A program made the position numbers and the translations under genes. The notes beneath the pieces are model-generated. The model had not been told where the DNA came from and did not search any database. It saw only the letters and a program-made list of their open reading frames with translations. 64,000 nucleotides of DNA, taken from positions 4,749-68,748 of the forward strand of contig CAMKKS010000001.1 of NCBI GenBank assembly GCA_946413485.1. The letters run 5' to 3'. Below are positions 1 through 64,000 of this stretch, in pieces; positions within the stretch are counted from its first letter, which is position 1, and every line of letters begins with the position of its first letter. This DNA is from an uncultured Rickettsiales bacterium. GTDB lineage: Bacteria > Pseudomonadota > Alphaproteobacteria > Rickettsiales > Deianiraeaceae.

Positions 1-226
1 ATGTGCTTGGTTTATTATTAACATTATCCCAATCAACAGAGTTTGCGGTTATTGTTATATTTCCGGTACCAACTAAAGAATTATTATTGATTGTTTTTAA
101 ATTATTTGAATCAATAAAATCAGAATCATTAGTTAAATCTGATGTTTTTGTTGGTATAGCGGAAGATATATATATTTTCATCTTATTAAAAAAATAAGAT
201 AATCCAGAATTTGTTAAATATTTCAT
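1..226 (-). CDS. tail-fibre-like protein, N-terminal fragment (continues beyond left edge)
   Basis: Minus frame open from ATG 226-224 (AAGGGG SD upstream) to nt 1: MKYLTNSGLSYFFNKMKIYISSAIPTKTSDLTNDSDFI...; same N-terminal pattern as fibre 22891-24873 (FWKNVKEYIDSRI..PTKVSDLQNDAGYY). Absent from ORF track (no stop in window); supersedes antisense ORF 3-197. Confidence 0.55.
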   Translation of the reverse strand, partial: MKYLTNSGLSYFFNKMKIYISSAIPTKTSDLTNDSDFIDSNNLKTINNNSLVGTGNITITANSVDWDNVNNKPST

Positions 227-245
227 AAAAACCCCTTAAAATTTT

Positions 246-530
246 TTAAGAAGGTGCTCCAACATAAGCGTTAACAGCATTTAAATTAGTAAGTTCAACT
301 TTGTTTCTAGGTGCGGTAGGATCTTTGATGTAAATTCCTTTCTTTTCAAAAGTTACTGTTTCTTTTTCTGCTGGATTAACAATCCATGTGCCTTTCTGAT
401 ATGTTAATTTTTGACAGAAAAATTTATTATCCTTTTTAGATAAAATAACATAAGGAATTCCGTCATATTCGTCATACCATGAAACTAAACAATCAACAGC
501 TTCATTTAAAAAATAATTTGTAAAATTCAT
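246..530 (-). CDS. hypothetical protein with capsid-targeting-like (CTS-like) N-terminus
   Basis: 94-aa ORF; N-terminus MNFTNYFLNE/AVD fits leader M-x-F-x-x-[FY]-[FL]-x-E ending in L-x-E; TATAAATA box 33 nt upstream. Confidence 0.55.
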   Translation of the reverse strand: MNFTNYFLNEAVDCLVSWYDEYDGIPYVILSKKDNKFFCQKLTYQKGTWIVNPAEKETVTFEKKGIYIKDPTAPRNKVELTNLNAVNAYVGAPS

Positions 531-562
531 TTAAAAATCTCCATTTAAAATTCTTTTTTAAT

Positions 563-574
563 TATTTATAAATA
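563..574. promoter_or_regulatory. divergent T4-type late promoter pair (palindromic TATTTATAAATA)
   Basis: TATAAATA on + strand 567-574, 26 nt before ATG 600; its complement 563-570 lies 33 nt before ATG 530 on the minus strand. T4 late promoter consensus is TATAAATA. Confidence 0.5.
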
Positions 575-599
575 TCTTTAAATAAATAAGAGATTTAAA

Positions 600-1556
600 A
601 TGTTTTTACATAACACAATTAGAAAATATACTCTAGCACTTTTAGATTTTTTTAACGAGGTTGAAGTTCAACACAAAGACTCGGACGGCGCTTTAATAAC
701 TCAGAAAATTCCTATATCTTATAGGAACAAAGAAAAAGAGCAGCTGATGGATAAAACCTGGCTTCAGCAGATTAAAGGGGATATGAATATTTTACCTTTA
801 GGGTCGTTATGTTTAAATTCAATTTCAAAAGCTCAAGATAGAGCAACCTCAAAATATAATCGTTTTACTAAATTAAGAGAAGATAGAACGATTGAATATA
901 TGTATAATCCAGTTCCTTATGATTTTTCTTTTGAAGTTTCATATTTTTGTAGGGGAATGAACGAAGCCTGCCAGATTATTGAAGAGATCTGTCCAAAATT
1001 TAATCCGAATGTCGCGATTGATATCTATGACTCGGAAAATCAAGACGAACCGTCAAGAATTCCTGTTCAGCTTTCTGATGTTTCTTATGAATTTTTAGGA
1101 TTTGAAGAATATTCTTTAAACCTAATAAAAGTAACTTTTTCAATAAATCTTTCAGGCTGGATGTTTCCACCGATTAAAGAATATTCTAAAATTAAAGAAT
1201 TTAACATAAATCTTTTAACACCTCAAAGAGAATCTGAGCTTCTTCATTTTGACGTGATTGACGGTTATCCGAGAATTCCACCTGATATTTTGAGAGATCC
1301 AAATCTTGAAACAAGATTGTACGTAAAAGCTTATGCTTTAACTTTAGAGAATAATATTTTAAGAGTTTCGTACGAATCAAATTCAAAAGAAAAACCTGAA
1401 ATTTCGTTTGTTTCTGATGATTGTGAAATAATTCACAAATCAAAATTTGAAAGTTTTTGTGAGATAAAAAATCCTAAAGAGAATTTTACAGTTTGTGCGA
1501 TTGTAAAAATTCAGAATGAAAGGTCAAGTATTTTAAAAACTTTTAAAAATTCTTAA
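600..1556 (+). CDS. tail sheath stabiliser / tail completion protein (T4 gp15-like)
   Basis: RKYTLALLDFFNEVEVQ..ITQKIPISYRNKEKE, YNPVPYDFSFEVSYFCRGMNEACQIIEEICPKFNP and INLSGWMFPP match my recollection of T4 gp15 (RRYATLMGDLFSNIQI..IRVPITYASKEH; YNPSPIKMIYELSIFTR..QIVEQILPYFQP; FEVNGWMYPP). Confidence 0.8.
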   Translation: MFLHNTIRKYTLALLDFFNEVEVQHKDSDGALITQKIPISYRNKEKEQLMDKTWLQQIKGDMNILPLGSLCLNSISKAQDRATSKYNRFTKLREDRTIEYMYNPVPYDFSFEVSYFCRGMNEACQIIEEICPKFNPNVAIDIYDSENQDEPSRIPVQLSDVSYEFLGFEEYSLNLIKVTFSINLSGWMFPPIKEYSKIKEFNINLLTPQRESELLHFDVIDGYPRIPPDILRDPNLETRLYVKAYALTLENNILRVSYESNSKEKPEISFVSDDCEIIHKSKFESFCEIKNPKENFTVCAIVKIQNERSSILKTFKNS

Positions 1557-1576
1557 GTTCTTTATATAAAGAATAT

Positions 1577-1612
1577 AAAAAAACACTGTAAAATCCGTTT
1601 CACAGTGTTTTT
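1577..1612 (+). terminator. rho-independent terminator after gp15-like gene
   Basis: AAACACTGT (1581-1589) / ACAGTGTTT (1602-1610) stem, A-run before and T-run after (bidirectional shape). Confidence 0.55.
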
Positions 1613-1649
1613 AAGATAATTATAAAATCCATTTTATAATTTTTAATTT

Positions 1650-1841
1650 TCAATCCCGCCCAGAAGAAGCGGTTAATCTAACTCGATCTTCGTGTTCTTC
1701 TATCCAAAACACATCTTCTTCAGTAATTTCATATTTGTCGTAATAATCTTCACCCCAATATTGAAATCCGTCAATTGTGATTTTCTTATTTTTATCAATT
1801 TTCTTTAAAGCTTTTATCAATTCACCTACTGTATATTTCAT
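1650..1841 (-). CDS. hypothetical small protein
   Basis: 63-aa ORF abutting 1842-2102, same early-type transcription unit; TGA stop. Confidence 0.5.
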   Translation of the reverse strand: MKYTVGELIKALKKIDKNKKITIDGFQYWGEDYYDKYEITEEDVFWIEEHEDRVRLTASSGRD

Positions 1842-2102
1842 TTAAATATCCTCGATGTAGTAAAGCTTGTAACCGTTCTTGAGATAATCGTCCAAAGCTG
1901 AGTATAAACAGAATTTTTCGCAAGTTTCTTCGTGTTCTTTAGACCAGCAATATTGTTCGTCTGAAGCAAATTTATATGATATAATCAATTTTCCTTCTAA
2001 TGTTGTTTTGAGCACAACAAATTCAACTAAATTGTGTAACGAATTTCCCTTTAAAGGGGTTGTTTTGCTTAATTCAATTCTAACCATTTTTACGTTCCTC
2101 AA
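1842..2102 (-). CDS. hypothetical small protein
   Basis: 86-aa ORF; GAGGAACG SD and TTTACA-N16-TATAAT promoter directly upstream. Confidence 0.55.
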   Translation of the reverse strand: MRNVKMVRIELSKTTPLKGNSLHNLVEFVVLKTTLEGKLIISYKFASDEQYCWSKEHEETCEKFCLYSALDDYLKNGYKLYYIEDI

Positions 2103-2123
2103 TCATTGCTTGACTATGATTAT

Positions 2124-2151
2124 ATTATAACGTATTTTAAAGATTTGTAAA
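2124..2151 (-). promoter_or_regulatory. sigma70-type (early) promoter TTTACA-N16-TATAAT
   Basis: Minus strand reads TTTACA (2151-2146), 16-nt spacer, TATAAT (2129-2124); followed by conserved leader ATAATCATAGTCAAGCAATGATTGAGGAACG. Same cassette recurs at least 9 times in the window. Confidence 0.6.
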
Positions 2152-2230
2152 CAGTTATTTTAAGATTTTTTATCAAAAATCCTATTTAATTGTATTAAAA
2201 TTGATAAAATTCTCAAAAATAGTTTAAAAT

Positions 2231-2280
2231 ATACAGTATACAGTATTGTTTATCTGTATTTAGATACTGTATATAGTATC
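2231..2280. repeat. ACTGTATA-type palindromes (second copy of family at 26986-27040)
   Basis: ATACAGTATACAGTAT ... GATACTGTATATAGTATC followed by TTTTGAGATTTTT; related to GATACTGTATACAGTAC...TTTTGAGATTTTTG at 26983-27100. Confidence 0.5.
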
Positions 2281-2327
2281 TTTTGAGATTTTTAAAATTT
2301 TTTAAAGCTTTTTGAAGGTCAAAAATA

Positions 2328-2360
2328 ACGTATTGAGCTTCGCTCAAAAGTCTATTACGT
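2328..2360. repeat. ACGTAAT hairpin family member
   Basis: ACGTATTGAGC..loop..AAAAGTCTATTACGT flanked by A-run and T-run. Confidence 0.6.
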
Positions 2361-2416
2361 ATTATTTAAAAATTTTTGATTTTCTTATATAAAGATATCT
2401 TTAAAAACACTTTAAA

Positions 2417-2452
2417 TGAGTTCTAGTTTTCGGATTGAAAGTTCTAGTTTTG
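2417..2452. repeat. GTTCTAG box pair
   Basis: GAGTTCTAGTTTT and AAGTTCTAGTTTT 22 nt apart, followed by AAAAATTCGATATTAAGGTATTTTTATATAAAG as in other islands. Confidence 0.5.
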
Positions 2453-2510
2453 AGTAAAAATTCGATATTAAGGTATTTTTATATAAAGAAAAATAAATAA
2501 TTTAAAAACT

Positions 2511-2990
2511 ATGAAATATAAATCGTATAAAGGTTGGTATAAGATAATCAACACTCAAAAATTTATCAAACCGCTTGACGAATATATGGAATCAACTGTC
2601 TTTAAAGACGGGAATCTTTTTATTCAATACAAGTCAAAACTCGAATATATCGCTTTCAGATTTGCTGATTTAAATCCTAAAATTGTTAAATTCTCTGTTG
2701 AACCTTTTAATATAAAATATATAAAACCGCTTGATAACAAAGAGCACAGATATTATATTGATTTATTTTTAGAATTTCAAACAGGTGAAAAATTTTTAGT
2801 TGAAGTAAAATCTAAAGCTGAAACACATCCACCTAAAAAACCTAAATCATTTAACGCAAGAACAGCGAATAATTACAAAACCGCGTTAGAAACATATATT
2901 GTGAATACCGCAAAATGGAAAGCTGCGAAGAGTTTCGCTGAATTGAATAATATGAATTTTTTGATTTTAACTGAAGACGAATTGAAATGA
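2511..2990 (+). CDS. PD-(D/E)XK-type nuclease (TnsA-N / T4 gp4 head-completion-nuclease-like)
   Basis: 159 aa; ..HRYYIDLFLEF..GEKFLVEVKSKAE.. gives D-x(n)-E-V-K catalytic-type motif preceded by SKLEYIAFRFAD; family assignment by eye only. Confidence 0.45.
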   Translation: MKYKSYKGWYKIINTQKFIKPLDEYMESTVFKDGNLFIQYKSKLEYIAFRFADLNPKIVKFSVEPFNIKYIKPLDNKEHRYYIDLFLEFQTGEKFLVEVKSKAETHPPKKPKSFNARTANNYKTALETYIVNTAKWKAAKSFAELNNMNFLILTEDELK

Positions 2991-3061
2991 TATTAAAAGC
3001 TTTTATTTAAAATATTTTTAAAGTATTTTATATATAAGGAAATTGAAAAAATTTTTTTATT

Positions 3062-3150
3062 ACGTTATTCAAAATAACAAAAAGGTCATTACGTAATAAT
3101 TCATTTAATGAAAAATAACGTAATGACCTTTTCAAAAAAGCTTATAACGT
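3062..3150. repeat. two ACGTAAT-family hairpins
   Basis: ACGTTATTCAAAATAACAAAAAGGTCATTACGT (3062-3094) and ACGTAATGACCTTTTCAAAAAAGCTTATAACGT (3118-3150). Confidence 0.6.
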
Positions 3151-3151
3151 A

Positions 3152-3709
3152 TTATTTAATATTTTTTAAAATATCTTTAAGAGCTTTAAACAAATGTTTA
3201 AATTTAACAACTTCTGTTTCAAGATTGATGTTTGAAACTTCAGAACCGATTTTAATAAACTGATAAAATCTTTCAAAACATTTAATCAAAGAGAGTTTTC
3301 TATAAATCAACTCATTTAAACAGTTTTCGTTTGTTTTTTGAACTTCTTGAGCGTAAGCAAATGTTTTGTTAACGTCATACTCATCAAGATTTATATCCAT
3401 CTCAAAAAATTTATCGTCTCTTAAATCCCACTCGGGAACATTCAGCCCTAATCTTGAAGCTGCATCCTTAAAAAGATTTGAACAAGGTTCTAAAAGCTCG
3501 TAAAAATTATCAATTTTAGCTTTATTTCGTAAAAGCTGAAGATCGTACTCATGATTAAAGAAAATATCGTCTCTGAAAGCTTTAGCATATTTTAAAGTAT
3601 CAAGAGTTATCTTTTCGGCACCGCCAACAAAATCCTTAAATTTAACAATTTTAGGTAGCTTATGATTATCAGCTTCGTTTATATTTTTTAAATATTCTTT
3701 AAATAACAT
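3152..3709 (-). CDS. hypothetical protein with CTS-like N-terminus
   Basis: 185 aa; MLFKEYLKNINE/ADN (I-N-E site). Confidence 0.6.
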   Translation of the reverse strand: MLFKEYLKNINEADNHKLPKIVKFKDFVGGAEKITLDTLKYAKAFRDDIFFNHEYDLQLLRNKAKIDNFYELLEPCSNLFKDAASRLGLNVPEWDLRDDKFFEMDINLDEYDVNKTFAYAQEVQKTNENCLNELIYRKLSLIKCFERFYQFIKIGSEVSNINLETEVVKFKHLFKALKDILKNIK

Positions 3710-3736
3710 TTTAAAATTCCTTTGAAATATTTAAAA

Positions 3737-3744
3737 TATTTATA
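3737..3744 (-). promoter_or_regulatory. T4-type late promoter box TATAAATA
   Basis: Complement of tatttata, 28 nt upstream of ATG 3709. Confidence 0.45.
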
Positions 3745-3825
3745 TTATCAAAGCTCTTTTAACGTCTTTTTAAACTAACGTAATGAACTTTTATGATTGT
3801 CTTATTTTACGTTATAAAAATTTAA

Positions 3826-4200
3826 TTAAATAATTTTATTTTCAGAACAGATAACGATAAACAGACAGGCTGAATCTTCGTCTTTCTTTAAATCTTCAAT
3901 CATATCTTTTAAAAAGATCTTTAAATCTTCTTCAAAATTTTCTGAAGGTTCAGAGTCGGCAAATCTGAAGGAATTTCCATCTTTTTTAAGAATTAAACCA
4001 TATTTGTTTTCAGAACCGTATTGATTTAAAATTTTGGCTACAATCTGAATTCTCTTTGCTTTAATCAGTTGATTAAAAACATTTAAGATAATTCCTAATT
4101 CTTTTGTGAGCTCAGCTTTTGAAGGTGCATCAGAATTACCTGAAATAAACTCGGAAGCTTTTGAAATAATATCAGCTTCTACTAAAAAATCTTTAAACAT
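3826..4200 (-). CDS. hypothetical protein with CTS-like N-terminus
   Basis: 124 aa; MFKDFLVE/ADI (L-V-E site). Confidence 0.55.
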   Translation of the reverse strand: MFKDFLVEADIISKASEFISGNSDAPSKAELTKELGIILNVFNQLIKAKRIQIVAKILNQYGSENKYGLILKKDGNSFRFADSEPSENFEEDLKIFLKDMIEDLKKDEDSACLFIVICSENKII

Positions 4201-4290
4201 TTAAATTTCCTTTTAAAAAATTTTAATATTCTTATATTATAATATAATAAAAAACTTTTAAATGAGTTCTAGAACTCTCAAACAGGGAAA

Positions 4291-4316
4291 GGGTCTATTA
4301 GAATTCTAATAAACCC
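4291..4316. terminator. hairpin GGGTCTATTAGA-ATTC-TAATAAACCC
   Basis: 12-bp stem with one mismatch, T-rich on both sides; bounds the GC-rich element 4321-4470. Confidence 0.4.
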
Positions 4317-4320
4317 TTTT

Positions 4321-4470
4321 AAAAGGCCTTTAACTGGTCCGCTATCACGCAGAGGAAGCGCATAAAGGCTCTATTTTTAGAGGTGCATCTGTGGCACCAT
4401 CTGCTGGCTGGCACGTGGCCAGTCGTGGCAATCTAAGCCCGCTTACACAGATGCACAAAAGGCTCTATCT
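4321..4470. ncRNA. GC-rich structured element of unknown class (candidate ncRNA)
   Basis: About 52% G+C over 4331-4460 (my count) in a <30% background; no ORF; 11-bp closing stem GTGCATCTGTG (4383-4393) / CACAGATGCAC (4446-4456), inner stem CTGGC-ACGTG-GCCAG, flanking direct repeat AAAGGCTCTAT (4365, 4459). Strand not determined. Confidence 0.35.
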
Positions 4471-4472
4471 TT

Positions 4473-4724
4473 CTAGGAATCCATCGGTGGATTTAAAACA
4501 TAATCTAAATTTACACTCTCAATAACAGCACGTTCTTCGAGAATACTCAAATATGCTTTCATTGTATTATACTGTGCAGACAAAAGACTTCTACTACATT
4601 TAGGTACAAAATTCAAAGTTTCCCAATTATTTAACATGTTACCTAATTTAACTGTTTTTGACAACAGTTCTTTATATTCAATAACAAATCTTTGCTGCCA
4701 ATCTGGCAATTCTTCAAACTTCAT
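4473..4724 (-). CDS. hypothetical protein
   Basis: 83-aa ORF, TAG stop, immediately downstream of tRNA-Gln in the minus direction. Confidence 0.5.
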   Translation of the reverse strand: MKFEELPDWQQRFVIEYKELLSKTVKLGNMLNNWETLNFVPKCSRSLLSAQYNTMKAYLSILEERAVIESVNLDYVLNPPMDS

Positions 4725-4758
4725 TTTTTATCCTTCAAATTTCAAACAAAACAAATAG

Positions 4759-4833
4759 TGGCTGGGGTAGCAAGATTCAAACTTGCGAATGGCGGGATCA
4801 AAACCCGCTGCCTTATCACTTGGCTATACCCCA
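4759..4833 (-). tRNA. tRNA-Gln (anticodon UUG)
   Basis: TGGGGTA TA GCCAAGTGATAAGGC A GCGGG TTTTGAT CCCGC CATTC GCAAG TTTGAAT CTTGC TACCCCA G CCA; 75 nt cloverleaf, CCA encoded. Confidence 0.85.
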
Positions 4834-4838
4834 ATTTT

Positions 4839-4912
4839 TGGCAGGAACTAAAGGATTTGAACCCTTACAAAATGATTTGGAATCATTTGTGCTACCATTA
4901 CACCAAGTCCCT
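4839..4912 (-). tRNA. tRNA-Trp (anticodon CCA)
   Basis: AGGGACT TG GTGTAATGGTAGCAC A AATGA TTCCAAA TCATT TTGT AAGGG TTCAAAT CCTTT AGTTCCT G CCA; 74 nt. Confidence 0.85.
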
Positions 4913-5011
4913 AAAATTTTAACAATCATTATCCTTTTTAAAGGTCCTTCGATTGTTTTAAGGCTATTCACAAACTTAACCTTAAAGATATTTTAAAACA
5001 TCTTTAAAAAA

Positions 5012-5098
5012 TGGAGCGGGCCTCACGAGAATTGAACTCGGGCTTGATAAATCCTTTAACTAGTATATCTAAATACCAAGTAAACCATTCACCCGCAC
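5012..5098 (-). tRNA. long (type II-like) tRNA-like gene, non-canonical
   Basis: Ends ..CGAG TTCAATT CTCG TGA GGCCCGC T CCA with 5' GCGGGTG; about 85 nt. Only stem-loop in the anticodon region is GGTAT-TTAGAT-ATACT (6-nt loop, UAG centre). I could not fold a standard D arm or a 7-bp acceptor. Confidence 0.4.
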
Positions 5099-5106
5099 TT
5101 TAAAAG

Positions 5107-5124
5107 AGGTTCTTTCGAACCTCG
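5107..5124 (-). terminator. GAGGTTC-GAAA-GAACCTC hairpin upstream of tRNA-like gene
   Basis: 7-bp stem, GAAA tetraloop, TTTT after it on the minus strand; copies at 6012-6029 and 6135-6151. Confidence 0.5.
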
Positions 5125-5238
5125 AACAAAGGAAATAATTTACAATTCTATACTTTTCAGGGGGAAATCTTATGATATATCAAATTCAGTTAAATCTTTT
5201 TATTACTTTCTTTAAAATTCATTTTTCTTATCTTAAAG

Positions 5239-5317
5239 TGGCGGGAATGGCAAGACTCGAACTTGCGACACGCAGATTAACAATCTGCCGTTATCTAACC
5301 AACTGAACTACATTCCC
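5239..5317 (-). tRNA. tRNA-Asn (anticodon GUU)
   Basis: GGGAATG TA GTT..AAC G GCAGA TTGTTAA TCTGC GTGTC GCAAG TTCGAGT CTTGC CATTCCC G CCA; 79 nt with a large D loop. Confidence 0.8.
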
Positions 5318-5556
5318 GTTTCAAAATCGTAATAATACAAAGTTATTTTAAATATATTTATATAAAAACCTCGAGAATTTGATTTTCTAACTTTTAAAGT
5401 TTTATTTAAAATTGAATTTTTAAAAATTATTTCAACTTCAACTTCTTCGTTAGGTGTATCAAACCAACCGTATAAAAATAAATCTTCTACATCTTTAAAT
5501 TTTTCAGATTTATTTTTTATGTGTTTTAAAATATTTTTCTTTAATACAAACTTCAT
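5308..5556 (-). CDS. hypothetical protein (doubtful)
   Basis: 82-aa ORF whose 3' end overlaps the 5' end of tRNA-Asn by 10 nt; no homology recognised. Confidence 0.3.
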   Translation of the reverse strand: MKFVLKKNILKHIKNKSEKFKDVEDLFLYGWFDTPNEEVEVEIIFKNSILNKTLKVRKSNSRGFYINIFKITLYYYDFETGM

Positions 5557-5694
5557 AATACATAAATTATTTATCTGAATTTAAAACTCATTATAAAGGA
5601 TTTTAACCCTTAATCAATAATGACCGAAAAAAGAGAGACTTTAAAAATCCTTTTAAAAATTTAACAATCCATTGTTAAAAGTCTCTCAAAATTT

Positions 5695-5763
5695 TAAGAA
5701 CTTCGGGAATTAAACCCGATCCTTCCATCAACGATGACATGCTACCAATAACACCAAGTTCCT
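5695..5763 (-). pseudogene. tRNA-like gene with truncated anticodon arm
   Basis: AGGAACT TG GTGTTATTGGTAGCAT G TCATC-GTT-GATGG AAGGA TCGGG TTTAATT CCCGA AGTTCTT; good acceptor, D and T arms but a 3-nt loop (GTT); about 68 nt; no CCA. Confidence 0.35.
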
Positions 5764-5905
5764 AAAAATCGTGAAACATTTTAAAAATTCTCAAAATTGA
5801 TTGCCTGACCTAATTTAATAGGTAAACTTCAATCAGGCAGCGATGGTTAAACCCAAAAATTACACAGCAGCAAGAGCATTCCAACTAGACCGCTAGTTCT
5901 TAAAA

Positions 5906-5980
5906 TGGTGCTGGTGGAAGGAATTGAACCATCAACCTACTGATTACAAGGCAGTTGCTCTACCTTTGAGCTACACCAGC
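5906..5980 (-). tRNA. tRNA-Thr (anticodon UGU)
   Basis: GCTGGTG TA GCTCAAAGGTAGAGC A ACTGC CTTGTAA TCAGT AGGTT GATGG TTCAATT CCTTC CACCAGC A CCA; 75 nt, one mismatch each in the anticodon and T stems. Confidence 0.8.
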
Positions 5981-6011
5981 ATTTTTTAAATATTTATAAT
6001 CTTTCTCGAAA

Positions 6012-6029
6012 GAGGTTCTTTCGAACCTC
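6012..6029 (-). terminator. GAGGTTC-GAAA-GAACCTC hairpin upstream of tRNA-Thr
   Basis: Identical to the 5107-5124 copy. Confidence 0.5.
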
Positions 6030-6051
6030 AAAGGAGAACGTAATATGAAAC

Positions 6052-6130
6052 TGGTGGGCGGTAAGGGATTCGAACCCTTGACCTACGGATTAAAAGTCCG
6101 TTGCTACTAAACCGACTGAGCTAACCGCCC
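6052..6130 (-). tRNA. tRNA-Lys (anticodon UUU)
   Basis: GGGCGGT TA GCT..AGC A ACGGA CTTTTAA TCCGT AGGTC AAGGG TTCGAAT CCCTT ACCGCCC A CCA; 79 nt. Confidence 0.9.
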
Positions 6131-6134
6131 GAAA

Positions 6135-6151
6135 GAGGTCCAAAGGACCTC
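6135..6151 (-). terminator. GAGGTCC-TTT-GGACCTC hairpin upstream of tRNA-Lys
   Basis: 7-bp stem flanked by T-runs on the minus strand; variant of the 5107/6012 hairpin. Confidence 0.5.
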
Positions 6152-6218
6152 AAAAAAGATAAAATATCTATTAAGTTAATTCTAATTAATACTGTTTTTT
6201 AAGAGAACAATAAAACTC

Positions 6219-6512
6219 TTAAATTTTTCTAATTTCCTTTTCAAGGTTTTTTAAAACTTCACCAAAATTTATAAGCATTTCAGGTTTGAAGTTCATATTA
6301 TCCTCGAGAGAAACTTTTAAAATCTCAAAAATTCCACCCTTAAACATATAAGTAATGAACGAGGTCATTTGTGACCCTGGAACATAAAAATGCCTAGTAA
6401 CAGTGAAATCAGAATCTTTAGATTTTATTTCCGCAAACTTTAAAGGTGTTAATCCGTTTCTTTTACAGATTTTAATAAATTCTAAATCTTTCTCTTCAAA
6501 ATTCATTTTCAT
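6219..6512 (-). CDS. hypothetical protein
   Basis: 97-aa ORF inside the tRNA region. Confidence 0.5.
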   Translation of the reverse strand: MKMNFEEKDLEFIKICKRNGLTPLKFAEIKSKDSDFTVTRHFYVPGSQMTSFITYMFKGGIFEILKVSLEDNMNFKPEMLINFGEVLKNLEKEIRKI

Positions 6513-6924
6513 TCCTTAATTTAACGTTTTATAATCCAGTTTTAAAAACTGAATTTAATCGAATAAATAAGGTTTTTACAGAACCTTTTAACTGTTATCT
6601 ATTAAGACTCTTCTAGTCAAATTTGTATATGAACTGTTTTTTCGGAACAATAAAACCGTGTAATTTTTTACGGAAAACTACAAAACCGCTTTTTTGCAAC
6701 ATAAATCGTTGCGATTTTTACAGAACCGCAAAACTGTCATAGGTCTGTTATATCCCTTATGAATTTTGTTTTGAAATCGTTGTAGTTTTTAATGGAAAAC
6801 TACAAAACCTTCTCTTATGGTATGAATACTGTTTTTTTAACGGAACAATAAAACCGTTTTGTTTCTTTTAAAAGTTATACTTATCTTCACAATGCTATGT
6901 TAACTCTTAAAAAGAATTCGTTAA

Positions 6925-6995
6925 AGCCCCTTGACGGACTCGAACCGTCTTCTCCGGCTTGAACGCCGGTATCATAACCCATATACCAAAGGAAC
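6925..6995 (-). tRNA. non-canonical tRNA-like gene, anticodon region UUCAA (possible UCA)
   Basis: GTTCCTT TG GTAT ATGGGTTATG ATAC(C)GGC GTTCAA GCCGG AGAA GACGG TTCGAGT CCGTC AAGGGGC T; good acceptor (2 G-U) and T arm; anticodon stem CCGGC/GCCGG encloses only 6 nt; no CCA; 4 nt from tRNA-Glu. Confidence 0.45.
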
Positions 6996-6999
6996 ATAG

Positions 7000-7075
7000 T
7001 GGCGTTCCCAACGAGATTCGAACTCGTGTTACCGCCGTGAAAGGGCGATGTCCTAAACCACTAGACGATGGGAAC
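7000..7075 (-). tRNA. tRNA-Glu (anticodon UUC)
   Basis: GTTCCCA TC GTCTAGTGGTTTAGGAC A TCGCC CTTTCAC GGCGG TAAC ACGAG TTCGAAT CTCGT TGGGAAC G CCA; 76 nt. Confidence 0.9.
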
Positions 7076-7109
7076 AATCTTTTTAAATCAATTTTTAATT
7101 TATGTATTT

Positions 7110-7137
7110 ATTATATCATAATTTTATGATTTGTAAA
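7110..7137 (-). promoter_or_regulatory. sigma70-type promoter TTTACA-N16-TATAAT in front of tRNA-Glu
   Basis: Minus strand TTTACA (7137-7132), TATAAT (7115-7110); part of a roughly 60-bp repeat also at 7400-7440 and 7495-7540. Confidence 0.6.
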
Positions 7138-7169
7138 TACTTTTTTAATCAATCTTTCAAAAAGATTTT

Positions 7170-7350
7170 AAAAACACCCATAAAGACTCGAACTTTAATC
7201 TACTTCTTTTAATCTCCATCCTTGGAGGAACTTAAAGCACTTTTGCCTTGGCATTATTCTGAACAGACCCAACCATGGGGAAAATGGACTCGAACCAAAT
7301 CTACCCAAAAGCTTTAAGCATTTTCGACGTTAACCCAACTAGGTGTTTTT
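7170..7350 (-). other. two degenerate tRNA-like modules (interrupted or duplicated tRNA?)
   Basis: Two GTAGATT-x-GTTCGAGTC T-arm motifs (7185-7200, 7286-7300). 5' AACACCTA (about 7350-7343) pairs 8/8 (one G-U) with TATGGGTGTT after the distal T arm (about 7180-7171). Inner loop CTTAAAG (UAA). No single canonical cloverleaf found. Confidence 0.3.
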
Positions 7351-7408
7351 AAAATCTCTTTTAAGATTTTTTAATCAATTTTTAAAGAACTTTTTAATTT
7401 ATGTATTT

Positions 7409-7436
7409 ATTATATCATAATTTTATGATTTGTAAA
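7409..7436 (-). promoter_or_regulatory. sigma70-type promoter copy 2 upstream of tRNA array
   Basis: TTTACA (7436-7431)-N16-TATAAT (7414-7409) on the minus strand. Confidence 0.55.
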
Positions 7437-7505
7437 TACTTTTTTAAAAATTTTTTTTAATCAATTTTTAAAAGATTTTTAAATCAATTTTTAATTTATG
7501 TATTT

Positions 7506-7533
7506 ATTATATCATAATTTAATGATTTGTAAA
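7506..7533 (-). promoter_or_regulatory. sigma70-type promoter copy 3 upstream of tRNA array
   Basis: TTTACA (7533-7528)-N16-TATAAT (7511-7506) on the minus strand. Confidence 0.55.
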
Positions 7534-7633
7534 TACCTTTTTAAAAATTTTTTAAAGATTTTTAAAGAACCTAAAATAAAAAAATCTCTAAAATAATTTT
7601 AGAGATTTTTAAAAAATTTTAAAATTCTAAAAA

Positions 7634-8296
7634 TTATTTAAAATTTACAGGCTTCTTTGTTTTTGAACCTGTGAACATTCCTTTAGTGGATTTTGTCTTA
7701 AGATCAGGCGACTTAACCCATTTATCAAGATCTTGTTTAAAGTTTGCTGCATCCATAAACATTTCAGCCATATTCCAAGCGCCTGAAACATCCCAGCCTG
7801 AAATATCGGAATTAAATTTAACCGCTAGATTAAACATATTTGAGAAGCCTCTAGCTTTCTTTGTCACATTCCACTTTGATAAATCACCGCTAAAAACAGC
7901 ATTATTATAAAACATATAATCAAACAGCTGTACATTTGAAACGTTCCATTTTGAAATATCGCCGTTGAATTTTGACTCAGCAAACATCCACGACATATCT
8001 GTCACATTTTTAGTATTCCACTTTGAGATATCACCGTTGAATTTTGAAAGATGGAACATTCCTCTCATGCTTGTAACATTTGAAACATCCCACTTTGAGA
8101 TATCACCGTTGAAGTCTTTAAATTCTTGAAACAAATATGACATATCTTTAACATTTGAAACATCAATAAAGTTTAAGTCACAATTGTTTCCTTCCTTTTC
8201 GATTGTATCTCTTATAATGATTTCCAATTTAAAACGATTTTTTGGTTTTACAGTTTCAGCTTCATTTAATGAGCTTAAAAATTCTTTAAATAACAT
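7634..8296 (-). CDS. DUF285 / BspA-type leucine-rich repeat protein with CTS-like N-terminus
   Basis: Six roughly 24-aa repeats FNGDISKW(D/N)VSNVTxMxxMF; N-terminus MLFKEFLSSLNE/AET. Confidence 0.75.
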   Translation of the reverse strand: MLFKEFLSSLNEAETVKPKNRFKLEIIIRDTIEKEGNNCDLNFIDVSNVKDMSYLFQEFKDFNGDISKWDVSNVTSMRGMFHLSKFNGDISKWNTKNVTDMSWMFAESKFNGDISKWNVSNVQLFDYMFYNNAVFSGDLSKWNVTKKARGFSNMFNLAVKFNSDISGWDVSGAWNMAEMFMDAANFKQDLDKWVKSPDLKTKSTKGMFTGSKTKKPVNFK

Positions 8297-8469
8297 ATTT
8301 CACCTTTTTTGAAAATTTTAAATATAGCTATAGATTGAAGAAAATCTTGACCGATATAATCTATGAAAATTAAATCACTGTCTTTTAAATAAATGAAATT
8401 CGCAGCTTTAAAACCATCTTTAAACCCGCGACAAATATAATATTTTATACCGTCAATTTCAAAATCCAT
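8275..8469 (-). CDS. hypothetical small protein
   Basis: 64-aa ORF overlapping the start of 7634-8296 by 22 nt. Confidence 0.35.
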   Translation of the reverse strand: MDFEIDGIKYYICRGFKDGFKAANFIYLKDSDLIFIDYIGQDFLQSIAIFKIFKKGEICYLKNF

Positions 8470-8515
8470 GATTTTTTTAAATATTTATAAAAAATCACAG
8501 ATATTTTGAATATAT

Positions 8516-8719
8516 TTATTCTTCTGAATCAAGCTTATTTCCTAAACTTATGAAAATTAAGCTTGAGAATGATACGAAAGTTAAACAAAACATTCTACAG
8601 CAGATTGTGCTCGTAATTCCTAAAAGATTAAGATAGGAATCTGGAGCAACGATCAAAAATACTGAAAAAATTGAAGTAAAAACTAAAATTGCTAAAAAGC
8701 TTATTAAACAAATTTTCAT
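8516..8719 (-). CDS. small membrane protein
   Basis: 67 aa, two or three hydrophobic helices (ISFLAILVFTSIFSVFLIV; MFCLTFVSFSSLIFISL). Confidence 0.45.
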   Translation of the reverse strand: MKICLISFLAILVFTSIFSVFLIVAPDSYLNLLGITSTICCRMFCLTFVSFSSLIFISLGNKLDSEE

Positions 8720-8723
8720 TTTA

Positions 8724-9002
8724 TTAACCTACATACTCAAAAGGAACAAATCTTAAATACATATAGCCGTCACGATATTCAGCTTCAAATCCGCCTGTAG
8801 CAACTGATCCCATGTTTGGATAAATTTTAGCTCTTTCCATCACGAATCTCGCAGTATCTTTGATCATTTCAAGAGTAACTTCTTCACCTTGATAACGCCA
8901 GCCGACAGCTTTCATAATCTTAAGAGTACCGTCAAAATCAAACTTGTTCATTACAATGTTTATTCTTTCATTTATATTTTCCATTTTCGTTTCCTCAATC
9001 AT
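8724..9002 (-). CDS. hypothetical protein, paralogue of 20621-20911
   Basis: Shares FDF..LKI.K..GW.Y......I..LK....R......GGF..EY with 20621-20911; same early promoter and leader. Confidence 0.6.
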   Translation of the reverse strand: MIEETKMENINERINIVMNKFDFDGTLKIMKAVGWRYQGEEVTLEMIKDTARFVMERAKIYPNMGSVATGGFEAEYRDGYMYLRFVPFEYVG

Positions 9003-9019
9003 TGCTTGATTATGATTAT

Positions 9020-9047
9020 ATTATAACGTATTTTAAAGATTTGTAAA
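9020..9047 (-). promoter_or_regulatory. sigma70-type promoter TTTACA-N16-TATAAT
   Basis: TTTACA 9047-9042, TATAAT 9025-9020 on the minus strand; leader identical to the 2102 cassette. Confidence 0.6.
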
Positions 9048-9082
9048 TAGCTTTTTTAAAAAATTTTAAAATATTTTAAACT

Positions 9083-9210
9083 CTCATAGATACTTCTATT
9101 TTGATCATATCTCACGTTAAACGCTCTATTTCGCGTTTTAATCGATTTGGTATAGGGATAATAAGGTTTAGTTTAAAGCTCTTAAAACAAGCGTTTAACA
9201 CGAAATATGA
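9083..9210. repeat. about 130-bp inverted-repeat element, copy 1 (inverted copy at 54388-54521)
   Basis: Arms TCATATCTCACGTTAAACGCTCTATTTCGCG / AACAAGCGTTTAACACGAAATATGA around a roughly 55-nt centre; arms and flank CTCTCATAGATACTTCTATTTTG recur reverse-complemented at 54388-54521 with an unrelated centre. Confidence 0.6.
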
Positions 9211-9227
9211 AAGCTTTATTAAAAACA

Positions 9228-9260
9228 ACGTATTGAGCTTTTATAAAAAGTCTATTACGT
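9228..9260. repeat. ACGTAAT hairpin
   Basis: ACGTATTGAGCTTTTATAAAAAGTCTATTACGT. Confidence 0.6.
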
Positions 9261-9329
9261 TATAAAAAATTTTTTGATATTCTTTATATAAAGATATTTA
9301 AAAATATTTTAAATTAAAAGCTTTTAATA

Positions 9330-9385
9330 GAGTTCTAGAACTCAGTCAAAACTAGAACTCTCAATTTTAAAACTAGAACTCTCTC
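9330..9385. repeat. GTTCTAGAAC box array (3 boxes)
   Basis: GAGTTCTAGAACTC, AACTAGAACTCTC, AACTAGAACTCTC. Confidence 0.55.
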
Positions 9386-9438
9386 TAAAGTGTTTTTAAA
9401 GATATCTTTATATAAGGAAATTAAAAAAATAAAAAACA

Positions 9439-9514
9439 ACGTAATGACCTTTTCATAAAAGTGTATTACGTTGTTTTTATAACGTAATGAACAATCACAA
9501 AAAGCTCATTACGT
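9439..9514. repeat. two ACGTAAT hairpins preceded by TATATAAGGAAATTAAAAAAA box
   Basis: 9439-9471 and 9482-9514. Confidence 0.6.
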
Positions 9515-9578
9515 AATATTCGGAGAATGAAATTAAAAAATTTTTGATTTTCTATATATAGAATATTATAAAAATATT

Positions 9579-11432
9579 TTAATAATTATTATAATAATTA
9601 TCAAAACCATCTTCTAATTGTGAAAAATCTCCAAAATCGGAATCATCATATTCAGATATTTTATTTGAAAGCTCGTAAGAATCATCGTCAAAAGAATCAA
9701 AATTTCCGATAACAAAATGCTCATAAAATTTAGATGTATCTTTACAAGCTTTTTCAGGGTCATAAAGATATGAGATAACCCATTCGATATCATCAAAATT
9801 TTTAATATCACAGAAAGGCGCAAAAATTAAAGCTAAAGACATAACCAAATCATCGTGACATCCGTCATCCGCCTGGTATTTGTCATTTTTAAGGATAAAA
9901 GTTGAAAGCTCGGAAACAGTCTCAACATCGTGTAAAATCAAAATTTCGTCGTCTAAAAATGATTTTAAAATATCTAAAATCTGCGGTCTTGTTTTTTGTG
10001 TTGTTCTAAATCCTGGTTCTAAATCTGCCATTTTTCCTTTTTTCTTTTCGTAAAAAAGATTTGGATAATCATAGCTTAATTTAAGAACGCTCGAGATATA
10101 AGTTCCTGCACCTTCGTTATTCTCAACTATGATAAAAGCATTGTTGTAAATCTCACCCCATTCAACTATAAAAACAGGCATTTTTTGGAAATTACACTTA
10201 AAAAGCTGAGCTGTCGCTACCTGTTCAAACGGTTTTGAAGTCAAATCAACAATTTGAATGGCGAAAGCATCCTCACCGGATTTTGCTGGGTCAACAGCTA
10301 AAAAATAGATATGATCTTTTTGAGGTTCTTTGTAGATTTTTAATCTTGAATCTCTTAAGTATTCAGGCTCTTTTGTTGAATTAGAAAGTTTATCCAAAGT
10401 TTCTGCTGACGGCAAAGTCAAAGAAGAACCCAAAAACGAGCATTGGTAATTTTGTAAAAAAAATTTTTCACCGTGCTTCTTAATTGTTTTTTCTTTAAAC
10501 TGTTCAGGGGTTAAAAGATTTCCTTTAGAATCGTATCTCGGTACATCTCGCCAGTTCACAAAGTGATATTTAAAACCGTTTGTTTTATTCTTTGCACCGT
10601 CAACGATTTTCTTAAAATGATTAACTCCGTTTGGTGTACTTATAATTATATTCTTTTTCCAGCCTAAAGCAGATTGTGAAGGGAAAACGGAATCTTCCAT
10701 CTCTTTCCAAACGTTCGATCTGATAAAAGCACACTCATCAATAACGAGAATCGCACAAGTAAAACCTCTGAAAGCATTCTGTCCGGGAACATCAGTCAGA
10801 ATTCTCATTTTTGATTCTGATTCTATTGAGCCTTTATTCCAAACAGTTACACCGACTCTTAACCACATCGGAAGAGCTTCAAAGATATTTTTAACATTAT
10901 TTAAAAATTCTCTTGCTAAAGGTCCTTTGTTTGCGCAAATACCTATATTCATATCACTGCCGAAATTGAATTTGTGCGCAAGGTATATTGAAACAGTTAT
11001 CGATTTTCCCGATTGACGACCTTGGAGAGAGACAATATTCTCGTCGTCACCGTCCATATCTTTTAGGAATTCCACCTGATAAGGTCTTGTTTCAGGAAAA
11101 GTATAACCGGATTTTGTGAGAATTTTAACATAGTTATCTTTAAAATACATTAAATCATTTTTACATCTTTCAATCTCTTCAAGGTGGATTTTTGAAAGCT
11201 TCATTTGAGTAAATGCTTTCTTTTGATCTCTGTTTCCGTTGTTTGAAATTTTTTCACCGAAAGCATCGAGATAAAAGTTATCTTCTGATTTTTCTGTATC
11301 TAAAATCTCTAAAGCAATATCCTTTCCTTCATTTCCGTGAGATCTCAGCTCAGCTAAAAGCTCTGATGTAATTAAATTCTTGTTTGTTTTATAATGTTGA
11401 ATAACTTCAGGTGTAAAAATATCCTTTAACAT
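9579..11432 (-). CDS. terminase large subunit (T4 gp17-like)
   Basis: 617 aa; Walker A LQGRQSGKS (T4: SRQLGKT), Walker B AILVIDECAF, C-terminal nuclease acidic motifs FLAVDPA..GED and DGCHDDLVMS. Confidence 0.9.
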   Translation of the reverse strand: MLKDIFTPEVIQHYKTNKNLITSELLAELRSHGNEGKDIALEILDTEKSEDNFYLDAFGEKISNNGNRDQKKAFTQMKLSKIHLEEIERCKNDLMYFKDNYVKILTKSGYTFPETRPYQVEFLKDMDGDDENIVSLQGRQSGKSITVSIYLAHKFNFGSDMNIGICANKGPLAREFLNNVKNIFEALPMWLRVGVTVWNKGSIESESKMRILTDVPGQNAFRGFTCAILVIDECAFIRSNVWKEMEDSVFPSQSALGWKKNIIISTPNGVNHFKKIVDGAKNKTNGFKYHFVNWRDVPRYDSKGNLLTPEQFKEKTIKKHGEKFFLQNYQCSFLGSSLTLPSAETLDKLSNSTKEPEYLRDSRLKIYKEPQKDHIYFLAVDPAKSGEDAFAIQIVDLTSKPFEQVATAQLFKCNFQKMPVFIVEWGEIYNNAFIIVENNEGAGTYISSVLKLSYDYPNLFYEKKKGKMADLEPGFRTTQKTRPQILDILKSFLDDEILILHDVETVSELSTFILKNDKYQADDGCHDDLVMSLALIFAPFCDIKNFDDIEWVISYLYDPEKACKDTSKFYEHFVIGNFDSFDDDSYELSNKISEYDDSDFGDFSQLEDGFDNYYNNY

Positions 11433-11449
11433 TTTAATATCCTAAAAAT

Positions 11450-11720
11450 ACGTAATGAGCTTTTGAGAAAAGTCTATTACGTTGAAATTCTATATTTTAA
11501 AATTTTTTATTTTATTATATAATATACAGATATAAAAAATTTTTTGTTCTTTAAAAAATACGTTATGAGTTTTTATGAAAAGTCTATTACGTTATTTTTA
11601 AACTGATCATTTTTCGATCAATAAAAAATACGTTATGAGCTTTTATAAAAAGTCTATTACGTTATTTTTGAATGCTCTTAAAAAAATACGTAATGAGTTT
11701 TCGAGAAAAGTTCATTACGT
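11450..11720. repeat. four ACGTAAT hairpins between spike gene and terminase
   Basis: 11450-11482, 11560-11592, 11630-11662, 11688-11720; TATCTGTATATTATATAATAAAA element at about 11515-11545 (inverted copy at about 57125-57150). Confidence 0.65.
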
Positions 11721-11783
11721 TGTTTTTAAAAAATTTCAATTTCCTTATATAAAGATATTATAAAAATATTTAATAAAATACCT

Positions 11784-13763
11784 TTAAACAGTTTTTTCAA
11801 CTCCGTTTGGATTTGGTAGAACTTTTTCAGTTACATTATCATTATCACCAAAAAATTCTTTCGCTTTATCTTCTGTTTTGCTTACAAATTCATCCACTTT
11901 ATCCTGGCAGCACGAACATGAGCACTGATTAACATTACACCAGTTTGGAACGGCACCGCCATCAGGAAGTGACGGGAATTCAAACAACGGAACTTTAATC
12001 ATATTCGCAAAATCAAGATTTATTGTGATTTTTGGTGGAATCTGATTGATAATTCCTATGATACTGTTTATCATATCTAAAATCGGTCTTAAAAACTTCA
12101 TTATCATGCGTCTGAAAACACTCATCAGCTTGATAACCTTTTTAGCAACAATCTTTGCGATAACTCCAACAACAGCGCTTAAAGACACTTTAGGAACCAT
12201 CGGTAAAAGCTTCGTTAAATCTGGCCATGTGATGTTGAAAGTGAGCATATTCTCAAAATCTTCCCATTGCGGCCAGTGAATTTCGTCAATTTCAAACCAC
12301 GAATCAGGGCTTGTCCAGTCACACTTACACTTATGTTGAGATTTATTCTTTGCTTCGCCGTTCGGGTTTCGAGGTTCAACAGTTATTGGTCCGTTAATGC
12401 TTTCAGTTAAAAACTCAATTTCAGACTCATCAATATCACCAAACGAATCAATATGCTCTTTTACGAAATCATTTAAAAGTGATTTTTTAATTTCTTTAGT
12501 TTTATTATATAAAAAACCATTAAATTCGTTTACTTTTTTCTGAACTGCTTCGAACTCTGTTTTTCTCTCTTCTGTGTTTTCTATACTTTTTAATCTGCTA
12601 AAATCAGATTGAAGCTCAGAAACGAATTCTTTGCCTGTTTCGTTTAGAGACTCATTTAAGCTTGATGTTACAGAACCGGCAGAATAAGAATTGACAAAAT
12701 CTTTAGCCATCATAAAGTTCGAACACATAGTTAAACCGTTTAAAGCGGCAATTCCGTTAACATCTAACCTTGTGTTAACATTACACGAGTTTCCGTGAAT
12801 TGAAACATCGCCTGTTCTTGAAGCTAAAACAGCAGAATTTCCTAATTCCAACGAACCATTGTTACACTGAGCAACCAGCTTGTCTTTAGCTTCAATTAAA
12901 CCGCCGCCTGAAGCTAAAATATTAAGTTCTTTCTTACATTCAGCTTTAAAACAGCCTTTATTAGCATGAATAAGAAAATCACCGTCTTGAGACTGTAAGA
13001 CATTAGAATCTTTTGAAGACATTTCAATCTTTTTATCCGAAAGAACTCCGAAATTCCCTTGTGATTTAAAGGAAATATCTTTTTCAGAATTGACTGTTAT
13101 TTGATCTTTTGCGGATAAGTCGATATGACCTGTTCTTGCTCTGAATGTGATATTTTCAAACGCGTCAAAATTGATATTATCAGCTGCGATTGTTATTCCA
13201 CCGAACCGGTCAAATTTTATCGTTGAATGACCTGTGCTGTGAGTGATTGTTATCTCGTTAGAGCCTAAAGAATCATCAAACATTATCTTGTGACCAGAAG
13301 GGGTTTCAATCACAGAAGATGTAAGATATTTCCCTTCGTGAATCTCTTTATCAATTCCTTTAACTTTATGTTTTAAATGAGAGCCTGATGTTTGAAAAAC
13401 ATTCTCTTTAGGAATTGCTTCTGTTGAAACATCAGAAGATCCTTTACGTTTTTCAAACGGTGGTTTTGAATCGAAAAAATCTGTATGCTCTTCAGTTCCG
13501 CCGACCATTACGCCTAAAACTATCGGATGCCAGAAGTCAGAATCAAATTTAACCCATACCCCAGTTCCTTTCTGTAGAACAGCAAAGCTTCCGGTCCCAC
13601 CGAAAAGACCGAACATCGACGGATAAATCACTTCTGCCCATGGCAGAGTATCATCAGAAAAATTATCGTGAACACCGTCAACTCTGATTTTAACTCTACC
13701 ACGACGAAATTCGTCATTATTGTCAACGACGATGCCTGAATAAAACTTATCTTCAAACTGCAT
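11784..13763 (-). CDS. baseplate central spike (T4 gp5-like OB fold + beta-helix, no lysozyme domain) with long C-terminal extension
   Basis: SGIVVDNNDEFRRGRVKIRVDGVH..LPWAEVIYP..GVWVKF..IVLGV parallels T4 gp5 VGVVEDRMDPLKLGRVRVRVVGLH..LPWMSVIQP; then repetitive beta-strand segment; last 300 aa = coiled coil, KCKCDW, hydrophobic 60-aa stretch, CSCSCC. Confidence 0.75.
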   Translation of the reverse strand: MQFEDKFYSGIVVDNNDEFRRGRVKIRVDGVHDNFSDDTLPWAEVIYPSMFGLFGGTGSFAVLQKGTGVWVKFDSDFWHPIVLGVMVGGTEEHTDFFDSKPPFEKRKGSSDVSTEAIPKENVFQTSGSHLKHKVKGIDKEIHEGKYLTSSVIETPSGHKIMFDDSLGSNEITITHSTGHSTIKFDRFGGITIAADNINFDAFENITFRARTGHIDLSAKDQITVNSEKDISFKSQGNFGVLSDKKIEMSSKDSNVLQSQDGDFLIHANKGCFKAECKKELNILASGGGLIEAKDKLVAQCNNGSLELGNSAVLASRTGDVSIHGNSCNVNTRLDVNGIAALNGLTMCSNFMMAKDFVNSYSAGSVTSSLNESLNETGKEFVSELQSDFSRLKSIENTEERKTEFEAVQKKVNEFNGFLYNKTKEIKKSLLNDFVKEHIDSFGDIDESEIEFLTESINGPITVEPRNPNGEAKNKSQHKCKCDWTSPDSWFEIDEIHWPQWEDFENMLTFNITWPDLTKLLPMVPKVSLSAVVGVIAKIVAKKVIKLMSVFRRMIMKFLRPILDMINSIIGIINQIPPKITINLDFANMIKVPLFEFPSLPDGGAVPNWCNVNQCSCSCCQDKVDEFVSKTEDKAKEFFGDNDNVTEKVLPNPNGVEKTV

Positions 13764-13764
13764 T

Positions 13765-15645
13765 TTAGGAATTCCTTAAGTCTTCTCTGATTTTCTTTAA
13801 CTGTTCTTCTTTATAATGTTTTTTATTTTCTAAGTTTTCTATATTAGAAACAAAGATAGAATTAGAAGAAACAAACGAATAATCAGGTTTATTGAAATTT
13901 TTTATTGCGTTATTGATGTTTTCAATATCGATATTAATTTGAGTTATCTGATTTTTAATTCTTTGAACTTCTCTGTCTTTTTCTTCAGAATCAAAAAATG
14001 TTATTGTATCTTTTAAAGAATCTAAAAATTCATTAAAAGCATATTCATAAATCATTTTATCAAATTTTAAAATGTTTCTTAATTGAGTATAATTATTTTT
14101 AACAATTAAAATTGAATCTCTAACGTTTCTTAAAGCATTATGAACATTCGATAATGTTTCTCTGAAATTATTTAATCCCTGTGAAATAAAAGATACTAAA
14201 GAATTACATTCAAAAATACTGTTATTACAGAATTTTATAGAATTCTTAAGATTATTAAATGTAGTTTTAAATTCTTTTGAAATTGATTTAACAGGATTTG
14301 AAATATCAAAAGAATTGAAATTTTCAGGATTTGTATTTTTTGATGTAATAATATCAGGGTCCTTCTTAACTGAAACATCTTTAGGATTATCGAATCTTGT
14401 TAAAAATAATCTTGTAATAATATTTTGCGGCGCTCTGTAATTAAAAGTACAGTTCGAGACAAACCACAAACCAGATAAGTTTTTATCACCTTCTGTCTGT
14501 TTTTCAGCCGATGCTGTGTTGTAAGAAAAATCGGTTTTAACAATCATTCCAGGTTTAAATTCTAATCCGCCTGAAAGATAAACACAAATACTTTTAGAGT
14601 TTATTAAACCTATTCCTTTTCCGAAGATTTTTTCATAATATATTGAAGATAAAAGTCTGTTTGAAGTTCCTGAAATATTTTCGTATTTTTCAGAAAGAAA
14701 ATTTTTATAATCTTCAGGATTATTATTTAATAAAACACAAGAATATAAAGTATTTTCATTTAGTTTAACAACTTTTTTATTTTTACCTACAACATAACTG
14801 ATTTGATAGTTGTTTCTGTCTAAAAGATTAGAATTATCCTTGCCGATTATATAATCGGCAATATAGTATCTTGAAGAGTTAGGAATTCTGTCACTTAAAA
14901 GACTGTCGAATTTATCGAATCTCGATAAAACCGGATGCTGAATCACATGAAAACCTTCAAAATCCTGATAAATCTTAATGTTAAATTTTTTACAATATTC
15001 TTTTAACATAAAGATGGGTGTTTCGTTAATAAATTTAAAATTATTAAATTCATTTTGAACAGTTGAAATTTTAAGATCTTCTGAAATTTCAGATAAACCG
15101 TATTTTTCAGTGTCGTTTTCAACTTTGATATCATCAGGATATTTTGAACATTTTATAATATCTTTTAAAAATTCGCAGACATTTTCAACGGGTGAAAAAT
15201 CATAAACTTTGTTATAAATTTCAGCATAAGATTTTTTAGAAGCTTCTAAAAATTCAAAACCATGAATATCACAGCAGAAAACATTATAAAAAATACCGTC
15301 GTTACTTTGAACTTCAGATTTTTTTAATTCTGTTATAAAGAATTTTCTCGAAATTTTTTTATTTGTTATGTTTTCTATTAAAGATATTTCAAGAATTAAA
15401 TCTTTATAATTATTCTCAGGATTTTTATAACCTAATTTTTCAAATAATGAATTGTGAGCTTTAAAAGCACAAAGAATAAAAGGCTGAACATAACTTTGAG
15501 TAAAATCGATAGAAGGGATAATCTCACCGGTATTGATAAACTGATTATCAACTTGCAGTGGCTGTGTTTGTGATTTTGTTATTAAGGAAATACTTAAAGT
15601 TCCCTTTCTACCTGAATTTTTTAAAAGTTCGTTAAAACTACTCAT
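13765..15645 (-). CDS. virion structural protein, possibly baseplate hub (gp27-like by position)
   Basis: 626 aa, 1 nt from spike gene and overlapping upstream gene; assignment by synteny only. Confidence 0.35.
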   Translation of the reverse strand: MSSFNELLKNSGRKGTLSISLITKSQTQPLQVDNQFINTGEIIPSIDFTQSYVQPFILCAFKAHNSLFEKLGYKNPENNYKDLILEISLIENITNKKISRKFFITELKKSEVQSNDGIFYNVFCCDIHGFEFLEASKKSYAEIYNKVYDFSPVENVCEFLKDIIKCSKYPDDIKVENDTEKYGLSEISEDLKISTVQNEFNNFKFINETPIFMLKEYCKKFNIKIYQDFEGFHVIQHPVLSRFDKFDSLLSDRIPNSSRYYIADYIIGKDNSNLLDRNNYQISYVVGKNKKVVKLNENTLYSCVLLNNNPEDYKNFLSEKYENISGTSNRLLSSIYYEKIFGKGIGLINSKSICVYLSGGLEFKPGMIVKTDFSYNTASAEKQTEGDKNLSGLWFVSNCTFNYRAPQNIITRLFLTRFDNPKDVSVKKDPDIITSKNTNPENFNSFDISNPVKSISKEFKTTFNNLKNSIKFCNNSIFECNSLVSFISQGLNNFRETLSNVHNALRNVRDSILIVKNNYTQLRNILKFDKMIYEYAFNEFLDSLKDTITFFDSEEKDREVQRIKNQITQINIDIENINNAIKNFNKPDYSFVSSNSIFVSNIENLENKKHYKEEQLKKIREDLRNS

Positions 15646-16153
15646 CTAAAATCTCTATATTATTTTGATACTTTTCAACAATTTCATTTATATCGGAAAT
15701 TACTTCAGGTATTAAGTTAACATCAATTACTTTTAAATATTGAAATTTAAGGTTTTTTGAATTATAAAAAATATCTAATTTATTATAAAGATCTTTATAA
15801 GAACGATCTGATAATTTTTTATAAGGGTCATTAAAGACTTTCTGTTTATAATTTTCGATATCGGCATCAATTGCATCTAAAATGATATCGTTTTCATAAG
15901 GCATATCATAAATCATATCTCGATTATTTAAGATTAAAATAATATCGTAATAATTAGTGTTTTTATAATAATCAAAACATAATTTTTCAATTTTAGCGCC
16001 TTGCTCAACTTTGAGATATTTAAAATAATTTGACGGTAAAGAATTTAAATATACTTTTATTTTATTTTTACAAATAGAATTGTAGTCGAAAATTTTTAAA
16101 ATTTTCAACCCGTTGTAAATTTCAAAATTGAGGTAATTTAAAGTTTTGTCCAT
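15638..16153 (-). CDS. hypothetical (structural operon)
   Basis: 171-aa ORF overlapping the next gene by 8 nt. Confidence 0.45.
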   Translation of the reverse strand: MDKTLNYLNFEIYNGLKILKIFDYNSICKNKIKVYLNSLPSNYFKYLKVEQGAKIEKLCFDYYKNTNYYDIILILNNRDMIYDMPYENDIILDAIDADIENYKQKVFNDPYKKLSDRSYKDLYNKLDIFYNSKNLKFQYLKVIDVNLIPEVISDINEIVEKYQNNIEILDE

Positions 16154-16175
16154 TTTATCTATAATAACTTACATT

Positions 16176-17561
16176 TTATCTATGAAGATTTGGAATCCCT
16201 TGTGAGTTTGTTGTAGGAATGCTTGTTGTAGGAATCCCTTGTGAGTTTGTTGTAGGAATGCTTGTTGTTTTTCCATTACCCATGAGCGTTCCGGCAACAG
16301 CTCCAAAACCTTTAAAGAGAGCAGACTTGTTTTTTATCGATGCTTCAAGAGCTTGTTGAGCTTGCTTAGCTAGATCTTCCAGTCTCTTTCTGTTCTTTTC
16401 TGCTTGCTCCTTTTGTTTTTGTTTTTCTTCTGCTTCTTTTTGTTCTTTTTGTTTTTGAGCTTTAATGGCGTTGTCGTGATTTTCTACAATATTGTTATAC
16501 TCATCAGAATTTGCTTTATCGTTAGTAGTAAACGGTGTTTCAAAATCATTTTCATATTTTAATTTTATTTCCGCAAATGACAAAGACAATTCCATGATTT
16601 TAGGAATACCGTCAGAAAAAACTTCCATCTTTGAGGATCCGAAGGAAATACCAACTTTATTGCAGACAAGTTCTGTCATTTTCGTAAGATTATTTAAATG
16701 ATTATTTCCTAAAACAATTTTCCAATAATGCGGTTGTTTTATTGCACCTACGAATGATTGAGCTAATGAAAGACTTTGTAAAGTATTCTTTTGTTTATCT
16801 TCTAAAAAATCTTTTAATTTACCTCCAAAATTACCTATTTGTTCTGTAGCGTCTTTCCTACCTATAATTTCCTCACTTCCTGTAGATGTACTATTATTGT
16901 TCTTATCGTCACCGAAAATACTGTTAATTGAGCTTGAAAAAGAACCGGTTTCAGAAACATTTTCTAATCTAGGTGAAGAGAGCATTTTAAAAACTCTCAA
17001 AATATTTAAAACTTCAGTTGCTTCTTCTCTTGATCGTGGTTGAAAAACGTACTTAAATTCAAAGGTTCTCGGTTCTGACCCTGTGTAATTCTGCCAATAA
17101 TCAGGATTAACAAGTGTTTTTCTTGCTCCTGAGAACATCGACATCAAACCTACTGATGGAGACTTACCAGCATTTAAAAATCCGGTTACAACTTTTGACA
17201 AACTCAAAGTTCCGATTAACGGTGCAGCAATTCCTTGAATTGATTTAAAAATTGAGCTTAAAGCAGCAACACCAATCATTGCGTCAGTTGCAGACTGTGC
17301 GCCGGCATCTAAAGATTCTAAAGTATCTTTCTTTTCCCAAGTATGAACAAGATCATCACCGAATTGTTCAGGCATCGGTAATGTAATAATCGCTTTTAAA
17401 TTAGAGACGGTATCTGTCGTATTTAATAATCCAGCGTTTTTCTTTTCAGCTGTGCTTGCTTTCATACCACCGAAATCACGGTTTAATGTTTCGTAAGCAA
17501 GAAAATAGATTTTCTTAAATTCTTCAGATAAATCTCTAGGGAATTGATATTTACTAATCAT
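16176..17561 (-). CDS. virion structural protein (possibly gp48/gp54-like tube-baseplate junction)
   Basis: 461 aa; ..YTGSEPRTFEFKYVFQPRSREEATEVLNILRVFK.. reminiscent of T4 tail-tube cap family; lysine/glutamate coiled coil; C-terminal 13-aa tandem repeat TTSIPTTNSQGIP x2. Confidence 0.3.
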   Translation of the reverse strand: MISKYQFPRDLSEEFKKIYFLAYETLNRDFGGMKASTAEKKNAGLLNTTDTVSNLKAIITLPMPEQFGDDLVHTWEKKDTLESLDAGAQSATDAMIGVAALSSIFKSIQGIAAPLIGTLSLSKVVTGFLNAGKSPSVGLMSMFSGARKTLVNPDYWQNYTGSEPRTFEFKYVFQPRSREEATEVLNILRVFKMLSSPRLENVSETGSFSSSINSIFGDDKNNNSTSTGSEEIIGRKDATEQIGNFGGKLKDFLEDKQKNTLQSLSLAQSFVGAIKQPHYWKIVLGNNHLNNLTKMTELVCNKVGISFGSSKMEVFSDGIPKIMELSLSFAEIKLKYENDFETPFTTNDKANSDEYNNIVENHDNAIKAQKQKEQKEAEEKQKQKEQAEKNRKRLEDLAKQAQQALEASIKNKSALFKGFGAVAGTLMGNGKTTSIPTTNSQGIPTTSIPTTNSQGIPNLHR

Positions 17562-17923
17562 AAAAACATCTGATCAATTTCGGGTTCTGAAATAGGTTCA
17601 GAATCGAAAATTTCCACTCTTTCTATTAGCTCTTCAATAGCTGTTTTATTTTCATTAACTAAACTAAGAATTTCAGAAACATCATAACCGCCTTGACCAG
17701 GTTGAATATTATTTATTCTCGCTGTGAGCTGTTGAATTGTTTCTTTATTTTCATTAGCAATCTGTAAAATTTCGGATATCGCTTGTGATTTTTCAACTTT
17801 ATCAGCATCTTCACCATCGGAAAAATTTTGAAGCTGCTTTTTGATTAATTCCCAAGCTTTTTTCCTTCCGATGGAATTAAAGAACCCATCTAAAATTATA
17901 AGTTGAGCAGAATCAAGAGCCAT
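17558..17923 (-). CDS. hypothetical protein with internal duplication
   Basis: 121 aa; ISEILQIANENKETIQQLTARINNI / VSEILSLVNENKTAIEELIERVEIF; ATGA-type overlap with the downstream gene. Confidence 0.5.
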   Translation of the reverse strand: MALDSAQLIILDGFFNSIGRKKAWELIKKQLQNFSDGEDADKVEKSQAISEILQIANENKETIQQLTARINNIQPGQGGYDVSEILSLVNENKTAIEELIERVEIFDSEPISEPEIDQMFL

Positions 17924-17944
17924 TTTTAAAAATCCTTTTTATTA

Positions 17945-17952
17945 TATTTATA
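17945..17952 (-). promoter_or_regulatory. T4-type late promoter box TATAAATA
   Basis: 22 nt upstream of ATG 17923. Confidence 0.4.
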
Positions 17953-18868
17953 TATTATTTAAAAGATTTTTAAAATTTTCTTTTAAATAAGAAGGAATAT
18001 AAACTTTATTCGGACCGTAAGTTGAAACAGGTTTTGAACCTGCTGAAAAATCATTTTCGTTATATAATTCTAAACCTAAAATAATCCAAAATAAACCATA
18101 ATATTGAGTAAGATAAATCATCGCAGCAATTGACTCAATAGAATTTTCTTCTGAAATAAAATCATATTCATTGTCTGAATTTTGAACAGTTTCAACCCTG
18201 TCTCCGTTGATTGTTCTTACTAAAACTTTCTTAACTGGTTTAGGAACTTTCGTTATTAACGGGTCTGTTCCTATCACTTCACCGCGATTTTCAAAAATAT
18301 CTAACATATCATCAATTTCAGAATAGTTGTTTTCCATGTAATCAATAGCATCTTTAATATTCTGAAGTTCTTTCTCTCTTTTTAAATTTATTTGAGTAAT
18401 CCAAGCTTCAATTAAATGATTTTTTAAAACAGGGATTTGTTGAGCACCTGAATTTGTTGTTGAAGCTATATACCAGTTTCTTAAAAATGTTTCGTTTGAT
18501 GTGTTCATAATTGTAGCAAAATCAAAACACCCGTTTGTGGTTATTAAAGACCAGTTCTGCATCCAGTAAAGCTCGGGAACATCGGAAATATAAATCCCTA
18601 AATAATCATCATTCTCACATTTTTGATATCTTGCGTCTTTAAACCACATGTAAGTTTTTAAAAGCTCATGAATCTGTTTAGCGATTTTACCTTTATCTTT
18701 GTTTATATAATTATAAAAAGCTGTTTTAACAGATTGAACTTCATAATTCATTGTACTAGAAGTACTATATCCAAAAGTATTATAAGAAACAGGTAAAATA
18801 TAATTATTTTTAGAATATTCTAAAAGAGAATTTAATTTATTAAAAATTTGAGATCTTGAATAAAGCAT
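17948..18868 (-). CDS. hypothetical protein
   Basis: 306-aa ORF; cATAAATA box upstream. Confidence 0.55.
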   Translation of the reverse strand: MLYSRSQIFNKLNSLLEYSKNNYILPVSYNTFGYSTSSTMNYEVQSVKTAFYNYINKDKGKIAKQIHELLKTYMWFKDARYQKCENDDYLGIYISDVPELYWMQNWSLITTNGCFDFATIMNTSNETFLRNWYIASTTNSGAQQIPVLKNHLIEAWITQINLKREKELQNIKDAIDYMENNYSEIDDMLDIFENRGEVIGTDPLITKVPKPVKKVLVRTINGDRVETVQNSDNEYDFISEENSIESIAAMIYLTQYYGLFWIILGLELYNENDFSAGSKPVSTYGPNKVYIPSYLKENFKNLLNNI

Positions 18869-18925
18869 TTTAAAAATTCCATTTTTTAAACTATTTATGA
18901 TAAATAATTTTTAAGGGGAACAAAA

Positions 18926-19150
18926 ATGAAAACAATTAAAGATGCTTTAAAAGATACTGTAAAATCAGTTAAATTGATAAAGATAGATTTTCAAGGGAAT
19001 TTTAAAATAATCAAAACCTTTGAAAATCTAAATGATTATGAAATTTTTATTAAAACAACTAAAAAATATTTAGATAAAAAATTCATAATAGAAAAATATT
19101 TTTATGAAAACGATAATTTAGTTTGTCAAATATTTTTTAAAGATGTTTAA
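18926..19150 (+). CDS. hypothetical small protein
   Basis: 74 aa, AAGGGG SD 7 nt upstream. Confidence 0.5.
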   Translation: MKTIKDALKDTVKSVKLIKIDFQGNFKIIKTFENLNDYEIFIKTTKKYLDKKFIIEKYFYENDNLVCQIFFKDV

Positions 19151-19341
19151 GTTGCCCAGACATTTAAAATCGGTTGTATTCGTCCTTTTACTGCTTCTAA
19201 AGTCATTTGAATTTTAACAATATTTAAATATTCTAAAATATTTGAATTTTTTAATTGTTTAACTTCAGCATCACAACCAGGAACGAAAACTCTTACATTT
19301 TGATTTTCGTCAAGAGTTTCCTTTAAATCTTTAAAAATCAT
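19147..19341 (-). CDS. hypothetical small protein, translationally coupled to clamp loader
   Basis: Start moved to MIFKDLKETLDE..; ATGA overlap (19341-19338) with the stop of 19338-20243. Confidence 0.45.
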   Translation of the reverse strand: MIFKDLKETLDENQNVRVFVPGCDAEVKQLKNSNILEYLNIVKIQMTLEAVKGRIQPILNVWAT

Positions 19342-20243
19342 AAACACCCCATTAATTCGACAAGACAAGCTGATAGATTAAGATTTTTATCTCTCACAGT
19401 TTCCGCTTTAAACTGATAATCAGCCAACTTAATAATCGCATTTGGAATATTTTTAAAATCTTCTATATTATTATATAAAAACTCAAACATTCCATCAGGA
19501 TTATTTAAAGTATTTACTTTTTTAACAACATCAAGATACTTCTTTTGTTTTAAAGTTTCAAAAATATCTCCAAAATCCGAATATTCCTGTCTGAATTCAA
19601 AATTTCCGTTTGAAACACATTTTTGAAGATCTCGAACCATCGAACGAATACATGGAAAATAAAATTTAATCATATTCGCTAACGAGATTTTTGTTTCGTT
19701 TGTTACTTCAACTTTTTCAGACTCTAAAATATAAATAAGCCTGTCAAAGATAGGTTTAATCATTTCGGTTTTATCAAAATCACAAAAATCGTAATTTTCT
19801 AATCTATCTAAAAGAGGTTCGATAATTTTAGATTTATAATTTCCTGTGAAAATAAAAGAACAGTTACATGAGAATTCGTCCAAAAATCCACGTGCTGCTT
19901 GCTGAAAATCCTTCCCTAAATTATCACATTCATCAAGTACAACAATTTTTGTCCTATCATCAAAAGATTCTTGAGAAGCAAAATTAAAAATTTTCGTTCT
20001 TAAAACGTCAATTCCTTTTTCTAACGAAGCATTCAAAAACATTGCGTCTGCATCTAAAGATTTGATTAAAGCTCTTGCTGTCGAGGTTTTTCCTAACCCT
20101 GGTTTTGCTGACCAAAATCCAAAATTAGGAAGTTTTTGATTTTTAACACATTCTAAAAGTCGATTTTTAAATTTTGACGGCAAAATAACGTCTTCGACAA
20201 CTTTAGGGGCATATTTTTCAAACCAAATTGAATTCTCAATCAT
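19338..20243 (-). CDS. sliding-clamp loader large subunit (T4 gp44 / RFC-like AAA+)
   Basis: WFEKYAPKVVEDVILP, P-loop KPGLGKTSTARAL, Walker B VVLDECDNL, FIFTGNY..IIEPLLDR; parallels T4 gp44 (EQKYRPSTIDECILP; SPGTGKTTVAKAL; IVIDEFD). Confidence 0.85.
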   Translation of the reverse strand: MIENSIWFEKYAPKVVEDVILPSKFKNRLLECVKNQKLPNFGFWSAKPGLGKTSTARALIKSLDADAMFLNASLEKGIDVLRTKIFNFASQESFDDRTKIVVLDECDNLGKDFQQAARGFLDEFSCNCSFIFTGNYKSKIIEPLLDRLENYDFCDFDKTEMIKPIFDRLIYILESEKVEVTNETKISLANMIKFYFPCIRSMVRDLQKCVSNGNFEFRQEYSDFGDIFETLKQKKYLDVVKKVNTLNNPDGMFEFLYNNIEDFKNIPNAIIKLADYQFKAETVRDKNLNLSACLVELMGCL

Positions 20244-20262
20244 TTTTAATCCTTAAAAATTT

Positions 20263-20284
20263 AAAAAAGGCACCGAAGTGCCTT
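20263..20284 (-). terminator. rho-independent terminator
   Basis: GGCAC-TTCG-GTGCC followed by TTTTTT on the minus strand, after the stop of 20311-20520. Confidence 0.65.
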
Positions 20285-20310
20285 AAAAGGAGGAACAACA
20301 TGAATAAAAC

Positions 20311-20520
20311 TTAAATCTTTATAGTGAAATCTACAATATAACCGCAATCTTTAGCTTCTGTAAATTTTACATCTACAATCTCTTTCTTTCCGTAAATCTC
20401 TTTTAAGAGTTTTAAAGAATAATCTCTTGACATTAACGGATAACCGTATTCGTCTCTTACAATCCATTTAACAAAAGAATTATTGTCTTTGTTATCTTTA
20501 ATCCATTTATTGATATTCAT
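20311..20520 (-). CDS. hypothetical small protein
   Basis: 69-aa ORF behind an early promoter cassette. Confidence 0.55.
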   Translation of the reverse strand: MNINKWIKDNKDNNSFVKWIVRDEYGYPLMSRDYSLKLLKEIYGKKEIVDVKFTEAKDCGYIVDFTIKI

Positions 20521-20565
20521 AATCTTTTCCTTACATTTCGTTAAATCATTCTTGACTATGATTAT

Positions 20566-20593
20566 ATTATACCATAATTTAAAGATTTGTAAA
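20566..20593 (-). promoter_or_regulatory. sigma70-type promoter TTTACA-N16-TATAAT
   Basis: TTTACA 20593-20588, TATAAT 20571-20566; leader ATAATCATAGTCAAGAATGATT. Confidence 0.6.
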
Positions 20594-20620
20594 TAGTTTT
20601 TTTAAAATTTTTTAATTTTT

Positions 20621-20911
20621 TTAAAGATCGGATTTTCTAGTTCCTATCCAACCTTCAACAGCTACAAAGAGAATTCTTAAATCCTTCTCCTCTTTGTTAT
20701 ACTCAACTCTAAATCCGCCACTCTCAATAAATTCGTGTTTTTCTTCTAAAAGAGTTTTAATTAAAGACCTTACAAATTTTTTAAGATTATCAATAGTTAA
20801 AGAAAAATTAGCATATTTCCAACCTAAAAGTTTTTGAATTTTTAAAACTTTTTTAAAATCAAACTCTTCAAGAGCTTTATCTGTGATTTTTTCAATTTTT
20901 TCCTTTTTCAT
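20621..20911 (-). CDS. hypothetical protein, paralogue of 8724-9002
   Basis: See 8724-9002. Confidence 0.55.
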   Translation of the reverse strand: MKKEKIEKITDKALEEFDFKKVLKIQKLLGWKYANFSLTIDNLKKFVRSLIKTLLEEKHEFIESGGFRVEYNKEEKDLRILFVAVEGWIGTRKSDL

Positions 20912-20975
20912 TTTAAAATCCTTTAAATTTTAAAAATTATTAAAAGTAACAAAAGAAGTTCTAAAATAAATAACA

Positions 20976-21134
20976 TCATTTTTTAATAAAATAACATTCT
21001 GTTGTAGTTAAAACTTTACACTCAACTTTATAATCTTCAATAACTGAGATTTTACCTTCGGAAAATCCGAATTTAAAGAAAATTATAAAGAGTATTACTA
21101 TAATAACATATAAAATATAATCGTTAATTTTCAT
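20976..21134 (-). CDS. small single-pass membrane protein (not in ORF track)
   Basis: ATG 21134; MKINDYILYVIIVILFIIFFKFGFSEGKISVIEDYKVECKVLTTTECYFIKK (52 aa); overlaps the stop of 21124-21426 by 11 nt. Confidence 0.4.
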   Translation of the reverse strand: MKINDYILYVIIVILFIIFFKFGFSEGKISVIEDYKVECKVLTTTECYFIKK

Positions 21135-21426
21135 AAGTTAATGAACCCATCTCTTCTTCGAGATATTTTAAAATCTCTTCAACTTTTGAATTTTTATTTA
21201 TTTTATCATTTGAAGTGATTTTCATATCACCAATTCCAGCAAAAATCTCTTCACATCTAGCAATTCTATTAAAATCGCTAAAAGTCTTTTTCTTCTTTGA
21301 AATGAGATTTTGATGTTTCTCTCTCAAAACCCCTAAAACATCATCAAGCTTATAATCTTTAAGCCCAAAAAGATAGTTATATGTTTCGTACCATCTTTGA
21401 AATAAGTGTCTATCTACGTTATTCAT
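21124..21426 (-). CDS. hypothetical protein
   Basis: 100-aa ORF abutting 21427-21729. Confidence 0.55.
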   Translation of the reverse strand: MNNVDRHLFQRWYETYNYLFGLKDYKLDDVLGVLREKHQNLISKKKKTFSDFNRIARCEEIFAGIGDMKITSNDKINKNSKVEEILKYLEEEMGSLTYEN

Positions 21427-21729
21427 TTAATCATCCTTTAAAGTATCAAGTTCTTCTAAAGCTTTTTGAGGACGAACTGAAATGAATTTCCAATACCAAC
21501 CATATTCGTCTTCATATCTCATCAAAACATCATGATCTTTAAAGATTATTTCAAAATCCAAACATCCTGAGCAAAAATCAGATATTTCACCAAAATCTTT
21601 AACACACTTTAAGAAAGATTCTGCAGTAACACATCTTCCATCAACTCTCACAAAATCGATATCAGATTCTTTTTTATCGTAAGTTTTTAAAACATTTAAT
21701 AACTGGCTGTAAAAGCTAACTTTTTTCAT
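21427..21729 (-). CDS. hypothetical protein
   Basis: 100-aa ORF, AGAGGAACG SD. Confidence 0.55.
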   Translation of the reverse strand: MKKVSFYSQLLNVLKTYDKKESDIDFVRVDGRCVTAESFLKCVKDFGEISDFCSGCLDFEIIFKDHDVLMRYEDEYGWYWKFISVRPQKALEELDTLKDD

Positions 21730-21767
21730 TTTTCGTTCCTCTTTTGTTTCTCAACGTTTATGATTAT

Positions 21768-21795
21768 ATTATAACGTATTTTTTAAGTTTGTAAA
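21768..21795 (-). promoter_or_regulatory. sigma70-type promoter TTTACA-N16-TATAAT
   Basis: TTTACA 21795-21790, TATAAT 21773-21768. Confidence 0.6.
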
Positions 21796-21878
21796 CGATT
21801 TTTTTAAATTTTTTAAGAATTTTTAAATTCAGTTTCAAATCAAACTCTTTGTTTACGTCATTCTTAACTTATGATTAT

Positions 21879-21907
21879 ATTATAACGTATTTTTTTAAGT
21901 TTGTAAA
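21879..21907 (-). promoter_or_regulatory. orphan copy of the early promoter cassette
   Basis: TTTACA 21907-21902, N17, TATAAT 21884-21879; followed only by a remnant (AATTCAGTTTCAAATCAAACTCTTTGT) resembling the 3' end of 21927-22142, no ORF. Confidence 0.5.
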
Positions 21908-21926
21908 CGATTTTTTTTAAAAATTT

Positions 21927-22142
21927 TTAAAAATTAAATTCAGTTTCAAACCAAGACTCTTCGTCTACTTCTTTAGCTTCGTGAAGTTCGTCTTTCATTT
22001 CCTCTTTTAAAGAATTTAAATAATTTTTTAAATCATCTAATTTTAAAAGAGCAAATTCAATATCCGCGAGAGAATAGTCATCTCTATTTACTTTGTCTAA
22101 AACTCTCAAAATGAGTTTTATATCTTTTTCAGATTTTTTCAT
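21927..22142 (-). CDS. hypothetical small acidic protein
   Basis: 71-aa ORF. Confidence 0.55.
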   Translation of the reverse strand: MKKSEKDIKLILRVLDKVNRDDYSLADIEFALLKLDDLKNYLNSLKEEMKDELHEAKEVDEESWFETEFNF

Positions 22143-22174
22143 TATTTAAACTCCGTTTCAAATTTATGATTATA

Positions 22175-22202
22175 TTATAACGTATTTTTAAAAGTTGTAA
22201 AT
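22175..22202 (-). promoter_or_regulatory. sigma70-type promoter TTTACA-N16-TATAAT
   Basis: TTTACA 22202-22197, TATAAT 22180-22175; back-to-back with the + strand promoter 22235-22262. Confidence 0.6.
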
Positions 22203-22234
22203 ATCTTTTTAATAAATATTTTTAAAAATTTTTA

Positions 22235-22262
22235 TTTACTTTCTTTAAAAATACGTTATAAT
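22235..22262 (+). promoter_or_regulatory. sigma70-type promoter TTTACT-N16-TATAAT
   Basis: TTTACT 22235-22240, TATAAT 22257-22262; AAGAGGA SD then ATG 22294. Confidence 0.6.
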
Positions 22263-22293
22263 AAGAATATAAAATAATTAAGAGGATCGAAAA

Positions 22294-22449
22294 ATGACTG
22301 AAGAAGAGAAAATTGAAGTTTTAAAAGCTATTGATTATTATTCTAATAATAAAGGTTCGAATAAGATTTTAATTAAAATTAAGAATGATATTTTTGAATC
22401 TCTTAAAGATAAAGAAAGATATTATAAGATAGTTCACAAAGGAGAATAA
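22294..22449 (+). CDS. hypothetical small protein (51 aa, not in ORF track)
   Basis: MTEEEKIEVLKAIDYYSNNKGSNKILIKIKNDIFESLKDKERYYKIVHKGE; strong SD. Confidence 0.55.
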   Translation: MTEEEKIEVLKAIDYYSNNKGSNKILIKIKNDIFESLKDKERYYKIVHKGE

Positions 22450-22451
22450 AA

Positions 22452-22625
22452 ATGAGTTTAGATAAAGCTATTCTACACGGAAAAGAACATAGAAAGGCTT
22501 ATAAAGGTGCTAAAGCTTGTGATAAATCTTGTAGGAATCATGGCGATTGTCCTTGGTGTTTAGAAAATCGTCTTTATAAAAATAAAAAGAAAATGTTTGA
22601 TTTTTTAAAAGATTTAGATTATTAA
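22452..22625 (+). CDS. small Cys-rich (zinc-finger-like) protein (57 aa, not in ORF track)
   Basis: MSLDKAILHGKEHRKAYKGAKACDKSCRNHGDCPWCLENRLYKNKKKMFDFLKDLDY; C-x3-C-x5-C-x2-C; starts 2 nt after the previous stop. Confidence 0.55.
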   Translation: MSLDKAILHGKEHRKAYKGAKACDKSCRNHGDCPWCLENRLYKNKKKMFDFLKDLDY

Positions 22626-22629
22626 AAAT

Positions 22630-22821
22630 ACGTTATAAGAAAATCGTAAAAGTTCATTACGTTATTTTTAGTTGAGATTAAAAAATACGTAATGAGCTTT
22701 TATTAAATCTTCAATACGTTGTTTTTAGTTTGAATTAAAAAATACGTTATAAGAAAATCGCAAAAGTTCATTACGTTGTTTTAAAAATACGTAATGAACT
22801 TTTAATAATTTTGAATAACGT
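22630..22821. repeat. four ACGTAAT-family hairpins in tandem
   Basis: 22630-22662, 22687-22719, 22744-22776, 22789-22821; followed by AAAAAATTTCAATTCTCTATATATAAAATATT box. Confidence 0.65.
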
Positions 22822-22890
22822 ATTATTTAAAAAATTTCAATTCTCTATATATAAAATATTATAAAAATATTTTAAATAAAAAACTTTAAA

Positions 22891-24873
22891 TTATTCTATC
22901 GTTACTGTCCAACCATTTATAGTAATATTTGTAAATGACGGTGTATTTGAAACATTTAATGTTGTACCACTTAAGGATAAGTTAGATCCAGCATGTATAT
23001 TACATGAAGTCATATAGGATTTTTCATCAAAATATACAAACGATTTTCCAGTATTTTCATTATATATTCTTGAATAATCCGCAACCTCGTCAGATACTTT
23101 TCTGTTTGTTAAATACCATGAATTATTATTTGAATCATAAGCATAAATAACATTATTTAATGTATCATATATATCATTTGAATCAAATAAACCATCAAAA
23201 CGCTCAAGATACATAAAACCGTTTTGTGATAATAGCGATACACCCACACTACTTTTATTTAAGAGCATTTTTCTTATATTGTTATAGGTATCTATATCTA
23301 AATTATCAGGCACGTCTGATGCGGTATACGTAAACGATATGCTAAAATTTTCTTCATTTATCTGTGAACCACGAATATTTAAAGTAGAGCCTTCTCTTTG
23401 AACTTCCATGTGAGCGTATTTCATATACCAACCATCATCGGTATCATTTGATTCACCATCGGTATCATTTGATTCACCATCGGTACCACTTGACTCATCA
23501 TCGGTATCATTTGATTCACCATCGGTATCATTTGATTCACCATCTTCTTTATGAATAACTGTTACTTGTGAAAGGGCATTATATAACATAACAGAAGTGG
23601 ATTTTCCATAATCGTAGTATAAACCGCAAATGGTTGCCACGGCATCTCTAATAAAAGATAAAGTATGTTCATTGCCTTGATCGTCTTTCATATAACCGCA
23701 GACAATACCAAACATACCATCATCTTTTAAATACCCGGCAGTACCAAATAATTGCTCAAATTCTTCGTCTGGTCCACAGACTTTAATACCTAATGTATAT
23801 TTTTTATACTTTCTGTTTGAAATAAAACCTGTGTAAGTAGCTGTGTTTATATTATTTGCAATACGCATTTTGTTTTCATCAAACTGCCATCCTTGAAGAT
23901 CTGTAAGTACCTGCCCCGTGGCATTTGATAAATTATATTGTGTATTGCCTGTATGTGAAAATCTATACCATGTTTCAAAAACATCTTTTAATGTAGGCGG
24001 TTTGGTATTTAAAGCATTTTCCAAATCCTCGGCAGTATCTACCATATTTAAAAAATATTGATCTCCAGTTGGAATTGTCGCTGTGACATTCCTATCAACA
24101 ATATTAGTTATTCTTCCTTTTGAATCAACCGTTATTTCAGGTATTTTAATATCTAAAGATTTAGTATCTAAAACATCTGTTAATTGTCCATAAACACCTT
24201 CAGAAACACCTGAAGGAGCTAACGCTGTTGTAAGTGCCCAATCTCCTTTTGAATAAGCTGAACCTGTTACATCTCCCGAAAGAACAATATATTTTTCTGA
24301 TTTAAATTCAGTTGCTGTTTCCGCGTTTCCTGTTACTGAACCTTTAATCGGTAAAACAAACTCTTTTTCACCTGGAATTGTTTCGGTACCTGATTTATGA
24401 ACTACAGCGGAATCATCAGCTTTTGAAGCTATTTGAGTAGCTATAGTTGAAGCAAAATCAGGGTCGTTTCCGAGAGCATCGGCAAGCTCTTTTAAAGTAT
24501 CTAAAGTTGTCGGAGCAGAATCAATCAGATTTGAAATATCCTGTTTCGTCGCAAAATCGGATAAATCCTGATGCTCGGTTAAAAATCCAGAATCGTTTTG
24601 AAGCTCAGAAACTTTAGTAGGAACTTGAATATTTGCGGTTGCGTTTGAACTTTGATTTGCGGAAAATGTTGAAACATTTTGACCATTCTTTTGAATTGTT
24701 AAAATACCGTTATTTATCGGCGGTAAAGTGCTCTGATTGTAATATCCAGCATCATTTTGAAGATCAGATACTTTTGTTGGAAAAGTATTCTGTGAAGCTA
24801 AAATCCGTGAATCAATATATTCTTTAACATTTTTCCAAAATCGTTTAACGCCTGGTAAAGTCAAAACTGCCAT
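22891..24873 (-). CDS. tail fibre protein
   Basis: 660 aa; repeated PTKVS(D/E)LQND(A/S)G(Y/F) phage-fibre motifs near the N-terminus, SGxxTGNAETAT.., Asn/Ser/Thr-rich C-terminal domain; TATAAATA box upstream. Confidence 0.8.
   Translation of the reverse strand: MAVLTLPGVKRFWKNVKEYIDSRILASQNTFPTKVSDLQNDAGYYNQSTLPPINNGILTIQKNGQNVSTFSANQSSNATANIQVPTKVSELQNDSGFLTEHQDLSDFATKQDISNLIDSAPTTLDTLKELADALGNDPDFASTIATQIASKADDSAVVHKSGTETIPGEKEFVLPIKGSVTGNAETATEFKSEKYIVLSGDVTGSAYSKGDWALTTALAPSGVSEGVYGQLTDVLDTKSLDIKIPEITVDSKGRITNIVDRNVTATIPTGDQYFLNMVDTAEDLENALNTKPPTLKDVFETWYRFSHTGNTQYNLSNATGQVLTDLQGWQFDENKMRIANNINTATYTGFISNRKYKKYTLGIKVCGPDEEFEQLFGTAGYLKDDGMFGIVCGYMKDDQGNEHTLSFIRDAVATICGLYYDYGKSTSVMLYNALSQVTVIHKEDGESNDTDGESNDTDDESSGTDGESNDTDGESNDTDDGWYMKYAHMEVQREGSTLNIRGSQINEENFSISFTYTASDVPDNLDIDTYNNIRKMLLNKSSVGVSLLSQNGFMYLERFDGLFDSNDIYDTLNNVIYAYDSNNNSWYLTNRKVSDEVADYSRIYNENTGKSFVYFDEKSYMTSCNIHAGSNLSLSGTTLNVSNTPSFTNITINGWTVTIE
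23437..23541. repeat. 5 x 21-nt in-frame tandem repeat inside the fibre gene
   Basis: ATCGGTATCATTTGATTCACC x5 (third copy diverged) encoding (DGESNDT)n. Confidence 0.9.
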
Positions 24874-24895
24874 TTTAAAAATCCTTTTTTAATTT

Positions 24896-24903
24896 TATTT
24901 ATA
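24896..24903 (-). promoter_or_regulatory. T4-type late promoter box TATAAATA
   Basis: 23 nt upstream of fibre ATG 24873. Confidence 0.5.
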
Positions 24904-24962
24904 GATTTTTTAAATATTTTTAATAATATCTTTATATAGAAAACTGAAATTTTTTAAAAATA

Positions 24963-25202
24963 ACGTAATGAACTTTTATGAAAAGTCTATTACGTTATAA
25001 TTTTTTAAAGAGAGTTCTAGAACTCGTTCAAAACCAGAACTCTCGAATTCAGTTCCAGAACTAGAAAAACTAGAACCTTCAAAATGAAAACTAGAACTCT
25101 ATTAAAAGTTTTTATTTAAAATATTTTTAAATATCATTATATAAGGAAATTGAAAAAATAAAAAAAAATACGTAATAAGCTTTTACGAAAAGTCCATTAC
25201 GT
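24963..25202. repeat. complete composite non-coding module
   Basis: Hairpin 24963-24995; five GTTCTAG/CTAGAAC boxes 25003-25093; TATATAAGGAAATTGAAAAAATAAAAAAAAA; hairpin 25170-25202. Confidence 0.65.
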
Positions 25203-25238
25203 ATAAAAAGTGTGTTGGATAGTAACTTATAGAATTCT

Positions 25239-25997
25239 TTATAAAAAGTCTTTAAATGATTTTATCTCTTCTTTTGATTTTTCTAATTTATCTTTGATCT
25301 TTTCAAATCTGTCTTCAATTTTCTTTTCTACTGTATCTAGGTTCTTTAATTTAATTTTTTCAGTTGTTTCAGATCGTTTCTGCTCAATCTGATTTATTGC
25401 GTTTTGATAATTATCTTCTACTTCTTTATCTTTTTCTGCATAGTCTTTAATCAGTTCTTTAATTCTTTCTCTTAATTGATCAACATATTTTTTGACAAAT
25501 TCTTCGTCTTCAAGATTTTTTAAAAAATCATCAACTGCGAACTGCTGTTGTGGATTTTCTTTGTTAACCAGCTGTGCTAAAATCTTTAAAGTTGTTTTAA
25601 AGTTTTTATCTGAATAAACGTTTCGTTTTAAACCTGCTTTCTTTAGATTTGCTATGATTTTGTCTTTATTTTCGATATCGTCAAGCTTGTGAGCAAATTC
25701 GATAGTGCTCTGTTCAGTTGCTTTTAAACCGACATCAATTCCCATGATTTTATTATAAAGAGCAATAGCAGAAGGAATCGCTTTTCCCGTTGTTACATCG
25801 GCTTTACTTCTTAAAAATCCTAAGAGTTTGTTATAATTGAAAAGAGTCGGCTGAAGTCTGGACGCATCAAAAACCTGATTGTGCGATTTAGCAAAAGAAA
25901 CACGATACCTTAAAAGAACAGGGAATTGTTTCAGCTGCTCATCAGAGAGTTCGTCTGAAAGCTCTTCAATTAAAAGTTTAAAATTTTTTATTGACAT
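25239..25997 (-). CDS. hypothetical protein (charged, coiled-coil C-terminus)
   Basis: 252-aa ORF; MSIKNFKLLIEE.. is a weak variant of the leader motif. Confidence 0.5.
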   Translation of the reverse strand: MSIKNFKLLIEELSDELSDEQLKQFPVLLRYRVSFAKSHNQVFDASRLQPTLFNYNKLLGFLRSKADVTTGKAIPSAIALYNKIMGIDVGLKATEQSTIEFAHKLDDIENKDKIIANLKKAGLKRNVYSDKNFKTTLKILAQLVNKENPQQQFAVDDFLKNLEDEEFVKKYVDQLRERIKELIKDYAEKDKEVEDNYQNAINQIEQKRSETTEKIKLKNLDTVEKKIEDRFEKIKDKLEKSKEEIKSFKDFL

Positions 25998-26228
25998 TTA
26001 CTTTTTTCTTTTTACTGTCTTTTCGATTTCAGCAATTTCCTGAGATATCTTTGAGATTGACTCTTGAAAAATGGTCATTTGATTTTGAATATCATTTATC
26101 CTGTTATCACAAAGATAGATATTTGATTTTGCTGTTTCAATTTCAGAAACAATCTTTTTAAATTTGATTTTGTAAAAAATCAAAACTATTAAAATCAAAG
26201 CTAAAAAGCTTAAAATAACCCAGTACAT
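25998..26228 (-). CDS. N-terminal TM + coiled-coil protein (lysis-associated?)
   Basis: MYWVILSFLALILIVLIFY then heptad-like helix; adjacent to the spanin pair. Confidence 0.45.
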   Translation of the reverse strand: MYWVILSFLALILIVLIFYKIKFKKIVSEIETAKSNIYLCDNRINDIQNQMTIFQESISKISQEIAEIEKTVKRKK

Positions 26229-26251
26229 AATTTTTTAACCTCTTTTATCTA

Positions 26252-26548
26252 TTATTTATAATTTTCGTAATATTCTTTATAAGCGTTTATGATTTCGTTC
26301 TGTTGAACAATAAAACGCTTTAATTCCTGAAAATTTTTTGAAAGGTTTGAATATCCTTTAGGGTTTAAACATATTTTAGCTTCATCAGTTATGTTATAAA
26401 CTTCAAAATTATACGGAAGGAGCTCTAAAGGTTCAGGATTTTGAATATTTAACCTAGGTTTTGTTATTGATGTTGAACATCCGATTAAAAAGAGAAAACT
26501 CAGAAAGCTTAATCGCACGGTAAATTCTTTGAAATATTTTCTAAACAT
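26252..26548 (-). CDS. outer-membrane spanin (o-spanin lipoprotein)
   Basis: Signal peptide with lipobox LSFLFLIG/C; 98 aa; 5' end overlaps the i-spanin candidate by 40 nt. Confidence 0.6.
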   Translation of the reverse strand: MFRKYFKEFTVRLSFLSFLFLIGCSTSITKPRLNIQNPEPLELLPYNFEVYNITDEAKICLNPKGYSNLSKNFQELKRFIVQQNEIINAYKEYYENYK

Positions 26549-26862
26549 TTATTGACCTCGTTTGAAGCATTGTTAATTCGTTTTTCAAGCATTTTAGGGT
26601 GCTTAGAAGATATCTTGTTTGCTTGAATTTCGAATTTTGAAAGTTTATTTAAAAGAGTTTTCTGTTCTTTTTGAAGCTTTGAATTTGTCTTTTGAATCTT
26701 TATATTTATATCCGCAATTTGTTTATTCGATAATTCTAACATTTCAATCTGTTCTTTTTGAAGAGTATTCTCTTCCGCTAATCTCTGACATTTTGAATAC
26801 AGATATTGAATTGCTATTAAAAGAACCAGGAATACGATTATGATATAATATTTAATGCTCAT
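26509..26862 (-). CDS. inner-membrane spanin (i-spanin)
   Basis: N-terminal TM YYIIIVFLVLLIAIQYL followed by a coiled-coil periplasmic domain; overlapped architecture with 26252-26548. Confidence 0.55.
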   Translation of the reverse strand: MSIKYYIIIVFLVLLIAIQYLYSKCQRLAEENTLQKEQIEMLELSNKQIADINIKIQKTNSKLQKEQKTLLNKLSKFEIQANKISSKHPKMLEKRINNASNEVNKCLENISKNLPCD

Positions 26863-26889
26863 TTTTTGACCTCTTTAATTATTTATTTT

Positions 26890-26988
26890 TTGTGAAATAT
26901 CGACACTTTTGGCTTAAAAAAATTGTGAAATATTGATACTTTTAGCTTAAAAAAATTGTGAAATTTCGATATTTCGTCGAAAAGATAC
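26890..26988. repeat. three 33-bp direct repeats (iteron-like)
   Basis: TTGTGAAATATCGACACTTTTGGCTTAAAAAAA at 26890, 26923 and 26956 (third diverged). Confidence 0.75.
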
Positions 26989-26999
26989 TGTATACAGTA
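26986..26999. repeat. perfect 14-bp palindrome TACTGTATACAGTA
   Basis: Read directly; related palindromes at 2231-2280. Confidence 0.8.
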
Positions 27000-27119
27000 C
27001 TATATATCGGTATTTAGGTACTGCATATTGTATATTTTTGATATTTGAATTTTGTCTAATATAGCTGTATTAGGCAGAATGCCAATTTTTGAGATTTTTG
27101 ATATTTTGGCTTAAAAACA

Positions 27120-27407
27120 ACGTATTGAACTTTTATGAAAAGTCTATTACGTAATAAAATTTTTTTCAATTTCCTATATAATAATATTATTAAAAATATT
27201 TTAAATAAAAGCTTTAATAGAATTTGAGAGTGCTCTCAAATTCGATACTAAAAGTATTTTTATTATATTCTTTATATAAAGAACCTTGAAAATTGTTTTT
27301 GAAGTGAAAGAGAGTTCTGGAACTAGAGAAAAACTAGAACATTTAAATGTTTTATGAAAATTGAAAAAAAAAATACGTAATGACCTTTTCGCAAAAGTCT
27401 ATTACGT
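27120..27407. repeat. composite non-coding module
   Basis: Hairpin 27120-27152; TTTCAATTTCCTATATAATAATATT box; GAGAGTGCTCTC palindrome; TTCTTTATATAAAGAA; boxes 27311-27341; hairpin 27375-27407. Confidence 0.6.
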
Positions 27408-27428
27408 ATTATTGAGATGTTTTATTTT

Positions 27429-27896
27429 TTAACCAGCTGTGATATAATCTGAAGGTTTGCTCTTTGCGATGTAATTATTAACATTTTCGAGAGTTTGAGC
27501 AAAAGCTGAAAGACAATTTGCTACTTTAATAAAGTGATTGCCGGTTGCTTCACCATTACAGTTAAAACCGAGCTCAAAATAATCTTTCTTTGTTTTTCCT
27601 ACTTCGTAAATCTCGTTTCTGTCCATGATTGTTACAAAGTAAGGTCTTGTTGAGCCTTTATAATTAAAATCAAGGTCAACCCATAAATGATTATTTAAAA
27701 TATAAACATTTAACTTTTTAATTGTAGCAAAACCGTTTAAACCGTCTAAAAGAATTTTCAAAAGACTTTTATAACCTTTAGAATCTTCCATCTCTTTAAG
27801 ATCAACTTTTGTTTCATAATCTTTTGATAAATCTACTTCGTTGATCTGTTCTTCAGTTTTTTCTTCAGGTTTAAAATAATATTCTTTAAAATTCAT
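27429..27896 (-). CDS. CTS-leader protein (internal-protein candidate)
   Basis: 155 aa; MNFKEYYFKPEEKTEEQINE/VDL. Confidence 0.6.
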   Translation of the reverse strand: MNFKEYYFKPEEKTEEQINEVDLSKDYETKVDLKEMEDSKGYKSLLKILLDGLNGFATIKKLNVYILNNHLWVDLDFNYKGSTRPYFVTIMDRNEIYEVGKTKKDYFELGFNCNGEATGNHFIKVANCLSAFAQTLENVNNYIAKSKPSDYITAG

Positions 27897-27907
27897 TTTA
27901 AAAATCC

Positions 27908-28405
27908 TTAAATATATTTTTCAAAATCTTTTACAGAAGCAATGTTAAATTTATCTGAAGGATTTTTAACGATTGTTAAACCCATATTTTTCTTTGGATC
28001 GAATACTTTCTTGAGCTGTCTAAGAGCTTCTTCAAGGCATTCTTCAGCGTTTACCTTGTCCATTACGTGACCTTTAGCTGAAGTATCAATTTTGTTGATA
28101 TAATCAATAGCTTCTTTAAGGGTTAAATGAACATTTGCGTTGTTATTTTCTCTATCCCAAGTAGTAACACTGAATGAAACGGCAGCTGAATGGTCCTTTG
28201 AATTATAATCAATTCTGATTTTTGGAGCTACGTGCTCATAATAGGAATCTTCTTCCTCGTAGTGGACAACCAGTGTCTGAGGGGTTAACATTGTACCATA
28301 CTTGTTACAAAATCTTGAACGGGTCAAGGTCTTTTTAAGCAATTCAAGAACTGGTTCTGAAGCTTCTTTAATAATTTGTTCGTTTAAAAATTCTTTAAAA
28401 CTCAT
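27908..28405 (-). CDS. CTS-leader protein (internal-protein candidate)
   Basis: Start moved to MSFKEFLNE/QIIKE/A (AAGGAT SD); the track start 28459 would overlap the upstream gene. Confidence 0.6.
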   Translation of the reverse strand: MSFKEFLNEQIIKEASEPVLELLKKTLTRSRFCNKYGTMLTPQTLVVHYEEEDSYYEHVAPKIRIDYNSKDHSAAVSFSVTTWDRENNNANVHLTLKEAIDYINKIDTSAKGHVMDKVNAEECLEEALRQLKKVFDPKKNMGLTIVKNPSDKFNIASVKDFEKYI

Positions 28406-28415
28406 TTTAAAATCC

Positions 28416-28751
28416 TTACATATCGAAAGCGATATATGCTTTAACACCAAATTTAGCAAACGGATAACCGTGGGCTAAAATATTGTTTAATTCCATTTCC
28501 CTTGTTATCCACTCAGAAAATTCAGGAATCCAAATTTTTCTTACAAAGCCTTCGAAAAAGCTTGCTGCCGGCGCTTTACCACCGTTTTCTTTATAAGACA
28601 GTTTCTTTTTATTTTTTTCAATAAATGCTTTTGATTTAGGTAAATCGTTGTTATCAACAGTTACCGCGTAAATTTCCCAGAAAAACTGCTCAAAATCAAC
28701 TTTTACTTTTTCATTTAATGGGCATTCATTTAAATACTCTTTAAAATTCAT
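28416..28751 (-). CDS. CTS-leader protein (internal-protein candidate)
   Basis: 111 aa; MNFKEYLNE/CPLNE/K. Confidence 0.6.
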   Translation of the reverse strand: MNFKEYLNECPLNEKVKVDFEQFFWEIYAVTVDNNDLPKSKAFIEKNKKKLSYKENGGKAPAASFFEGFVRKIWIPEFSEWITREMELNNILAHGYPFAKFGVKAYIAFDM

Positions 28752-28762
28752 TTTAATATCCT

Positions 28763-29095
28763 TTAAAGTTTATAATATAAATCTTTTAACCAGGAATCAA
28801 CATATTTTATATTCATAGAATTTTTAAATTTTTCTAATTTTCCTAAAGATTTTTTAACATCTTTAGAACTTTCAAATTCATTTAAAAATTCTTTACAAAG
28901 TAAACATATTGAAACTGCTTTTAAAAGGTTCTCAGAAACATTTAAAAGAGGATAATCATTTTCGGAAATATCTTTAATAGAATTAAATTTTTTAGATTGT
29001 TTCTTAACTTCTGAATTATAAAAATCATAATCAGATTTAATCTTTGAAATTAAATTTTCTTCATTTTCTATTATAAAGATATCTTTAAAATTCAT
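28763..29095 (-). CDS. CTS-leader protein (internal-protein candidate)
   Basis: 110 aa; MNFKDIFIIE/NEE. Confidence 0.6.
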   Translation of the reverse strand: MNFKDIFIIENEENLISKIKSDYDFYNSEVKKQSKKFNSIKDISENDYPLLNVSENLLKAVSICLLCKEFLNEFESSKDVKKSLGKLEKFKNSMNIKYVDSWLKDLYYKL

Positions 29096-29104
29096 TATAA
29101 ATCC

Positions 29105-29410
29105 TTACTTAAAAATAATTTTCTTTAAATCTTCTTCATGTTTTGTTGTAAATTCTAAAAACTTTTCGAGAACCTTTAAATTGTTAACGAGGTCATAAGA
29201 AGGATAGCCATATTCTTCAGAAAACGAATAAAAAACAGGATTTTGAAAATTTATTGTAATACCAAACATAGCAGCAGAGTTGCCAGCTTCAAGACTTAAA
29301 ATATTTTTATTTAAATTTAAAACTTTTACTTTAAATTTATTTTCTTTAAAATAATTTTCAATCTCTTTTATAGCTTCGTTTCCTTCAGTTAAATAATCTT
29401 TAAAATTCAT
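29105..29410 (-). CDS. CTS-leader protein (internal-protein candidate)
   Basis: 101 aa; MNFKDYLTE/GNE. Confidence 0.6.
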   Translation of the reverse strand: MNFKDYLTEGNEAIKEIENYFKENKFKVKVLNLNKNILSLEAGNSAAMFGITINFQNPVFYSFSEEYGYPSYDLVNNLKVLEKFLEFTTKHEEDLKKIIFK

Positions 29411-29691
29411 TATAAATCCTCGTAGTATGCTATAAATTCGTTTTCCTCGTCATAAACCTTTAAATATTCTCGGTTTTTCTCAATTTTAATGTTTATGACC
29501 AATTCTTGACCTTTGTTAAAATATTTATGAAAAGGGTTTAAAACAGTGACATATAAACCGATGTCGTCTTCTCCAATTTTTCCTTGAAAAGCCGGCGAAC
29601 CGTCTAATCTTTTAAATCTTAAGATTTTTCCTACATACTTTTCTTTATACTCTCGGTTAACACTTTCTAAAATATAGTCTTTAAAATTCAT
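29410..29691 (-). CDS. CTS-leader protein (internal-protein candidate)
   Basis: 93 aa; MNFKDYILE/SVN. Confidence 0.6.
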   Translation of the reverse strand: MNFKDYILESVNREYKEKYVGKILRFKRLDGSPAFQGKIGEDDIGLYVTVLNPFHKYFNKGQELVINIKIEKNREYLKVYDEENEFIAYYEDL

Positions 29692-29704
29692 TTTATAAAT
29701 CCTT

Positions 29705-29729
29705 AAAAGGCACTTTTAAAGTGCCTTTA
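29705..29729 (-). terminator. rho-independent terminator after sheath gene
   Basis: AAAGGCAC-TTTAAAA-GTGCCTTTT on the minus strand. Confidence 0.6.
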
Positions 29730-29734
29730 AAAAA

Positions 29735-32203
29735 TTATTCAGTTACAACAACATTAAAGTTATTAACACCTACGTTGATAAATGTTAAATGAATAAATTC
29801 AGCAACATAAGTAGGCTTGATGTAAATATCCACATTCAGTTTATTTTCAGCAATAATCTGAGGAGTATTATTCGAAGTATCGCAAACAACTTTGAATTCT
29901 GTTATACCTCGTCCTGCCTGAACCTGTGCTAAATATGGTTTAATTGTTGAAATAACTTTGTTTCTTGTGAAAGCGTCATTAAATTCAAATACTGAATATC
30001 TGGACATTCTCGCTAAAGTTCTTTCGATTGTATTAAACAAGCATCTGATATTCACACGGTTAAACGATGAGTTGCGGTTCAACATTGTTTTCTGACCCCA
30101 AAGAACAGTGCCCTCACCTGGGAATGTGATAACAGGGTTAATTCCGTTAGTGTACAAAGTTCCACGTTGAGTCTGATTTGGAGCGTAAGCTAATTTTGTA
30201 ACATTCTTTAACTGACCACGATCTAAACCGGCAGCTGCCCACCACGAATCGTTTTCAGTTGAACATTTTGCTCTTAAACCTGCACAGTCACCGGCAATAT
30301 TCAACCATCTATAAACATCGTTATAACGGTCATACTGATATTTATAATTAGCACAAAGATTTATCCACATCGAATTGTAGTTTATAGAGTTTCTGAATTT
30401 TACAATGTTTGATGTTGCTGTGGACGCTTTTTGACCAACACAGATATTTGAACCGGCATACTCTAAAGGAATTCCACAATAAGCGATACAATCTTGACGC
30501 GTTTCAGCCAGATTTAACGCGCTTCGACCGTTGTCAAGTTCGTTTGCGATAATAATATCAACATCAATATCTTCTTTGTTATCGAAAACTTCGAAAGCTT
30601 CCATCAAATCGTCTTCTTGAATTTCAGAATCAGAAGCACATTCTAATGTTAAAGAACGTCCATAATATTGATTATTGATTGAATCATAGATAAAACAATA
30701 TGACGAAATGTTAGGAACTGTCATAGTTTGAGTTCTGTAAACAGGATTTCCTAAATAATCCAAAACTTGAACTAAATTGCCGTTTGGATCTTTAGCGGTT
30801 TTAACAATTTTATTACCGTAAACATCGAGAATATACTGCTCAACCTGAACGGAATAATCTTTTGCAACATTATCTTTAACATAAACAAGGTTTGACTGAC
30901 GGTTAATAATATCTTCTATATACATAGAATTATTATAGGCATCAACTTCTTTAGGGTCTAAAGAACATAACCATGTTTCTTTGATTTCAAGTTCAATCGG
31001 GTCGTAAATTACAACTGCGATCTGAGCAGAACCTAATTTAGGAGCATATTCGAACAATCCATCAATTGTTATTCCTTCGCAGACATATTTTGTACAATGA
31101 TTTCCTACAAATCTTGTGTCGTTAACAGCAAAATCCTGAGGAGTACAGATACAAATTCTGTATTTCGCGTCTTCAGTTCCTGGAGTTTTTGAGAAGAATT
31201 TTAATTTAGCAGAAACATTTGAAAATGCTAAAGAATCTTTTATTAAAGAAAAATGATCATCATTTTTAATCTGACGATTGAGCTTGAATAAAAATCCTGC
31301 ATCTTCTACAGTCGGGGTATTTTTCTCGTAAACTTCATAATTTTCGGTATACCACTCACCTGTGTTAATATCTTCTTTATCAACAGTCTTTGTTTTCTTT
31401 TGAGGATTATAATAAGCTGTTCTGTCAAGATATTCAGGAATTCTGAAAGGAATTGAGTATGTTGCCTTCTTTGTTTTCTTCCAATCAATCTGAAGCTCTT
31501 GAGCGGACTCATAATCTAAAGCTTCTGTTGAACCATTAACGGCAATATCAATTTTGAATAAAGGGGTGTTCGGAACAGCTGTAACTTCGCGATTATCAAC
31601 AATCATTGTCGGCGCTCTGTCTAATTTGATAGCATAAATTTTTTCCCGAACTTGAACTTGTGTTACAATTCCGTTTGCGTCAACCTGATCAATAATTCTT
31701 GTGATAGTGTCTTCAAGATAAGCTAAAACTTTGAATTTAGGATATGAGGCGTCTACAACATCAACTTCAGAATTTCCGAATGAAACAATATCACCGGTTT
31801 GAACATCAACATGTTTATCAACAAACGCCCATGAAACATCTGAAGTAATACCGTAAGTTGAAGTTCCGAATTCCTGAATACCCCAACCTTCTAAAGAGTT
31901 AAACTCTAAGAAAGCAGTATCTAAATTTTCAGCAGCGCCGTTAACATTACAGGCTCTTGAAATAAGAAGATTGTCAGCATACTGTAAAAAATTGTAACAC
32001 TGGAACCAGTCATTATAATTTGAGTTATTTGGTTTTCCGTAAAAACTGATTAACTCATCAACATTTGTAATTTGAGTGTATTTTTCCAACGGACCTTTCG
32101 TGAATTTGCCGGCAAAAACAGTTGTGCACTGTGAGTTATTTGTGGCAACAGTTGAAAGGTCTTTCTCGGTTAAATAAACACCTGGACTAACCATTTCAGT
32201 CAT
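29735..32203 (-). CDS. tail sheath protein (T4 gp18-like)
   Basis: 822 aa; MTEMVSPGVYLTEKDLSTVATNN..VFAGKFTKGP..ITNVDELISFYGKP..CYNFLQYADNLLISRA parallels T4 gp18 MTLLSPGIELKETTVQSTVVNN..ALAGKFQWGP..NFLQYGNDLRVVRA. Confidence 0.9.
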   Translation of the reverse strand: MTEMVSPGVYLTEKDLSTVATNNSQCTTVFAGKFTKGPLEKYTQITNVDELISFYGKPNNSNYNDWFQCYNFLQYADNLLISRACNVNGAAENLDTAFLEFNSLEGWGIQEFGTSTYGITSDVSWAFVDKHVDVQTGDIVSFGNSEVDVVDASYPKFKVLAYLEDTITRIIDQVDANGIVTQVQVREKIYAIKLDRAPTMIVDNREVTAVPNTPLFKIDIAVNGSTEALDYESAQELQIDWKKTKKATYSIPFRIPEYLDRTAYYNPQKKTKTVDKEDINTGEWYTENYEVYEKNTPTVEDAGFLFKLNRQIKNDDHFSLIKDSLAFSNVSAKLKFFSKTPGTEDAKYRICICTPQDFAVNDTRFVGNHCTKYVCEGITIDGLFEYAPKLGSAQIAVVIYDPIELEIKETWLCSLDPKEVDAYNNSMYIEDIINRQSNLVYVKDNVAKDYSVQVEQYILDVYGNKIVKTAKDPNGNLVQVLDYLGNPVYRTQTMTVPNISSYCFIYDSINNQYYGRSLTLECASDSEIQEDDLMEAFEVFDNKEDIDVDIIIANELDNGRSALNLAETRQDCIAYCGIPLEYAGSNICVGQKASTATSNIVKFRNSINYNSMWINLCANYKYQYDRYNDVYRWLNIAGDCAGLRAKCSTENDSWWAAAGLDRGQLKNVTKLAYAPNQTQRGTLYTNGINPVITFPGEGTVLWGQKTMLNRNSSFNRVNIRCLFNTIERTLARMSRYSVFEFNDAFTRNKVISTIKPYLAQVQAGRGITEFKVVCDTSNNTPQIIAENKLNVDIYIKPTYVAEFIHLTFINVGVNNFNVVVTE

Positions 32204-32237
32204 TTTAATCTCCGATTTTTAAAAGCATTTTTAATTA

Positions 32238-32245
32238 TATTTATA
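32238..32245 (-). promoter_or_regulatory. T4-type late promoter box TATAAATA
   Basis: 35 nt upstream of sheath ATG 32203. Confidence 0.5.
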
Positions 32246-32250
32246 ATATA

Positions 32251-32280
32251 AACACTGAAAACTTCAAGATTTTCAGTGTT
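32251..32280. terminator. hairpin terminator between portal and sheath genes
   Basis: AACACTGAAAA / TTTTCAGTGTT 11-bp stem, T-rich on both sides. Confidence 0.55.
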
Positions 32281-32304
32281 TTTTAAAATTTTATAAATAT
32301 GCTT

Positions 32305-33927
32305 TTAAACATTTTTCAAAAGATCGGCGTATTCTGAATCTTCTAAATCTTCCTCAGAATCTTCTTCTTTATCTTTTGTTATTTTGTTTAAATCATCAGC
32401 TTGAGTTGTGTACTCTTCAATTTCGTCACCGATAATAAATCCTGCATCTTCATAGAGTTTTCTGAAAGCTGGATCTTTGATTTCATGTTTGATATCAATC
32501 AGGTTCTGTTGAATTTCCTGCTCGGTGAATCCAAAAGTCTGTCTCATTAAGTTTGAAAATGACATCACGGTTCCACCGATATCTTTAGCCGAGGACCAGG
32601 AATCAATTTTTCCCTGTAAAACAACAGATTTCATTTTTTCTATAAATAAATTTTCATTAGAAAAAACAATTTCGATATCTGAATCTCTTCTGTTCCATTC
32701 AGACTCTTTTAAAACACCTGTTGAAATTACTTCACGTTTTAAAAGATCTTTAAAGAATTCACAATAAACTTTTCGAACTCTCGAGATAAAGTTCATAAAT
32801 TTAACATCTTCTGTTGTTGTATCGGTAGGGTCAGAAGAGAATGTGTGGTCAGCATCAGGGTCAATATCAAGATGTGAAGATGGAATGTGTAAAGAACGAT
32901 AAAGTTTTTTACAAAAATAGATAATATCTGTCAACTCACCTAAATTTCCGGACTCATCAATAGTTGTAACTTCAGTTCCTCTTGAGCCTGAACGGTTCGC
33001 AAACCAGTAATCTTCCACCATCGATGTGATGTGCTGCTGATTTGTTACTTCACCTGTTTCATTATTATAAAACTTTTTATATCTGAACTGCTTTTGAATA
33101 TCCTTCATGTACTCTTCTGCTCGTTTTGTAGGCAGATCTCCGACGTCAACGTTAAAAACTCGTCTTGACATCGACCGTGAAAATCTTAAAGGAATTAAAA
33201 GATCTTCTAAAGTTTTTAACATATTTGCGGATTTGATAGCATACTCAAGATATGAAAGACACAAATGGTCATGCCAGATACCGAAATCCGTTCTCACAAT
33301 CTCTTCAATCTGATATTCTTCGTCTTCTTTCTTGTTGAAATAAAGATTGCTCAAACCGACATTGTTATCTGCGTATTTCCATGTTTGAGTTTCAGCATCA
33401 AAATAAAACCCTACAGGGTCAATCATTCTGATAGCTTGAATTCCTTTTTTAATTCGTTTAGGGTCATACTCGCAGTGAACAATCATTTGACCATCAATAT
33501 ATGAACGTCTGATAAAATCAAAAAGGTTCTTATTAAAATTACCTAATTTAATAATCTTTTTCCATGCTTTTTCAAAACCTTTTTGAAGCTTTTGATTTTT
33601 ATCATTAAGATTGAACTTTAAAGGAAAACCATCATAGCTGAAAATAATTTCGTCAACAATGATATCAATAGCGTTTGTCACTTCTGCCTGCATCGCTACT
33701 TGACGATATGACATTATTTTTTCCATCTGTTTTAAGATTAAATCTGTTCTGTCAACCGATGTAAAATACGATGCTGCTTTAGCGTCATAATCGAAAAAGT
33801 CATTAAATCTCCCTGGACCTGTATCATCAGAAAGGTTGTTTATAACCTTCTCAGGATTTACAGTTGAAGATGCTTTAGTTTTTTTATGAGGGGTGAAAAA
33901 ATTTTTAAATTGTTCAAGTAATAACAT
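32305..33927 (-). CDS. portal protein (T4 gp20-like)
   Basis: 540 aa; DPKRIKKGIQAIRMIDP, LEDLLIPLRFSRS..RRVFNVDVGDLP..AEEYMKDIQ, NQQHITSMVEDYWFANRSG..TEVTTI parallel T4 gp20 ([72 protein letters not shown]). Confidence 0.9.
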   Translation of the reverse strand: MLLLEQFKNFFTPHKKTKASSTVNPEKVINNLSDDTGPGRFNDFFDYDAKAASYFTSVDRTDLILKQMEKIMSYRQVAMQAEVTNAIDIIVDEIIFSYDGFPLKFNLNDKNQKLQKGFEKAWKKIIKLGNFNKNLFDFIRRSYIDGQMIVHCEYDPKRIKKGIQAIRMIDPVGFYFDAETQTWKYADNNVGLSNLYFNKKEDEEYQIEEIVRTDFGIWHDHLCLSYLEYAIKSANMLKTLEDLLIPLRFSRSMSRRVFNVDVGDLPTKRAEEYMKDIQKQFRYKKFYNNETGEVTNQQHITSMVEDYWFANRSGSRGTEVTTIDESGNLGELTDIIYFCKKLYRSLHIPSSHLDIDPDADHTFSSDPTDTTTEDVKFMNFISRVRKVYCEFFKDLLKREVISTGVLKESEWNRRDSDIEIVFSNENLFIEKMKSVVLQGKIDSWSSAKDIGGTVMSFSNLMRQTFGFTEQEIQQNLIDIKHEIKDPAFRKLYEDAGFIIGDEIEEYTTQADDLNKITKDKEEDSEEDLEDSEYADLLKNV

Positions 33928-33955
33928 ATTTTAAATCTCTTAAAATGTTTTAAAT

Positions 33956-33963
33956 TATTTATA
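33956..33963 (-). promoter_or_regulatory. T4-type late promoter box TATAAATA
   Basis: 29 nt upstream of portal ATG 33927; the motif is palindromic here (TTATTTATAAATAA). Confidence 0.5.
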
Positions 33964-33996
33964 AATAATTTCAGAACTTAAATGAATTTAAAAAAT

Positions 33997-34029
33997 ACGT
34001 AATAGACTTTTCATAAAAGCTCATTACGT
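33997..34029. repeat. ACGTAAT hairpin (reverse orientation)
   Basis: ACGTAATAGACTTTTCATAAAAGCTCATTACGT; followed by TTGATA..TTCTTTATATAAAGAA..TATAAA in front of + strand gene 34099. Confidence 0.6.
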
Positions 34030-34098
34030 TATAAAAAAATTTTTTTTTGATATTCTTTATATAAAGAATATATAAAAATATTTTAAAGGAATCTTAAA

Positions 34099-34839
34099 AT
34101 GAATTTTAATTTCACTCACTCAAATGAGTATTCTTTAAATAACTCACTTATTTGTGAGTGTATTAAACTTTACGGAATAGAAGCAAAACTGTTAAAAACA
34201 GAAAAAATCAACCTTGATAAAGAAGTTTTTGGAGACTGGTCTTCGATAAAGACAAATTCTTCTGATGTTTTCACAATTCATTTGCTGCCTGATAATGCTG
34301 AAAATTTTGATTTTTCTAACTATCAGTTTGGAGATTTTGGATTTTTAAACACTGAACAAACATCAGTTTACTGCTCTGCTCAAGAATGTTTAAAACTCGG
34401 ATTTGATACGAATTCGTTAATGAGTTCTTTAGTTGTTTTACCGTCAAACAAAGTGATGGAAATAACAAATATTGAGATTTTAAATCCTGGGGTTAATAAT
34501 CTCTGGGCATATTCCGACGCCAAGTGTGTTTTTAAACTTTCGTTGAATACTTACAATTTTAAGCTTCATGATGAGATTAAAAATTCTGATATCACAGCAA
34601 CTTTAGACATTCCTGAAAGCAACGAATGTATCAAAGATAAAATAGAAGATGAGATTGACTCTATTGATGCTTTAGATAATTACTTTGAAAAATTGATTAA
34701 AACAAAGAAAGAACAGGATTTTGAAGCTGAAGTTAATGACACTGTTTCAACTGTCGAACCTTTAAAACCGTCTTTAGATAAACGAGTAATGAAACCGGTT
34801 GTTAATAAGGACGAAATTGACCCGTTCGGATGGAATTAA
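34099..34839 (+). CDS. hypothetical protein, possibly neck/head-completion (position only)
   Basis: 246-aa ORF divergent from the portal gene; no motif I can name with confidence. Confidence 0.4.
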   Translation: MNFNFTHSNEYSLNNSLICECIKLYGIEAKLLKTEKINLDKEVFGDWSSIKTNSSDVFTIHLLPDNAENFDFSNYQFGDFGFLNTEQTSVYCSAQECLKLGFDTNSLMSSLVVLPSNKVMEITNIEILNPGVNNLWAYSDAKCVFKLSLNTYNFKLHDEIKNSDITATLDIPESNECIKDKIEDEIDSIDALDNYFEKLIKTKKEQDFEAEVNDTVSTVEPLKPSLDKRVMKPVVNKDEIDPFGWN

Positions 34840-34921
34840 ATCTTTTTCTGCTTAAATGTGATAAAATAAGAATAACAAAAAGTGGAAACGATAAAATAAA
34901 GAATAAAATAATAAATTCCAT
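34802..34921 (-). CDS. small hydrophobic peptide (39 aa, not in ORF track)
   Basis: AAGAGG SD, ATG 34921; MEFIILFFILSFPLFVILILSHLSRKRFNSIRTGQFRPY; overlaps the 3' end of 34099-34839. Confidence 0.35.
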   Translation of the reverse strand: MEFIILFFILSFPLFVILILSHLSRKRFNSIRTGQFRPY

Positions 34922-35000
34922 TTTGACCTCTTTTAAGAGTATTTATTTGAAATATTTTTAAATATTCTTTATATAAGGAAATTGAATTTTTTTAAAAATA

Positions 35001-35033
35001 ACGTAATGAGCTTTTATGAAAAGTCTATTACGT
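35001..35033. repeat. ACGTAAT hairpin preceded by TATATAAGGAAATTGAATTTTTTT box
   Basis: ACGTAATGAGCTTTTATGAAAAGTCTATTACGT. Confidence 0.6.
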
Positions 35034-35046
35034 TGTATTTTAAGTG

Positions 35047-35074
35047 TTTACAAAAAATTATTTTGTAGTATAAT
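35047..35074 (+). promoter_or_regulatory. sigma70-type promoter TTTACA-N16-TATAAT
   Basis: TTTACA 35047-35052, TATAAT 35069-35074, GGAAGGAG SD, ATG 35100. Confidence 0.65.
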
Positions 35075-35099
35075 AAAATTTTACTGGAAGGAGTTTATT

Positions 35100-35267
35100 A
35101 TGAAAATTAAGATTAAAGTTCCTAAGGAACGAAATTTTGTCGCCAAGTATGATTGTTTAATCAATAAAGCAAAAACTTTTAAGGACAGAAAGAAAGCTCT
35201 AAAGAAAGGCTATGCTAAACATAAAAAAGCCATTTTTGATGGCTTTTCAAAATTTTTTAAAAAGTAA
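35100..35267 (+). CDS. small lysine-rich basic protein (55 aa)
   Basis: MKIKIKVPKERNFVAKYDCLINKAKTFKDRKKALKKGYAKHKKAIFDGFSKFFKK; the track start 35016 would lie upstream of the promoter and inside the hairpin. Confidence 0.55.
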   Translation: MKIKIKVPKERNFVAKYDCLINKAKTFKDRKKALKKGYAKHKKAIFDGFSKFFKK

Positions 35268-35321
35268 ATTTTTTTTTGAGTTTATTTTTTAAAGTGTTTT
35301 GAAGTTCATTCTACAATAATA

Positions 35322-35354
35322 ACGTAATGAAGATTTTATAAAAGCTCATTACGT
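35322..35354. repeat. ACGTAAT hairpin
   Basis: ACGTAATGAAGATTTTATAAAAGCTCATTACGT. Confidence 0.55.
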
Positions 35355-35398
35355 TATTTTTGAAGGTTCTTAAAAATGTTTTTATATATTATTATATA

Positions 35399-35968
35399 TT
35401 AAATAACTAAAATTTTTTTAATTCGTTGAAGGTTTGCTAAACGGTCTTCATAACCATTTAAACCACCGTTTATTTTCTTTGTTAATGTTTTAAAATCTGA
35501 GATTTCATAAAGTTTGTTTGTTTCCCAGAACCAAATAGCGGATTCGACAGCGCCTTTTAATGTTTCCAAATATTCAGGGTCGTTTTCGTGGCCGAATTTA
35601 GCATAATTCGTTTTTCCTGTGATTTGAATTAAACCGCGTCCTTTGTATCGTGAGCCGTCGTGGGAAATAACAGAACCGTTTCCTAATCTGTTAGCGTAAA
35701 CAATATCAGCAATCTCATCAGGTTTTCTTGCGTATTTCAAGGCAGATTCTTTGTTAAAATATTTAGGAAAAACTTTTAACAATCCATCTGCGGAATAATT
35801 AAGATTTTCTTTTAAAACAGCAAATCCAGCGGATTCGTGAGCACACTGAGCTAAAAACTGATATTTAGATTCTGTCGACCAGTCTTTAAAATTCAATTCT
35901 CTTTCGAGAACATCAAAAATTCCTTCTTTAGCTTTAGGAAAAACTGTTTTTAATTTAGATAAATTCAT
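35399..35968 (-). CDS. endolysin, glycoside hydrolase family 19 (chitinase-like)
   Basis: QFLAQCAHESAGF, YKGRGLIQITGKTNY, SAIWFWETNKL, INGGLNGYEDR; start placed at MNLSKLK (AAGGTG SD); the track start 36025 is an alternative. Confidence 0.85.
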   Translation of the reverse strand: MNLSKLKTVFPKAKEGIFDVLERELNFKDWSTESKYQFLAQCAHESAGFAVLKENLNYSADGLLKVFPKYFNKESALKYARKPDEIADIVYANRLGNGSVISHDGSRYKGRGLIQITGKTNYAKFGHENDPEYLETLKGAVESAIWFWETNKLYEISDFKTLTKKINGGLNGYEDRLANLQRIKKILVI

Positions 35969-36014
35969 TTTAGCACCTTTTGAAAGAACTCTTTTGAGCC
36001 TTTTTAAAACATCA

Positions 36015-37115
36015 TTAAAAATCATAACTTAAGAACTTATAATCACCCATTAAATGAGTAGGGAAAACAGTACCATCTTTAGAGCGGATATTTAATTTTA
36101 TTTCAAGAATTCCATCAAGATTTAAAAGAACATCAACTCGCTTCGCTGCACCTTCTTTAGGATAAAGAACTTGAGCTTTTGAGATGTTTGAAGATAATTT
36201 TTTAGCTTTTTCTGGAGTCATTTCAAGAACATGAACTTTGCTTCCCATATCATGTAAAAGAACGTAATTATATCCGATTAAATTATATAAAAAGTTTTTA
36301 AAATCTTTATTATTTAAATTAACATCTACATATTGTTTTTCTTTTACTTTTGAAGATCCCTGATCAAGCCCTTTATATTCAGTGAAAATCTTACAAAATC
36401 TTACTGGTTCAATTCCTAAAAAGTTCAGAAGCTGTAAAGCACCATTAGAAAGTTCTTTAGGATTTCCTGTTTCAGCACATTTTGTCATTTCGGATATTTT
36501 AAGAATTTTCTTTAAACCTAAATTTACGAATGTTACTGAAGGCCCAGCTTTGATAGATAAATACAATTCTCTTTCTCTTCCGCCTGCATCAGTAAAAACT
36601 AAAGTACAGTCAGTGAGAATAGAGCCATCTCCTTCAATTGTTAAAATACCGTTTTGAACATTTGTTTTTCTTGATTTATTTAAAGAACCTTCCTCTCTTA
36701 CGGCAACTAAAGTGCATTCAGGCCATTTTTCTTCGGCAATATCTAAAACTTTTCTCATATAATCTCTTGAGATAAAACCGGTTTTTTGATATTCTTTCCA
36801 TTCAGCTCCGATTTGAGATTCAACTTTAAATCCGCGGTTTTGATAGTTTGAATAAACACCTTTAAAAATCTTATTCCATTTAAGACCGTTAGAGAAAACA
36901 AAATCTGAAATTGCTTCAGGATTGTTATTGTAAATATCCTCAAGCTTGTCGGCATCTTCCTGGGGCAGAATATAACGGTTTTTATCTAAAACTTCTTTTT
37001 CACCAAATCCAATTTCCTTTCCATCTCGGATATCTTTAATAACAAGCTTTCCGTATTTCAAAAAGCGGTTATTCTGCATGTAAGCTTCCGCTAATTCTTT
37101 AAAATTCTTAAACAT
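36015..37115 (-). CDS. nuclease-like protein (possible PD-(D/E)XK), paralogue of 55907-57004, CTS-like N-terminus
   Basis: 366 aa; MFKNFKELAE/A; ILTDCTLVF..RELYLSIKAG; C-terminal blocks LQLLNFLGIEPVRFCKIF, IGYNYVLLHDMGSKVHVLEMT, KLNIRSKDGTVFP shared with 55907-57004. Confidence 0.4.
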   Translation of the reverse strand: MFKNFKELAEAYMQNNRFLKYGKLVIKDIRDGKEIGFGEKEVLDKNRYILPQEDADKLEDIYNNNPEAISDFVFSNGLKWNKIFKGVYSNYQNRGFKVESQIGAEWKEYQKTGFISRDYMRKVLDIAEEKWPECTLVAVREEGSLNKSRKTNVQNGILTIEGDGSILTDCTLVFTDAGGRERELYLSIKAGPSVTFVNLGLKKILKISEMTKCAETGNPKELSNGALQLLNFLGIEPVRFCKIFTEYKGLDQGSSKVKEKQYVDVNLNNKDFKNFLYNLIGYNYVLLHDMGSKVHVLEMTPEKAKKLSSNISKAQVLYPKEGAAKRVDVLLNLDGILEIKLNIRSKDGTVFPTHLMGDYKFLSYDF

Positions 37116-37136
37116 AAAAAATTCCTTTTTTATCTT

Positions 37137-37144
37137 TATTTATA
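37137..37144 (-). promoter_or_regulatory. T4-type late promoter box TATAAATA
   Basis: 22 nt upstream of ATG 37115. Confidence 0.45.
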
Positions 37145-37149
37145 ATAAA

Positions 37150-37180
37150 AGACACTTTAAAATTCTTTAAAGTGCCTTTA
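37150..37180 (-). terminator. terminator after Hsp20 gene
   Basis: GGCACTTTAAA / TTTAAAGTGTC stem then TTTT on the minus strand. Confidence 0.55.
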
Positions 37181-37196
37181 AAATTATTTTAAAATA

Positions 37197-37796
37197 TTAT
37201 GGTTGATATTCTGGTTCTTCTTCTGGTTCTTGAACTGGAGTTTCTGGTTCTGAATTTTCCTGTTCTGGTTCTTCAGAATTACATTTACATTTGCAGTCAC
37301 ATTTTTCTAAAAGATCTGTGTCTTCAGTTGAAATTTCAATCTGTGAAGGATCTTCCTCTTTTGGAGTAACCACAATTGTCAGCAAACCGTTCACATATTT
37401 TGAAGATATGTCACAATCCATATAAGTATCAGGAAGTCTGAAAATTCTCTCTGCATCTTTAAAGGATATATTCTGTTGAACCCATGTAATATTCGGATTG
37501 CAGCATGAGCATTTACAGTTTCGGCTGTCTAAACTCTTATGCGAATCTTCGATGGTTGCGACAACTTTTATCACATTTCCAACATAGGTTAATTTGATAT
37601 TTTCCGGCTTAAATCCAGCTAAAGCAATGGTAAATACAAGCTTTTTACCGGCATAACCGATGTTTGTTAACGGATATCTCTGAACTTCAGATTTTTCATT
37701 AAAAGGATCCTTGAGAAGTTTCTCTGCTTCAGAAAGGATAGTGTGAAGTGGGAATTTAGTTAAATTGTTGTCATTATAGTTTCTTACGTAGTACAT
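37197..37796 (-). CDS. small heat-shock protein (Hsp20 / alpha-crystallin domain) with Cys-cluster inserts
   Basis: ..YPLTNIGYAGKKLVFTIALAGFKPENIKLTYVGNVIKVVATIE..FRLPDTY..SSKYVNGLLTIVVTPKE; CKCSCCNP insert and CDCKCKC plus an acidic/Pro tail. Confidence 0.75.
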   Translation of the reverse strand: MYYVRNYNDNNLTKFPLHTILSEAEKLLKDPFNEKSEVQRYPLTNIGYAGKKLVFTIALAGFKPENIKLTYVGNVIKVVATIEDSHKSLDSRNCKCSCCNPNITWVQQNISFKDAERIFRLPDTYMDCDISSKYVNGLLTIVVTPKEEDPSQIEISTEDTDLLEKCDCKCKCNSEEPEQENSEPETPVQEPEEEPEYQP

Positions 37797-37934
37797 ATTT
37801 TGCCTCTTTCGACGACGGTTAAAAAATTAAGCAACTTGCTTTAAAAAATTGTATTTAAAAGCTTTTTAAATACTTAATATTTATATATTATAAATAAAAA
37901 TTGTAAATATTATTATAATAAAAAGAAACACATA

Positions 37935-38318
37935 ATGTTAGATTTAAACGAAATTTTAGCTAATGACTCAATTTCCATGGGCGGAGTAATAACATTACTT
38001 CTGTCTGCTTGTCTATATCTTTGGAAAAAGTACGAAAAACATCTTTTAGATACGATTAAAAAATCAAATGAACAGTCTGAACTTGTGAGCAACGTCAACG
38101 ATTTAATAAACCAAACAAATAATATTTTTGTTTTATTAAATAAAACCACTGAAGATCTTCAATCGCAGATTGATAATCTTGAAAATCGTTTAAAAGATCT
38201 TTCTAACCTTGATATCAGAACACAAAATAATTTAGCATTATTATTAAAAGACATTGAAAATATTAAAGCTTATATTCAAGCTTATAATTCAGTGTTAATT
38301 TCAAAAAATAAAGGGTAA
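37935..38318 (+). CDS. N-terminal TM + coiled-coil protein
   Basis: 127 aa; GGVITLLLSACLYLW helix; TATAAATA at 37889-37896. Confidence 0.45.
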   Translation: MLDLNEILANDSISMGGVITLLLSACLYLWKKYEKHLLDTIKKSNEQSELVSNVNDLINQTNNIFVLLNKTTEDLQSQIDNLENRLKDLSNLDIRTQNNLALLLKDIENIKAYIQAYNSVLISKNKG

Positions 38319-38319
38319 A

Positions 38320-38553
38320 ATGGAATTTTTAGAATATTTAGAGCTTAAAACATATAATAAGCCAATGTGTTTAAATACCTATAAAGGCATTAAAAAGAAA
38401 AAATATCCTAAATGGCAAGGCTGGAAAGTTTTAAAAAGATTAAAGGCAGAGAAAAAACCGTTTGAATCAGATTATTTAGATCTTCTGGTTTACAATTTTT
38501 ATCTCTGCCAGTTTATTAAAGAAAACTTTCTGAGTACAGACTCAGAAAGTTGA
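38320..38553 (+). CDS. hypothetical small protein
   Basis: 77-aa ORF starting 2 nt after the previous stop. Confidence 0.45.
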   Translation: MEFLEYLELKTYNKPMCLNTYKGIKKKKYPKWQGWKVLKRLKAEKKPFESDYLDLLVYNFYLCQFIKENFLSTDSES

Positions 38554-38556
38554 TTT

Positions 38557-39594
38557 TTAAATATCCTGCTTAACAATCGGAGCGGTTGCTACCGGTTCTT
38601 CGTCATTCTGAAGTCTTGTAATGAATGAAAAAGCTGTTTTTGAAGCTTTTTCAGCTGGAGATTTTTCTTCAGCTTCAGGATCAATTGACGGAACAAAATC
38701 TTGAATCTGTTCTCTGTGTTCAGGTTCCTGAATATCACCCTCATAAATATCATCATTTGTTATAACAACATTTTTAGGTTTAATTCTTCTTGTAAAATAC
38801 TTTGAAAAAATTCTATCTTCAACTGGAGCAATATCACGAGTTTCGGTTCCTAAAGAACTACCAGGTGGAACTGGGGCAGGAGTGTCAGCTGAGGTTGAAC
38901 CGTCAGGAATATTTTCAGCACCGGTCACATATTCAGTATCAGCTAATCCGTTAACCATTGCGTCAGTAGCAATTACGGAATCATCTTCACAGCATTCTTT
39001 GTCTTCAAAATCTTCAATATCAGTGTATTCACAATCAACACCGGCAAATTCAACATCTTCGATCTCGTCGTCAACTTCATTTTCATTTACCATGTAGAAC
39101 TGCTTAAGATTTTCATAATAAGGCCAAATCTCTTTTGGAGTGTTTGCTCTAAAGTAAGCTTCGTCGTTGATGTTAGCGATAACTTTTGAAGCGGATAAAT
39201 CTTCTTCAGTTCTCGTTGTTTCAATTACTTCAATTCCTAAATCATACTTTTGAACCATCTTTGTGTAACCAAAAGATCTGTCTGAACCGCAGAAAAGAGC
39301 AACTGGTTTAAAATTACAAAGTGGTTTGATTGCTACTAAATCAGCATTTTTAAATTCGATAACTTCAACTTTATCTCTAAATCTCTGATTTAAAAGAGCG
39401 TTTAACATCATTCTTCTAAGTTCTTTTGATTGAAGAGTATTCTTGCCGGTTACAAGAACTACAGAAGCATGACCAAATTTATTGATAGCGTGCTGAATCA
39501 GCTTAACATGAGAATTCGTCAAAATTCTGAATTTACCGATAACTAAGCCAGACTCGTTAGCTTCGTTTATAATTCTTTCTGTTAAAAATTTCAT
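38557..39594 (-). CDS. HIGH-motif nucleotidyltransferase (NMN/cytidylyl-transferase-like) with acidic C-terminal tail and CTS-like N-terminus
   Basis: MKFLTERIINE/AN; VIGKFRILTNSHVKLIQHA (G-x-F-x-x-x-T-x-x-H) and LSASKV resemble the (H/T)xGH and ISSTxxR motifs; C-terminal half is low-complexity acidic. Confidence 0.5.
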   Translation of the reverse strand: MKFLTERIINEANESGLVIGKFRILTNSHVKLIQHAINKFGHASVVLVTGKNTLQSKELRRMMLNALLNQRFRDKVEVIEFKNADLVAIKPLCNFKPVALFCGSDRSFGYTKMVQKYDLGIEVIETTRTEEDLSASKVIANINDEAYFRANTPKEIWPYYENLKQFYMVNENEVDDEIEDVEFAGVDCEYTDIEDFEDKECCEDDSVIATDAMVNGLADTEYVTGAENIPDGSTSADTPAPVPPGSSLGTETRDIAPVEDRIFSKYFTRRIKPKNVVITNDDIYEGDIQEPEHREQIQDFVPSIDPEAEEKSPAEKASKTAFSFITRLQNDEEPVATAPIVKQDI

Positions 39595-39614
39595 TTTTAA
39601 TCCTTTTTTAAATG

Positions 39615-39622
39615 TATTTATA
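39615..39622 (-). promoter_or_regulatory. T4-type late promoter box TATAAATA
   Basis: 21 nt upstream of ATG 39594. Confidence 0.45.
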
Positions 39623-39625
39623 ATT

Positions 39626-41023
39626 TTAAAAATCTTTTAAAATATCTTCAGGTATTTTTTCTGAAAATTCTTTTGTTTCTATCCCTGGGATTTTATCTGT
39701 TACTTTTTTAAAATCATTATAATTATCTTTAGAACATAAAACACAATTTATATTCAAATCTAAAGATATTTTATTTAACATTGTTATTAAAGAAGCTGAA
39801 GTAAATTTAAAAATCTTTATATCTTTAAATATATCTTTGATATTTTTTTCTTTTAAAGAAAAATCATCACCTTTAGGATTTAAAACACCCAAAACAACAA
39901 AATCATAATTTTTTAAAGCTTCTTTAATAATACTTTTATGATAATCTGTAATATTTAAAAATCTTCCTGGAATTAAACAACCGTTATTTCCTTCTAAGCT
40001 TTTAATTATTAACTTTTTAGCAACTTCCTGAATATCATCACAGATTTGAACAACATTCTTTTTAGCATTTTTAAAATCAGGATTGAATTTTTTAATTGCT
40101 TTTGAGAGCTCTTTTAATCTTTCATTTAAAGAACCTGAATTTATGTTTTTAATGATTTTTAAAGCTGCATTTTTAACATTCTTTTTATATTCAATTTCGT
40201 CGTCAAAATCTAAAGTAAATTTTTCTTTGATTTTAGCTCGAGCTTCCTGATCAAGCTGGTAAACCTGTTGAACTTTTAAGATTTTATCATTATATTTAAT
40301 TACAACGCCCTCTTCTTTTCCACCATACTTTGACTCAACGTTTAAAAATAATTCCTGTAATTGTTTCCACAAAACTTCAGGATCAGTCCAATCAAGGTTC
40401 ATTTTTAAATATTCTTTTTTAATATTATTATTTAAAATTCCAGCTTCAAAATCCTTTTTAGTTCCTAAAATTCCTTTGAATAATTTATTAGGAATATCGA
40501 TTTTTAAAATTTCCGCATATTTTTCACGGTCTTTAAATTCCATTTCACCAGGTGAAGTTTTTAATAATCCGAATTTTTCAGTATAAGATGTTTTTGAATA
40601 ACCAACTAAAACCATCTTATGCGGATTTTTATAATTAGAGCTTAAAGTCGGTTTACGCTGTAAAAACTCAATAGCAAATTCATAATTTAACGGTAAATCA
40701 CATTTCCCTAGATTTTTAAAGTGATCAATAACAATCTTATATTGTGAAATACCGATAGAAGATTTTTTAATAGCTAAAGTTGACTGAGACGAAAATTCGT
40801 CTTCAAAAAAGACAGAACCTTTATAAGCAATAATCCAATCATTAAAATCACCGTTATTTGCTTTATGAATAACGGTCAGTTTGGTTCCATCTGTTTTGTG
40901 TTCAATCTCAACTTCTGATTTTAAAAATTCTTCTATTTTAGATTTAGAATTTAAAAATTTTTCAGCAGATAAAATTGAAATATCAAGCTGTTTTGCTTCT
41001 TTTAAATATTTTATAAAATCCAT
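39626..41023 (-). CDS. ATP-dependent ligase (RNA/DNA ligase nucleotidyltransferase) fused to a second HIGH-motif nucleotidyltransferase domain
   Basis: Motif I HKTDGTKL (KxDG), motif IV EGVVIK, motif V KILKVQ; C-terminal CLIPGRFLNITDYHKSIIKEAL; N-terminus MDFIKYLKE/A. Confidence 0.6.
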   Translation of the reverse strand: MDFIKYLKEAKQLDISILSAEKFLNSKSKIEEFLKSEVEIEHKTDGTKLTVIHKANNGDFNDWIIAYKGSVFFEDEFSSQSTLAIKKSSIGISQYKIVIDHFKNLGKCDLPLNYEFAIEFLQRKPTLSSNYKNPHKMVLVGYSKTSYTEKFGLLKTSPGEMEFKDREKYAEILKIDIPNKLFKGILGTKKDFEAGILNNNIKKEYLKMNLDWTDPEVLWKQLQELFLNVESKYGGKEEGVVIKYNDKILKVQQVYQLDQEARAKIKEKFTLDFDDEIEYKKNVKNAALKIIKNINSGSLNERLKELSKAIKKFNPDFKNAKKNVVQICDDIQEVAKKLIIKSLEGNNGCLIPGRFLNITDYHKSIIKEALKNYDFVVLGVLNPKGDDFSLKEKNIKDIFKDIKIFKFTSASLITMLNKISLDLNINCVLCSKDNYNDFKKVTDKIPGIETKEFSEKIPEDILKDF

Positions 41024-42256
41024 TTAATAATATTCCTGAACATAATTTTTTAAATTAACAAAATTTAAAAAACTTTCTTTCATAGAAGCTTTAGGAGTTC
41101 TACCGAAATTTTTATAATATTTTTCAGTGTATTCTTTAGATAAATCTTTAAGATTAAAAAATTCAATAAATTTTTTATATCCAGCGTATTTTACATCATA
41201 ATCTAAAACTTTATCACCAGGTTCAATTTCCTGTGATTTAGGCGATGATTTCCACAAATAATCTAAATATCTTTTATGAACAATATCGATCGTTTTTTGA
41301 TCAGCATATTTTTTGATCAATTCTAGCAATCCTAAAAATGACCACAATTTTCTGTCATCACCTGATTTTTCAGCTTTTAAAAGATCTTCAGGTTTTAAAA
41401 CAATTTTAAAGATTTCCTTTAAAGACTGTTCAAATTTTGAATTTGAAGTAGGAATTTCCTTATAAACATACTTTCCTTCAAACTGAACAACGGAACCGTC
41501 AGGATTTAAAATCGGTTCATAAGCTGTTCTTAATCCGCGGATAACTGAGAATTTTAAAAGATGTGGAAAATCCGGCTGTTCTTTAGGGAATCTTAACTTA
41601 TTGTAAGTTGATGCTTGAGTAGCGATAATGATATCGTCTCTCACTGAAACAGAACTAACTAACGCCTGTAAAAGTAATTTGTGGTGAACAGCTTTAATTC
41701 CTTCTTTACAATCTTCAAACGAACTTGAATGAGAGAATTTTGACCATTCCGTCGGAGTGTCTTCCTCAAATTTTAAAAATTCAAAATCAATCTGAACAGC
41801 AACTCTTCCAACATTCTCAAATTTAATAATAAAAATAGAATTTATCTGATCACCGATTGAGTTAACTGAAGGTTTGTTTGAGCCCATGTAAGTACAGTTC
41901 TTTGAGATTTCAAGCTCTTCATATCTGCTTAAAAAATTCCATAATGTTTCTTTATCTTCTTCAGGAACCTGAATATCTAAATCGCCGGCAAATTCTTTGT
42001 ACTGTAAAATATCTTCGTCTGAAATAGCAGGGTTCATAATAAAAGACGAAGATCCGTTAAACATAAAACCGTTTAAAATTAAATCTTCTTTAATCCAAAG
42101 TGAATGACCTGAGTATTTTTTAAATTTTATATTAATATCTTTTAATAATTGACGAATAACCTTCAAAAAGGCCGGTCTTCCTATCTGCTTCAAAGGAATT
42201 TTCTGTGCTTTAGTCTGAATTCCTGTTTTTGTTAGCGCTATAATATTTCCGCCCAT
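41024..42256 (-). CDS. Pol-beta-superfamily nucleotidyltransferase-like protein
   Basis: FNGSSSF..(20)..AGDLDIQV..(about 60)..VQIDFEF gives a GS / DxD / third-acidic pattern; start placed at MGGNIIA (AAGGAT SD); track start 42277 overlaps the upstream gene. Confidence 0.4.
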   Translation of the reverse strand: MGGNIIALTKTGIQTKAQKIPLKQIGRPAFLKVIRQLLKDINIKFKKYSGHSLWIKEDLILNGFMFNGSSSFIMNPAISDEDILQYKEFAGDLDIQVPEEDKETLWNFLSRYEELEISKNCTYMGSNKPSVNSIGDQINSIFIIKFENVGRVAVQIDFEFLKFEEDTPTEWSKFSHSSSFEDCKEGIKAVHHKLLLQALVSSVSVRDDIIIATQASTYNKLRFPKEQPDFPHLLKFSVIRGLRTAYEPILNPDGSVVQFEGKYVYKEIPTSNSKFEQSLKEIFKIVLKPEDLLKAEKSGDDRKLWSFLGLLELIKKYADQKTIDIVHKRYLDYLWKSSPKSQEIEPGDKVLDYDVKYAGYKKFIEFFNLKDLSKEYTEKYYKNFGRTPKASMKESFLNFVNLKNYVQEYY

Positions 42257-42257
42257 T

Positions 42258-42863
42258 TTAAAATCCTTTTTTAACAATATTTATACTATTCAAATATTTT
42301 TCAGTGTACTTTTTAAAATCTTTATCTGAAATTTCAACAGGATAAAAATCATTTTCGGGGTTGTCAACGCAAACGTTTATTCTTGGAACTTCATTATCCG
42401 TAGGGGATTTTTCATGTGTATGGCCGTGGAAAATCATCAAACAATTTGACTCATCAAAAATCTGTCTTAATCCTTTCATTTTAGGATCCATTATCTGATT
42501 TTCATTTAACGGATAATGGCAAAGAAAATAATCCCCTAAAATGATATAATCTTCAACAGCTAAAAATCCGCACTCTAAATAAAAAGAGTCAGGAAATTTA
42601 TCGTGATTTCCTCGGATTAAAATCTTTTTCCCTTTAAGATTTTTAAGAATTGTTTTAAACATATCTTTATTTGTTTTATTTAAAAAAGCAATATCCCCTA
42701 GGTGAAAAACAATATCGTCGTCAGATACTTTTTCGTTATATCTTTCAAAGATTGTTTTAATACAGTCAATAACGCCTTCTGAAGAAAAATCAAACGGACG
42801 GTTACAGTATTTAATAATATTTTGATGGCCAAAATGCTGGTCGGAAGTTAAAAATATTTTCAT
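42258..42863 (-). CDS. calcineurin-like metallophosphoesterase
   Basis: SDQHFGH, LGDIAF, RGNHDK, CHYP, FHGHTH: the full MPP motif set. Confidence 0.8.
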   Translation of the reverse strand: MKIFLTSDQHFGHQNIIKYCNRPFDFSSEGVIDCIKTIFERYNEKVSDDDIVFHLGDIAFLNKTNKDMFKTILKNLKGKKILIRGNHDKFPDSFYLECGFLAVEDYIILGDYFLCHYPLNENQIMDPKMKGLRQIFDESNCLMIFHGHTHEKSPTDNEVPRINVCVDNPENDFYPVEISDKDFKKYTEKYLNSINIVKKGF

Positions 42864-42929
42864 TTAAAATCCTTTTTTAATTTTAATAATTATATATCAA
42901 AATTTTAAAAATGTGAATTTTTAAAAAAT

Positions 42930-43450
42930 ACGTAATGAACTTTTAGTAAAAGTCTATTACGTTATAAAAAAATTTTTTCAATTTCCTTATATAAAGATAT
43001 TTAAAAATATTTTAAATAAAAAGCTTTTAATAAAGTTCTAGTTTTTCTAGTTCTAGAACTTTTGAGAGAGTTCTGGTTTTGATTTGAAAGTTCTAGTTTT
43101 GAGTAAAAATTCGATATTAAAAGTATTTTTATATATTCTTTATATAAAGAATATCAAAAAATTTTTTATAACGTTATTCAAAATCACGAAAAGCTCATTA
43201 CGTTGTTTTTATAACGTAATAGACTTTTACGAAAAGGTCAATACGTTGTATTAAAAAAATTTCAATTTCCTATATAATAATATCTTTAAAATAAAAACCT
43301 TTAAATTAAGTTCTAGAACTCGAATTTAACTCGAACTCTCAAATTGAAAACTAGAACTTATTCAAAAATGTTTTAAAAGATATCTTTATATAAGGAAATT
43401 GAAAAAATAAAATTATTACGTAATGACCTTTTGCGAAAAGTCTAATACGT
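42930..43450. repeat. double composite non-coding module (archetype)
   Basis: Hairpins 42930-42962, 43171-43203, 43214-43246, 43418-43450; box arrays 43034-43101 and 43308-43357; CAATTTCC(T)TATATAA boxes; TTCTTTATATAAAGAA palindrome at about 43137-43152. Confidence 0.7.
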
Positions 43451-43465
43451 TGTTTTTAGGTAATA

Positions 43466-43492
43466 AAAAAGGACCTTTTAAAGGTCCTTTAA
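43466..43492 (-). terminator. strong rho-independent terminator after MCP gene
   Basis: GGACC-TTTAAAA-GGTCC then TTTTTT on the minus strand. Confidence 0.75.
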
Positions 43493-43517
43493 AATTATTT
43501 TAAAATTTTTTTAAAAA

Positions 43518-45020
43518 TTAGTACTTTCTTGATGGTTTAGCAAGTACACTTGGTGCCTGCCTTGCGAGAACAGTATTCGCAAAGCTTACGCCAAATGAAC
43601 GAGCGTAGGTCTTTGCACGGTCATTGCTCTTAGGATCAGAAACACCTGGAGTTGTAGCCAAAGCGTAACGAGTTTTAGCAATGATAACAGGCTGACCGGT
43701 AACGTAATCTGTAACCTTTGTGAAGGACAGAGGAACATACGGACAGAAGAAGCCCATAGCATCACGGCTGTTAGCGCCCTTGTAAAGAACGGTGCAGAAG
43801 TCGTCCTTAGCATACTGATCGATAACAACCTTGTAGCGGTTATCGAATACACCAGCAACACCACCGGAAACAGGAGCGATAATATCGGAATTAGTAGGAG
43901 CCAGCTGGAATGAACCAACCTGTTCTAACATGGTAGCAACCATTGGAGAAACCAGAAGGATATTACCTTGTCCACGCTTTGTATCTAAACCGATAATTGC
44001 GGATTCTTTAGCAATACGAATTGCTTGAGCACGATATCTTTCAATTTCCCAACGACCATCAGGAACCTGAACATTAGTCTGAGCACCGAATACAGTATCA
44101 GGTAACCAGGTAGAATTATCCTTAACAAAATCAACGATTTCACGGTCAATTTCAGCCTGAATTTCGTACTGCATCAAGCTCATCAGTTCTTCATCAGCGG
44201 TTAAACCGTGCTGAGCTTTTAAGTCCTGATAAAGTTCAACAGTGTACTTACCTTTCAGAGCACGAGAATCAGCGGCAATTGGTTTTCTTGAAATACTGAA
44301 ACCAACTTCACGCATTTCGTCGCCAAGGTGTTCAGCTTCAACTGTCTTATAAGGACCAGTGAAGTTCTTCAGAATGTGACCGAAAGAAGATTCGTTAGTG
44401 TACACTGCGGTTACTGTCAGATTAGTAACAGCTGTGCCGATATCAAATTTATCGCCAACATTCAGATTTTGATTTACATGATTTGTAGTATTGTCTACAT
44501 CAACAGTAGCAAGGATCTTGTCGTCTTCGATGTACAGAACATAACCTTTATCAGCACCGGCAGAATTCTTGATCTTTGAAGTAGAAGTTTGAACGGTACC
44601 AGCCTGAACAGCAGCCTTAATTAAATCTGCATCAGTCAAAGAAACCTGATAGATAACACCAGCTGGTTTTGGACGATCGTCAACTTTCTTAAGACCATCA
44701 CCAAGATACTGATTAACGAGAGCATAGATAAAGCCGGTAGGCATGCTCATTGGCTGAACACCAAGTAATTCGTTAGCAATCAGATTTGGATAGATACGTC
44801 TAATCATAGGGATTATGATTGGGGTGAATTGAGCAACGTCACCGGTTAAAGTACCTTCACTCAAAGTTTTCTGAATATCAATCTGAGTGTTTTCAATAAG
44901 TTGAATAATTGTTTCTTTTTGAGAATCTGTCATCGGACCGAATTTTTCAGATTCCAAAACACTTTTTGCAAATTCATTAGAGGTTGCCTTCTGAACTGCT
45001 TCGCTTAATAACATATCCAT
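43518..45020 (-). CDS. major capsid protein (T4 gp23-like)
   Basis: 500 aa; IIPMIRRIYPNLIANELLGVQPMSMPTGFIYAL parallels T4 gp23 MGMVRRAIPNLIAFDICGVQPMNSPTGQVFAL; several L-x-E sites in the first 60 residues; visibly higher G+C than neighbours. Confidence 0.9.
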   Translation of the reverse strand: MDMLLSEAVQKATSNEFAKSVLESEKFGPMTDSQKETIIQLIENTQIDIQKTLSEGTLTGDVAQFTPIIIPMIRRIYPNLIANELLGVQPMSMPTGFIYALVNQYLGDGLKKVDDRPKPAGVIYQVSLTDADLIKAAVQAGTVQTSTSKIKNSAGADKGYVLYIEDDKILATVDVDNTTNHVNQNLNVGDKFDIGTAVTNLTVTAVYTNESSFGHILKNFTGPYKTVEAEHLGDEMREVGFSISRKPIAADSRALKGKYTVELYQDLKAQHGLTADEELMSLMQYEIQAEIDREIVDFVKDNSTWLPDTVFGAQTNVQVPDGRWEIERYRAQAIRIAKESAIIGLDTKRGQGNILLVSPMVATMLEQVGSFQLAPTNSDIIAPVSGGVAGVFDNRYKVVIDQYAKDDFCTVLYKGANSRDAMGFFCPYVPLSFTKVTDYVTGQPVIIAKTRYALATTPGVSDPKSNDRAKTYARSFGVSFANTVLARQAPSVLAKPSRKY

Positions 45021-45057
45021 TAATGGATTCTCCTTAAAAATATATTTTTAAATTTTA

Positions 45058-45906
45058 TTAATATAATCTACTTAAACGTTTTTCTAAATCGCTTTGTTCT
45101 CTTGACTCGTTTAAAGTCTCAGGACGTGAAACTTTTACGTAATCATTCTTAACAGGGGATTTAGTTGGAACTCTTACATATTCTTCTGAAACTGCTTCTT
45201 CTTCAGGCTCTTCTGGTTCTTCGTGGCATTTTTCAGCAAGCTTTGCTTCGTCAATAATTGCTTGTTTCAGATTTTCTAATTTATTTATGTATCTTGAAGA
45301 TTTTTCAAAAACAACATTGTTAGCGCAACGTTCGAATTTAACAGCAGCTTCGCCTTCTAAACCTTCCTTAAGTTCTGCGATAATACCCATCTTAATGAGC
45401 TTCTGATTTTCCTTAAGAAGATTTGATTTTTCTTCTTCAAGCTTCTGCATAGCGGCTAAAGTCTTTAACATCTTATTATTTTCTGAAATTGTCTTTTCAG
45501 GATTTTGATTTTCAACAGACTCAGCAATCTTCTGAGCAGAAACACCAGCCATGGTACAGGCATTAGCTAAAGAGTCAAGAATGAAGTTATTTTTATAATC
45601 AGCTTCAGTTACTGCAAAAATATCTTCGTGTTCGGAAATAAAACTGTTAACAGTTTTATCAATATATTTTTCAATAATTGAATTCAGGCTTTCCAATCTA
45701 CCGTCAACGAATTTGATTGCGTCTTCTTTGATTTCATTTTTATATGATTCGCAAAGGTCATTTAAACGCAAAGTTTCTTCTTCAATTTTCTGGTCGGCTA
45801 AAATTGAAGCTTTTGATTCGATTAAGCTTTCAATTTTGCTTTCCAACTCTTCTTGAAGATCGTCGGTAAATGCTTCACCTAAAACTTCCTTAAATTGTTC
45901 AAGCAT
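45058..45906 (-). CDS. prohead scaffolding core protein (gp22-like by position and composition)
   Basis: Acidic coiled-coil protein between protease and MCP; start placed at ATG 45906 (GGAG SD). Track start 45921 is a TTG inside that SD. Confidence 0.6.
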   Translation of the reverse strand: MLEQFKEVLGEAFTDDLQEELESKIESLIESKASILADQKIEEETLRLNDLCESYKNEIKEDAIKFVDGRLESLNSIIEKYIDKTVNSFISEHEDIFAVTEADYKNNFILDSLANACTMAGVSAQKIAESVENQNPEKTISENNKMLKTLAAMQKLEEEKSNLLKENQKLIKMGIIAELKEGLEGEAAVKFERCANNVVFEKSSRYINKLENLKQAIIDEAKLAEKCHEEPEEPEEEAVSEEYVRVPTKSPVKNDYVKVSRPETLNESREQSDLEKRLSRLY

Positions 45907-45932
45907 TTTAAAATTCTCCAAATGTTTTTAAT

Positions 45933-45940
45933 TATTTATA
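45933..45940 (-). promoter_or_regulatory. T4-type late promoter box TATAAATA
   Basis: 27 nt upstream of ATG 45906. Confidence 0.5.
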
Positions 45941-45978
45941 TTTTAAAAAAGTAATTTTTTTACACAATTCACAATATT

Positions 45979-46953
45979 TTAAATTTTTTGAAGGAAATTT
46001 TCAAATAATTCTCTAATTGCGTCTTGTTTTTGTGCTAATGTGATTGATTCTTTAATCTCTTCAGGTTCTTGAACAGGTTCTGGTTCTTGAACTTGTTCTT
46101 GAACAGGTTCTGGTTCTTCAGGTTGAACTTCTGGAACTGGTTCTGGTTTTAAAGACTCTTTGATTTCGTTTAAAGAATTTTTTAAATCTTCTTTTAAAGA
46201 ATCTTTAAAAGATTTTAAAGAATTTTCGATTTGTTCTTGAATATTTACATCGGAAATTTCGGGTTCAGTTTTAATTTCCGCTTCAACATTATTTACATTT
46301 CCTTCGTCAATATTTTCGACAGAATTTTCAGGTTCTTTTAATTTTTCGATAATATTTCCGAATTTATCAATTTCATAAGTTTTATCTTGAACAATTCCCT
46401 CACAAAGTCTGTGAGCTTCACACATACCGTTCATTGTTGCGTTATAATCTGAAGGATTAGGAACAACATCATAAGTGATTAACTTAAAGCTTTCAACAAT
46501 ACCGTTTTTAACAGAACCTACACCTCTTGAAGATACTGAAATTTTAACATCATTATCAACTAAAGATTTTAACTGATTAGCTTGAGGATTATCTAAAAGA
46601 ACAGCTTCACCCATAACGTATTGGCCTTCAATCCATAATTTTGTTATTTTTGAAACTGCTTTCATAGGGTCGACTTCAGTTCTTGCCGGGTGTTCGTATT
46701 CCATCAAAGTGTTGATAGAACCTGACTTAATTTCATTCTGATATTCGGCGACATTACGTTCCCACAAAGGTCTTGGATAAGTTCTACCATTACGGTTTTT
46801 CTCACCTATAGTAGAGAAAACACCTCTGATTTTATATTTTTTCTCAGATTTACCAGTTGCTTCGTTGATTTCCTCTTCTTTAACAACTGACAAACCTTGA
46901 GTATCTGAATCAAATATTAAAGAGCTCATGTACATCTCCTTAAATTCCGTCAA
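45979..46953 (-). CDS. prohead core protease (T4 gp21-like)
   Basis: RNGRTYPRPLWERNV, MEYEHPARTEVDPMKAV, VSSRGVGSV parallel T4 gp21 NKRLYPKRILEKAV, ELNHPPRANVDPMQAA, VSSRGLGSL; C-terminal acidic/Pro repeat EPEPVQE. Confidence 0.85.
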   Translation of the reverse strand: MTEFKEMYMSSLIFDSDTQGLSVVKEEEINEATGKSEKKYKIRGVFSTIGEKNRNGRTYPRPLWERNVAEYQNEIKSGSINTLMEYEHPARTEVDPMKAVSKITKLWIEGQYVMGEAVLLDNPQANQLKSLVDNDVKISVSSRGVGSVKNGIVESFKLITYDVVPNPSDYNATMNGMCEAHRLCEGIVQDKTYEIDKFGNIIEKLKEPENSVENIDEGNVNNVEAEIKTEPEISDVNIQEQIENSLKSFKDSLKEDLKNSLNEIKESLKPEPVPEVQPEEPEPVQEQVQEPEPVQEPEEIKESITLAQKQDAIRELFENFLQKI

Positions 46954-47488
46954 AAACTTTTACCTGCTCAACATTATCATTTGTTGAATCTGTACCGATC
47001 TCTTTTTCTAAACGAACTTCGTGAGGATCTGTTTCGCCTAAACCGTTTGTTTCGTCTTTGAGTTCGGCATCGTCAGTGATGTTTGTTTCGTCTTCTTCAG
47101 GATTATATTCTTCTTTAAAAATATCATTCCATTCGGACTCAGGAATAGGGGTAACATCAGGAACTGCGTTAGGATCATCAACACCTAAAAGATTTGTCAT
47201 AGAATCTACTTCGGTATATTCTACATTATCGTTTTCTGGGTCAATTCCAATAGAATCTGAATCATCGTCAAACGCATCTGACCCTTCAGCTTCAACTAAT
47301 TTTGCTTCTCTTAAAAGATCTTTAATTTCAGCGTTTAAAGAGTTAATCTTTTCATAAATTTTTGAAAGCTTTGCGGCTTTTAAAATTTTAGGGTGGTTTT
47401 CTAAAGCTTCTTTAAGCTCTGAAGCAAATTGTTTTTGAAATTCGCTGGTTCTATTATTTAAAACCTGCTTTAAAAGTTCTTTTTCCAT
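46940..47488 (-). CDS. acidic prohead-core-like protein (gp67/68 position)
   Basis: 182 aa, strongly acidic; overlaps the protease start by 14 nt. Confidence 0.4.
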   Translation of the reverse strand: MEKELLKQVLNNRTSEFQKQFASELKEALENHPKILKAAKLSKIYEKINSLNAEIKDLLREAKLVEAEGSDAFDDDSDSIGIDPENDNVEYTEVDSMTNLLGVDDPNAVPDVTPIPESEWNDIFKEEYNPEEDETNITDDAELKDETNGLGETDPHEVRLEKEIGTDSTNDNVEQVKVFDGI

Positions 47489-47491
47489 TTT

Positions 47492-47980
47492 TTATCCTTT
47501 TGAAAATACTGCTAAATCTAATTTTGCTGCTTCTAATAAATAACTTGATTTTAAAGAAACACCATAACCCATTCGATTTCGAATATACACATGAACACAT
47601 CTGTTAAATTCGGGAGCGCTTAAAAACGGTTTTAACTGTGTGTACGTAAAAGTTAACGGTGTTTTTAATTTTTCATTTTGAATATTTAGTTTTAAAATAA
47701 ATTTAATTAACTCTACTCTTTTCTGTGTTCTTATCCAGTGGAAATTTAAACCCAAAACATAATTTTTTGACTGGTCCAAAACTAGAATTAACGGTTTTCT
47801 ATCCCATAAATGTTTTTTATCTTTTGGAGCATAATCAAAGAAACAAATTTTTCCAACATCTGTTTCCTTTTTGATATTATGTTTTTGCTTAATTAAATCT
47901 TTTAAAACTAATTTCAATTCGGATCTTGTAAAGGGGTTTATTTTATTTAAAAACTTATCTAAACTGTTTAGTAAACCCAT
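47492..47980 (-). CDS. hypothetical protein (head-gene cluster)
   Basis: 162-aa ORF between the tube paralogues and the core genes. Confidence 0.45.
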   Translation of the reverse strand: MGLLNSLDKFLNKINPFTRSELKLVLKDLIKQKHNIKKETDVGKICFFDYAPKDKKHLWDRKPLILVLDQSKNYVLGLNFHWIRTQKRVELIKFILKLNIQNEKLKTPLTFTYTQLKPFLSAPEFNRCVHVYIRNRMGYGVSLKSSYLLEAAKLDLAVFSKG

Positions 47981-47998
47981 TTTATATCCTTATTTATC

Positions 47999-48595
47999 TT
48001 AATTATTTAAAGAAACAGTATTTAATGTTGCGCCGTTAAATTTACCTGGCTGGTCATTATCTTCGTCGTCGCCAACTACCCAATCAGTGTAGGTAAATGT
48101 TACGGAATAATCTTCTAACGCGTTTGTTCCTGACTGTTCCATAGAAAGTTCAGAAACATCTGACGGCCAAACATTGTGAAGTTCATAAGTAACTGTCTCA
48201 TTTTCAGCGGAGTCAAGCTGTGCTATTCTCATTGTTACTTGAAGAGCTGACGGATTGCCGGTATGTGTTCCGGTTTGAGCATGGTCAATAGCTTTCTGCC
48301 AAGCCAAAAACGCTCTTCTTAAATTATGCTCTTCAGTGTTGTAGAATGAGCAAGACCAGGTTCCACCAAATTCTGTATCGCCAGGCAAAATATATTTTCG
48401 TCCCTGGTTCCAAACTTCAATTGAGCCAACCGCTCTACCAGGAATTGCAGAAGCATGACACAAAATAGCAGCATCATTTTCTAACCCTGTTGAAGACACA
48501 TCTAAACCTTGAGGAAATGAAAAATATACCATGAATTTATTCGATCTTGCGCCAGCGCCAATCTTTGCTTTAATCTCGGAAATTCGATTTGTCAT
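47999..48595 (-). CDS. tail tube protein (T4 gp19-like), paralogue 1
   Basis: ARSNKFMVYFSFP..ILCHASAIPGRAVGSIEV..GRKYILPGD..GTWSCSFYNTEEHNLRRAFLAWQ..HNVWPSDVSELSMEQ..EDYSVTFTYTDW parallels T4 gp19 ARPNLFQVEISY..FQCKATALPAG..NRKINVAGD..DDWTVTVMNDEAHDARQKFVDWQ..KGLWPTNVGELQLDW..QTFEVTLALDYW. Confidence 0.8.
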   Translation of the reverse strand: MTNRISEIKAKIGAGARSNKFMVYFSFPQGLDVSSTGLENDAAILCHASAIPGRAVGSIEVWNQGRKYILPGDTEFGGTWSCSFYNTEEHNLRRAFLAWQKAIDHAQTGTHTGNPSALQVTMRIAQLDSAENETVTYELHNVWPSDVSELSMEQSGTNALEDYSVTFTYTDWVVGDDEDNDQPGKFNGATLNTVSLNN

Positions 48596-48615
48596 TTTAA
48601 ATCCTTTTTTAAATG

Positions 48616-48623
48616 TATTTATA
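48616..48623 (-). promoter_or_regulatory. T4-type late promoter box TATAAATA
   Basis: 21 nt upstream of ATG 48595. Confidence 0.5.
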
Positions 48624-48676
48624 CTTTTTTAAAAATATTTTTATATATTCTTTATAATAGAAAATCTAAAATTTTT

Positions 48677-49213
48677 TTAATCTATTAATTCAGATTGAGG
48701 AATAATTGAACATTTTGAATATGAAAATGTTATTGTTAATTTAACAGCATCCGCTTTTTCGTCGGAAAAATCAACACCTGAAATGTTTGAAACAAACGCG
48801 TTTGACAAAAGATATCCAAAAACAGGAAAACCTTCAGGGCTTAACTGAATAACTTTCATATCTGTTTGATAATTCGTCCAGATTGTCTGTCTTTCCTGTG
48901 AGTCGGTTCCTGTCAGCCAGTTTTCAAATAATCTTCGGATATTTGAATTATAATCATCAACAAAAGTACATGACCATGTTTCGTCAAACTCTTCTAAAGA
49001 TCTTAAAACAACTTTTCTACCCCTGAAGAAAACAGAATTAGTTGAGATTTTTCTAACAGGAAAAGAAGTACTTTGACATAAAATATTTAAAATTGTGTTT
49101 GAAGAGCCGTTTATTTGAGATTTGTCTTCTGTCGGAACATTTAAAATAATTCTGTAATTATTGGTTTTTAAGCCACCTTGAAGAGCGTCTTTAATTTCAG
49201 TATATTTATTCAT
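48677..49213 (-). CDS. tail-tube-fold protein, paralogue 2
   Basis: Aligns with paralogue 1: ..ILCQSTSFPVRKIST..FRGRKVVL..ETWSCTFVDDYNSNIRRLFENW.. Confidence 0.65.
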   Translation of the reverse strand: MNKYTEIKDALQGGLKTNNYRIILNVPTEDKSQINGSSNTILNILCQSTSFPVRKISTNSVFFRGRKVVLRSLEEFDETWSCTFVDDYNSNIRRLFENWLTGTDSQERQTIWTNYQTDMKVIQLSPEGFPVFGYLLSNAFVSNISGVDFSDEKADAVKLTITFSYSKCSIIPQSELID

Positions 49214-49803
49214 GATATTTCGAAATATGTATAATTAAAAGTCACTTGAAATGTTTCTATTGAATCAGACTCGGATGTCGCTTCGACCTGAGCAATATTG
49301 GTAGGGAAAACACCGTACAAAGTGTAAGTGACATCAGGGTCAACTGGATTAGCACCAATCTGAGCTTCAAAAGGAAACTGAAATATTTTTACATCGTCTA
49401 AAATAAAATTTTCAGGGATTAAATCTTCTACTAAATTAGAATTATTTTGAAGATTTAAAAAATCTGCGCCTTTCTTTGAAGCATTTACAGCATTTGACCA
49501 ATTTTCAAACAGTTTTCTTAAACCGTGTGTTTCGTCAGAATAAAATTCACAGGTCCAGTCACCGGAAAAATTAGACTGCATCGGAATTCGAATTGTCTGA
49601 CCTCTGAAAACAATATCTTGAGTAGAGACGGTTTTTCCAGGAAAAGAAGAAGATTTACAAAGAATAGACAACGCGGTTGTATAATCTTTATCTTTTAAAT
49701 TTGAAAATTTTTTTAAAAATCCAGGGAGTTCCATAGTAAGGTCGAATTTTGAAGACCTTGCGCCATCTCCCAAATAAGCTTGAACTAATGCTTGATAATT
49801 CAT
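49210..49803 (-). CDS. tail-tube-fold protein, paralogue 3
   Basis: GARSSKFDLTMELP..ILCKSSSFPGKTVST..FRGQTIRIP..GDWTCEFYSDETHGLRKLFENW.. Confidence 0.65.
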   Translation of the reverse strand: MNYQALVQAYLGDGARSSKFDLTMELPGFLKKFSNLKDKDYTTALSILCKSSSFPGKTVSTQDIVFRGQTIRIPMQSNFSGDWTCEFYSDETHGLRKLFENWSNAVNASKKGADFLNLQNNSNLVEDLIPENFILDDVKIFQFPFEAQIGANPVDPDVTYTLYGVFPTNIAQVEATSESDSIETFQVTFNYTYFEIS

Positions 49804-49823
49804 TTAAAATCCTATTTTTATCT

Positions 49824-49835
49824 TATTTATAAATA
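49824..49835. promoter_or_regulatory. divergent palindromic late promoter pair
   Basis: TATTTATAAATA: minus-strand TATAAATA 21 nt before ATG 49803, plus-strand TATAAATA 24 nt before ATG 49859. Confidence 0.55.
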
Positions 49836-49858
49836 AATAAAAAATTTGAGTATTAAAA

Positions 49859-50443
49859 ATGAGTATTGAAACTTTACAAGACGCTTATAATAAAATTAAA
49901 ACCACCAAATGGTCATTTGTTAATAATTTTAGAGCAATGATTTCATTTGATAACGGGAACATTTGTTCTGAACTCGGTTTAGACAAAGACGAGAAGGTAA
50001 GAATTGAAAGCGGCGATGAGGAGGTTTATCTTCAAGATATAAATATTCCTGCGCTGTCTCAAACACCGATTTCAAATTTTATAAACTTTCAGAATTTTAT
50101 TACGCCATCGGCTGCTTTTGATGCTTATGAGTTAAAAGCTCATTTTTTAGACCATGACCAAATGAGAATATGGAAATTCTGGTCAGCTCTCTTTTTTGCT
50201 CAAAAGAATTCTTACCCTGATCAGTGTAAATTCACTGTTTCAATTTTTAAACTGCCGGATTATCCAGGTGAAGAAGAGCACGTTGTCGCAAAATTCTATG
50301 ACTGTGTGCTCAAAGGCGTTTCCCAGGTGGATTTTAAAAATTCAACAAAAGACACACAGGTTATTCTTGAAGTTGATATAGATATAATATCACCAAAATG
50401 TGAAATTTTTTGTAATAACCTTGATTTTTCAAATTTTCAATAA
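49859..50443 (+). CDS. distant tail-tube-fold protein (gp19/gp54/gp48-like), paralogue 4
   Basis: ..LQDINIPALS..YELKAHFLDHDQMRIWKFW..VLKGVSQVDFKN..VILEVDIDI follows the block order of paralogues 1-3; weak. Confidence 0.4.
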   Translation: MSIETLQDAYNKIKTTKWSFVNNFRAMISFDNGNICSELGLDKDEKVRIESGDEEVYLQDINIPALSQTPISNFINFQNFITPSAAFDAYELKAHFLDHDQMRIWKFWSALFFAQKNSYPDQCKFTVSIFKLPDYPGEEEHVVAKFYDCVLKGVSQVDFKNSTKDTQVILEVDIDIISPKCEIFCNNLDFSNFQ

Positions 50444-50456
50444 AGGATTTTAAAAA

Positions 50457-51341
50457 ATGATTGTAGAAGAATTAGATAAAGATATTGAAGTTGTCGATTT
50501 AGAAAAGGATAATTTACTTGACGGCCTTCCTGAGGATTTAAAGAAAAAGCTTCAGGAAGCAGATTTGAGCAAAAAGGAAGAAAATCTTTCTGAAATTTTA
50601 GAAGATAAAATTGAAACCGTTGTTAAAGAAGAATATAAAATTGACAGAACTTTGATATCTCAATCTGAAGACGAAACAGAAGTTAGACTGCCAGATAATC
50701 GTATTGTTCATATAAGAAAGTGGAAAATTAAGGATAAAAAGAATTTTGATAATTCAAAAAACTGGCTTGAAGCTAAAACAGCGCTTGTTTATAACTGTGT
50801 TGCTGAGGATATTGCTTTAGATCAGGAGGAATTTAATTTTCTTTTATTCAAAATAAGAGAATTGTCTGTACATGATAAAATGAAATTTACTTTTATCTGT
50901 CCTGAGTGTAATTCTGAAGAAAAACTAGAGCTTGACCTTTCAAAACTTGTAACAACTAAAGGTGGCGAATACTCTGATATTGTTTCTGGTGAAAACACTT
51001 TTAAGATGGGAGCAATCACAAACAAAGATCTTTACGAAGCGTTTAATAATTCAGATGTTTCTGAATTTAATCTCTTTATAAATGATTTTATATTTCATAT
51101 TAAAGAATTAAACGGTAGAAAAATTGAATCTGATAAAGATTATGCCGAAGTTGCCGATTTTATCGCGAATTTAGACGCCGACTTTGCTAATGATATTTTT
51201 AGTCAGTGGTTAAAAATGAGATTTACTTTAGTTTTCGATAATGTTATTGAATGTAAAAAGTGCGGGGCTAAAAATGTTGAAAACTTTTCAACTTTGCCTG
51301 AATTTTTCCCTGAATCATGGCGTGTAGTTGAAAATATTTAA
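50457..51341 (+). CDS. hypothetical protein with two CxxC pairs (zinc-ribbon-like)
   Basis: 294 aa; FICPECNS .. ECKKCGAKN. Confidence 0.45.
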   Translation: MIVEELDKDIEVVDLEKDNLLDGLPEDLKKKLQEADLSKKEENLSEILEDKIETVVKEEYKIDRTLISQSEDETEVRLPDNRIVHIRKWKIKDKKNFDNSKNWLEAKTALVYNCVAEDIALDQEEFNFLLFKIRELSVHDKMKFTFICPECNSEEKLELDLSKLVTTKGGEYSDIVSGENTFKMGAITNKDLYEAFNNSDVSEFNLFINDFIFHIKELNGRKIESDKDYAEVADFIANLDADFANDIFSQWLKMRFTLVFDNVIECKKCGAKNVENFSTLPEFFPESWRVVENI

Positions 51342-51368
51342 AGATATTTTTATATAAAATCGAATAAT

Positions 51369-51678
51369 ACGTAATGAGAAAATCATAAAAACTCATTACG
51401 TATTTTTTTTATTTAAAAATAACGTAATAGACTTTTCATAAAAGGTCATTACGTTATAAAAAATTTTTTTTTGATATTCTTTATATAAAGAATTATAAAA
51501 ATACTTTTAATATCGAATTTTTAACAGTTCTGGAACTCTCTCAAAAAGTTCTAGAACTAGAAAAAACTAGAACTTAATTAAAAGCTTTTTATTTAAAATA
51601 TTTTTAAATATCTTTATATAAGGAAATTGAAAAATAAAAAAAAATACGTAACAAGCTTTTCATAAAAGCTCATTACGT
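51369..51678. repeat. composite non-coding module
   Basis: Hairpins 51369-51401, 51422-51454, 51646-51678; TTCTTTATATAAAGAA; boxes 51527-51575; TATATAAGGAAATTGAAAAATAAAAAAAAA. Confidence 0.65.
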
Positions 51679-51701
51679 ATTATTTTAATAAGATTTAAAA
51701 A

Positions 51702-53210
51702 TTACATGTATGCAGAAAGTTCTTCCCAGTCTGGGAATCCGCCGGCATCAATCATTTTTAAAGCAAGAACAGCAGATCTTACGGTCAACTGTTTGTTACG
51801 TTTTTGTGCGCTTACAACAATTTCCTTTCCTTCGATAATATCGTTAAAATCAACACCTAAAGATTGAGCATAAGATTTTAACGCATTTTCAGAAAATGCA
51901 CCTTTCTTAAGCTGAGCTTTCAGAATATCAAAAATTCTGTTATAAACCTGTCTTTCTGTCAGCCAAACATCAACGAATGCGGATCTTGAAATAATGGCTT
52001 GGTCAATCTTTGAAGCCGGTTTATTTGTGATAAAAATCATAGAACCTTCAAAGAAGAACTTGTTAGGACACCAAACTTGCTCTTCATTCTTAGGTGGAAC
52101 TCGAGAGAACCAGGTTACGCCACCAGCTTTAAACTGAGCATCACACTGAGCTGAGTATTCTTTAATTTCATTATCTGACATTTCACGAGTAGGCATGAAA
52201 CCGTTCAGATATTCCATTGTGTTCTTGCCGGTTGTATCAAGAATAGGTTTTAACATAACAACGATATCGTCATTTGATAAAATATCATCAGCTTCATCAA
52301 AAACATTAACAGCTTCACGGCCTCTGAAGCATTCAACATAGAATGACTGAGGTGAAACTTTCATACCTGCATGGTAGTCATATTTAATTCCGCTTTTCTT
52401 TACTTCCTCTTCCATAACCTTCGTTACATGATAGGTTTTTCCAACACCACCCATACCGCAGCAGATAAAGGATTTTGTAATTCCTTTACAAACAGCATAG
52501 GTTAATCTTTCAATTACATTAAAAATTCTTTTAGGGTCACAGGTTGGGTGGTTTTCAAATTCTTTTTCAGCCTGCTTTAAAGTCTGCTCTGTTTCATTTT
52601 CTTCAGGACGACCGTTTTCAACTTCAACAAGGAACTTGTTCCAATCTTCTTCAGCATTGTTCATTTTAACATACTGCTCAAAAGCTTCTTTTGAAACTCT
52701 TGATTTTGTCGGCCAACCTTTAGCTCTGGTGAATTCATGACGCTGTTTTAAATTACCAACATTAAAAGGCGCTTCGTCAAGCTCTTCAACAGATTCTTTA
52801 ATTCCTAAAAGATCGTTAATTGTATACTTTCCTGATTTTCCAGCTCTGATGAGATTTGAAAGGGTTTTCCAAATTTTTACAACATTTATTGACTCTTCAA
52901 AATAGCAAGAAGTAGTAGGGCATGTGAAATTAGTGTTACCTGGAGCCCAGTAATCGATTGAACTTAAAGTAACGAAATCTTTAGGAGCATCAGCAAAATT
53001 GCTCATTCTGTTTGAAAAATTCAAACGCATCATAGCACCTGATGAGTTCAGCATTCTCACACCTGAACCTGTTTCTTTAGCTTTCTTAAACCACTCAACA
53101 CAAAGTGGTCTGAAAGTTCCGCCAAATTCCTTTCCAAAAAGAGAGCCATAAGCTTTAGCAACTTTTAAAGCATCTTTTGGATTAAAATTTGCTTCAAATA
53201 ATTTTTCCAT
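51702..53210 (-). CDS. AAA+ / P-loop ATPase with unknown 230-aa N-terminal domain
   Basis: Walker A CCGMGGVGKTYHV, Walker B VNVFDEADD, FITNKP sensor-like, AIISRSAF. Confidence 0.6.
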   Translation of the reverse strand: MEKLFEANFNPKDALKVAKAYGSLFGKEFGGTFRPLCVEWFKKAKETGSGVRMLNSSGAMMRLNFSNRMSNFADAPKDFVTLSSIDYWAPGNTNFTCPTTSCYFEESINVVKIWKTLSNLIRAGKSGKYTINDLLGIKESVEELDEAPFNVGNLKQRHEFTRAKGWPTKSRVSKEAFEQYVKMNNAEEDWNKFLVEVENGRPEENETEQTLKQAEKEFENHPTCDPKRIFNVIERLTYAVCKGITKSFICCGMGGVGKTYHVTKVMEEEVKKSGIKYDYHAGMKVSPQSFYVECFRGREAVNVFDEADDILSNDDIVVMLKPILDTTGKNTMEYLNGFMPTREMSDNEIKEYSAQCDAQFKAGGVTWFSRVPPKNEEQVWCPNKFFFEGSMIFITNKPASKIDQAIISRSAFVDVWLTERQVYNRIFDILKAQLKKGAFSENALKSYAQSLGVDFNDIIEGKEIVVSAQKRNKQLTVRSAVLALKMIDAGGFPDWEELSAYM

Positions 53211-53242
53211 TTAAAATAATCTCCAATAACAAGTATTTTATT

Positions 53243-53250
53243 TATTTATA
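53243..53250 (-). promoter_or_regulatory. T4-type late promoter box TATAAATA
   Basis: 33 nt upstream of ATG 53210. Confidence 0.45.
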
Positions 53251-53280
53251 AAATCATAAATATTTATAAAAGAGGTTTAT

Positions 53281-53676
53281 ATGAATTTTAAAGATTTTTT
53301 CAACTTAAACGAGAGTTATGACAATAAGATAATGAAGAACTCAGAGGCTTATAAAAATATTTTAAAAATTTTTAGCAAACACAAAATTAAAGTTAAAAAT
53401 TTAATGACGATTGCTCTTAAGAGCCAAAATTATATTTCCGTCGTTCCTGATTTGGATTTAGACAATTTTTCATTTGAATGTAGAATAAATAAAATCTCTT
53501 CTTTAAAGAAAGAAGATTTTTTCAATCTTTCTGTTGATTTTGGAAAGGTTTTTTCAGTTGAGTCAGCTTTGATTTTATCTGAAAAATTAAAATCTGTAGC
53601 TCTTTGCCTTAAAGAGCTTAACGATTATTTAAAAAATGTTGATATTTTAGAATTTTACGATCCCGACGATCTATAA
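53281..53676 (+). CDS. hypothetical protein with CTS-like N-terminus
   Basis: 131 aa; MNFKDFFNLNE/SYD. Confidence 0.55.
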   Translation: MNFKDFFNLNESYDNKIMKNSEAYKNILKIFSKHKIKVKNLMTIALKSQNYISVVPDLDLDNFSFECRINKISSLKKEDFFNLSVDFGKVFSVESALILSEKLKSVALCLKELNDYLKNVDILEFYDPDDL

Positions 53677-53871
53677 AACTTCTTCATCCTCGTCTCTAAA
53701 TCTTGGTATTAACGCAATAGATTTAATCTCAAGATTTTCAAAATCAATTTCAGGTTCTTGATAAAAATCATAAGAATTTATCTTTGGTTCTAAAAAAGAA
53801 TCTTTAAGAAAAAATTCTTTTAATCCTAGTTTTTCATATAAAGAATCTTCTAAATTTTCTTCATATTTCAT
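53671..53871 (-). CDS. hypothetical small acidic protein
   Basis: 66-aa ORF. Confidence 0.45.
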   Translation of the reverse strand: MKYEENLEDSLYEKLGLKEFFLKDSFLEPKINSYDFYQEPEIDFENLEIKSIALIPRFRDEDEEVL

Positions 53872-53910
53872 AATCCCTCCAAAATCACTCTTTATAAAAG
53901 AGATTTATGA

Positions 53911-54126
53911 TTATTCCTCAATTTTATAAAAAATAAATTCAGCACAAGTTTTTCCTTTAAAACCATTATCAACCCACTTTGAACATTTAGCAACGTATTC
54001 AGCTTTTCCTAAAGGAATTTGTGGAACTGTGTTTTCTACAGGATTTGAAGATCCCATAATAATAAAACCAAACCATGCTATTGTTAAAGTAAATAAAACA
54101 GCAATCATTATTATAAATTCTTTCAT
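53911..54126 (-). CDS. small single-pass membrane protein
   Basis: MKEFIIMIAVLFTLTIAWFGFIIMG then a Cys-containing soluble tail. Confidence 0.5.
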   Translation of the reverse strand: MKEFIIMIAVLFTLTIAWFGFIIMGSSNPVENTVPQIPLGKAEYVAKCSKWVDNGFKGKTCAEFIFYKIEE

Positions 54127-54127
54127 T

Positions 54128-54325
54128 TCAATTACCTTCTAAAATATTTTTAACTAACTTTGAAACATAATCTTTATAAGAACCTTCAAACTCTTTAAAA
54201 TCACAACTCTCAGAAGATTGATAAAGAACATTGTAACCTGTTAATGTTTTTGTGATTATCATTTTCTTATCTTTGAGATTTATCTCAGTTCGTCCAAGGT
54301 CAAGATTTATTTCGACTTTCTTCAT
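54128..54325 (-). CDS. hypothetical small protein
   Basis: Start moved to MKKVEINL (AAAGGAT SD); track start 54358 lies inside the -10 box of its own promoter. Confidence 0.5.
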   Translation of the reverse strand: MKKVEINLDLGRTEINLKDKKMIITKTLTGYNVLYQSSESCDFKEFEGSYKDYVSKLVKNILEGN

Positions 54326-54346
54326 TTCAAAATCCTTTTTGTTGTT

Positions 54347-54375
54347 ATTATAACACATTTTAAATCATTTGTAAA
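54347..54375 (-). promoter_or_regulatory. sigma70-type promoter TTTACA-N17-TATAAT
   Basis: TTTACA 54375-54370, TATAAT 54352-54347. Confidence 0.55.
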
Positions 54376-54387
54376 CGATTTTTTAAC

Positions 54388-54521
54388 GCTCATATCTCTC
54401 ATTAAACGCTTGTTTTTCGCTTTCCATAGCTATTCTAATAGGAACGTATAGCTATAGCTTAAAATATGTGAAATAGAGCGTTTAACACGAGATATGAGCA
54501 AAATAGAAGCATCTGTGAGAG
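54388..54521. repeat. about 130-bp inverted-repeat element, copy 2
   Basis: GCTCATATCTCTCATTAAACGCTTGTTT .. AAATAGAGCGTTTAACACGAGATATGAGC + CAAAATAGAAGCATCTGTGAGAG; reverse-complement counterpart of 9083-9210. Confidence 0.6.
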
Positions 54522-54777
54522 TTCTAGTTCTAGTTTGGGTTCTGGTTTTTCTAGTTCTAGAACTCGGTTTAAAAGTTCTAGTTTTTCTGGTAAAGTTCTG
54601 GTTTTGAAAAAAAAATTCGATATTAAAAGTTTTTATATATTCTTTATATAAAGAACTTTGAATTTTTGTTTTTGAACTGATTTTAAGATAGTTCTAGCTT
54701 TTCTGGTAAAAGTTCTAGTTTTTAAGAGTTCTAGAACTGAATTCGAGAGTTCTAGTTTTAGAGAGTTCTAGAACTGT
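54519..54777. repeat. largest GTTCTAG box field (about 12 boxes in two blocks)
   Basis: Blocks 54519-54606 and 54690-54777 separated by AAAAATTCGATATTAAAAG..TTCTTTATATAAAGAA; boxes read (A/G)AGTTCTAG(A/T)(A/T)(C/T)T, several as the palindrome AGTTCTAGAACT. Confidence 0.7.
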
Positions 54778-54865
54778 TAAAAATTTGATATTAAAGTTTT
54801 TATTTAAAATATTTTTATAATATTATTATATAAGGAAATTGAAAAAAATTTTTTAAGAGAAAATA

Positions 54866-54894
54866 AAAAAGGTACTTTTAAAAGTACCTTTTAT
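54866..54894 (-). terminator. rho-independent terminator after flagellin gene
   Basis: AAAAGGTAC-TTTTAAAA-GTACCTTTTTT on the minus strand. Confidence 0.7.
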
Positions 54895-54912
54895 CAGTTT
54901 GATTGATTTAAA

Positions 54913-55728
54913 TTAGCCTAAAAGGCTCAAAGCGATTGAATTTTTCTGATTAGCTTGAGCTAAAATTGATGTGCTCATTTGCTGTAAAATCTGTTGAGCT
55001 GTGTAGTTTGCCGTTTCCTCGGCATAATCTACATCTCTAATTCTGGATCTCGCATCTGTGATGTTTGAAATTACATTTTCTTGATTTTCGATTGTTGATT
55101 CTAAACGATTTTGAACAGCACCTAAAGATCCTCGATAAGAGTCGACGTTTGCTATCATTTCGTCAAGCCTTGTAATTGCACCTTGAGAAGCATCAGCTGA
55201 AGTTAAATCCAAAGCTGTTGAAAAATCTGCGATTGATGACATACTTTTCAATCCAAAGTCGATTGTTTGATTAGCGTCAGCACCAACCTGGAATTTGACG
55301 GTTTTATCTTCAGTGAAAAGTTTTTGACCGCCGAATGATGTATCGGTCCCTATTCGAGTAATTTCAGAAGAAAGAGCGTTTATCTCTTCTTGTATAGCCG
55401 TTCTTTGAGAAGTTGAATTTGTTCCGTTTGAAGATTGTAAAGCTAAAACACGCATTCGTTGAAGCATCTCAGTAACTTGATCAAGAGCTCCTTCAGTAGC
55501 TTGTGTCATAGATATTGCATCATTCGCGTTTCTGTTTCCTTGTTTCAAACCGTCAATCTGTGAGGTCATTTTATTTGAAATTTGAAGGCCTGCTGCATCA
55601 TCTTTAGCCGAGTTAATTCTAAAGCCTGAAGACAATTTGTCATAAGATTTGTTCAGAGACTTTGTAGATTTGTTTAATCTGATTTGAGCAGTTAAAGAGG
55701 AAACATTTGTGTTAACATATAAAGCCAT
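54913..55728 (-). CDS. flagellin (short D0-D1 type, 271 aa)
   Basis: N-terminal NTNVSSLTAQ..LSSGFRINSAKDDAAGLQISNKM..GLKQGNRNANDAISMTQATEGAL..MLQRMRVLALQS and C-terminal LGAVQNRLESTIENQ..ARSRIRDVDYAEETANYTAQQILQQ..SILAQANQ..LSLLG are the canonical flagellin termini; AGGAG SD. Confidence 0.9.
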   Translation of the reverse strand: MALYVNTNVSSLTAQIRLNKSTKSLNKSYDKLSSGFRINSAKDDAAGLQISNKMTSQIDGLKQGNRNANDAISMTQATEGALDQVTEMLQRMRVLALQSSNGTNSTSQRTAIQEEINALSSEITRIGTDTSFGGQKLFTEDKTVKFQVGADANQTIDFGLKSMSSIADFSTALDLTSADASQGAITRLDEMIANVDSYRGSLGAVQNRLESTIENQENVISNITDARSRIRDVDYAEETANYTAQQILQQMSTSILAQANQKNSIALSLLG

Positions 55729-55769
55729 TTTGATTCTCCTATCAAGTTATTTTAGAAGTTCTATTTTTA

Positions 55770-64000: not shown

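What the first reader, a model, noticed from the sequence alone, without database searches (positions are those of the whole stretch)
4321..4470. A 52% G+C, ORF-less, highly self-complementary island next to the tRNA array: unknown structured RNA
**Composition.** In a genome where even coding DNA is under 35% G+C, 4331-4460 is about 52% G+C (my count).

**Structure.**
- It folds on paper into an 11-bp closing helix: GTGCATCTGTG / CACAGATGCAC.
- That helix encloses GC-rich sub-helices: CTGGC-ACGTG-GCCAG, and the alternative GCCA-GTCG-TGGC.
- It is bracketed by a direct repeat AAAGGCTCTAT.
- It is followed by a terminator-like hairpin (4291-4316).

**What it is not.** I could not match it to a tRNA (no T-loop), to tmRNA or RNase P signatures, or to any riboswitch or ribozyme consensus I can recall with confidence. 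A UAAGCCCGCUUA segment is vaguely reminiscent of twister-type AAGC..GGG cores, but I do not claim that.

**Candidates.** A phage sRNA, a self-cleaving ribozyme, a Y-RNA-like or other RNA-repair cofactor (a ligase/phosphoesterase block is encoded in this window), or a protein-binding decoy.
Basis: seen in the sequence. Interest (0 to 1): 0.7.

Follow-up and report, generated by a model that had tools for sequence, protein, structure and literature searches.

The report
Modular small RNA ending phage tRNA operon
The G+C-rich island is two conserved, non-coding folded RNA modules on the minus strand at the end of a tRNA operon of an uncultured cattle-rumen T4-like phage; it matches no described RNA family and its function is unknown.

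Summary
Window 4331-4460 is 52.3% G+C in a 29.3% G+C window, the 11-bp helix and the repeated 11-mer exist, and no Rfam family matches.

The island is not one RNA domain. It is two modules on the minus strand, the strand of all neighbouring tRNAs and genes. Each module begins with AUAGAGCCUUU.
- **Unit A (4383-4456)** is a cloverleaf-shaped four-way junction closed by the 11-bp helix.
- **Unit B (4326-4369)** is a 7-bp stem around a nearly invariant interior.
- **Hairpin C (4291-4316)** is terminator-like and follows B.

In related contigs, mostly from cattle and rumen samples, B was the last conserved RNA module of the tRNA operon in every context recovered. It follows either tRNA-Ser(GCU) or a Sequestin gene. 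Four of the seven pairs of its outer stem covary and pairing is 100%.

Unit A is optional. It is present or absent in both contexts, lying between two copies of the leader motif. Only four A variants were found; every stem substitution keeps pairing.

No reading frame is conserved, and no host or known-phage source turned up.

Best reading: a new phage small-RNA family cut from the tRNA precursor, the same kind of thing as phage T4 RNA C and RNA D. Interest is moderate.

The parts
4458..4468 (-). Leader motif, copy 1 (AUAGAGCCUUU), immediately 5' of unit A and 10 nt after the stop codon of the Sequestin ORF.
   Evidence: Exact repeat. It is invariant in front of unit A in every A-bearing relative, and in L019 and L073 it starts 3 nt after the CCA end of tRNA-Ser.
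4383..4456 (-). Unit A, a cloverleaf-shaped four-way junction.
- P1: 4446-4456 pairs with 4383-4393 (11 bp).
- H1: 4424-4441, CGGGC-UUAGAUU-GCC(A)CG; its loop fits the T-loop pattern (U at loop position 1, purine at 4, A at 5).
- H2: 4408-4422, CUGGC-CACGU-GCCAG.
- H3: 4394-4404, GCA-GAUGG-UGC, stacked directly on P1.
   Evidence: Folds and RNAalifold consensus. Across 4 distinct variants, P1 shows A-U/G-U/G-C and G-C/G-U, H2 shows G-C/A-U and H1 shows C-G/U-G. 95 of 95 pair cells are paired on the minus strand against 91 of 95 on the plus strand. The unit is optional: it is absent from L009, L010, L015-18, L067-72, L076, L137, L152, L166, L201, L204 and L208.
4375..4382 (-). A/U-rich linker CUCUAAAA between unit A and leader copy 2.
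   Evidence: Alignments A2 and A3. It varies between lineages (CCCUAAAA, ACCCUAGAAAG). The proposed pairing of CUCUA with UAGAG is not kept, because a U-to-C change gives an A.C mismatch.
4364..4374 (-). Leader motif, copy 2 (AUAGAGCCUUU). Its last six bases form the first six bases (GCCUUU) of the 5' strand of the unit B stem.
   Evidence: AAUAGAGC is invariant in front of B in all 9 distinct B variants.
4326..4369 (-). Unit B, the constant module.
- Outer 7-bp stem: 4363-4369 pairs with 4326-4332 (GCCUUUA/UAAAGGC).
- Inner stem: CGCU (4357-4360) pairs with AGCG (4340-4343).
- 13-nt pyrimidine-rich loop: 4344-4356 (UCCUCUGCGUGAU).
- Invariant 3' strand: AGCGGACC.
   Evidence: The outer stem is 100% paired in 9-10 distinct sequences, 4 of 7 pairs change on both sides, and 0/500 shuffles reach the covariation score. 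Covariance model R1 finds exactly one copy per locus at 79-88 bits, always at the end of the tRNA operon.
4291..4316 (-). Hairpin C (GGGUUUAUUAG-AAUU-CUAAUAGACCC) followed by UUUCCCUGUUU. It is the likely 3' end or terminator of the operon.
   Evidence: Sequence. A U.G pair makes it a better hairpin on the minus strand. Relatives carry a hairpin at the same place with a different sequence. The strict terminator scan did not call it.
4473..4724 (-). Context: the upstream 83-aa ORF of the Sequestin family (PF21825). Its last codons resemble the 3' end of a unit A copy.
   Evidence: Pfam E = 5e-22 and the gene table. Family function is taken from bioRxiv 10.1101/2025.07.12.664507.
4759..4912 (-). 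Context: tRNA-Trp(CCA) and tRNA-Gln(UUG), the last tRNAs of the operon that ends with units A, B and C.
   Evidence: ARAGORN and Rfam.

Best explanation
The island encodes non-coding RNA on the minus strand. It forms the 3' end of a tRNA operon of an uncultured T4-like phage found in cattle and rumen metagenomes.

**Layout.** The transcript runs tRNA-Trp, tRNA-Gln, Sequestin ORF, unit A, unit B, hairpin C. Units A and B are separately folded modules, each preceded by the same single-stranded A/U-rich leader, (A/G)AUAGAGCC.

**Unit B.** This is the constant module. Its 7-bp stem is kept by covariation, while about 30 interior nucleotides are almost invariant. That pattern is the signature of a specific binding site for a protein or an RNA partner.

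**Unit A.** This is an accessory cloverleaf-shaped cassette that lineages have gained or lost by recombination between the repeated leaders.

**Inferred, not shown.** I infer that the modules are released from the polycistronic precursor by the host nucleases that mature the tRNAs (RNase P, RNase E/Y or RNase Z type cuts in the leaders). They would then persist as small stable RNAs acting in trans. This is the same arrangement as RNA C and RNA D of phage T4, and as sRNAs derived from tRNA 3' external transcribed spacers.
For: **Strand and operon.**
- All 7 tRNAs and the flanking ORFs are on the minus strand.
- Strong promoters lie upstream on that strand, and none lies next to the island.
- G-U pairs fit the minus strand only: 95 of 95 against 91 of 95 pair cells.

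**Non-coding.** Every frame is broken in L019.

**Unit B structure.** The outer stem is 100% paired and 4 of 7 pairs change on both sides. The six stem variants found are GCCUUUA, GCCUUCA, GCUUUCA, GCCGUCA, GCAUUCA/GCAUCCA and GCAAUCA, each with a matching 3' strand. 0/500 shuffles reach the score, and slid controls fall to 23-50% paired.

**Unit B position.** In every recovered context it is single-copy and follows the last tRNA or the Sequestin ORF, whereas the downstream genes differ between lineages.

**Unit A structure.** All substitutions in its stems keep pairing, including an A-U to G-U to G-C series in P1 and G-C to A-U in H2.

**Unit A presence or absence.** It varies in two independent contexts, always between two leader copies.

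**No other identity.** There is no Rfam match and no match in the phage collection or in bacterial genomes.

**T4 precedent.** T4 encodes RNA C and RNA D at the end of its tRNA cluster, roles unknown (PMC3014915).
Against: - No expression data could be examined, so transcription, processing sites and stability are all inferred.
- Only four distinct unit A sequences were found. Its covariation does not exceed shuffles (65/500), and fold z-scores are modest (about -2.1 to -2.6).
- The inner fold of unit B is unresolved. The UGCGC/GCGUG hairpin is broken in L208, L152 and L019, and the alternative CGCU/AGCG stem never varies.
- Units B and C could act purely in cis, as an operon-end, processing or stabilising element.
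- The idea that the loop of B pairs with ribosome-binding sites was not supported: mean duplex energy is -5.27 against -4.34 +/- 0.66 for shuffles, with 6 of 100 shuffles as low.
Confidence: 0.6

Rival explanations
1. Units B and C are a cis-acting operon-end element: a transcription terminator, a block to 3' exonucleases, or a processing platform for the upstream tRNAs. They would not be a trans-acting RNA, and unit A would be a passenger.
For: B and C sat at the 3' end of the tRNA operon in every context found. Hairpin C is replaced by unrelated hairpins in other lineages, as terminators usually are. The B stem is followed by CUUUU(U).
Against: About 30 interior nucleotides of B are nearly invariant while the stem covaries, which a simple terminator or protective hairpin does not need. 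B also follows a protein-coding gene in the window lineage, so it is not tied to maturing one particular tRNA. In the lineage of L204, L208 and their relatives, a canonical terminator lies about 100 nt further downstream.
Confidence: 0.22
2. Unit A is a selfish DNA insertion with no RNA role. It would be a miniature inverted-repeat element (11-bp terminal inverted repeats plus an 11-bp target duplication) or a cassette spread by homing-endonuclease-driven gene conversion.
For: A is present or absent at the same point in two different contexts and is flanked by the 11-mer repeat. Related contigs carry HNH endonuclease genes, TnpB and IscB/HEARO elements in this region. In T4, SegB drives inheritance of the tRNA region (PMC2330249, title and abstract listed; I did not read the paper).
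Against: The inverted repeat does not abut the direct repeats: there is 1 nt on one side and 8 nt on the other. The 'target' is the conserved functional leader of B, not an arbitrary site. The arms change in a compensatory way (A-U, G-U, G-C) instead of keeping a fixed binding sequence, and an internal hairpin also covaries. Each genome segment holds only one copy. No transposase is associated with it.
Confidence: 0.12
3. The modules are degenerate tRNA derivatives or tRNA mimics. Unit A is cloverleaf-like and unit B has a 7-bp acceptor-like stem. They would act as decoys or substrates for tRNA-binding enzymes or for host tRNA-targeting defences.
For: A is a four-way junction in which H3 stacks on P1 with no spacer, and the H1 loop UUARAUU fits the T-loop pattern. 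The B stem is 7 bp and is followed by U and a purine, like tRNA positions 8 and 9. The region holds several other aberrant tRNA-like genes. T4 RNA C carries a genuine T-arm.
Against: There is no RF00005 hit even at E <= 10, and ARAGORN makes no call at 70% thresholds. Arm and loop sizes are not those of a tRNA: P1 is 11 bp, the middle arm has a 5-nt loop and H3 is 3 bp. There is no CCA or discriminator context. The 'anticodon-like' loop of B varies freely.
Confidence: 0.1
4. The island is a self-cleaving ribozyme or a riboswitch aptamer of an undescribed class.
For: Unit A has a compact multi-helix junction with conserved joining strands.
Against: No ribozyme or riboswitch family matched at E <= 10 on either strand. 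The position at the 3' end of an operon, with different downstream genes in different lineages, does not suit a riboswitch.
Confidence: 0.03
5. The island is a recently acquired fragment of host or foreign coding DNA.
For: Its G+C content is far above the genome average.
Against: No reading frame is conserved. The four genome-collection hits to a degenerate unit A pattern are chance matches. The phage collection has no match. Substitutions follow base-pairing, not codons.
Confidence: 0.02

Closest known systems
Phage T4 RNA C (species 1) and RNA D (species 2), AF158101 70908-71171
   Same: They are small structured non-coding RNAs encoded on the same strand immediately after the last tRNA of the tRNA cluster of a T4-type phage. 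They occur as two tandem modules of about 120-140 nt, and their function is still unknown (PMC3014915).
   Different: There is no detectable sequence or model similarity: nhmmer with unit A, and the unit B profile and covariance model, found nothing in the T4 region L008. T4 RNA C contains a canonical T-arm (GGGUUCGAAUCCC), whereas units A and B do not. An optional-cassette behaviour like that of A is not known to me for T4.
sRNAs derived from tRNA 3' external transcribed spacers (for example E. coli 3'ETS-leuZ)
   Same: The position is the same: the stretch between the last gene of a tRNA operon and its terminator, which could be released as a by-product of tRNA processing. The existence of the class is my own knowledge; papers that mention it are listed.
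   Different: The known examples are host-encoded, Hfq-dependent sponges for specific sRNAs. Here no partner is known, the host is unknown and processing is untested.
Large ornate RNAs found next to tRNAs in phages and prophages (ROOL, GOLLD)
   Same: They are structured RNAs of unknown function associated with phage tRNA genes, and ROOL was first seen in rumen metagenomes (my own knowledge, not tested here beyond Rfam).
   Different: They are about 500-800 nt. Rfam models for them are in the library, and nothing matched in the window.
tRNA (RF00005)
   Same: Unit A has a four-way junction with the last arm stacked on the closing helix and a T-loop-like heptaloop. Unit B has a 7-bp closing stem.
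   Different: The covariance model and ARAGORN both fail to call them, and arm lengths and loops are not tRNA-like.
Miniature inverted-repeat elements and IS200/IS605-derived palindromic elements; HEARO/omega RNAs of IscB
   Same: Unit A is about 90 bp, has an 11-bp inverted repeat, is flanked by a direct repeat and varies in presence. Relatives carry TnpB, IscB and HEARO RNAs nearby.
   Different: A is single-copy, its arms covary, the repeat is a functional leader, there is no HEARO hit in the window, and A has no similarity to the flanks of those elements.

Membership tests
tRNA (Rfam RF00005 / ARAGORN) | A covariance-model score above the gathering threshold, with a cloverleaf of 7-bp acceptor stem, D, anticodon (7-nt loop) and T arms | tested here: not met
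   The island has no RF00005 hit even at E <= 10 on a 1.1-kb search. ARAGORN at 85%, 90% and 70% thresholds calls neither A nor B.
T4 RNA C / RNA D | Location at the 3' end of the phage tRNA cluster, on the same strand, and non-coding | tested here: met
T4 RNA C / RNA D | Sequence or structure homology to the T4 RNAs | tested here: not met
   nhmmer with the A and B profiles, and covariance model R1, found nothing in the T4 region L008. The folds differ.
T4 RNA C / RNA D | Accumulates as a discrete stable RNA processed from the tRNA precursor | not testable with these tools
   No expression data are available.
Self-cleaving ribozymes (twister, twister-sister, hammerhead, pistol, hatchet, HDV-like) | A match to the family covariance model, including its conserved core | tested here: not met
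   cmscan of both strands at E <= 10 gave no ribozyme family.
Bacterial Y RNA / YrlA | A match to the Y-RNA models, and a Ro (TROVE) protein encoded nearby | tested here: not met
   There is no Rfam hit. None of the 26 window ORFs scanned against Pfam matched TROVE. The remaining ORFs were not scanned.
Miniature inverted-repeat transposable element | Terminal inverted repeats at the very ends, a target-site duplication, and multiple dispersed copies | tested here: inconclusive
   The inverted repeat and the flanking 11-mer are present. However, the repeat is offset from the arms, each locus has one copy, and the arms covary.
HEARO / IscB omega RNA (RF02033) | A covariance-model match | tested here: not met
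   There is none in the window. It is present elsewhere in relatives L011, L166 and L204.
Intrinsic terminator (hairpin C) | A G+C-rich stem followed by an uninterrupted U-tract | tested here: inconclusive
   There is an 11-bp stem, but the tail is UUUCCCUGUUU and the scan did not call it.
tRNA 3'-ETS-derived sRNA | Lies between the last gene of a tRNA operon and its terminator | tested here: met
tRNA 3'-ETS-derived sRNA | Released by RNase E or RNase P and base-pairs with a partner RNA | not testable with these tools
   The host and the transcriptome are unknown.

The most novel reading that the evidence does not exclude
Unit A is a new kind of small mobile RNA cassette. It would be a cloverleaf-shaped, tRNA-elbow-like module that moves between phage genomes by using the conserved processing leader as its recombination site. 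It would act as a decoy or adaptor for a host tRNA-recognising factor, for example an anti-phage tRNA nuclease or a tRNA-processing enzyme. Unit B would be the resident scaffold that ensures its release.
Probability: 0.1. Interest if true: 0.75.

Novelty: new member of a known kind. Interest (0 to 1): 0.48.

Why it matters
- **An open problem in T4 biology.** Phage T4's RNA C and RNA D have had no known function for about fifty years. An unrelated pair of modules in the same genomic position in a distant T4-like clade suggests that 'a small structured RNA at the end of the tRNA operon' is a recurring phage feature rather than a T4 oddity.
- **A tractable candidate.** Unit B offers a short element with clean covariation and an invariant interior, suitable for pull-downs and structure work.
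- **Modular evolution.** The presence or absence of unit A is a clear case of cassette-like evolution of non-coding RNA in phages.
- **Limit.** None of this is a major surprise to specialists until a function is found.

Tried and rejected
1. **Rfam.** Searches at the gathering threshold and at E <= 10 gave only tRNAs and noise over the island.
2. **Public phage records.** BLASTN of the island and megablast of 20 kb found nothing except tRNA-Glu.
3. **IMG/VR.** Exact-pattern scans for unit A found nothing. The unit B 15-mer gave 46 chance hits, and the gapped B pattern gave one real hit, identical to L137.
4. **Neighbouring genes as handles.**
   - The 83-aa ORF had no relative in IMG/VR.
   - The gp4 gene found two relatives whose fetched flanks held no tRNA genes.
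   - The 124-aa downstream ORF has only near-identical homologues.
5. **Metagenome scan with the B pattern.** Most of the 120 loci were unrelated; 42 came from one unrelated recurring sequence. Four were real.
6. **Genome-collection scan for unit A.** The four hits were chance matches.
7. **Pairings dropped.**
   - The CCA/UGG hairpin and the CUCUA/UAGAG extension from the single-sequence fold are broken in relatives.
   - RNAalifold's GCA/UGC H3 fits all variants.
8. **Loop of B as an anti-Shine-Dalgarno mimic.** The test was not significant.
9. **Coding potential.** Rejected.
10. **Last contig look-up (P0053).** It returned a context without unit B.

Full report
**1. What the window is**

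The window encodes T4-type structural proteins:
- portal gp20 (E = 4e-108)
- major capsid protein gp23 (E = 1e-99)
- large terminase
- tail sheath
- the gp4 head-closure protein
- the gp3 tail sheath stabilizer

The window is 29.3% G+C. It has no close relative among deposited phage genomes. Near-identical and related contigs come mostly from cattle and rumen metagenomes in ENA, Logan and JGI; several record names say 'bovine metagenome'.

All seven tRNA genes between 4759 and 7075, and the flanking ORFs, lie on the minus strand. Three copies of a near-consensus promoter (TTTACA, 16 nt, TG-extended TATAAT) lie upstream on that strand at 7533, 7436 and 7137. Another promoter-like site is at 5617. 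None lies next to the island.

**2. The observation**

- **G+C content:** 52.3% for 4331-4460. The highest 130-nt value in the whole window starts at 4325.
- **Closing helix:** 11 bp, 4383-4393 with 4446-4456.
- **Direct repeat:** the 11-mer is exact at 4364-4374 and 4458-4468, and a one-mismatch copy lies inside the hairpin at 4288-4298.
- **Hairpin:** 4291-4316.
- **Fold stability:** modest, z about -2.2 to -2.6.
- **Rfam:** nothing matches the island at the gathering threshold or at E <= 10 on either strand.

**3. Relatives split the island into modules**

I used the upstream 83-aa ORF as a handle. It belongs to Pfam PF21825, which the contig tool labels Sequestin. It has a swarm of homologues at 76-95% identity, and I fetched their contigs. 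A gapped DNA pattern for the constant part added four JGI loci.

Read on the minus strand, the island is: leader AUAGAGCCUUU, unit A, a short A/U-rich linker, leader AUAGAGCCUUU, unit B, hairpin C. The alignments are, and the sequence listings.

Unit B plus a following hairpin closes the tRNA operon in every context where I found it. There are two contexts:
- after the Sequestin ORF: window, L003, L004, L006, L009, L010, L015-18, L066-72, L152, L198;
- three or four nucleotides after the CCA end of tRNA-Ser(GCU): L019, L073, L075, L076, L080, L137, L166, L201, L204, L208-212.

Unit A is present in only some members of each context. The window, L003-L007, L198, L073, L075, L080 and L019 have it; the rest lack it. 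Where it is absent, a single leader copy remains.

A covariance model of B finds exactly one copy per locus. It finds none in the T4 tRNA region.

**4. Evidence for RNA structure, unit B**

Nine distinct B sequences keep the 7-bp outer stem 100% paired, and four of its seven pairs change on both sides:
- third pair: C-G, A-U or U-A
- fourth pair: U-A, A-U or G-C
- fifth pair: U-A or C-G
- sixth pair: U-A or C-G

No shuffle out of 500 reaches the observed covariation score, and sliding the partners drops pairing to 23-50%.

The interior, AUGCGCUUCCUYU...AGCGGACCAGUU, is almost invariant.

The inner fold is unresolved. A 5-bp hairpin with a 7-nt loop is broken in L208, L152 and L019. The alternative CGCU/AGCG stem never varies, so it cannot be tested.

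**5. Evidence for RNA structure, unit A**

Only four distinct variants were recovered, so the statistics are weak: 65 of 500 shuffles do as well. Even so, every substitution inside a stem keeps pairing.
- **P1:** one position shows A-U, G-U and G-C; another shows G-C and G-U.
- **H2:** one position shows G-C and A-U.
- **H1:** one position shows C-G and U-G, and a 1-nt indel only moves a bulge.

RNAalifold gives a four-way junction whose third hairpin (GCA-GAURG-UGC) stacks directly on P1.

The H1 heptaloop is UUAGAUU or UUAAAUU. This fits the T-loop pattern (U at position 1, purine at 4, A at 5). That is a resemblance I recognise, not a tested fold.

**6. Strand and coding**

On the minus strand 95 of 95 pair cells in A are standard pairs. 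On the plus strand four become C.A. Hairpin C also contains a U.G pair on the minus strand.

No reading frame is conserved. In L019 an indel and stop codons interrupt all six frames.

**7. Not a host or foreign fragment**

A degenerate unit A pattern gave four hits in 185,579 species genomes. This is about the number I estimated by hand for chance, and none matches the A profile. IMG/VR contains only one B copy, the same contig as L137.

**8. How it most likely works**

*Shown:*
- It is a conserved, non-coding element on the minus strand.
- It is structurally constrained and sits at the end of a tRNA operon.
- It is built from a constant module and an optional one, each behind the same leader.
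- The downstream genes differ between lineages. The 123-aa ORF that follows B-C in L073 has no homologue in the window. This argues against a leader or riboswitch for a particular downstream gene.

*Inferred:*
- The modules are transcribed with the tRNAs from the upstream promoters.
- They are cut out at the A/U-rich leaders by the nucleases that mature the tRNAs.
- They persist as small RNAs.
- The invariant interior of B is a binding surface for a protein or an RNA.

I tested one specific idea, that the pyrimidine loop of B pairs with the phage's AAGGA ribosome-binding sites. It was not significant.

The patchy distribution of A is best explained by recombination between the two leader copies. 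The region is plainly recombination-prone. The last codons of the Sequestin ORF in the window (CCACCGATGGATTCCTAG) and in L066 (CCAGAGATGCACTCCTAG) look like the 3' end of another A copy. Relatives also carry HNH endonuclease genes in this tRNA region, and TnpB and IscB/HEARO elements on the same contig stretches.

**9. Comparison with what is known**

The closest known thing is the pair RNA C and RNA D at the end of the phage T4 tRNA cluster. Their roles are still unknown (PMC3014915). Position and strand are the same, but there is no sequence or model similarity.

By position the island also corresponds to a tRNA 3' external transcribed spacer, a known source of bacterial sRNAs (my own knowledge; papers that mention the class are listed).

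It is not a tRNA, a known ribozyme or riboswitch, or a HEARO RNA. A Y-RNA identity has no support: no Y-RNA family matched and no TROVE protein was found among the ORFs scanned.

**10. Verdict**

This is a real, previously undescribed phage RNA family of a known general kind. Unit B has good comparative support. Unit A has suggestive but thin support, and there is no functional evidence for either. Interest is moderate.

Noticed in passing
window 54913-55728 (-): The phage encodes a complete flagellin: 271 aa, with Flagellin_N at E = 2e-43 and Flagellin_C at E = 1e-23. This is unusual for a T4-like virion gene region and hints at a flagellated host.
   Followed up: no
window 4473-4724 (-): The ORF just upstream of the island belongs to the Sequestin family (PF21825). 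Members of that family are reported to sequester 3'cADPR and block Thoeris defence. Here it is embedded in the tRNA operon, and its C-terminal codons vary by lineage and partly derive from unit A-like sequence.
   Followed up: partly
L204 5088-5307; L166 8353-8572; L011 4200-4419: Related phage contigs contain HEARO RNAs (RF02033, the omega RNA of IscB) at 94-99 bits. In L011 it lies directly upstream of an RRXRR+HNH (IscB-type) ORF. In L204 and L166 it stands alone about 190 nt downstream of units B and C. TnpB (OrfB_IS605) interrupts a radical-SAM gene in L075 and L208-L212. The window has none of these.
   Followed up: partly
window 5016-5112, 5694-5764, 6528-6607, 7172-7322 (all -): Several aberrant tRNA-like elements are missed at default settings and called only at lowered ARAGORN thresholds. 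They include a 97-nt one ending in CCA (5016-5112) and one with a shortened anticodon arm (5694-5764). The latter region is conserved in L073, where it was mis-called as a 62-aa ORF.
   Followed up: partly
window 6925-6995 (-): ARAGORN reports a tRNA with an undetermined, two-base 'anticodon' (tc); its RF00005 score is 31 bits. The same oddity recurs in L198 and L201, and other odd ones (cg, acga) occur in L074, L204, L208 and L166.
   Followed up: no
window about 5795-5897 (-); L222 about 1990-2095: By eye, another non-coding block after tRNA-Thr looks similar in the two loci...CUUGCUGUGUAAUUUUUGGGUU.AACCA..GCUGCC.GAUUG...AGGUCAGGCAAUCA. It has no Rfam match.
   Followed up: no
window 7110-7137, 7409-7436, 7506-7533 (-): Three copies of a repeat of about 95 nt each carry a near-consensus extended -10 promoter (TTTACA, 16 nt, TGnTATAAT). 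They lie upstream of the tRNA arrays.
   Followed up: no
window 5103-5126 and 6009-6032: A 24-nt hairpin (GAGGUUC-GAAA-GAACCUC on the minus strand, followed by UUU) is repeated upstream of a tRNA-like element and of tRNA-Thr. It may be a processing or termination hairpin.
   Followed up: no
L137, L166, L073, L208, L019, L076 (hairpin C of the tRNA-Ser lineage): In these relatives the loop of hairpin C holds a self-complementary hexamer, GUAUAC. In L137 it changes to CUAUAG, so both ends change together. This suggests either an extended stem capped by UAUA or a kissing-loop dimer site.
   Followed up: no
window 7634-8296 (-): A 220-aa protein made of DUF285 repeats (PF03382, E = 3e-50) lies next to the tRNA region.
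   Followed up: no

What the first reader, a model, noticed from the sequence alone, without database searches (positions are those of the whole stretch)
6925..6995. tRNA-like gene with a UUCAA anticodon region (possible UCA, opal-reading) and a 6-nt loop
**Structure.** Four nucleotides from tRNA-Glu lies a 71-nt gene with a good acceptor stem, a 4-bp D stem and a perfect T arm (GACGG TTCGAGT CCGTC). The anticodon stem CCGGC/GCCGG encloses only GTTCAA. If the inner C-G pair opens, the loop is CGUUCAAG (8 nt). U-UCA-A matches the U33-anticodon-A37 layout of a UGA-reading (suppressor, Sec or Trp-UCA-like) tRNA. No CCA is encoded, unlike its neighbours.

**Context.** TGA is used as an ordinary stop in this window (for example 1650, 2990, 38553, 19338), and all conserved structural genes are intact in the standard code. 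Genome-wide recoding is therefore unlikely.

**Options.** Programmed read-through of selected TGA stops, a frameshift-prone tRNA, a decoy, or a decaying pseudogene.
Basis: seen in the sequence. Interest (0 to 1): 0.6.

Follow-up and report, generated by a model that had tools for sequence, protein, structure and literature searches.

The report
Phage tRNA look-alike with short anticodon loop
A rumen T4-like phage carries, four bases behind its glutamate tRNA gene, a conserved tRNA-shaped gene whose decoding loop is one base too short; it is most likely a non-decoding offshoot of the glutamate tRNA, not a reader of the stop codon UGA.

Summary
ARAGORN and Infernal both call a 71-nt cloverleaf at 6925-6995 (minus strand). 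It has a 5-bp anticodon stem closing a 6-nt loop (GUUCAA), a perfect T arm, a weak D arm and no encoded CCA. It lies 4 nt after tRNA-Glu(UUC) and behind a near-consensus sigma-70 promoter.

It scores 31.1 bits; the other 49 tRNAs of the assembly score 51.6-76.7. The contig is a T4-like myovirus from ruminant gut, binned into a ~0.95-Mb MAG.

One orthologue was found, on metagenome contig L006. It also has a 6-nt loop and differs at 2 of 71 positions: U2 to C2, which turns a G.U pair into G-C, and loop GUUCAA to GCUCAA. Nearby spacer DNA is unalignable.

Its nearest tRNA is the adjacent phage tRNA-Glu. The same array holds a second loop-shortened paralogue (5695-5763, tRNA-Trp-derived, 3-nt loop), also conserved in L006.

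I found no sign of UGA read-through in about 150 kb of this phage.

Best reading: a non-decoding tRNA-Glu paralogue kept as a tRNA-shaped RNA (RNase P processing module and/or tRNA mimic). A young pseudogene is the main rival. A UGA suppressor is unlikely.

Earlier notes of this scan describe similar anticodon-defective tRNA look-alikes in other phages.

The parts
6925..6995 (-). 71-nt tRNA-shaped gene with a 6-nt anticodon loop (GUUCAA), no encoded CCA and discriminator U
   Evidence: ARAGORN. Infernal 31.1 bits. Minimum-energy cloverleaf. Orthologue L006:6517-6587 is 69/71 identical.
6996..6999 (-). 4-nt spacer CUAU between the CCA end of tRNA-Glu and the 5' end of the look-alike (UUAU in L006)
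   Evidence: Read directly from the sequence.
7000..7075 (-). Canonical tRNA-Glu(UUC) with encoded CCA. It is the upstream partner in the same transcription unit and the closest paralogue.
   Evidence: ARAGORN. Infernal 62.3 bits. Best pairwise match to the look-alike: 51/71, score 17 against a mean of 4.9 and sd 3.5 over the ARAGORN-called tRNAs of G000 and the fetched loci.
7110..7137 (-). Promoter-like site TTTACA-16 nt-TATAAT with a TG extension (11 of 12 consensus matches), about 35 nt upstream of tRNA-Glu
   Evidence: Promoter scan. The same 28-mer recurs at 7409-7436 and 7506-7533, and variants of it on contigs C2 and C35.
6862..6924 (-). 3' flank, about 90% identical in L006. It begins UUAACG and has no clear intrinsic terminator.
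   Evidence: Alignment. Fold.
5695..5763 (-). Sibling non-decoder: a cloverleaf with a 5-bp 'anticodon' stem closing a 3-nt loop (GUU). Its 5' half is nearly identical to the phage tRNA-Trp.
   Evidence: Fold. Best match is phage tRNA-Trp: score 16 against a mean of 4.1 and sd 2.8. 68/69 identical in L006. Not called by ARAGORN or Rfam.

Best explanation
The gene is a diverged paralogue of the phage's own tRNA-Glu(UUC). Its anticodon loop has lost one base (most simply, the UUU run shrank to UU), so it can no longer present a normal anticodon.

It is probably transcribed together with tRNA-Glu from the strong promoter at 7110-7137. Its intact acceptor and T-arm 'top half' should still be recognised by RNase P. 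A cut at its 5' end would leave tRNA-Glu-CCA with only a 4-nt trailer.

The released 71-nt RNA is a tRNA mimic that does not decode. I take it to be kept for that shape, as a processing module for tRNA-Glu and/or as a mimic that occupies a tRNA-binding host factor such as an anticodon nuclease.

Shown: the structure, the 6-nt loop in two phages, conservation, the closest relative, the promoter-like site, and the lack of UGA targets. Inferred: transcription, RNase P cleavage, non-decoding, and any decoy role.
For: 1. The cloverleaf with a 6-nt loop is called by two programs and is the minimum-energy fold.

2. The orthologue in L006 is 69/71 identical and keeps the 6-nt loop. Both changes spare the structure: U2.G71 becomes C2-G71, and one change lies in the loop. 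By comparison, tRNA-Lys and tRNA-Thr of the two arrays are only 63/79 and 60/77 identical, and the spacer at 6720-6860 is unalignable. The chance of 2 or fewer changes in 71 nt is 0.007 at 12% divergence and 0.02 at 10%.

3. G+C is 53.5%, like tRNA-Glu (53.9%), against 12-26% in the flanks and 29% in the window. That is not what decaying DNA in an AT-rich phage should look like.

4. The closest tRNA is the adjacent tRNA-Glu. They share the 5' GUUCC, a similar anticodon stem and a 4-nt variable region.

5. The one loop change sits among 6 loop bases, against one change in the other 65 bases. That fits a loop under relaxed constraint and a constrained body.

6. A second, independent paralogue in the same array (5695-5763, tRNA-Trp-derived) also has a shortened loop (3 nt), an intact cloverleaf and 68/69 identity in L006.

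7. A distant T4-like relative (G401) carries a 67-nt tRNA-like gene without an anticodon stem in its array.

8. U precedes the predicted RNase P cut site, and the look-alike starts 4 nt after the CCA of tRNA-Glu.
Against: - Only two genomes carry it, and they are 81-91% identical overall. There has been little time for a dead gene to decay.
- The 60 nt downstream are also about 90% conserved, so the cassette may simply be young or recently exchanged.
- The D stem has mismatches, the acceptor has two G.U pairs, and the Infernal score is 20 bits below every other tRNA of the assembly. This could be early decay.
- There are no RNA data.
- RNase P does not need the anticodon stem, so the processing model does not explain why that stem is perfect.
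- No host nuclease or binding partner is identified.
Confidence: 0.45

Rival explanations
1. Young pseudogene. A tandem duplicate of tRNA-Glu was inactivated by a 1-nt slip in the U run of its anticodon loop shortly before the two known phages diverged. It survives only because it sits 4 nt from an essential tRNA inside a conserved cassette, and it has no function of its own.
For: It has the lowest Infernal score of 50 tRNA hits, 31.1 against at least 51.6. The D stem is mismatched, the acceptor has two G.U pairs, and it lacks CCA while all six canonical neighbours encode it. Only two closely related carriers are known. The immediate 3' flank is also conserved, so conservation may be hitch-hiking. 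Low-scoring or defective tRNA genes occur at a few per cent in related phage arrays: 4 of 66 hits scored under 40 bits.
Against: G+C of 53.5% is kept in a 29% G+C genome. Both substitutions spare the structure. The T arm and anticodon stem are perfect. A second independent paralogue in the same array was also disabled specifically in its anticodon loop and is likewise conserved. Array content otherwise turns over between the two phages: Trp, Leu, Pro and a CAT cassette differ. Yet this element is retained.
Confidence: 0.3
2. It still decodes. Either it is an unusual tRNA-Glu isoacceptor (UUC here, CUC in L006) whose altered loop makes it resistant to a host anticodon nuclease, or it is a shift-prone tRNA that promotes frameshifting at particular sites.
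For: Both versions of the loop contain a Glu anticodon triplet (UUC, CUC), so the only loop difference is synonymous under that reading. It is the closest relative of tRNA-Glu. The MAG encodes a CCA-adding-enzyme family protein, and about half of its own tRNA genes lack CCA, so a CCA-less gene can be matured if that MAG is the host. Phage tRNAs with anticodon-loop changes that evade tRNA-targeting defences are documented (PMC10264068, PMC11464382, PMC11555353; titles and abstracts only).
Against: A 6-nt loop cannot hold the usual 32-33 / anticodon / 37-38 layout; one flank is missing. From my own knowledge, no natural 6-nt-loop decoder is established. A review lists only enlarged loops among the rare natural exceptions and says none of those is known to cause frameshifting (PMC5009743). 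No frameshifted or split core gene was noticed among the structural genes examined, but this was not searched systematically. Weak D arm.
Confidence: 0.13
3. UGA (opal) suppressor or Sec/Trp-UCA-like tRNA that reads selected TGA stops.
For: The triplet UCA, preceded by U and followed by A, is present in the window's loop. ARAGORN lists SeC as one of two possible readings.
Against: - The loop is 6 nt, and in L006 the base before UCA is C, not U.
- It has no Sec features: 7/5 acceptor/T stems and a 4-nt variable region.
- TGA ends 6 of 87 ORFs on C1, with extensions of only 1-42 codons.
- Of five places where TGA separates two open stretches of at least 60 codons in about 150 kb, three lie on the plus strand, opposite to nearly all long ORFs. 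One minus-strand case translates to junk, and the other is a short ORF followed by a separate ATG-started gene.
- The rest of the MAG uses TGA and TAG as stops about equally and has only tRNA-Trp(CCA).
Confidence: 0.04

Closest known systems
Defective or 'undetermined' tRNA genes and stable tRNA-like RNAs in phage tRNA clusters (for example T4 species 1 and 2 RNAs, rnaC and rnaD; tRNA-like RNAs of T5)
   Same: It lies inside the tRNA array of a T4-like myovirus, is about the size of a tRNA, is tRNA-derived, has no decoding role that can be assigned, and is co-transcribed with real tRNAs.
   Different: No sequence relation to the T4 or T5 RNAs was tested or found; blastn of the 71-mer against 50,697 phage records gave only weak tRNA matches. 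Here the RNA is a full cloverleaf that differs from a real tRNA mainly by one missing loop base. My knowledge of the T4 and T5 RNAs is from memory.
tRNA-like processing elements: plant mitochondrial t-elements, and mascRNA at the 3' end of MALAT1
   Same: A tRNA-shaped fold without a working anticodon, placed directly after another RNA. An RNase P cut at its 5' end would create the 3' end of the upstream RNA. The acceptor and T-arm half is intact.
   Different: Those are eukaryotic or organellar. This one follows a tRNA that already encodes CCA. Cleavage is not shown. This one keeps a perfect 5-bp anticodon stem.
Phage tRNAs with anticodon-loop changes that escape tRNA-targeting defences (PMC10264068; T5 tRNA-Lys versus PARIS, PMC11464382; tRNA-Tyr versus retron effectors, PMC11555353)
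   Same: A phage-encoded paralogue of a tRNA whose anticodon loop departs from the norm. The array carries Lys-UUU, Glu-UUC and Gln-UUG, isoacceptors that I recall as typical nuclease targets.
   Different: Those tRNAs keep a 7-nt loop and still decode. Here the loop length is changed, which should abolish normal decoding. No defence system or nuclease is identified here.
Loop-size mutant tRNAs that cause frameshifting (8- to 10-nt loops), and doublet decoding by E. coli tRNA-Ser3 (PMC12202706)
   Same: Non-standard anticodon loop geometry.
   Different: Known shifty tRNAs have enlarged or normal loops, not 6-nt loops. No frameshift site was found that would need this RNA.
Opal suppressor tRNAs and tRNA-Sec
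   Same: The letters U-UCA-A occur in the loop of the window copy.
   Different: The loop is 6 nt, L006 has C-UCA-A, the arm lengths are not those of tRNA-Sec, and no TGA targets were found.

Membership tests
Canonical elongator tRNA (Rfam RF00005) | Cloverleaf with 7-bp acceptor, 5-bp anticodon stem and 5-bp T stem; score above the gathering threshold | tested here: met
   31.1 bits against a gathering score of 29. ARAGORN drawing. Minimum-energy fold. It is 20 bits below all 49 other tRNAs of the assembly.
Canonical elongator tRNA (Rfam RF00005) | 7-nt anticodon loop with U33, a 3-nt anticodon and a purine at 37 | tested here: not met
   6-nt loop GUUCAA here and GCUCAA in L006. The only 7-nt register (UUCAAGC, anticodon CAA, from ARAGORN's mitochondrial mode) needs a stem with only 2 contiguous pairs.
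Canonical elongator tRNA (Rfam RF00005) | Conserved tertiary nucleotides: U8, A14, G18-G19, T54-Psi55-C56, A58, G53-C61 | tested here: met
   Read from the sequence as aligned by Infernal and ARAGORN: U8, A14, a GGG run in the D loop, T loop UUCGAGU, and a G-C pair closing the T stem.
Canonical elongator tRNA (Rfam RF00005) | 3' CCA (encoded or added) and aminoacylation | not testable with these tools
   CCA is not encoded. The MAG has a CCA-adding-enzyme family gene. Addition and charging need RNA data.
tRNA-Glu family (paralogue) | Closest in sequence to tRNA-Glu; 4-nt variable region; YUC triplet in the loop | tested here: met
   Best match is the adjacent phage tRNA-Glu, 51/71, z about 3.5; host tRNA-Glu is also among the top matches. 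Variable region AGAA against UAAC. UUC here and CUC in L006. The similarity lies mostly in the 5' half and the anticodon stem; the T stems differ.
tRNA-Glu family (paralogue) | GluRS identity set as known for E. coli: U2-A71, U34 U35 C36 A37 in a normal loop, augmented D helix | tested here: inconclusive
   The 2-71 pair is U.G here and C-G in L006. The D helix is mismatched and the loop is one base short. The identity rules of the unknown host are not known. The E. coli rules are from memory.
Opal suppressor tRNA / tRNA-Sec | UCA anticodon in a 7-nt loop. For Sec also 8/5 or 9/4 acceptor/T stems and a long variable arm. | tested here: not met
   6-nt loop, 7/5 stems, 4-nt variable region.
Opal suppressor tRNA / tRNA-Sec | In-frame TGA codons, or conserved extensions after TGA stops, in the same genome | tested here: not met
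   over contigs C1, C2 and C35 (about 150 kb of an estimated 178 kb).
Frameshift-suppressor tRNA | Enlarged (8-nt or longer) anticodon loop with a 4-base anticodon, and genes that need a shift | tested here: not met
   An 8-nt loop arises only if the closing C-G pair opens. It would then lack U33 in the standard place. No split core gene was noticed, but the frameshift search was not systematic.
tRNA-like processing element (t-element / mascRNA type) | Intact acceptor and T-arm half, defective anticodon region, placed directly 3' of another RNA | tested here: met
   it starts 4 nt after the CCA of tRNA-Glu.
tRNA-like processing element (t-element / mascRNA type) | Cleavage by RNase P or RNase Z in vivo | not testable with these tools
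   Read laying failed. No RNA ends are available.

The most novel reading that the evidence does not exclude
This phage lineage deliberately keeps anticodon-disabled copies of its own tRNAs. There are at least two independent cases: a Glu-derived copy with a 6-nt loop and a Trp-derived copy with a 3-nt loop. These tRNA mimics would either sequester a host tRNA-targeting defence nuclease or tRNA-modifying enzyme, or serve as built-in RNase P cutting modules that mature the neighbouring functional tRNAs. That would make them a dedicated class of non-decoding 'tRNA decoys' in phage tRNA arrays.
Probability: 0.3. Interest if true: 0.7.

Novelty: new member of a known kind. Interest (0 to 1): 0.35.

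Why it matters
Phage tRNA arrays are now seen as counter-measures against bacterial defences that cut tRNAs. This array holds canonical tRNAs next to tRNA-shaped genes that were disabled specifically in the anticodon loop and yet are conserved.

If these are kept by selection, they point to one of two roles. They could be decoys, or they could be RNase P processing modules that release the neighbouring functional tRNAs. Either could be tested with simple RNA-end mapping and nuclease assays.

If this one is only a young pseudogene, it is ordinary. Either way, it should not be annotated as a suppressor tRNA, and it gives no support for stop-codon recoding in this phage.

Tried and rejected
**Searches for more orthologues**
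- An exact pattern for the anticodon arm plus T arm found nothing in IMG/VR. It found one contig (L006) in the JGI metagenomes.
- A pattern for the 3' half of tRNA-Glu found nothing in IMG/VR.
- blastn of the 71-mer against 50,697 phage records gave only weak matches to unrelated tRNAs. The best was Mx1 tRNA-Gly at 73.8% over 65 nt, E 0.06.
- An early idea that the gene derives from tRNA-Gly(UCC) was dropped once local alignments put tRNA-Glu first.
- Loci anchored on the large terminase (TerL): 77 in IMG/VR and 9 in GTDB genomes. None has an odd-loop tRNA.
- A TerL search of 401 genomes of the host's order found one distant hit only.
The many close TerL relatives seen only as proteins (97-99%, 78% and 60% identity) could therefore not be fetched.
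There is therefore no read-level check, no RNA ends and no expression evidence.
- Runs that hold the stretch come from sheep, cattle and goat gut.

**Alternative loop registers**
- The 8-nt loop (inner C-G pair open) and the 7-nt loop UUCAAGC with anticodon CAA (ARAGORN mitochondrial mode) were rejected. Both require giving up a perfect 5-bp G+C-rich stem.

**UGA recoding and context**
- Searches were negative.
- Small ORFs around the array gave no informative family.
Ligase-type motifs (KTDG, EGVVIK, KILKV) are visible in the translation.

Full report
**What is there**

ARAGORN finds seven tRNA genes on the minus strand between 4759 and 7075. Six are canonical: Gln-UUG, Trp-CCA, Asn-GUU, Thr-UGU, Lys-UUU and Glu-UUC. 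The seventh, at 6925-6995, is reported as 'tRNA-???' with a two-base anticodon 'tc'.

The detailed drawing labels it '?(Glu|SeC)'. It shows:
- a 7-bp acceptor stem with two G.U pairs;
- a poor D stem (one Watson-Crick pair, one G.U, one G:A);
- a perfect anticodon stem CCGGC/GCCGG closing the 6-nt loop GUUCAA;
- a 4-nt variable region;
- a perfect T arm (GACGG, UUCGAGU, CCGUC);
- discriminator U.

Infernal scores it 31.1 bits, just above the Rfam tRNA threshold of 29. Its six neighbours score 61.5-68.9. Across the whole assembly the other 49 tRNAs score 51.6-76.7, so this is the single outlier. RNAfold gives the same cloverleaf with the 6-nt loop as the minimum-energy structure.

The gene starts 4 nt (CUAU) after the encoded CCA of tRNA-Glu. 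All six canonical array members encode CCA; this one is followed by UUAACG.

**Where it sits**

The window is part of contig C1 (79.7 kb, 29.5% G+C) of a 0.95-Mb, 88-contig MAG. C1 encodes a T4-type large terminase (TerL), portal, major head protein, tail sheath, baseplate parts and a gp15-like protein. It is therefore a T4-like myovirus contig binned with a small bacterial genome.

- The nearest cultured phages share only about 51% TerL identity (Vibrio phages) or 42-45% (Campylobacter phages).
- An exact copy of TerL lies on a 178.7-kb contig elsewhere, which I take as the likely genome size.
- Contigs C2 (61.6 kb) and C35 (8.4 kb) carry close variants of the same promoter 28-mer, so I treat them as parts of the same phage.
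- The rest of the MAG has its own tRNA set with tRNA-Trp(CCA) and no UCA tRNA. It uses TAG and TGA as stops about equally.
- Sequencing runs that hold the stretch come from sheep, cattle and goat gut.

A near-consensus promoter-like site (TTTACA, 16 nt, TATAAT, with TG before the second hexamer; 11 of 12 consensus matches) lies at 7137-7110, about 35 nt before tRNA-Glu. Two more copies lie at 7436-7409 and 7533-7506. tRNA-Glu and the look-alike therefore most likely form one short transcription unit. This is inferred, not shown.

**A second copy**

A pattern search found one related metagenome contig, L006 (12.1 kb). It is 81-91% identical to the window where it aligns at all.

- It has the same pair of genes: tRNA-Glu, a 4-nt spacer (UUAU), then the look-alike at 6517-6587. 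ARAGORN again calls it with a 'tc' anticodon and a 6-nt loop, at 33.8 bits.
- The two look-alikes differ at 2 of 71 positions. U2 becomes C2, which turns the U2.G71 wobble into a Watson-Crick pair. The loop GUUCAA becomes GCUCAA.
- tRNA-Glu differs at 1 of 76 positions and tRNA-Asn at 2 of 79. The Lys and Thr genes of the two arrays are only 63/79 and 60/77 identical. The spacer at 6720-6860 cannot be aligned.
- With 10-12% background divergence, two or fewer changes in 71 nt has a probability of 0.02-0.007.
- The look-alike is 53.5% G+C, like tRNA-Glu. Its flanks are 12-26%.

The 6-nt loop is thus a real, inherited feature, and the body of the RNA looks constrained. The caveats are serious. 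There are only two carriers, they are close relatives, and the 60 nt downstream are also about 90% conserved.

**What it derives from**

I aligned the element against the ARAGORN-called tRNAs of the assembly and the fetched loci. It matches the adjacent phage tRNA-Glu best: 51 of 71, score 17 against a mean of 4.9 and sd 3.5. The host tRNA-Glu is also near the top.

Shared features are the 5' GUUCC, the D-loop GGUU(U)A, a similar G+C-rich anticodon stem and the 4-nt variable region. The simplest origin is a duplicate of tRNA-Glu in which the UUU run of the loop (CUUUCAC) shrank by one U.

The single loop difference between the two phages can be read three ways.
- Under the UCA reading it replaces U33 by C, which a working tRNA should not tolerate.
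- Under a Glu reading it is UUC to CUC, which is synonymous.
- If the loop does not decode, it is simply neutral.

One change in 6 loop bases against one in the 65 others fits relaxed constraint on the loop.

**Is it a UGA reader?**

I found nothing in favour beyond the letters UCA.
- On C1, 87 ORFs end in TAA (78), TGA (6) or TAG (3). The six TGA-terminated ORFs have in-frame extensions of 1-42 codons.
- In C1, C2 and C35 together, TGA separates two open stretches of at least 60 codons at five places. Three are on the plus strand, opposite to nearly all long ORFs. One minus-strand case translates to junk. The other is a short ORF followed by a separate ATG-started gene.
- The arm lengths and variable region rule out tRNA-Sec.

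About 30 kb of the phage is unseen, so rare targets cannot be excluded. I put this reading at about 4%.

**Siblings in the same array**

Earlier notes of this scan on the same window pointed to other odd elements. I checked the most relevant.
- 5695-5763 (minus strand) folds into a cloverleaf whose 'anticodon' arm is a 5-bp stem closing a 3-nt loop. Its best match is the phage tRNA-Trp, with a nearly identical 5' half (score 16 against a mean of 4.1 and sd 2.8). It is 68/69 identical in L006. Neither ARAGORN nor Rfam calls it.
- A 174-nt element at 7173-7346 has a tRNA acceptor stem and T arm and its own promoter copy.
- L006 has an extra low-scoring tRNA(CAT) cassette that the window lacks (39 bits).
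- In a distant T4-like relative (G401, 205 kb) a 67-nt tRNA-like gene lacks an anticodon stem. In five such relatives, 4 of 66 tRNA hits score under 40 bits.

Two independent paralogues, both disabled in the anticodon loop, both keeping the rest of the cloverleaf and both conserved, look more like a pattern than like random decay.

**How it most likely works**

I favour a non-decoding tRNA-shaped RNA kept for its shape (confidence 0.45). The acceptor and T-arm half, which RNase P, RNase Z and the CCA-adding enzyme recognise (general knowledge), is intact. U precedes the predicted RNase P site. A cut there would free tRNA-Glu-CCA with a 4-nt trailer.

That gives the look-alike a plausible job as a processing module, as with t-elements or mascRNA. 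It may also act as a mimic that occupies a tRNA-binding factor. The array is rich in isoacceptors that known anticodon nucleases attack, and phage tRNAs are documented counter-measures to such defences (PMC10264068, PMC11464382, PMC11555353; abstracts seen).

The phage also encodes a metallophosphoesterase beside a protein with ligase-type motifs. This context is only partly verified.

The main rival (0.30) is a young pseudogene hitch-hiking on tRNA-Glu. A still-decoding Glu or shift-prone tRNA gets 0.13. A review notes that natural exceptions to the standard anticodon-loop size are few, are enlarged loops, and are not known to cause frameshifting (PMC5009743).

**Limits**

I could therefore neither fetch the many close relatives seen as proteins nor examine RNA ends or expression. 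With two sequences, covariation cannot be tested.

**Verdict**

This is a real, conserved, non-canonical tRNA-Glu paralogue with a 6-nt anticodon loop. It is not a suppressor. It is a new member of the known class of defective or tRNA-like genes in phage tRNA arrays, and it has modest interest on its own. Interest rises if the array's several anticodon-disabled look-alikes prove to be selected mimics. Earlier notes of this scan describe comparable anticodon-defective tRNA look-alikes in other phages.

Noticed in passing
window 5695-5763 (-): A tRNA-Trp-derived cloverleaf whose anticodon arm is a 5-bp stem closing a 3-nt loop (GUU). It is not called by ARAGORN or Rfam. It is 68/69 identical in L006 and is followed by a long hairpin plus a T run.
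   Followed up: partly
window 7173-7346 (-): A 174-nt element with a 7-8 bp tRNA-type acceptor pairing and a perfect T arm (UAAAG, UUCGAGU, CUUUA), behind its own copy of the strong promoter. Its 3' half is conserved in L006. It could be an interrupted or elongated tRNA-like RNA.
   Followed up: partly
window 5012-5098 (-): An 87-nt element with a G+C-rich acceptor, T loop UUCAAUU and encoded CCA. It does not fold as a canonical tRNA and has no clear closest isotype.
   Followed up: partly
L006:6243-6313 (+): An extra promoter-plus-tRNA(CAT) cassette in the related phage, absent from the window. It scores 39 bits and ARAGORN misses it. The content of the array turns over between close relatives: the window has Trp, while L006 has Leu-UAA and Pro-UGG.
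   Followed up: partly
window 7110-7137, 7409-7436, 7506-7533 (-); also G000 contigs C2 and C35: A repeated 28-nt promoter-like sequence (TTTACA, 16 nt, TATAAT with TG). Close variants on C2 and C35 suggest that at least 150 kb of the 0.95-Mb MAG is DNA of this phage, that is, binning contamination.
   Followed up: partly
window, many intergenic sites (for example near 9430, 11550, 22700, 27110, 34000, 43200, 51400, 57200): A dispersed intergenic repeat of roughly 50-150 nt. Several L006 segments each match it many times across the window (blastn table). It may be a repeated promoter or terminator module.
   Followed up: no
window 39626-41023 (-) and 42258-42863 (-): A metallophosphoesterase (Pfam, PHROG) lies two genes upstream of a 465-aa protein with ligase-type motifs (KTDG, EGVVIK, KILKV) that has no Pfam, NCBIfam or PDB sequence match.
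   Followed up: partly
window 9579-11432 (-) and relatives P0036, P0051: Some close TerL relatives (89-97% identical) are about 890-900 aa long and carry an intein domain (PF14890). The window's TerL lacks it.
   Followed up: no
L096 (G401:C1:128600-138000), positions 737-812 (-) and 1232-1298 (-): A distant 205-kb T4-like relative has a 30-tRNA array. It includes a tRNA with anticodon CUA (an amber-suppressor type, which ARAGORN labels 'Pyl') and a 67-nt tRNA-like gene without an anticodon stem.
   Followed up: no
window 7634-8296 (-): A DUF285 (Mycoplasma-type repeat) protein is encoded immediately upstream of the tRNA promoters (Pfam E 3e-50).
   Followed up: no

Follow-up and report, generated by a model that had tools for sequence, protein, structure and literature searches.

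We propose that a 33-nt imperfect palindrome, found throughout 64 kb of an uncultured T4-like myovirus, is a lineage-specific, factor-independent and mostly bidirectional terminator or insulator that lies in recombining regulatory cassettes. We consider this proposal probable, if only modestly so. The 64-kb stretch, which we call the window, is ~29% GC, and the majority of its genes are on the - strand. Each unit lies between an A-run and a T-run, so a polymerase from either side would meet a hairpin followed by U's, and the hairpins would also mark the 3' ends of transcripts. The units and nearby promoters would make up terminator-promoter cassettes, each of which sets apart one gene or a few genes (terminase, capsid, portal/neck, tail fibre, endolysin, phosphoesterase, and flagellin). 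The promoters are either sigma70-like or of the T4 late type (TATAAATA), or they are a repeated 'M' box. Termination would probably be partial, because many copies are weak, and this would allow units in 5' UTRs (11450, 57028, and 57071) and in tandem arrays. Ectopic recombination between copies may spread the family and keep the copies similar, which could explain why the family is conserved without compensatory changes, as well as the flips, arm swaps, changes in copy number, and indels at the borders that are described below. We observed the anatomy and placement of the units, their orientation bias and turnover, the absence of covariation, and the restriction to one lineage; termination, its leakiness, and homogenisation by recombination are what we infer.

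The motif ACGTAATGAGC, with at most one mismatch, has 33 matches in the window versus 0.44 expected, and none of 100 shuffled sequences had as many. A stricter catalogue contains 33 units of exactly 33 nt (ACGT-N25-ACGT) and a degenerate 35-nt variant (3778..3812), or roughly one unit per 2 kb (~34 per 64 kb). A preliminary description had reported about 34 copies, with tandem sets of up to four, and both statements are correct. All 33 units are in intergenic DNA, and they are spread over just 13 intergenic regions. Two ORFs that seem to overlap units (35016-35267 and 55907-57055) have over-extended starts; no unit lies within a credible gene.

The repeat is lopsided, and its asymmetry is wider than was first described. 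One arm, which we call a (AAAAGNTCATTACGT), is constant and is 3' in the direction of transcription, and the 5' arm is variable. (Because most genes are on the - strand, the mRNA reads ACGUAAUAGAC...GCUCAUUACGU, the reverse complement of the earlier consensus.) The GAG/AGA mismatch had been thought to be conserved in most copies. An AGA-like arm does face a GAN arm in about half of the units (17 of 33, in the broad sense), but only 8 of 33 have the exact GAG/AGA combination. The other 16 units differ in their arms (ACGTTATGAAGATTT, ACGTTATTCAAAAT, ACGTTATAAGAAAAT, among others), and they either are mismatched at positions 5, 6, and 10-13 or lack an inner stem altogether. Whatever the inner pairing, the outer ACGTWAT is invariant and the length is fixed at 33 nt. 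Position 10 of the a arm varies freely (G, A, and C are found 10 times each), and AGAC is invariant.

Four units are in the interval 11433-11783, upstream of the large terminase gene (TerL). The first, 11688..11720, is 63 nt past the stop of the gp5-like gene 11784-13763. Both of its arms are a-like, it folds at -10.3 kcal/mol (sense) or -13.5 kcal/mol (antisense), and it scored as terminator-like. Between it and the stop codon is an adjoining M box (TCTTTATATAAGGAAATTGAA, 11735..11755, - strand), which is invariant in relatives. The second unit (11630..11662, - strand, type b/a) folds at -6.4 kcal/mol in the sense direction, and its arm type is different in relatives. The third (11560..11592, - strand) is a b/a unit with an ATAACGT variant and a weak hairpin (-4.3 kcal/mol in the sense direction, z = -1.2); relatives have c/a or b/a units instead. 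The fourth (11450..11482, - strand) is in the 5' UTR of TerL, where the sense RNA reads ACGUAAUAGACUUUU-CUC-AAAAGCUCAUUACGU and continues with AUUUUU-AGGA (the SD sequence) to the terminase ATG at 11432. Only 6 nt separate the unit from the SD sequence (not 12 nt, as was first stated), and 17 nt separate it from the ATG. It folds at -8.7 kcal/mol (sense) or -10.6 kcal/mol (antisense), and both its position and its sequence are kept in two relatives of at least 97% identity. This unit cannot be an efficient terminator, because it lies between any possible promoter and the terminase SD sequence. A candidate promoter for TerL is the 'N' motif (11496..11523, + strand), which has the palindromic -10-like sequence ATTATATAAT and lies between the third and fourth units; it is conserved in relatives and is also present, inverted, at 57142-57169.

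Canonical units fold at -7 to -15 kcal/mol, which is better than shuffled sequences (z = -2.5 to -4.4). Many other units fold at only -0 to -5 kcal/mol with z about 0, so that the overall range is -0 to -15 kcal/mol. The units with other arm types, including class II, are no more stable than shuffled sequences (z about 0), and several copies are unable to make a hairpin. The stems are A+U-rich and mismatched, with only 2-3 G-C pairs. As in a terminator, a T-tract often lies directly 3' of the stem, and the T-runs flank both sides: there are at least five Ts in the 8 nt past the unit for 23 of 31 units in the direction that places the a arm 3', and for 21 of 31 in the opposite direction. These counts rule out our impression, by eye, that the T-run is in the sense direction only. 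The palindrome with T-runs on both sides matches the bidirectional terminator shape of the preliminary description, but many copies are weak or do not fold. We also considered whether the sense hairpin is always weaker than the antisense hairpin, which would suggest polar terminators. This is the case for GAG/AGA units, including all four units upstream of TerL, but the difference is reversed or null for GAA/GAC subtypes such as 27375 and 43418. The similar T-runs in both directions and the inconsistent stability gap count against our terminator/insulator reading. In a scan for the terminator consensus across 1-20 kb (11 units), only one whole unit (11688) and the inner stem of 2328 were called.

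Many units are at the 3' ends of transcription units, as terminators would be. Fifteen stop codons have a unit 1-161 nt downstream (mostly under 75 nt), and four of the seven convergent junctions have units, with the a arms facing inward. For example, 3118..3150 (- strand) is 1 nt past the stop of the - strand gene 3152-3709, and its a arm faces that of 3062..3094 (+ strand), a d/a unit at a convergent junction, proximal to the + strand gene 2511-2990, with almost no hairpin. A cluster of four units at another convergent junction (22630..22821) alternates in orientation (22630 +, 22687 -, 22744 +, 22789 -), and the outer ones are oriented as expected for the adjacent genes. The c/a unit 35322..35354 (+ strand) is at a convergent junction, 44 nt past the endolysin stop. 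Two units (51369 and 51422, together 51369..51454, + strand) follow the + strand baseplate gene 50457-51341, and both are oriented for + strand transcription. The unit at 51646..51678, with both arms a-like and a sense hairpin of -15.3 kcal/mol, is 23 nt past the stop of the - strand gene 51702-53210. Other units past stop codons are 25170..25202 (36 nt past gene 25239-25997, and followed by an M box and GTTCTAG repeats), 27375..27407 (- strand, b/a, 21 nt past gene 27429-27896), and 55865..55897 (- strand, f/a, 9 nt past gene 55907-57004). The unit 43418..43450 (- strand) is 67 nt past the stop of the major capsid gene, and is preceded by an unrelated G+C hairpin terminator (43465-43490). In contrast to this 3' placement, 11450, 57028, and 57071 are in 5' UTRs. 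The last two (57028..57103, - strand) precede gene 55907-57004 and are downstream of the promoter-like sequence at 57142-57169. As had been noticed before, then, copies lie both after stops (57183) and before SD sequences (11450).

Three units are about 11-13 nt upstream of sigma70-like promoters. All three are on the - strand: 42930..42962 (b/a) lies ahead of the phosphoesterase gene, with TTCACA-N17-TATAAT (42889-42917) 12 nt downstream of the unit; 55809..55841 (c/a) is about 11 nt upstream of TTAACA-N17-GATAAT, which is followed by an SD sequence and the ATG of the flagellin gene (55728); and 57183..57215 (b/a) follows the stop of gene 57221-58039 by 5 nt and precedes TTTAAA-N16-TATAAT by 13 nt. 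The majority of units are not next to a promoter of this kind, and the 11 strongest TTTACA-N16/17-TATAAT promoters have no adjoining unit. Units also occur near late promoters. The b/a unit 24963..24995 (- strand) is upstream of an M-like box, a late box (TATAAATA, 24896-24903), and the start of a tail-fibre-like gene at 24873. The unit 33997..34029 (+ strand) has divergent late promoters (TATTTATAAATA, 33956-33967) on one side and, on the other, the neck gene, which is on the + strand at 34099. It is the exact reverse complement of 35001..35033 (- strand), a GAG/AGA unit downstream of the neck gene with an M box at 34966-34986.

Of the 16 M boxes, 13 abut a unit, always with the same polarity, and the order hairpin, M, SD, ATG is found at the neck gene and at TerL of a relative (L018). 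The orientation of the unit is not fixed relative to the adjoining M box (the a arm is next to M in eight cases and distal in six). Some units are the ends (HP) of modules of the form HP-M-GTTCTAG repeats-M-HP, which have 79-85-nt terminal inverted repeats. One such module, of ~250 nt (9220-9479), has the b/a unit 9228..9260 (- strand) at one end and the ACAC/GACC unit 9439..9471 (- strand) at the other. A 10-nt linker, TGTTTTTATA, joins 9439 to 9482..9514 (+ strand), which is 64 nt past the terminase stop; the linker recurs in the same way at 43203/43214 and 57060/57071 (at 9471/9482 in the first case). Overall, units flank the genes for TerL, the major capsid protein, portal/neck, tail fibre, and baseplate. 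A TnsA-like endonuclease gene is located between units, and the GAG/AGA unit 2328..2360 is in the divergent region upstream of it. The window also has a b/a unit at 27120..27152 (- strand). This context (after stops, at convergent ends, upstream of promoters, and with T-runs on both sides) is as expected for terminator/insulator cassettes.

The preliminary description suggested checking for compensatory changes in the stem. We used a pair-count test on a gapless alignment of 85 distinct copies of equal length, in place of a covariance model. The stem is paired at 70.7%, versus 74.1±0.6% when the arms are shuffled among copies, and this is below all 500 shuffles; the covariation score was also below all 500. 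Across the 15-bp stem, one pair has double changes, four pairs are invariant, and 10 show only breaks or wobbles. In particular, positions 5, 6, 12, and 13 have no double changes. No register has compensatory support, which rules out that the structure is kept by covariation. A search of Rfam, which had also been proposed, did not identify the repeat: at the gathering threshold, the window has just seven tRNAs, and a permissive scan of 11380-11830 found only a spurious match to a plant miRNA, far below the threshold. Both scans rule out a known RNA family.

These results bear on the idea, which follows the preliminary description, that the shape of the b/a hairpin or the constant 3' arm is read in the RNA, which would impose the orientation. 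The factor that reads it could come from the phage or from the host, and it might be a nuclease that processes the RNA, an antiterminator, or a regulator that stabilises the RNA or acts on translation. The predicted structure of the b/a hairpin in the sense direction fits this idea. Its minimum free energy fold adopts a staggered-bulge register: a 7-bp lower stem, a bulged A, a G-C and an A-U pair, a bulged N, a 5-bp upper stem, and a triloop. The freely varying position 10 of the a arm is exactly the bulged base in this register, and AGAC is invariant. With the flanking A- and T-runs, the helix can extend to about 22 bp. Also, the unit beside the terminase SD sequence is the only one in its array that is conserved among relatives. 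However, there are no compensatory changes for any register, half of the copies lack the motif and some cannot fold, the number and type of copies are not conserved at each locus, Rfam has no match, and a candidate factor was not identified. Similarly, the argument that a conserved internal loop implies a recognised structure is not supported, because half of the copies lack the loop, some do not fold, compensatory changes are absent, and the copies turn over freely. We consider RNA-level recognition to be unlikely, and nothing shows that the repeat is a special RNA switch.

The orientation of the units is an argument for a recognised site. On the + strand of the window, the GAGC...GTCT orientation outnumbers the reverse by 14 to 3, in line with the excess that was first reported, and two of the three "reversed" copies (33997 and 51422) are in + strand transcription units. 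Where the sense strand is unambiguous (49 distinct copies), 35 have the constant arm on the 3' side and 9 have it on the 5' side (p = 1e-4); the AGAC arm is on the 5' side in 17 and on the 3' side in 2. So the orientation bias is real, and the units are co-oriented with transcription as had been suggested. Exceptions include 9482 and the pair 43171 (d/a) and 43214 (b/a) (43171..43246, + strand), which are linked by TGTTTTTATA. Orientation flips at orthologous sites between close relatives, and yet the bias persists, so it is not merely inherited. The terminator/insulator reading leaves the preference of the constant a arm for the 3' side unexplained: a plain terminator predicts neither a constant 3' arm nor a variable 5' arm, and it does not need arrays of four or five units. 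The constant arm and the orientation bias would be accounted for best by a site that is recognised as RNA or as DNA, but none of our tests requires one. In such a scheme, the phage would have a dedicated factor that reads the units as oriented cis-sites. It would recognise the constant arm (AAAAGNUCAUUACGU in RNA, or the corresponding DNA), and the partner arm would deliberately be prevented from pairing fully with it (there is a bulged A, a step of 2 bp, and one free bulged base). This could be a phage-wide, polar device for RNA processing, antitermination, or stabilisation, or a REP/RAYT-like or strand-specific nicking system (for instance, for clamp loading) that also drives the shuffling of cassettes. 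We are doubtful of this scheme.

The turnover of the units fits our preferred reading, in which terminator/insulator cassettes recombine. Among relatives that are 91-97% identical, copies flip, swap arms, vary in number, and border indels. For example, 24963 is flipped in L002 and 42930 is flipped in L010. The four units after the capsid gene all differ in L010, which is 96% identical. There are four or five units upstream of TerL among relatives of at least 97% identity. In L001, the cassette at 33997 is replaced and its unit is flipped; the cassette is 93% identical to that at 9228. In L013, a 1.37-kb insertion lies at the 3' edge of unit 35322. In L002, a module between units is replaced, and one module with inverted ends is absent; the module junctions fall inside other units, and the A/T-run flanks mask any target-site duplication.

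Some of these features could also be explained if a phage protein acts on the constant arm and its run, by binding, nicking, or cutting either the duplex or an extruded hairpin. There are parallels in the hairpins of REP/RAYT or IS200/IS605 systems, in polar roadblocks such as mycobacteriophage stoperators, and in strand-specific nick sites that could load the sliding clamp for T4-type late transcription. The behaviour of the units as recombination hot spots would then be an active process. Such a DNA site is consistent with the fixed length of 33 nt and the outer ACGTWAT that is invariant irrespective of the inner pairing; with one constant and one variable arm that pair less than expected by chance; with alternating, BIME-like clusters with fixed linkers such as TGTTTTTATA; with units at the junctions of indels and replacements; and with the TnsA-like gene between units. 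On the other hand, 26 bp separate the centres of the two outer half-sites, so that they face opposite sides of a B-DNA helix. Also, we found no HUH, Y1, or RAYT domain or other matching enzyme in the ~20 proteins that we scanned (from 64 kb of a ~179-kb genome), and no GTAG-like motif. The only nuclease candidates that might act on the units were the TnsA-like endonuclease and a sub-threshold LAGLIDADG match in the neck-protein ORF. A dedicated enzyme is not required, because the T4-type recombination machinery needs only short homology (PMC2839356). We consider a DNA-level site to be quite unlikely.

The family might instead be selfish or neutral: MITE-like palindromes, or whole HP-M-GTTCTAG-M-HP modules with inverted ends of ~80 nt, that spread by recombination and are tolerated. 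The 79-85-nt inverted repeats, the presence or absence of modules among relatives, the many decayed or non-folding copies, and the lineage-restricted expansion are as expected under this explanation. It does not account for the non-random placement relative to stops, promoters, and convergent junctions, for the transcription-oriented bias that is held despite flipping, or for the conserved unit near the SD sequence. Also, arrays on both sides of TerL persist in L018, which is 78% identical and has different neighbouring genes. We view this explanation as improbable.

The preliminary description suggested a search of related phages, and it gave a mixed result. The family is present in the 91-97% and 78% identical relatives (f/a is the dominant type of unit in the latter), but we did not find it in L019, whose TerL is 60% identical, or in Vibrio phage Va1, which has individual terminators instead. 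These absences rule out a family common to the nearest sequenced phages, and the repeat is lineage-restricted. A TerL-based search of IMG/VR found no related loci, and a megablast of 10000-16000 against sequenced phages had no matches. There was also no match to the family in 185,579 cellular species genomes, so it was not borrowed from a sequenced host, and the phage is not a known prophage of one of these species.

The most similar elements that we know of are the PeSL stem-loops of T4-type phages, for which experiments showed both termination and a role as recombination junctions (Arbiol et al. 2010, PMC2839356; Comeau et al. 2014, PMC4122927, which also describe PmSLs). Both families are repeated, conserved, intergenic stem-loops of T4-like myoviruses with a lineage-specific consensus, both form terminator-promoter cassettes, and both lie at insertions, deletions, and replacements between close phages (here, in L013, L002, L001, and the array of four versus five units). 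Three of our units (42930, 55809, and 57183) have the PeSL-like layout of stem-loop, sigma70-like promoter, SD, and ATG. However, this coupling to early promoters is found in only 3 of 13 regions, and strong TTTACA-N16-TATAAT promoters lack units; instead, units are paired with late boxes, with the separate palindromic M box, or with nothing. PeSLs are "usually not" in structural regions, and g17 served as a PeSL-free control (PMC2839356, PMC4122927). In contrast, our units are concentrated in the structural module rather than in hyperplastic regions, and they are on both sides of g17. They also occur in arrays of 4-5. The fixed 33-nt A+T-rich imperfect stem, the discrete arm types, the constant 3' arm, and the orientation bias are not described for PeSLs.

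PeSLs show that terminator-promoter cassettes can drive modular shuffling, but only in accessory regions and with early promoters. This lineage has a denser and different solution: within the structural module, one 33-nt imperfect palindrome recurs at intervals of about 2 kb and brackets both core genes (terminase, capsid, and portal) and imported genes (flagellin and phosphoesterase). Its turnover can be seen when phages of 91-97% identity are compared. Should the units be two-way terminators that leak, then they may be a route for core genes to become portable cassettes, and a way for an A+T-rich phage to insulate its genes. In such a phage, the 8-bp late promoter is easily formed by chance on either strand. 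The constant 3' arm, which keeps one orientation despite flipping, hints at a direction-sensitive step in termination, RNA processing, or recombination.

The units also resemble REPs, which are asymmetric extragenic palindromes of ~35 nt, with several subtypes, that are often found after stops and in alternating clusters. REPs have roles in termination and in stabilising mRNA 3' ends, and they are prone to recombination. Our units are likewise asymmetric palindromes of about this size (33 nt), strictly extragenic, often after stops, and single or in BIME-like alternating clusters with set linkers, and they have subtypes. They differ in their setting, the genome of a virulent-type phage with a unit roughly every 2 kb, and in having no RAYT/HUH gene among the ~20 window proteins scanned, no GTAG-like 5' tetranucleotide, and no match in the 185,579 species genomes.

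Intrinsic terminators share the A-run, the palindromic stem-loop, the T-run, and the sites after stops and at convergent ends. Unlike them, our units have stems with mismatches built in and no more than 2-3 G-C pairs, many copies are not strong enough to terminate, and nearly the same sequence is used ~34 times, in arrays and sometimes between a promoter and an SD sequence. The RNase III sites of T7, of which a genome has only a few, are longer and consist of two stems with a defined internal loop. Like our units, they are intergenic hairpins with a conserved internal distortion, and they are read in the sense direction and leave a 3' hairpin on the upstream mRNA, as our units might. Our units do not covary, and only half have the distortion. 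The stoperators of Cluster A mycobacteriophages and the 17-bp dyad repeats of Cluster O are also short, conserved, and intergenic, with dozens per genome. Stoperators are asymmetric and oriented with transcription, like our units, and act through a known repressor; the Cluster O repeats are of unknown function. In contrast to our units, these are 13-17-bp sites for protein binding and lack the anatomy of a terminator.

Finally, avoidance of ACGT, as for a restriction site, does not explain the repeat: ACGT occurs 135 times in all, versus 144 expected, and about half of these occurrences are inside units.

The window derives from a T4-like myovirus (~29% G+C) that encodes a gp23 major capsid protein (43518-45020), gp20 portal (32305-33927), gp18 sheath (29735-32203), T4-type large terminase (TerL, 9579-11432), gp5/VgrG-like hub (11784-13763), and gp15-, neck- and baseplate-type proteins. 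Of the 79 ORFs that we accepted as genes, 67 (about 85%) are on the − strand. By capsid protein, the closest phages are the Vibrio phage Va1 group (60% amino acid identity), followed by the Campylobacter CP220/CP21 group (43%); a megablast of 10000-16000 against sequenced phages gave no nucleotide match. Contigs of the identical phage, up to 178,656 bp long, occur in other public assemblies. For comparison, we used relatives at 91-97% nucleotide identity, plus others with 78% and 60% terminase identity.

With at most one mismatch, ACGTAATGAGC occurs 33 times versus 0.44 expected, so the over-represented repeat of the preliminary description is real. A catalogue of ACGT-N25-ACGT yielded 33 units of exactly 33 nt and one 35-nt variant. 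All are intergenic and lie in just 13 intergenic regions, with four at 11433-11783, upstream of TerL. Each unit combines one constant arm (a; half-site ACGTAATGANCTTTT, or AAAAGNTCATTACGT as the 3' arm) with one variable arm: b (AGAC), c (ACGTTATGAAGATTT), d (ACGTTATTCAAAAT), e (ACGTTATAAGAAAAT) or f (ACGTTATCACAAATT). The G·T/A·C/G·T mismatch had been attributed to most copies, but exact GAG opposite AGA is found in only eight units; an AGA-like arm faces a GAN arm in 17 units, and the other 16 have other arm types. The strand also needs correcting: because the genes run mostly on the − strand, the mRNA reads ACGUAAUAGAC…GCUCAUUACGU.

We lean towards the view that these units are intrinsic terminators or insulators, leaky and for the most part bidirectional, of a lineage-specific family (we infer the termination); combined with promoters into cassettes, they would be spread and homogenized by ectopic recombination. 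At least 5 T are found in the 8 nt after the unit in 23/31 cases in one direction and 21/31 in the other, and A-/T-run flanks on both sides match the anatomy of a bidirectional terminator. Fifteen stop codons have a unit 1-161 nt downstream, and 4/7 convergent junctions have units. Others are ~11-13 nt upstream of sigma70-like promoters: 42930 (phosphoesterase gene), 55809 (flagellin gene) and 57183 (gene 55907-57004). Unit 11450 ends 6 nt short of the terminase SD and must therefore be present in TerL transcripts. Ordinary unique G+C-containing terminators are used as well (43465-43490 (−), 1579-1612 (−), and 4262-4290 in the close relative L013). One is a 15-bp stem at a convergent junction, and the terminator AAAGGACCTTTAAAAGGTCCTTTTTT directly follows the capsid gene, with a family unit next.

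We looked for compensatory changes in the stem using a gap-free alignment of 85 copies (49 nt each, all distinct) taken from the window and its relatives. Pairs were counted over the 15-bp stem and its 8-bp A-run/T-run extension, and the null was 500 shuffles that re-dealt the 3' arms among copies. Both pairing (70.7% of cells, under all 500 shuffles, 74.1 ± 0.6%) and the covariation score (0.079 versus 0.123) were below the shuffles. Four stem pairs are invariant (ACGT), one has double changes, and all variation in the others breaks the pair or turns it into a wobble; each variant at positions 5, 6, 12 and 13 yields A·A or T·T. The family is not a helix kept by compensation. Variant arms avoid complementary partners, because one arm is constant and the other is variable.

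In the predicted minimum free energy structure of the sense RNA, a unit with the b arm 5' and the a arm 3' has a lower stem of 7 bp and an upper stem of 5 bp, separated by a bulged C (3' side), two pairs (A-U, G-C) and a bulged A (5' side); these staggered bulges stand in place of the 3-nt internal loop that had been described. Only position 10 of the a arm varies freely (ten copies each with G, A and C), and this base is unpaired in an alternative staggered register (G-C and A-U pairs). As the pairs of this register never vary, it is beyond the covariation test. The four units upstream of TerL fold at −8.7, −4.3, −6.4 and −10.3 kcal/mol as sense RNA and −10.6, −7.7, −9.5 and −13.5 kcal/mol as antisense. 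We rejected a stronger antisense fold as a general rule, as the GAA/GAC subtypes are equal or reversed. For class II units such as 22630 and 43171, folding shows no gain over shuffled sequence (z about 0). Tandem arrays also contain alternative "bridge" palindromes (3091-3121, 11659-11691, 22659-22690, 51398-51425 and 55838-55868), each made of a unit's 3' arm, the T-run/A-run linker and the following unit's 5' arm, so array RNA or ssDNA could adopt two competing registers.

The a arm is preferentially 3' in the direction of local transcription. This is so in 14/18 window units between co-directional genes, and the gene-proximal units of convergent junctions follow the same rule (3062+/3118−, 22630+/22789−, 51369+ and 51422+). 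Among the 49 distinct copies that could be assigned a sense strand unambiguously, the a arm is 3' in 35 and 5' in 9, with 5 ties (binomial p = 1e-4); 17 copies have the AGAC arm 5' and 2 have it 3'. Our + strand count, 14:3, agrees with the preliminary description, and co-orientation with transcription is stronger than was noted there: two of its three "reversed" copies (33997 and 51422) lie in + strand transcription units and so support it. The bias is not inertia, since close relatives have the unit in opposite orientations at three orthologous sites (33997 versus L001, 42930 versus L010, and 24963 versus L002). None of T-runs, stability or the M box (a second palindromic repeat) accounts for the constant arm being 3', which leaves room for three other explanations. 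The units might be a recognized RNA, as first suggested; this is unlikely, and the lack of compensation and the mismatch's absence from about half of the copies weigh against a special recognized structure. That they are a DNA-level site is a little less likely again, and least likely is that they are neutral or selfish repeats. The neck-protein gene (+) is flanked by two 33-nt units (33997-35033) that are exact reverse complements, or perfect inverted repeats 1 kb apart. Since the neck gene is opposite to the portal gene in Va1 as well, the inversion is not recent.

Individual sites turn over between relatives: between the window and L001, L010 and L013, genes are ~96% identical versus 72-88% for unit-bearing spacers. 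The portal/neck cassette of L001 is 93% identical over 98 nt to the window's 9228 cassette versus 72% to its own orthologue. In L010, all four units after the capsid gene differ in type or orientation; in L013, an insertion at the 3' edge of unit 35322 brings three additional genes and one additional unit; and L002 has an extra unit in place of an M–GTTCTAG module. In three phages with at least 97% identical terminases, the array upstream of TerL has 4, 5 and 5 units, with 5' arms and linkers swapped; all three retain the M box, the -10-like N motif and the SD-proximal unit. The 78% relative has arrays on both sides of TerL despite other neighbors (endonuclease VII and DNA ligase replace the gp5-like gene and small ORFs). 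A different unit type dominates in this relative, and among its units are well-paired homotypic ones (−16 and −20 kcal/mol). We did not find the family in the 60% relative, Vibrio phage Va1 or 185,579 species genomes, nor in IMG/VR outside one close relative. If predicted leaky two-way terminators or insulators join promoters as cassettes, and if ectopic recombination spreads and homogenizes them, this would account for unit placement and T-runs on both sides, for family-level conservation without compensation, and for locus-level turnover with indels and replacements at unit borders.

The promoter-early stem-loops (PeSLs) of T4-type phages are an experimentally characterized parallel (PMC2839356, PMC4122927). 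Strictly, this family falls outside the PeSLs: coupling to early promoters is lacking for most units, and the units populate the structural module, whereas g17 is a PeSL-free control in RB49/phi1. Bacterial REP/BIME elements are closer to the fixed-length imperfect palindrome, discrete arm types and arrays.

The T4-type late box TATAAATA occurs 30 times, 23 of them within the non-coding 16% of the window, usually 20-30 nt upstream of late-gene start codons. Divergent late pairs have back-to-back boxes (563-574, 33956-33967, 37878-37896 and 49824-49835); at three of these sites the boxes merge into the perfect palindrome TATTTATAAATA, and at 37878-37896 they are 3 nt apart. The M box core TCTTTATATAAAGA is one base away from the late box. 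M boxes adjoin a unit with fixed polarity in 13/16 cases, and the neck gene and the 78% relative's terminase gene both show the order hairpin, M, SD, ATG. Symmetric non-coding modules of ~250 nt, with inverted ends of 79-85 nt, make up several regions (9220-9479, 42922-43458, 51363-51684, 24963-25202 and 54375-54913). They have a hairpin and then an M box at either end and, between the M boxes, the palindrome ATTAAAAGCTTTTAAT followed by 3-4 copies of GAGTTCTAG(AACTC/TTTT). M boxes but not hairpins accompany the largest GTTCTAG array (54521-54774, ~12 copies), and L002 lacks one module. These modules are candidates for an operator array, a small convergent transcription unit or a mobile module.

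Strong promoters of the sigma70-like type (TTTACA-N16-TATAAT) are characteristic of the tRNA and small-gene regions. Six of eleven strong early-type promoters read ...AAAATACGTTATAAT (2124-2151, 9020-9047, 21768-21795, 21879-21907, 22174-22201 (−) and 22235-22262 (+)). These six share AAAATACGTTAT with the A-run and outer arm of units, and the e-type arm ACGTTATAAGAAAATC differs from the promoter ACGTTATAATATAATC by two bases. The -10 region of the promoters and the hairpin arms may be of common origin. Just upstream of the tRNA cluster (4759-7075, −) are three near-identical early promoters (7110, 7409 and 7506). The cluster has seven genes (Gln, Trp, Asn, Thr, Lys, Glu and one more); the anticodon loop of the gene at 6925-6995 is aberrant (ARAGORN "tRNA-???", Rfam 31 bits).

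The early region also encodes a DUF285 ("Mycoplasma") repeat protein (7634-8296, −; E 3e-50), which is kept in the 78% relative (9022-9813). A TnsA-like endonuclease gene (2511-2990, +; PF08722, E 3.5e-18) is on the minority strand between units 2328 and 3062/3118; a unit also follows its homologue in the 78% relative (12795-13274), where the neighbor is oriented differently. Some terminase homologues of relatives contain an intein (PF14890; P0036, P0051, P0101-P0112), one of them 97% identical across its aligned part (47% of the query), and an intein interrupts the DNA polymerase of the 60% relative (1386-4016). A flagellin gene is unusual in a T4-like phage. The one at 54913-55728 (−) encodes a full-length minimal protein of 271 aa (Flagellin_N, E 2e-43; Flagellin_C, E 1e-23; best PDB flagellins, E 3e-69), and it has its own sigma70-like promoter (TTAACA-N17-GATAAT) and repeat-bearing spacers on both sides.
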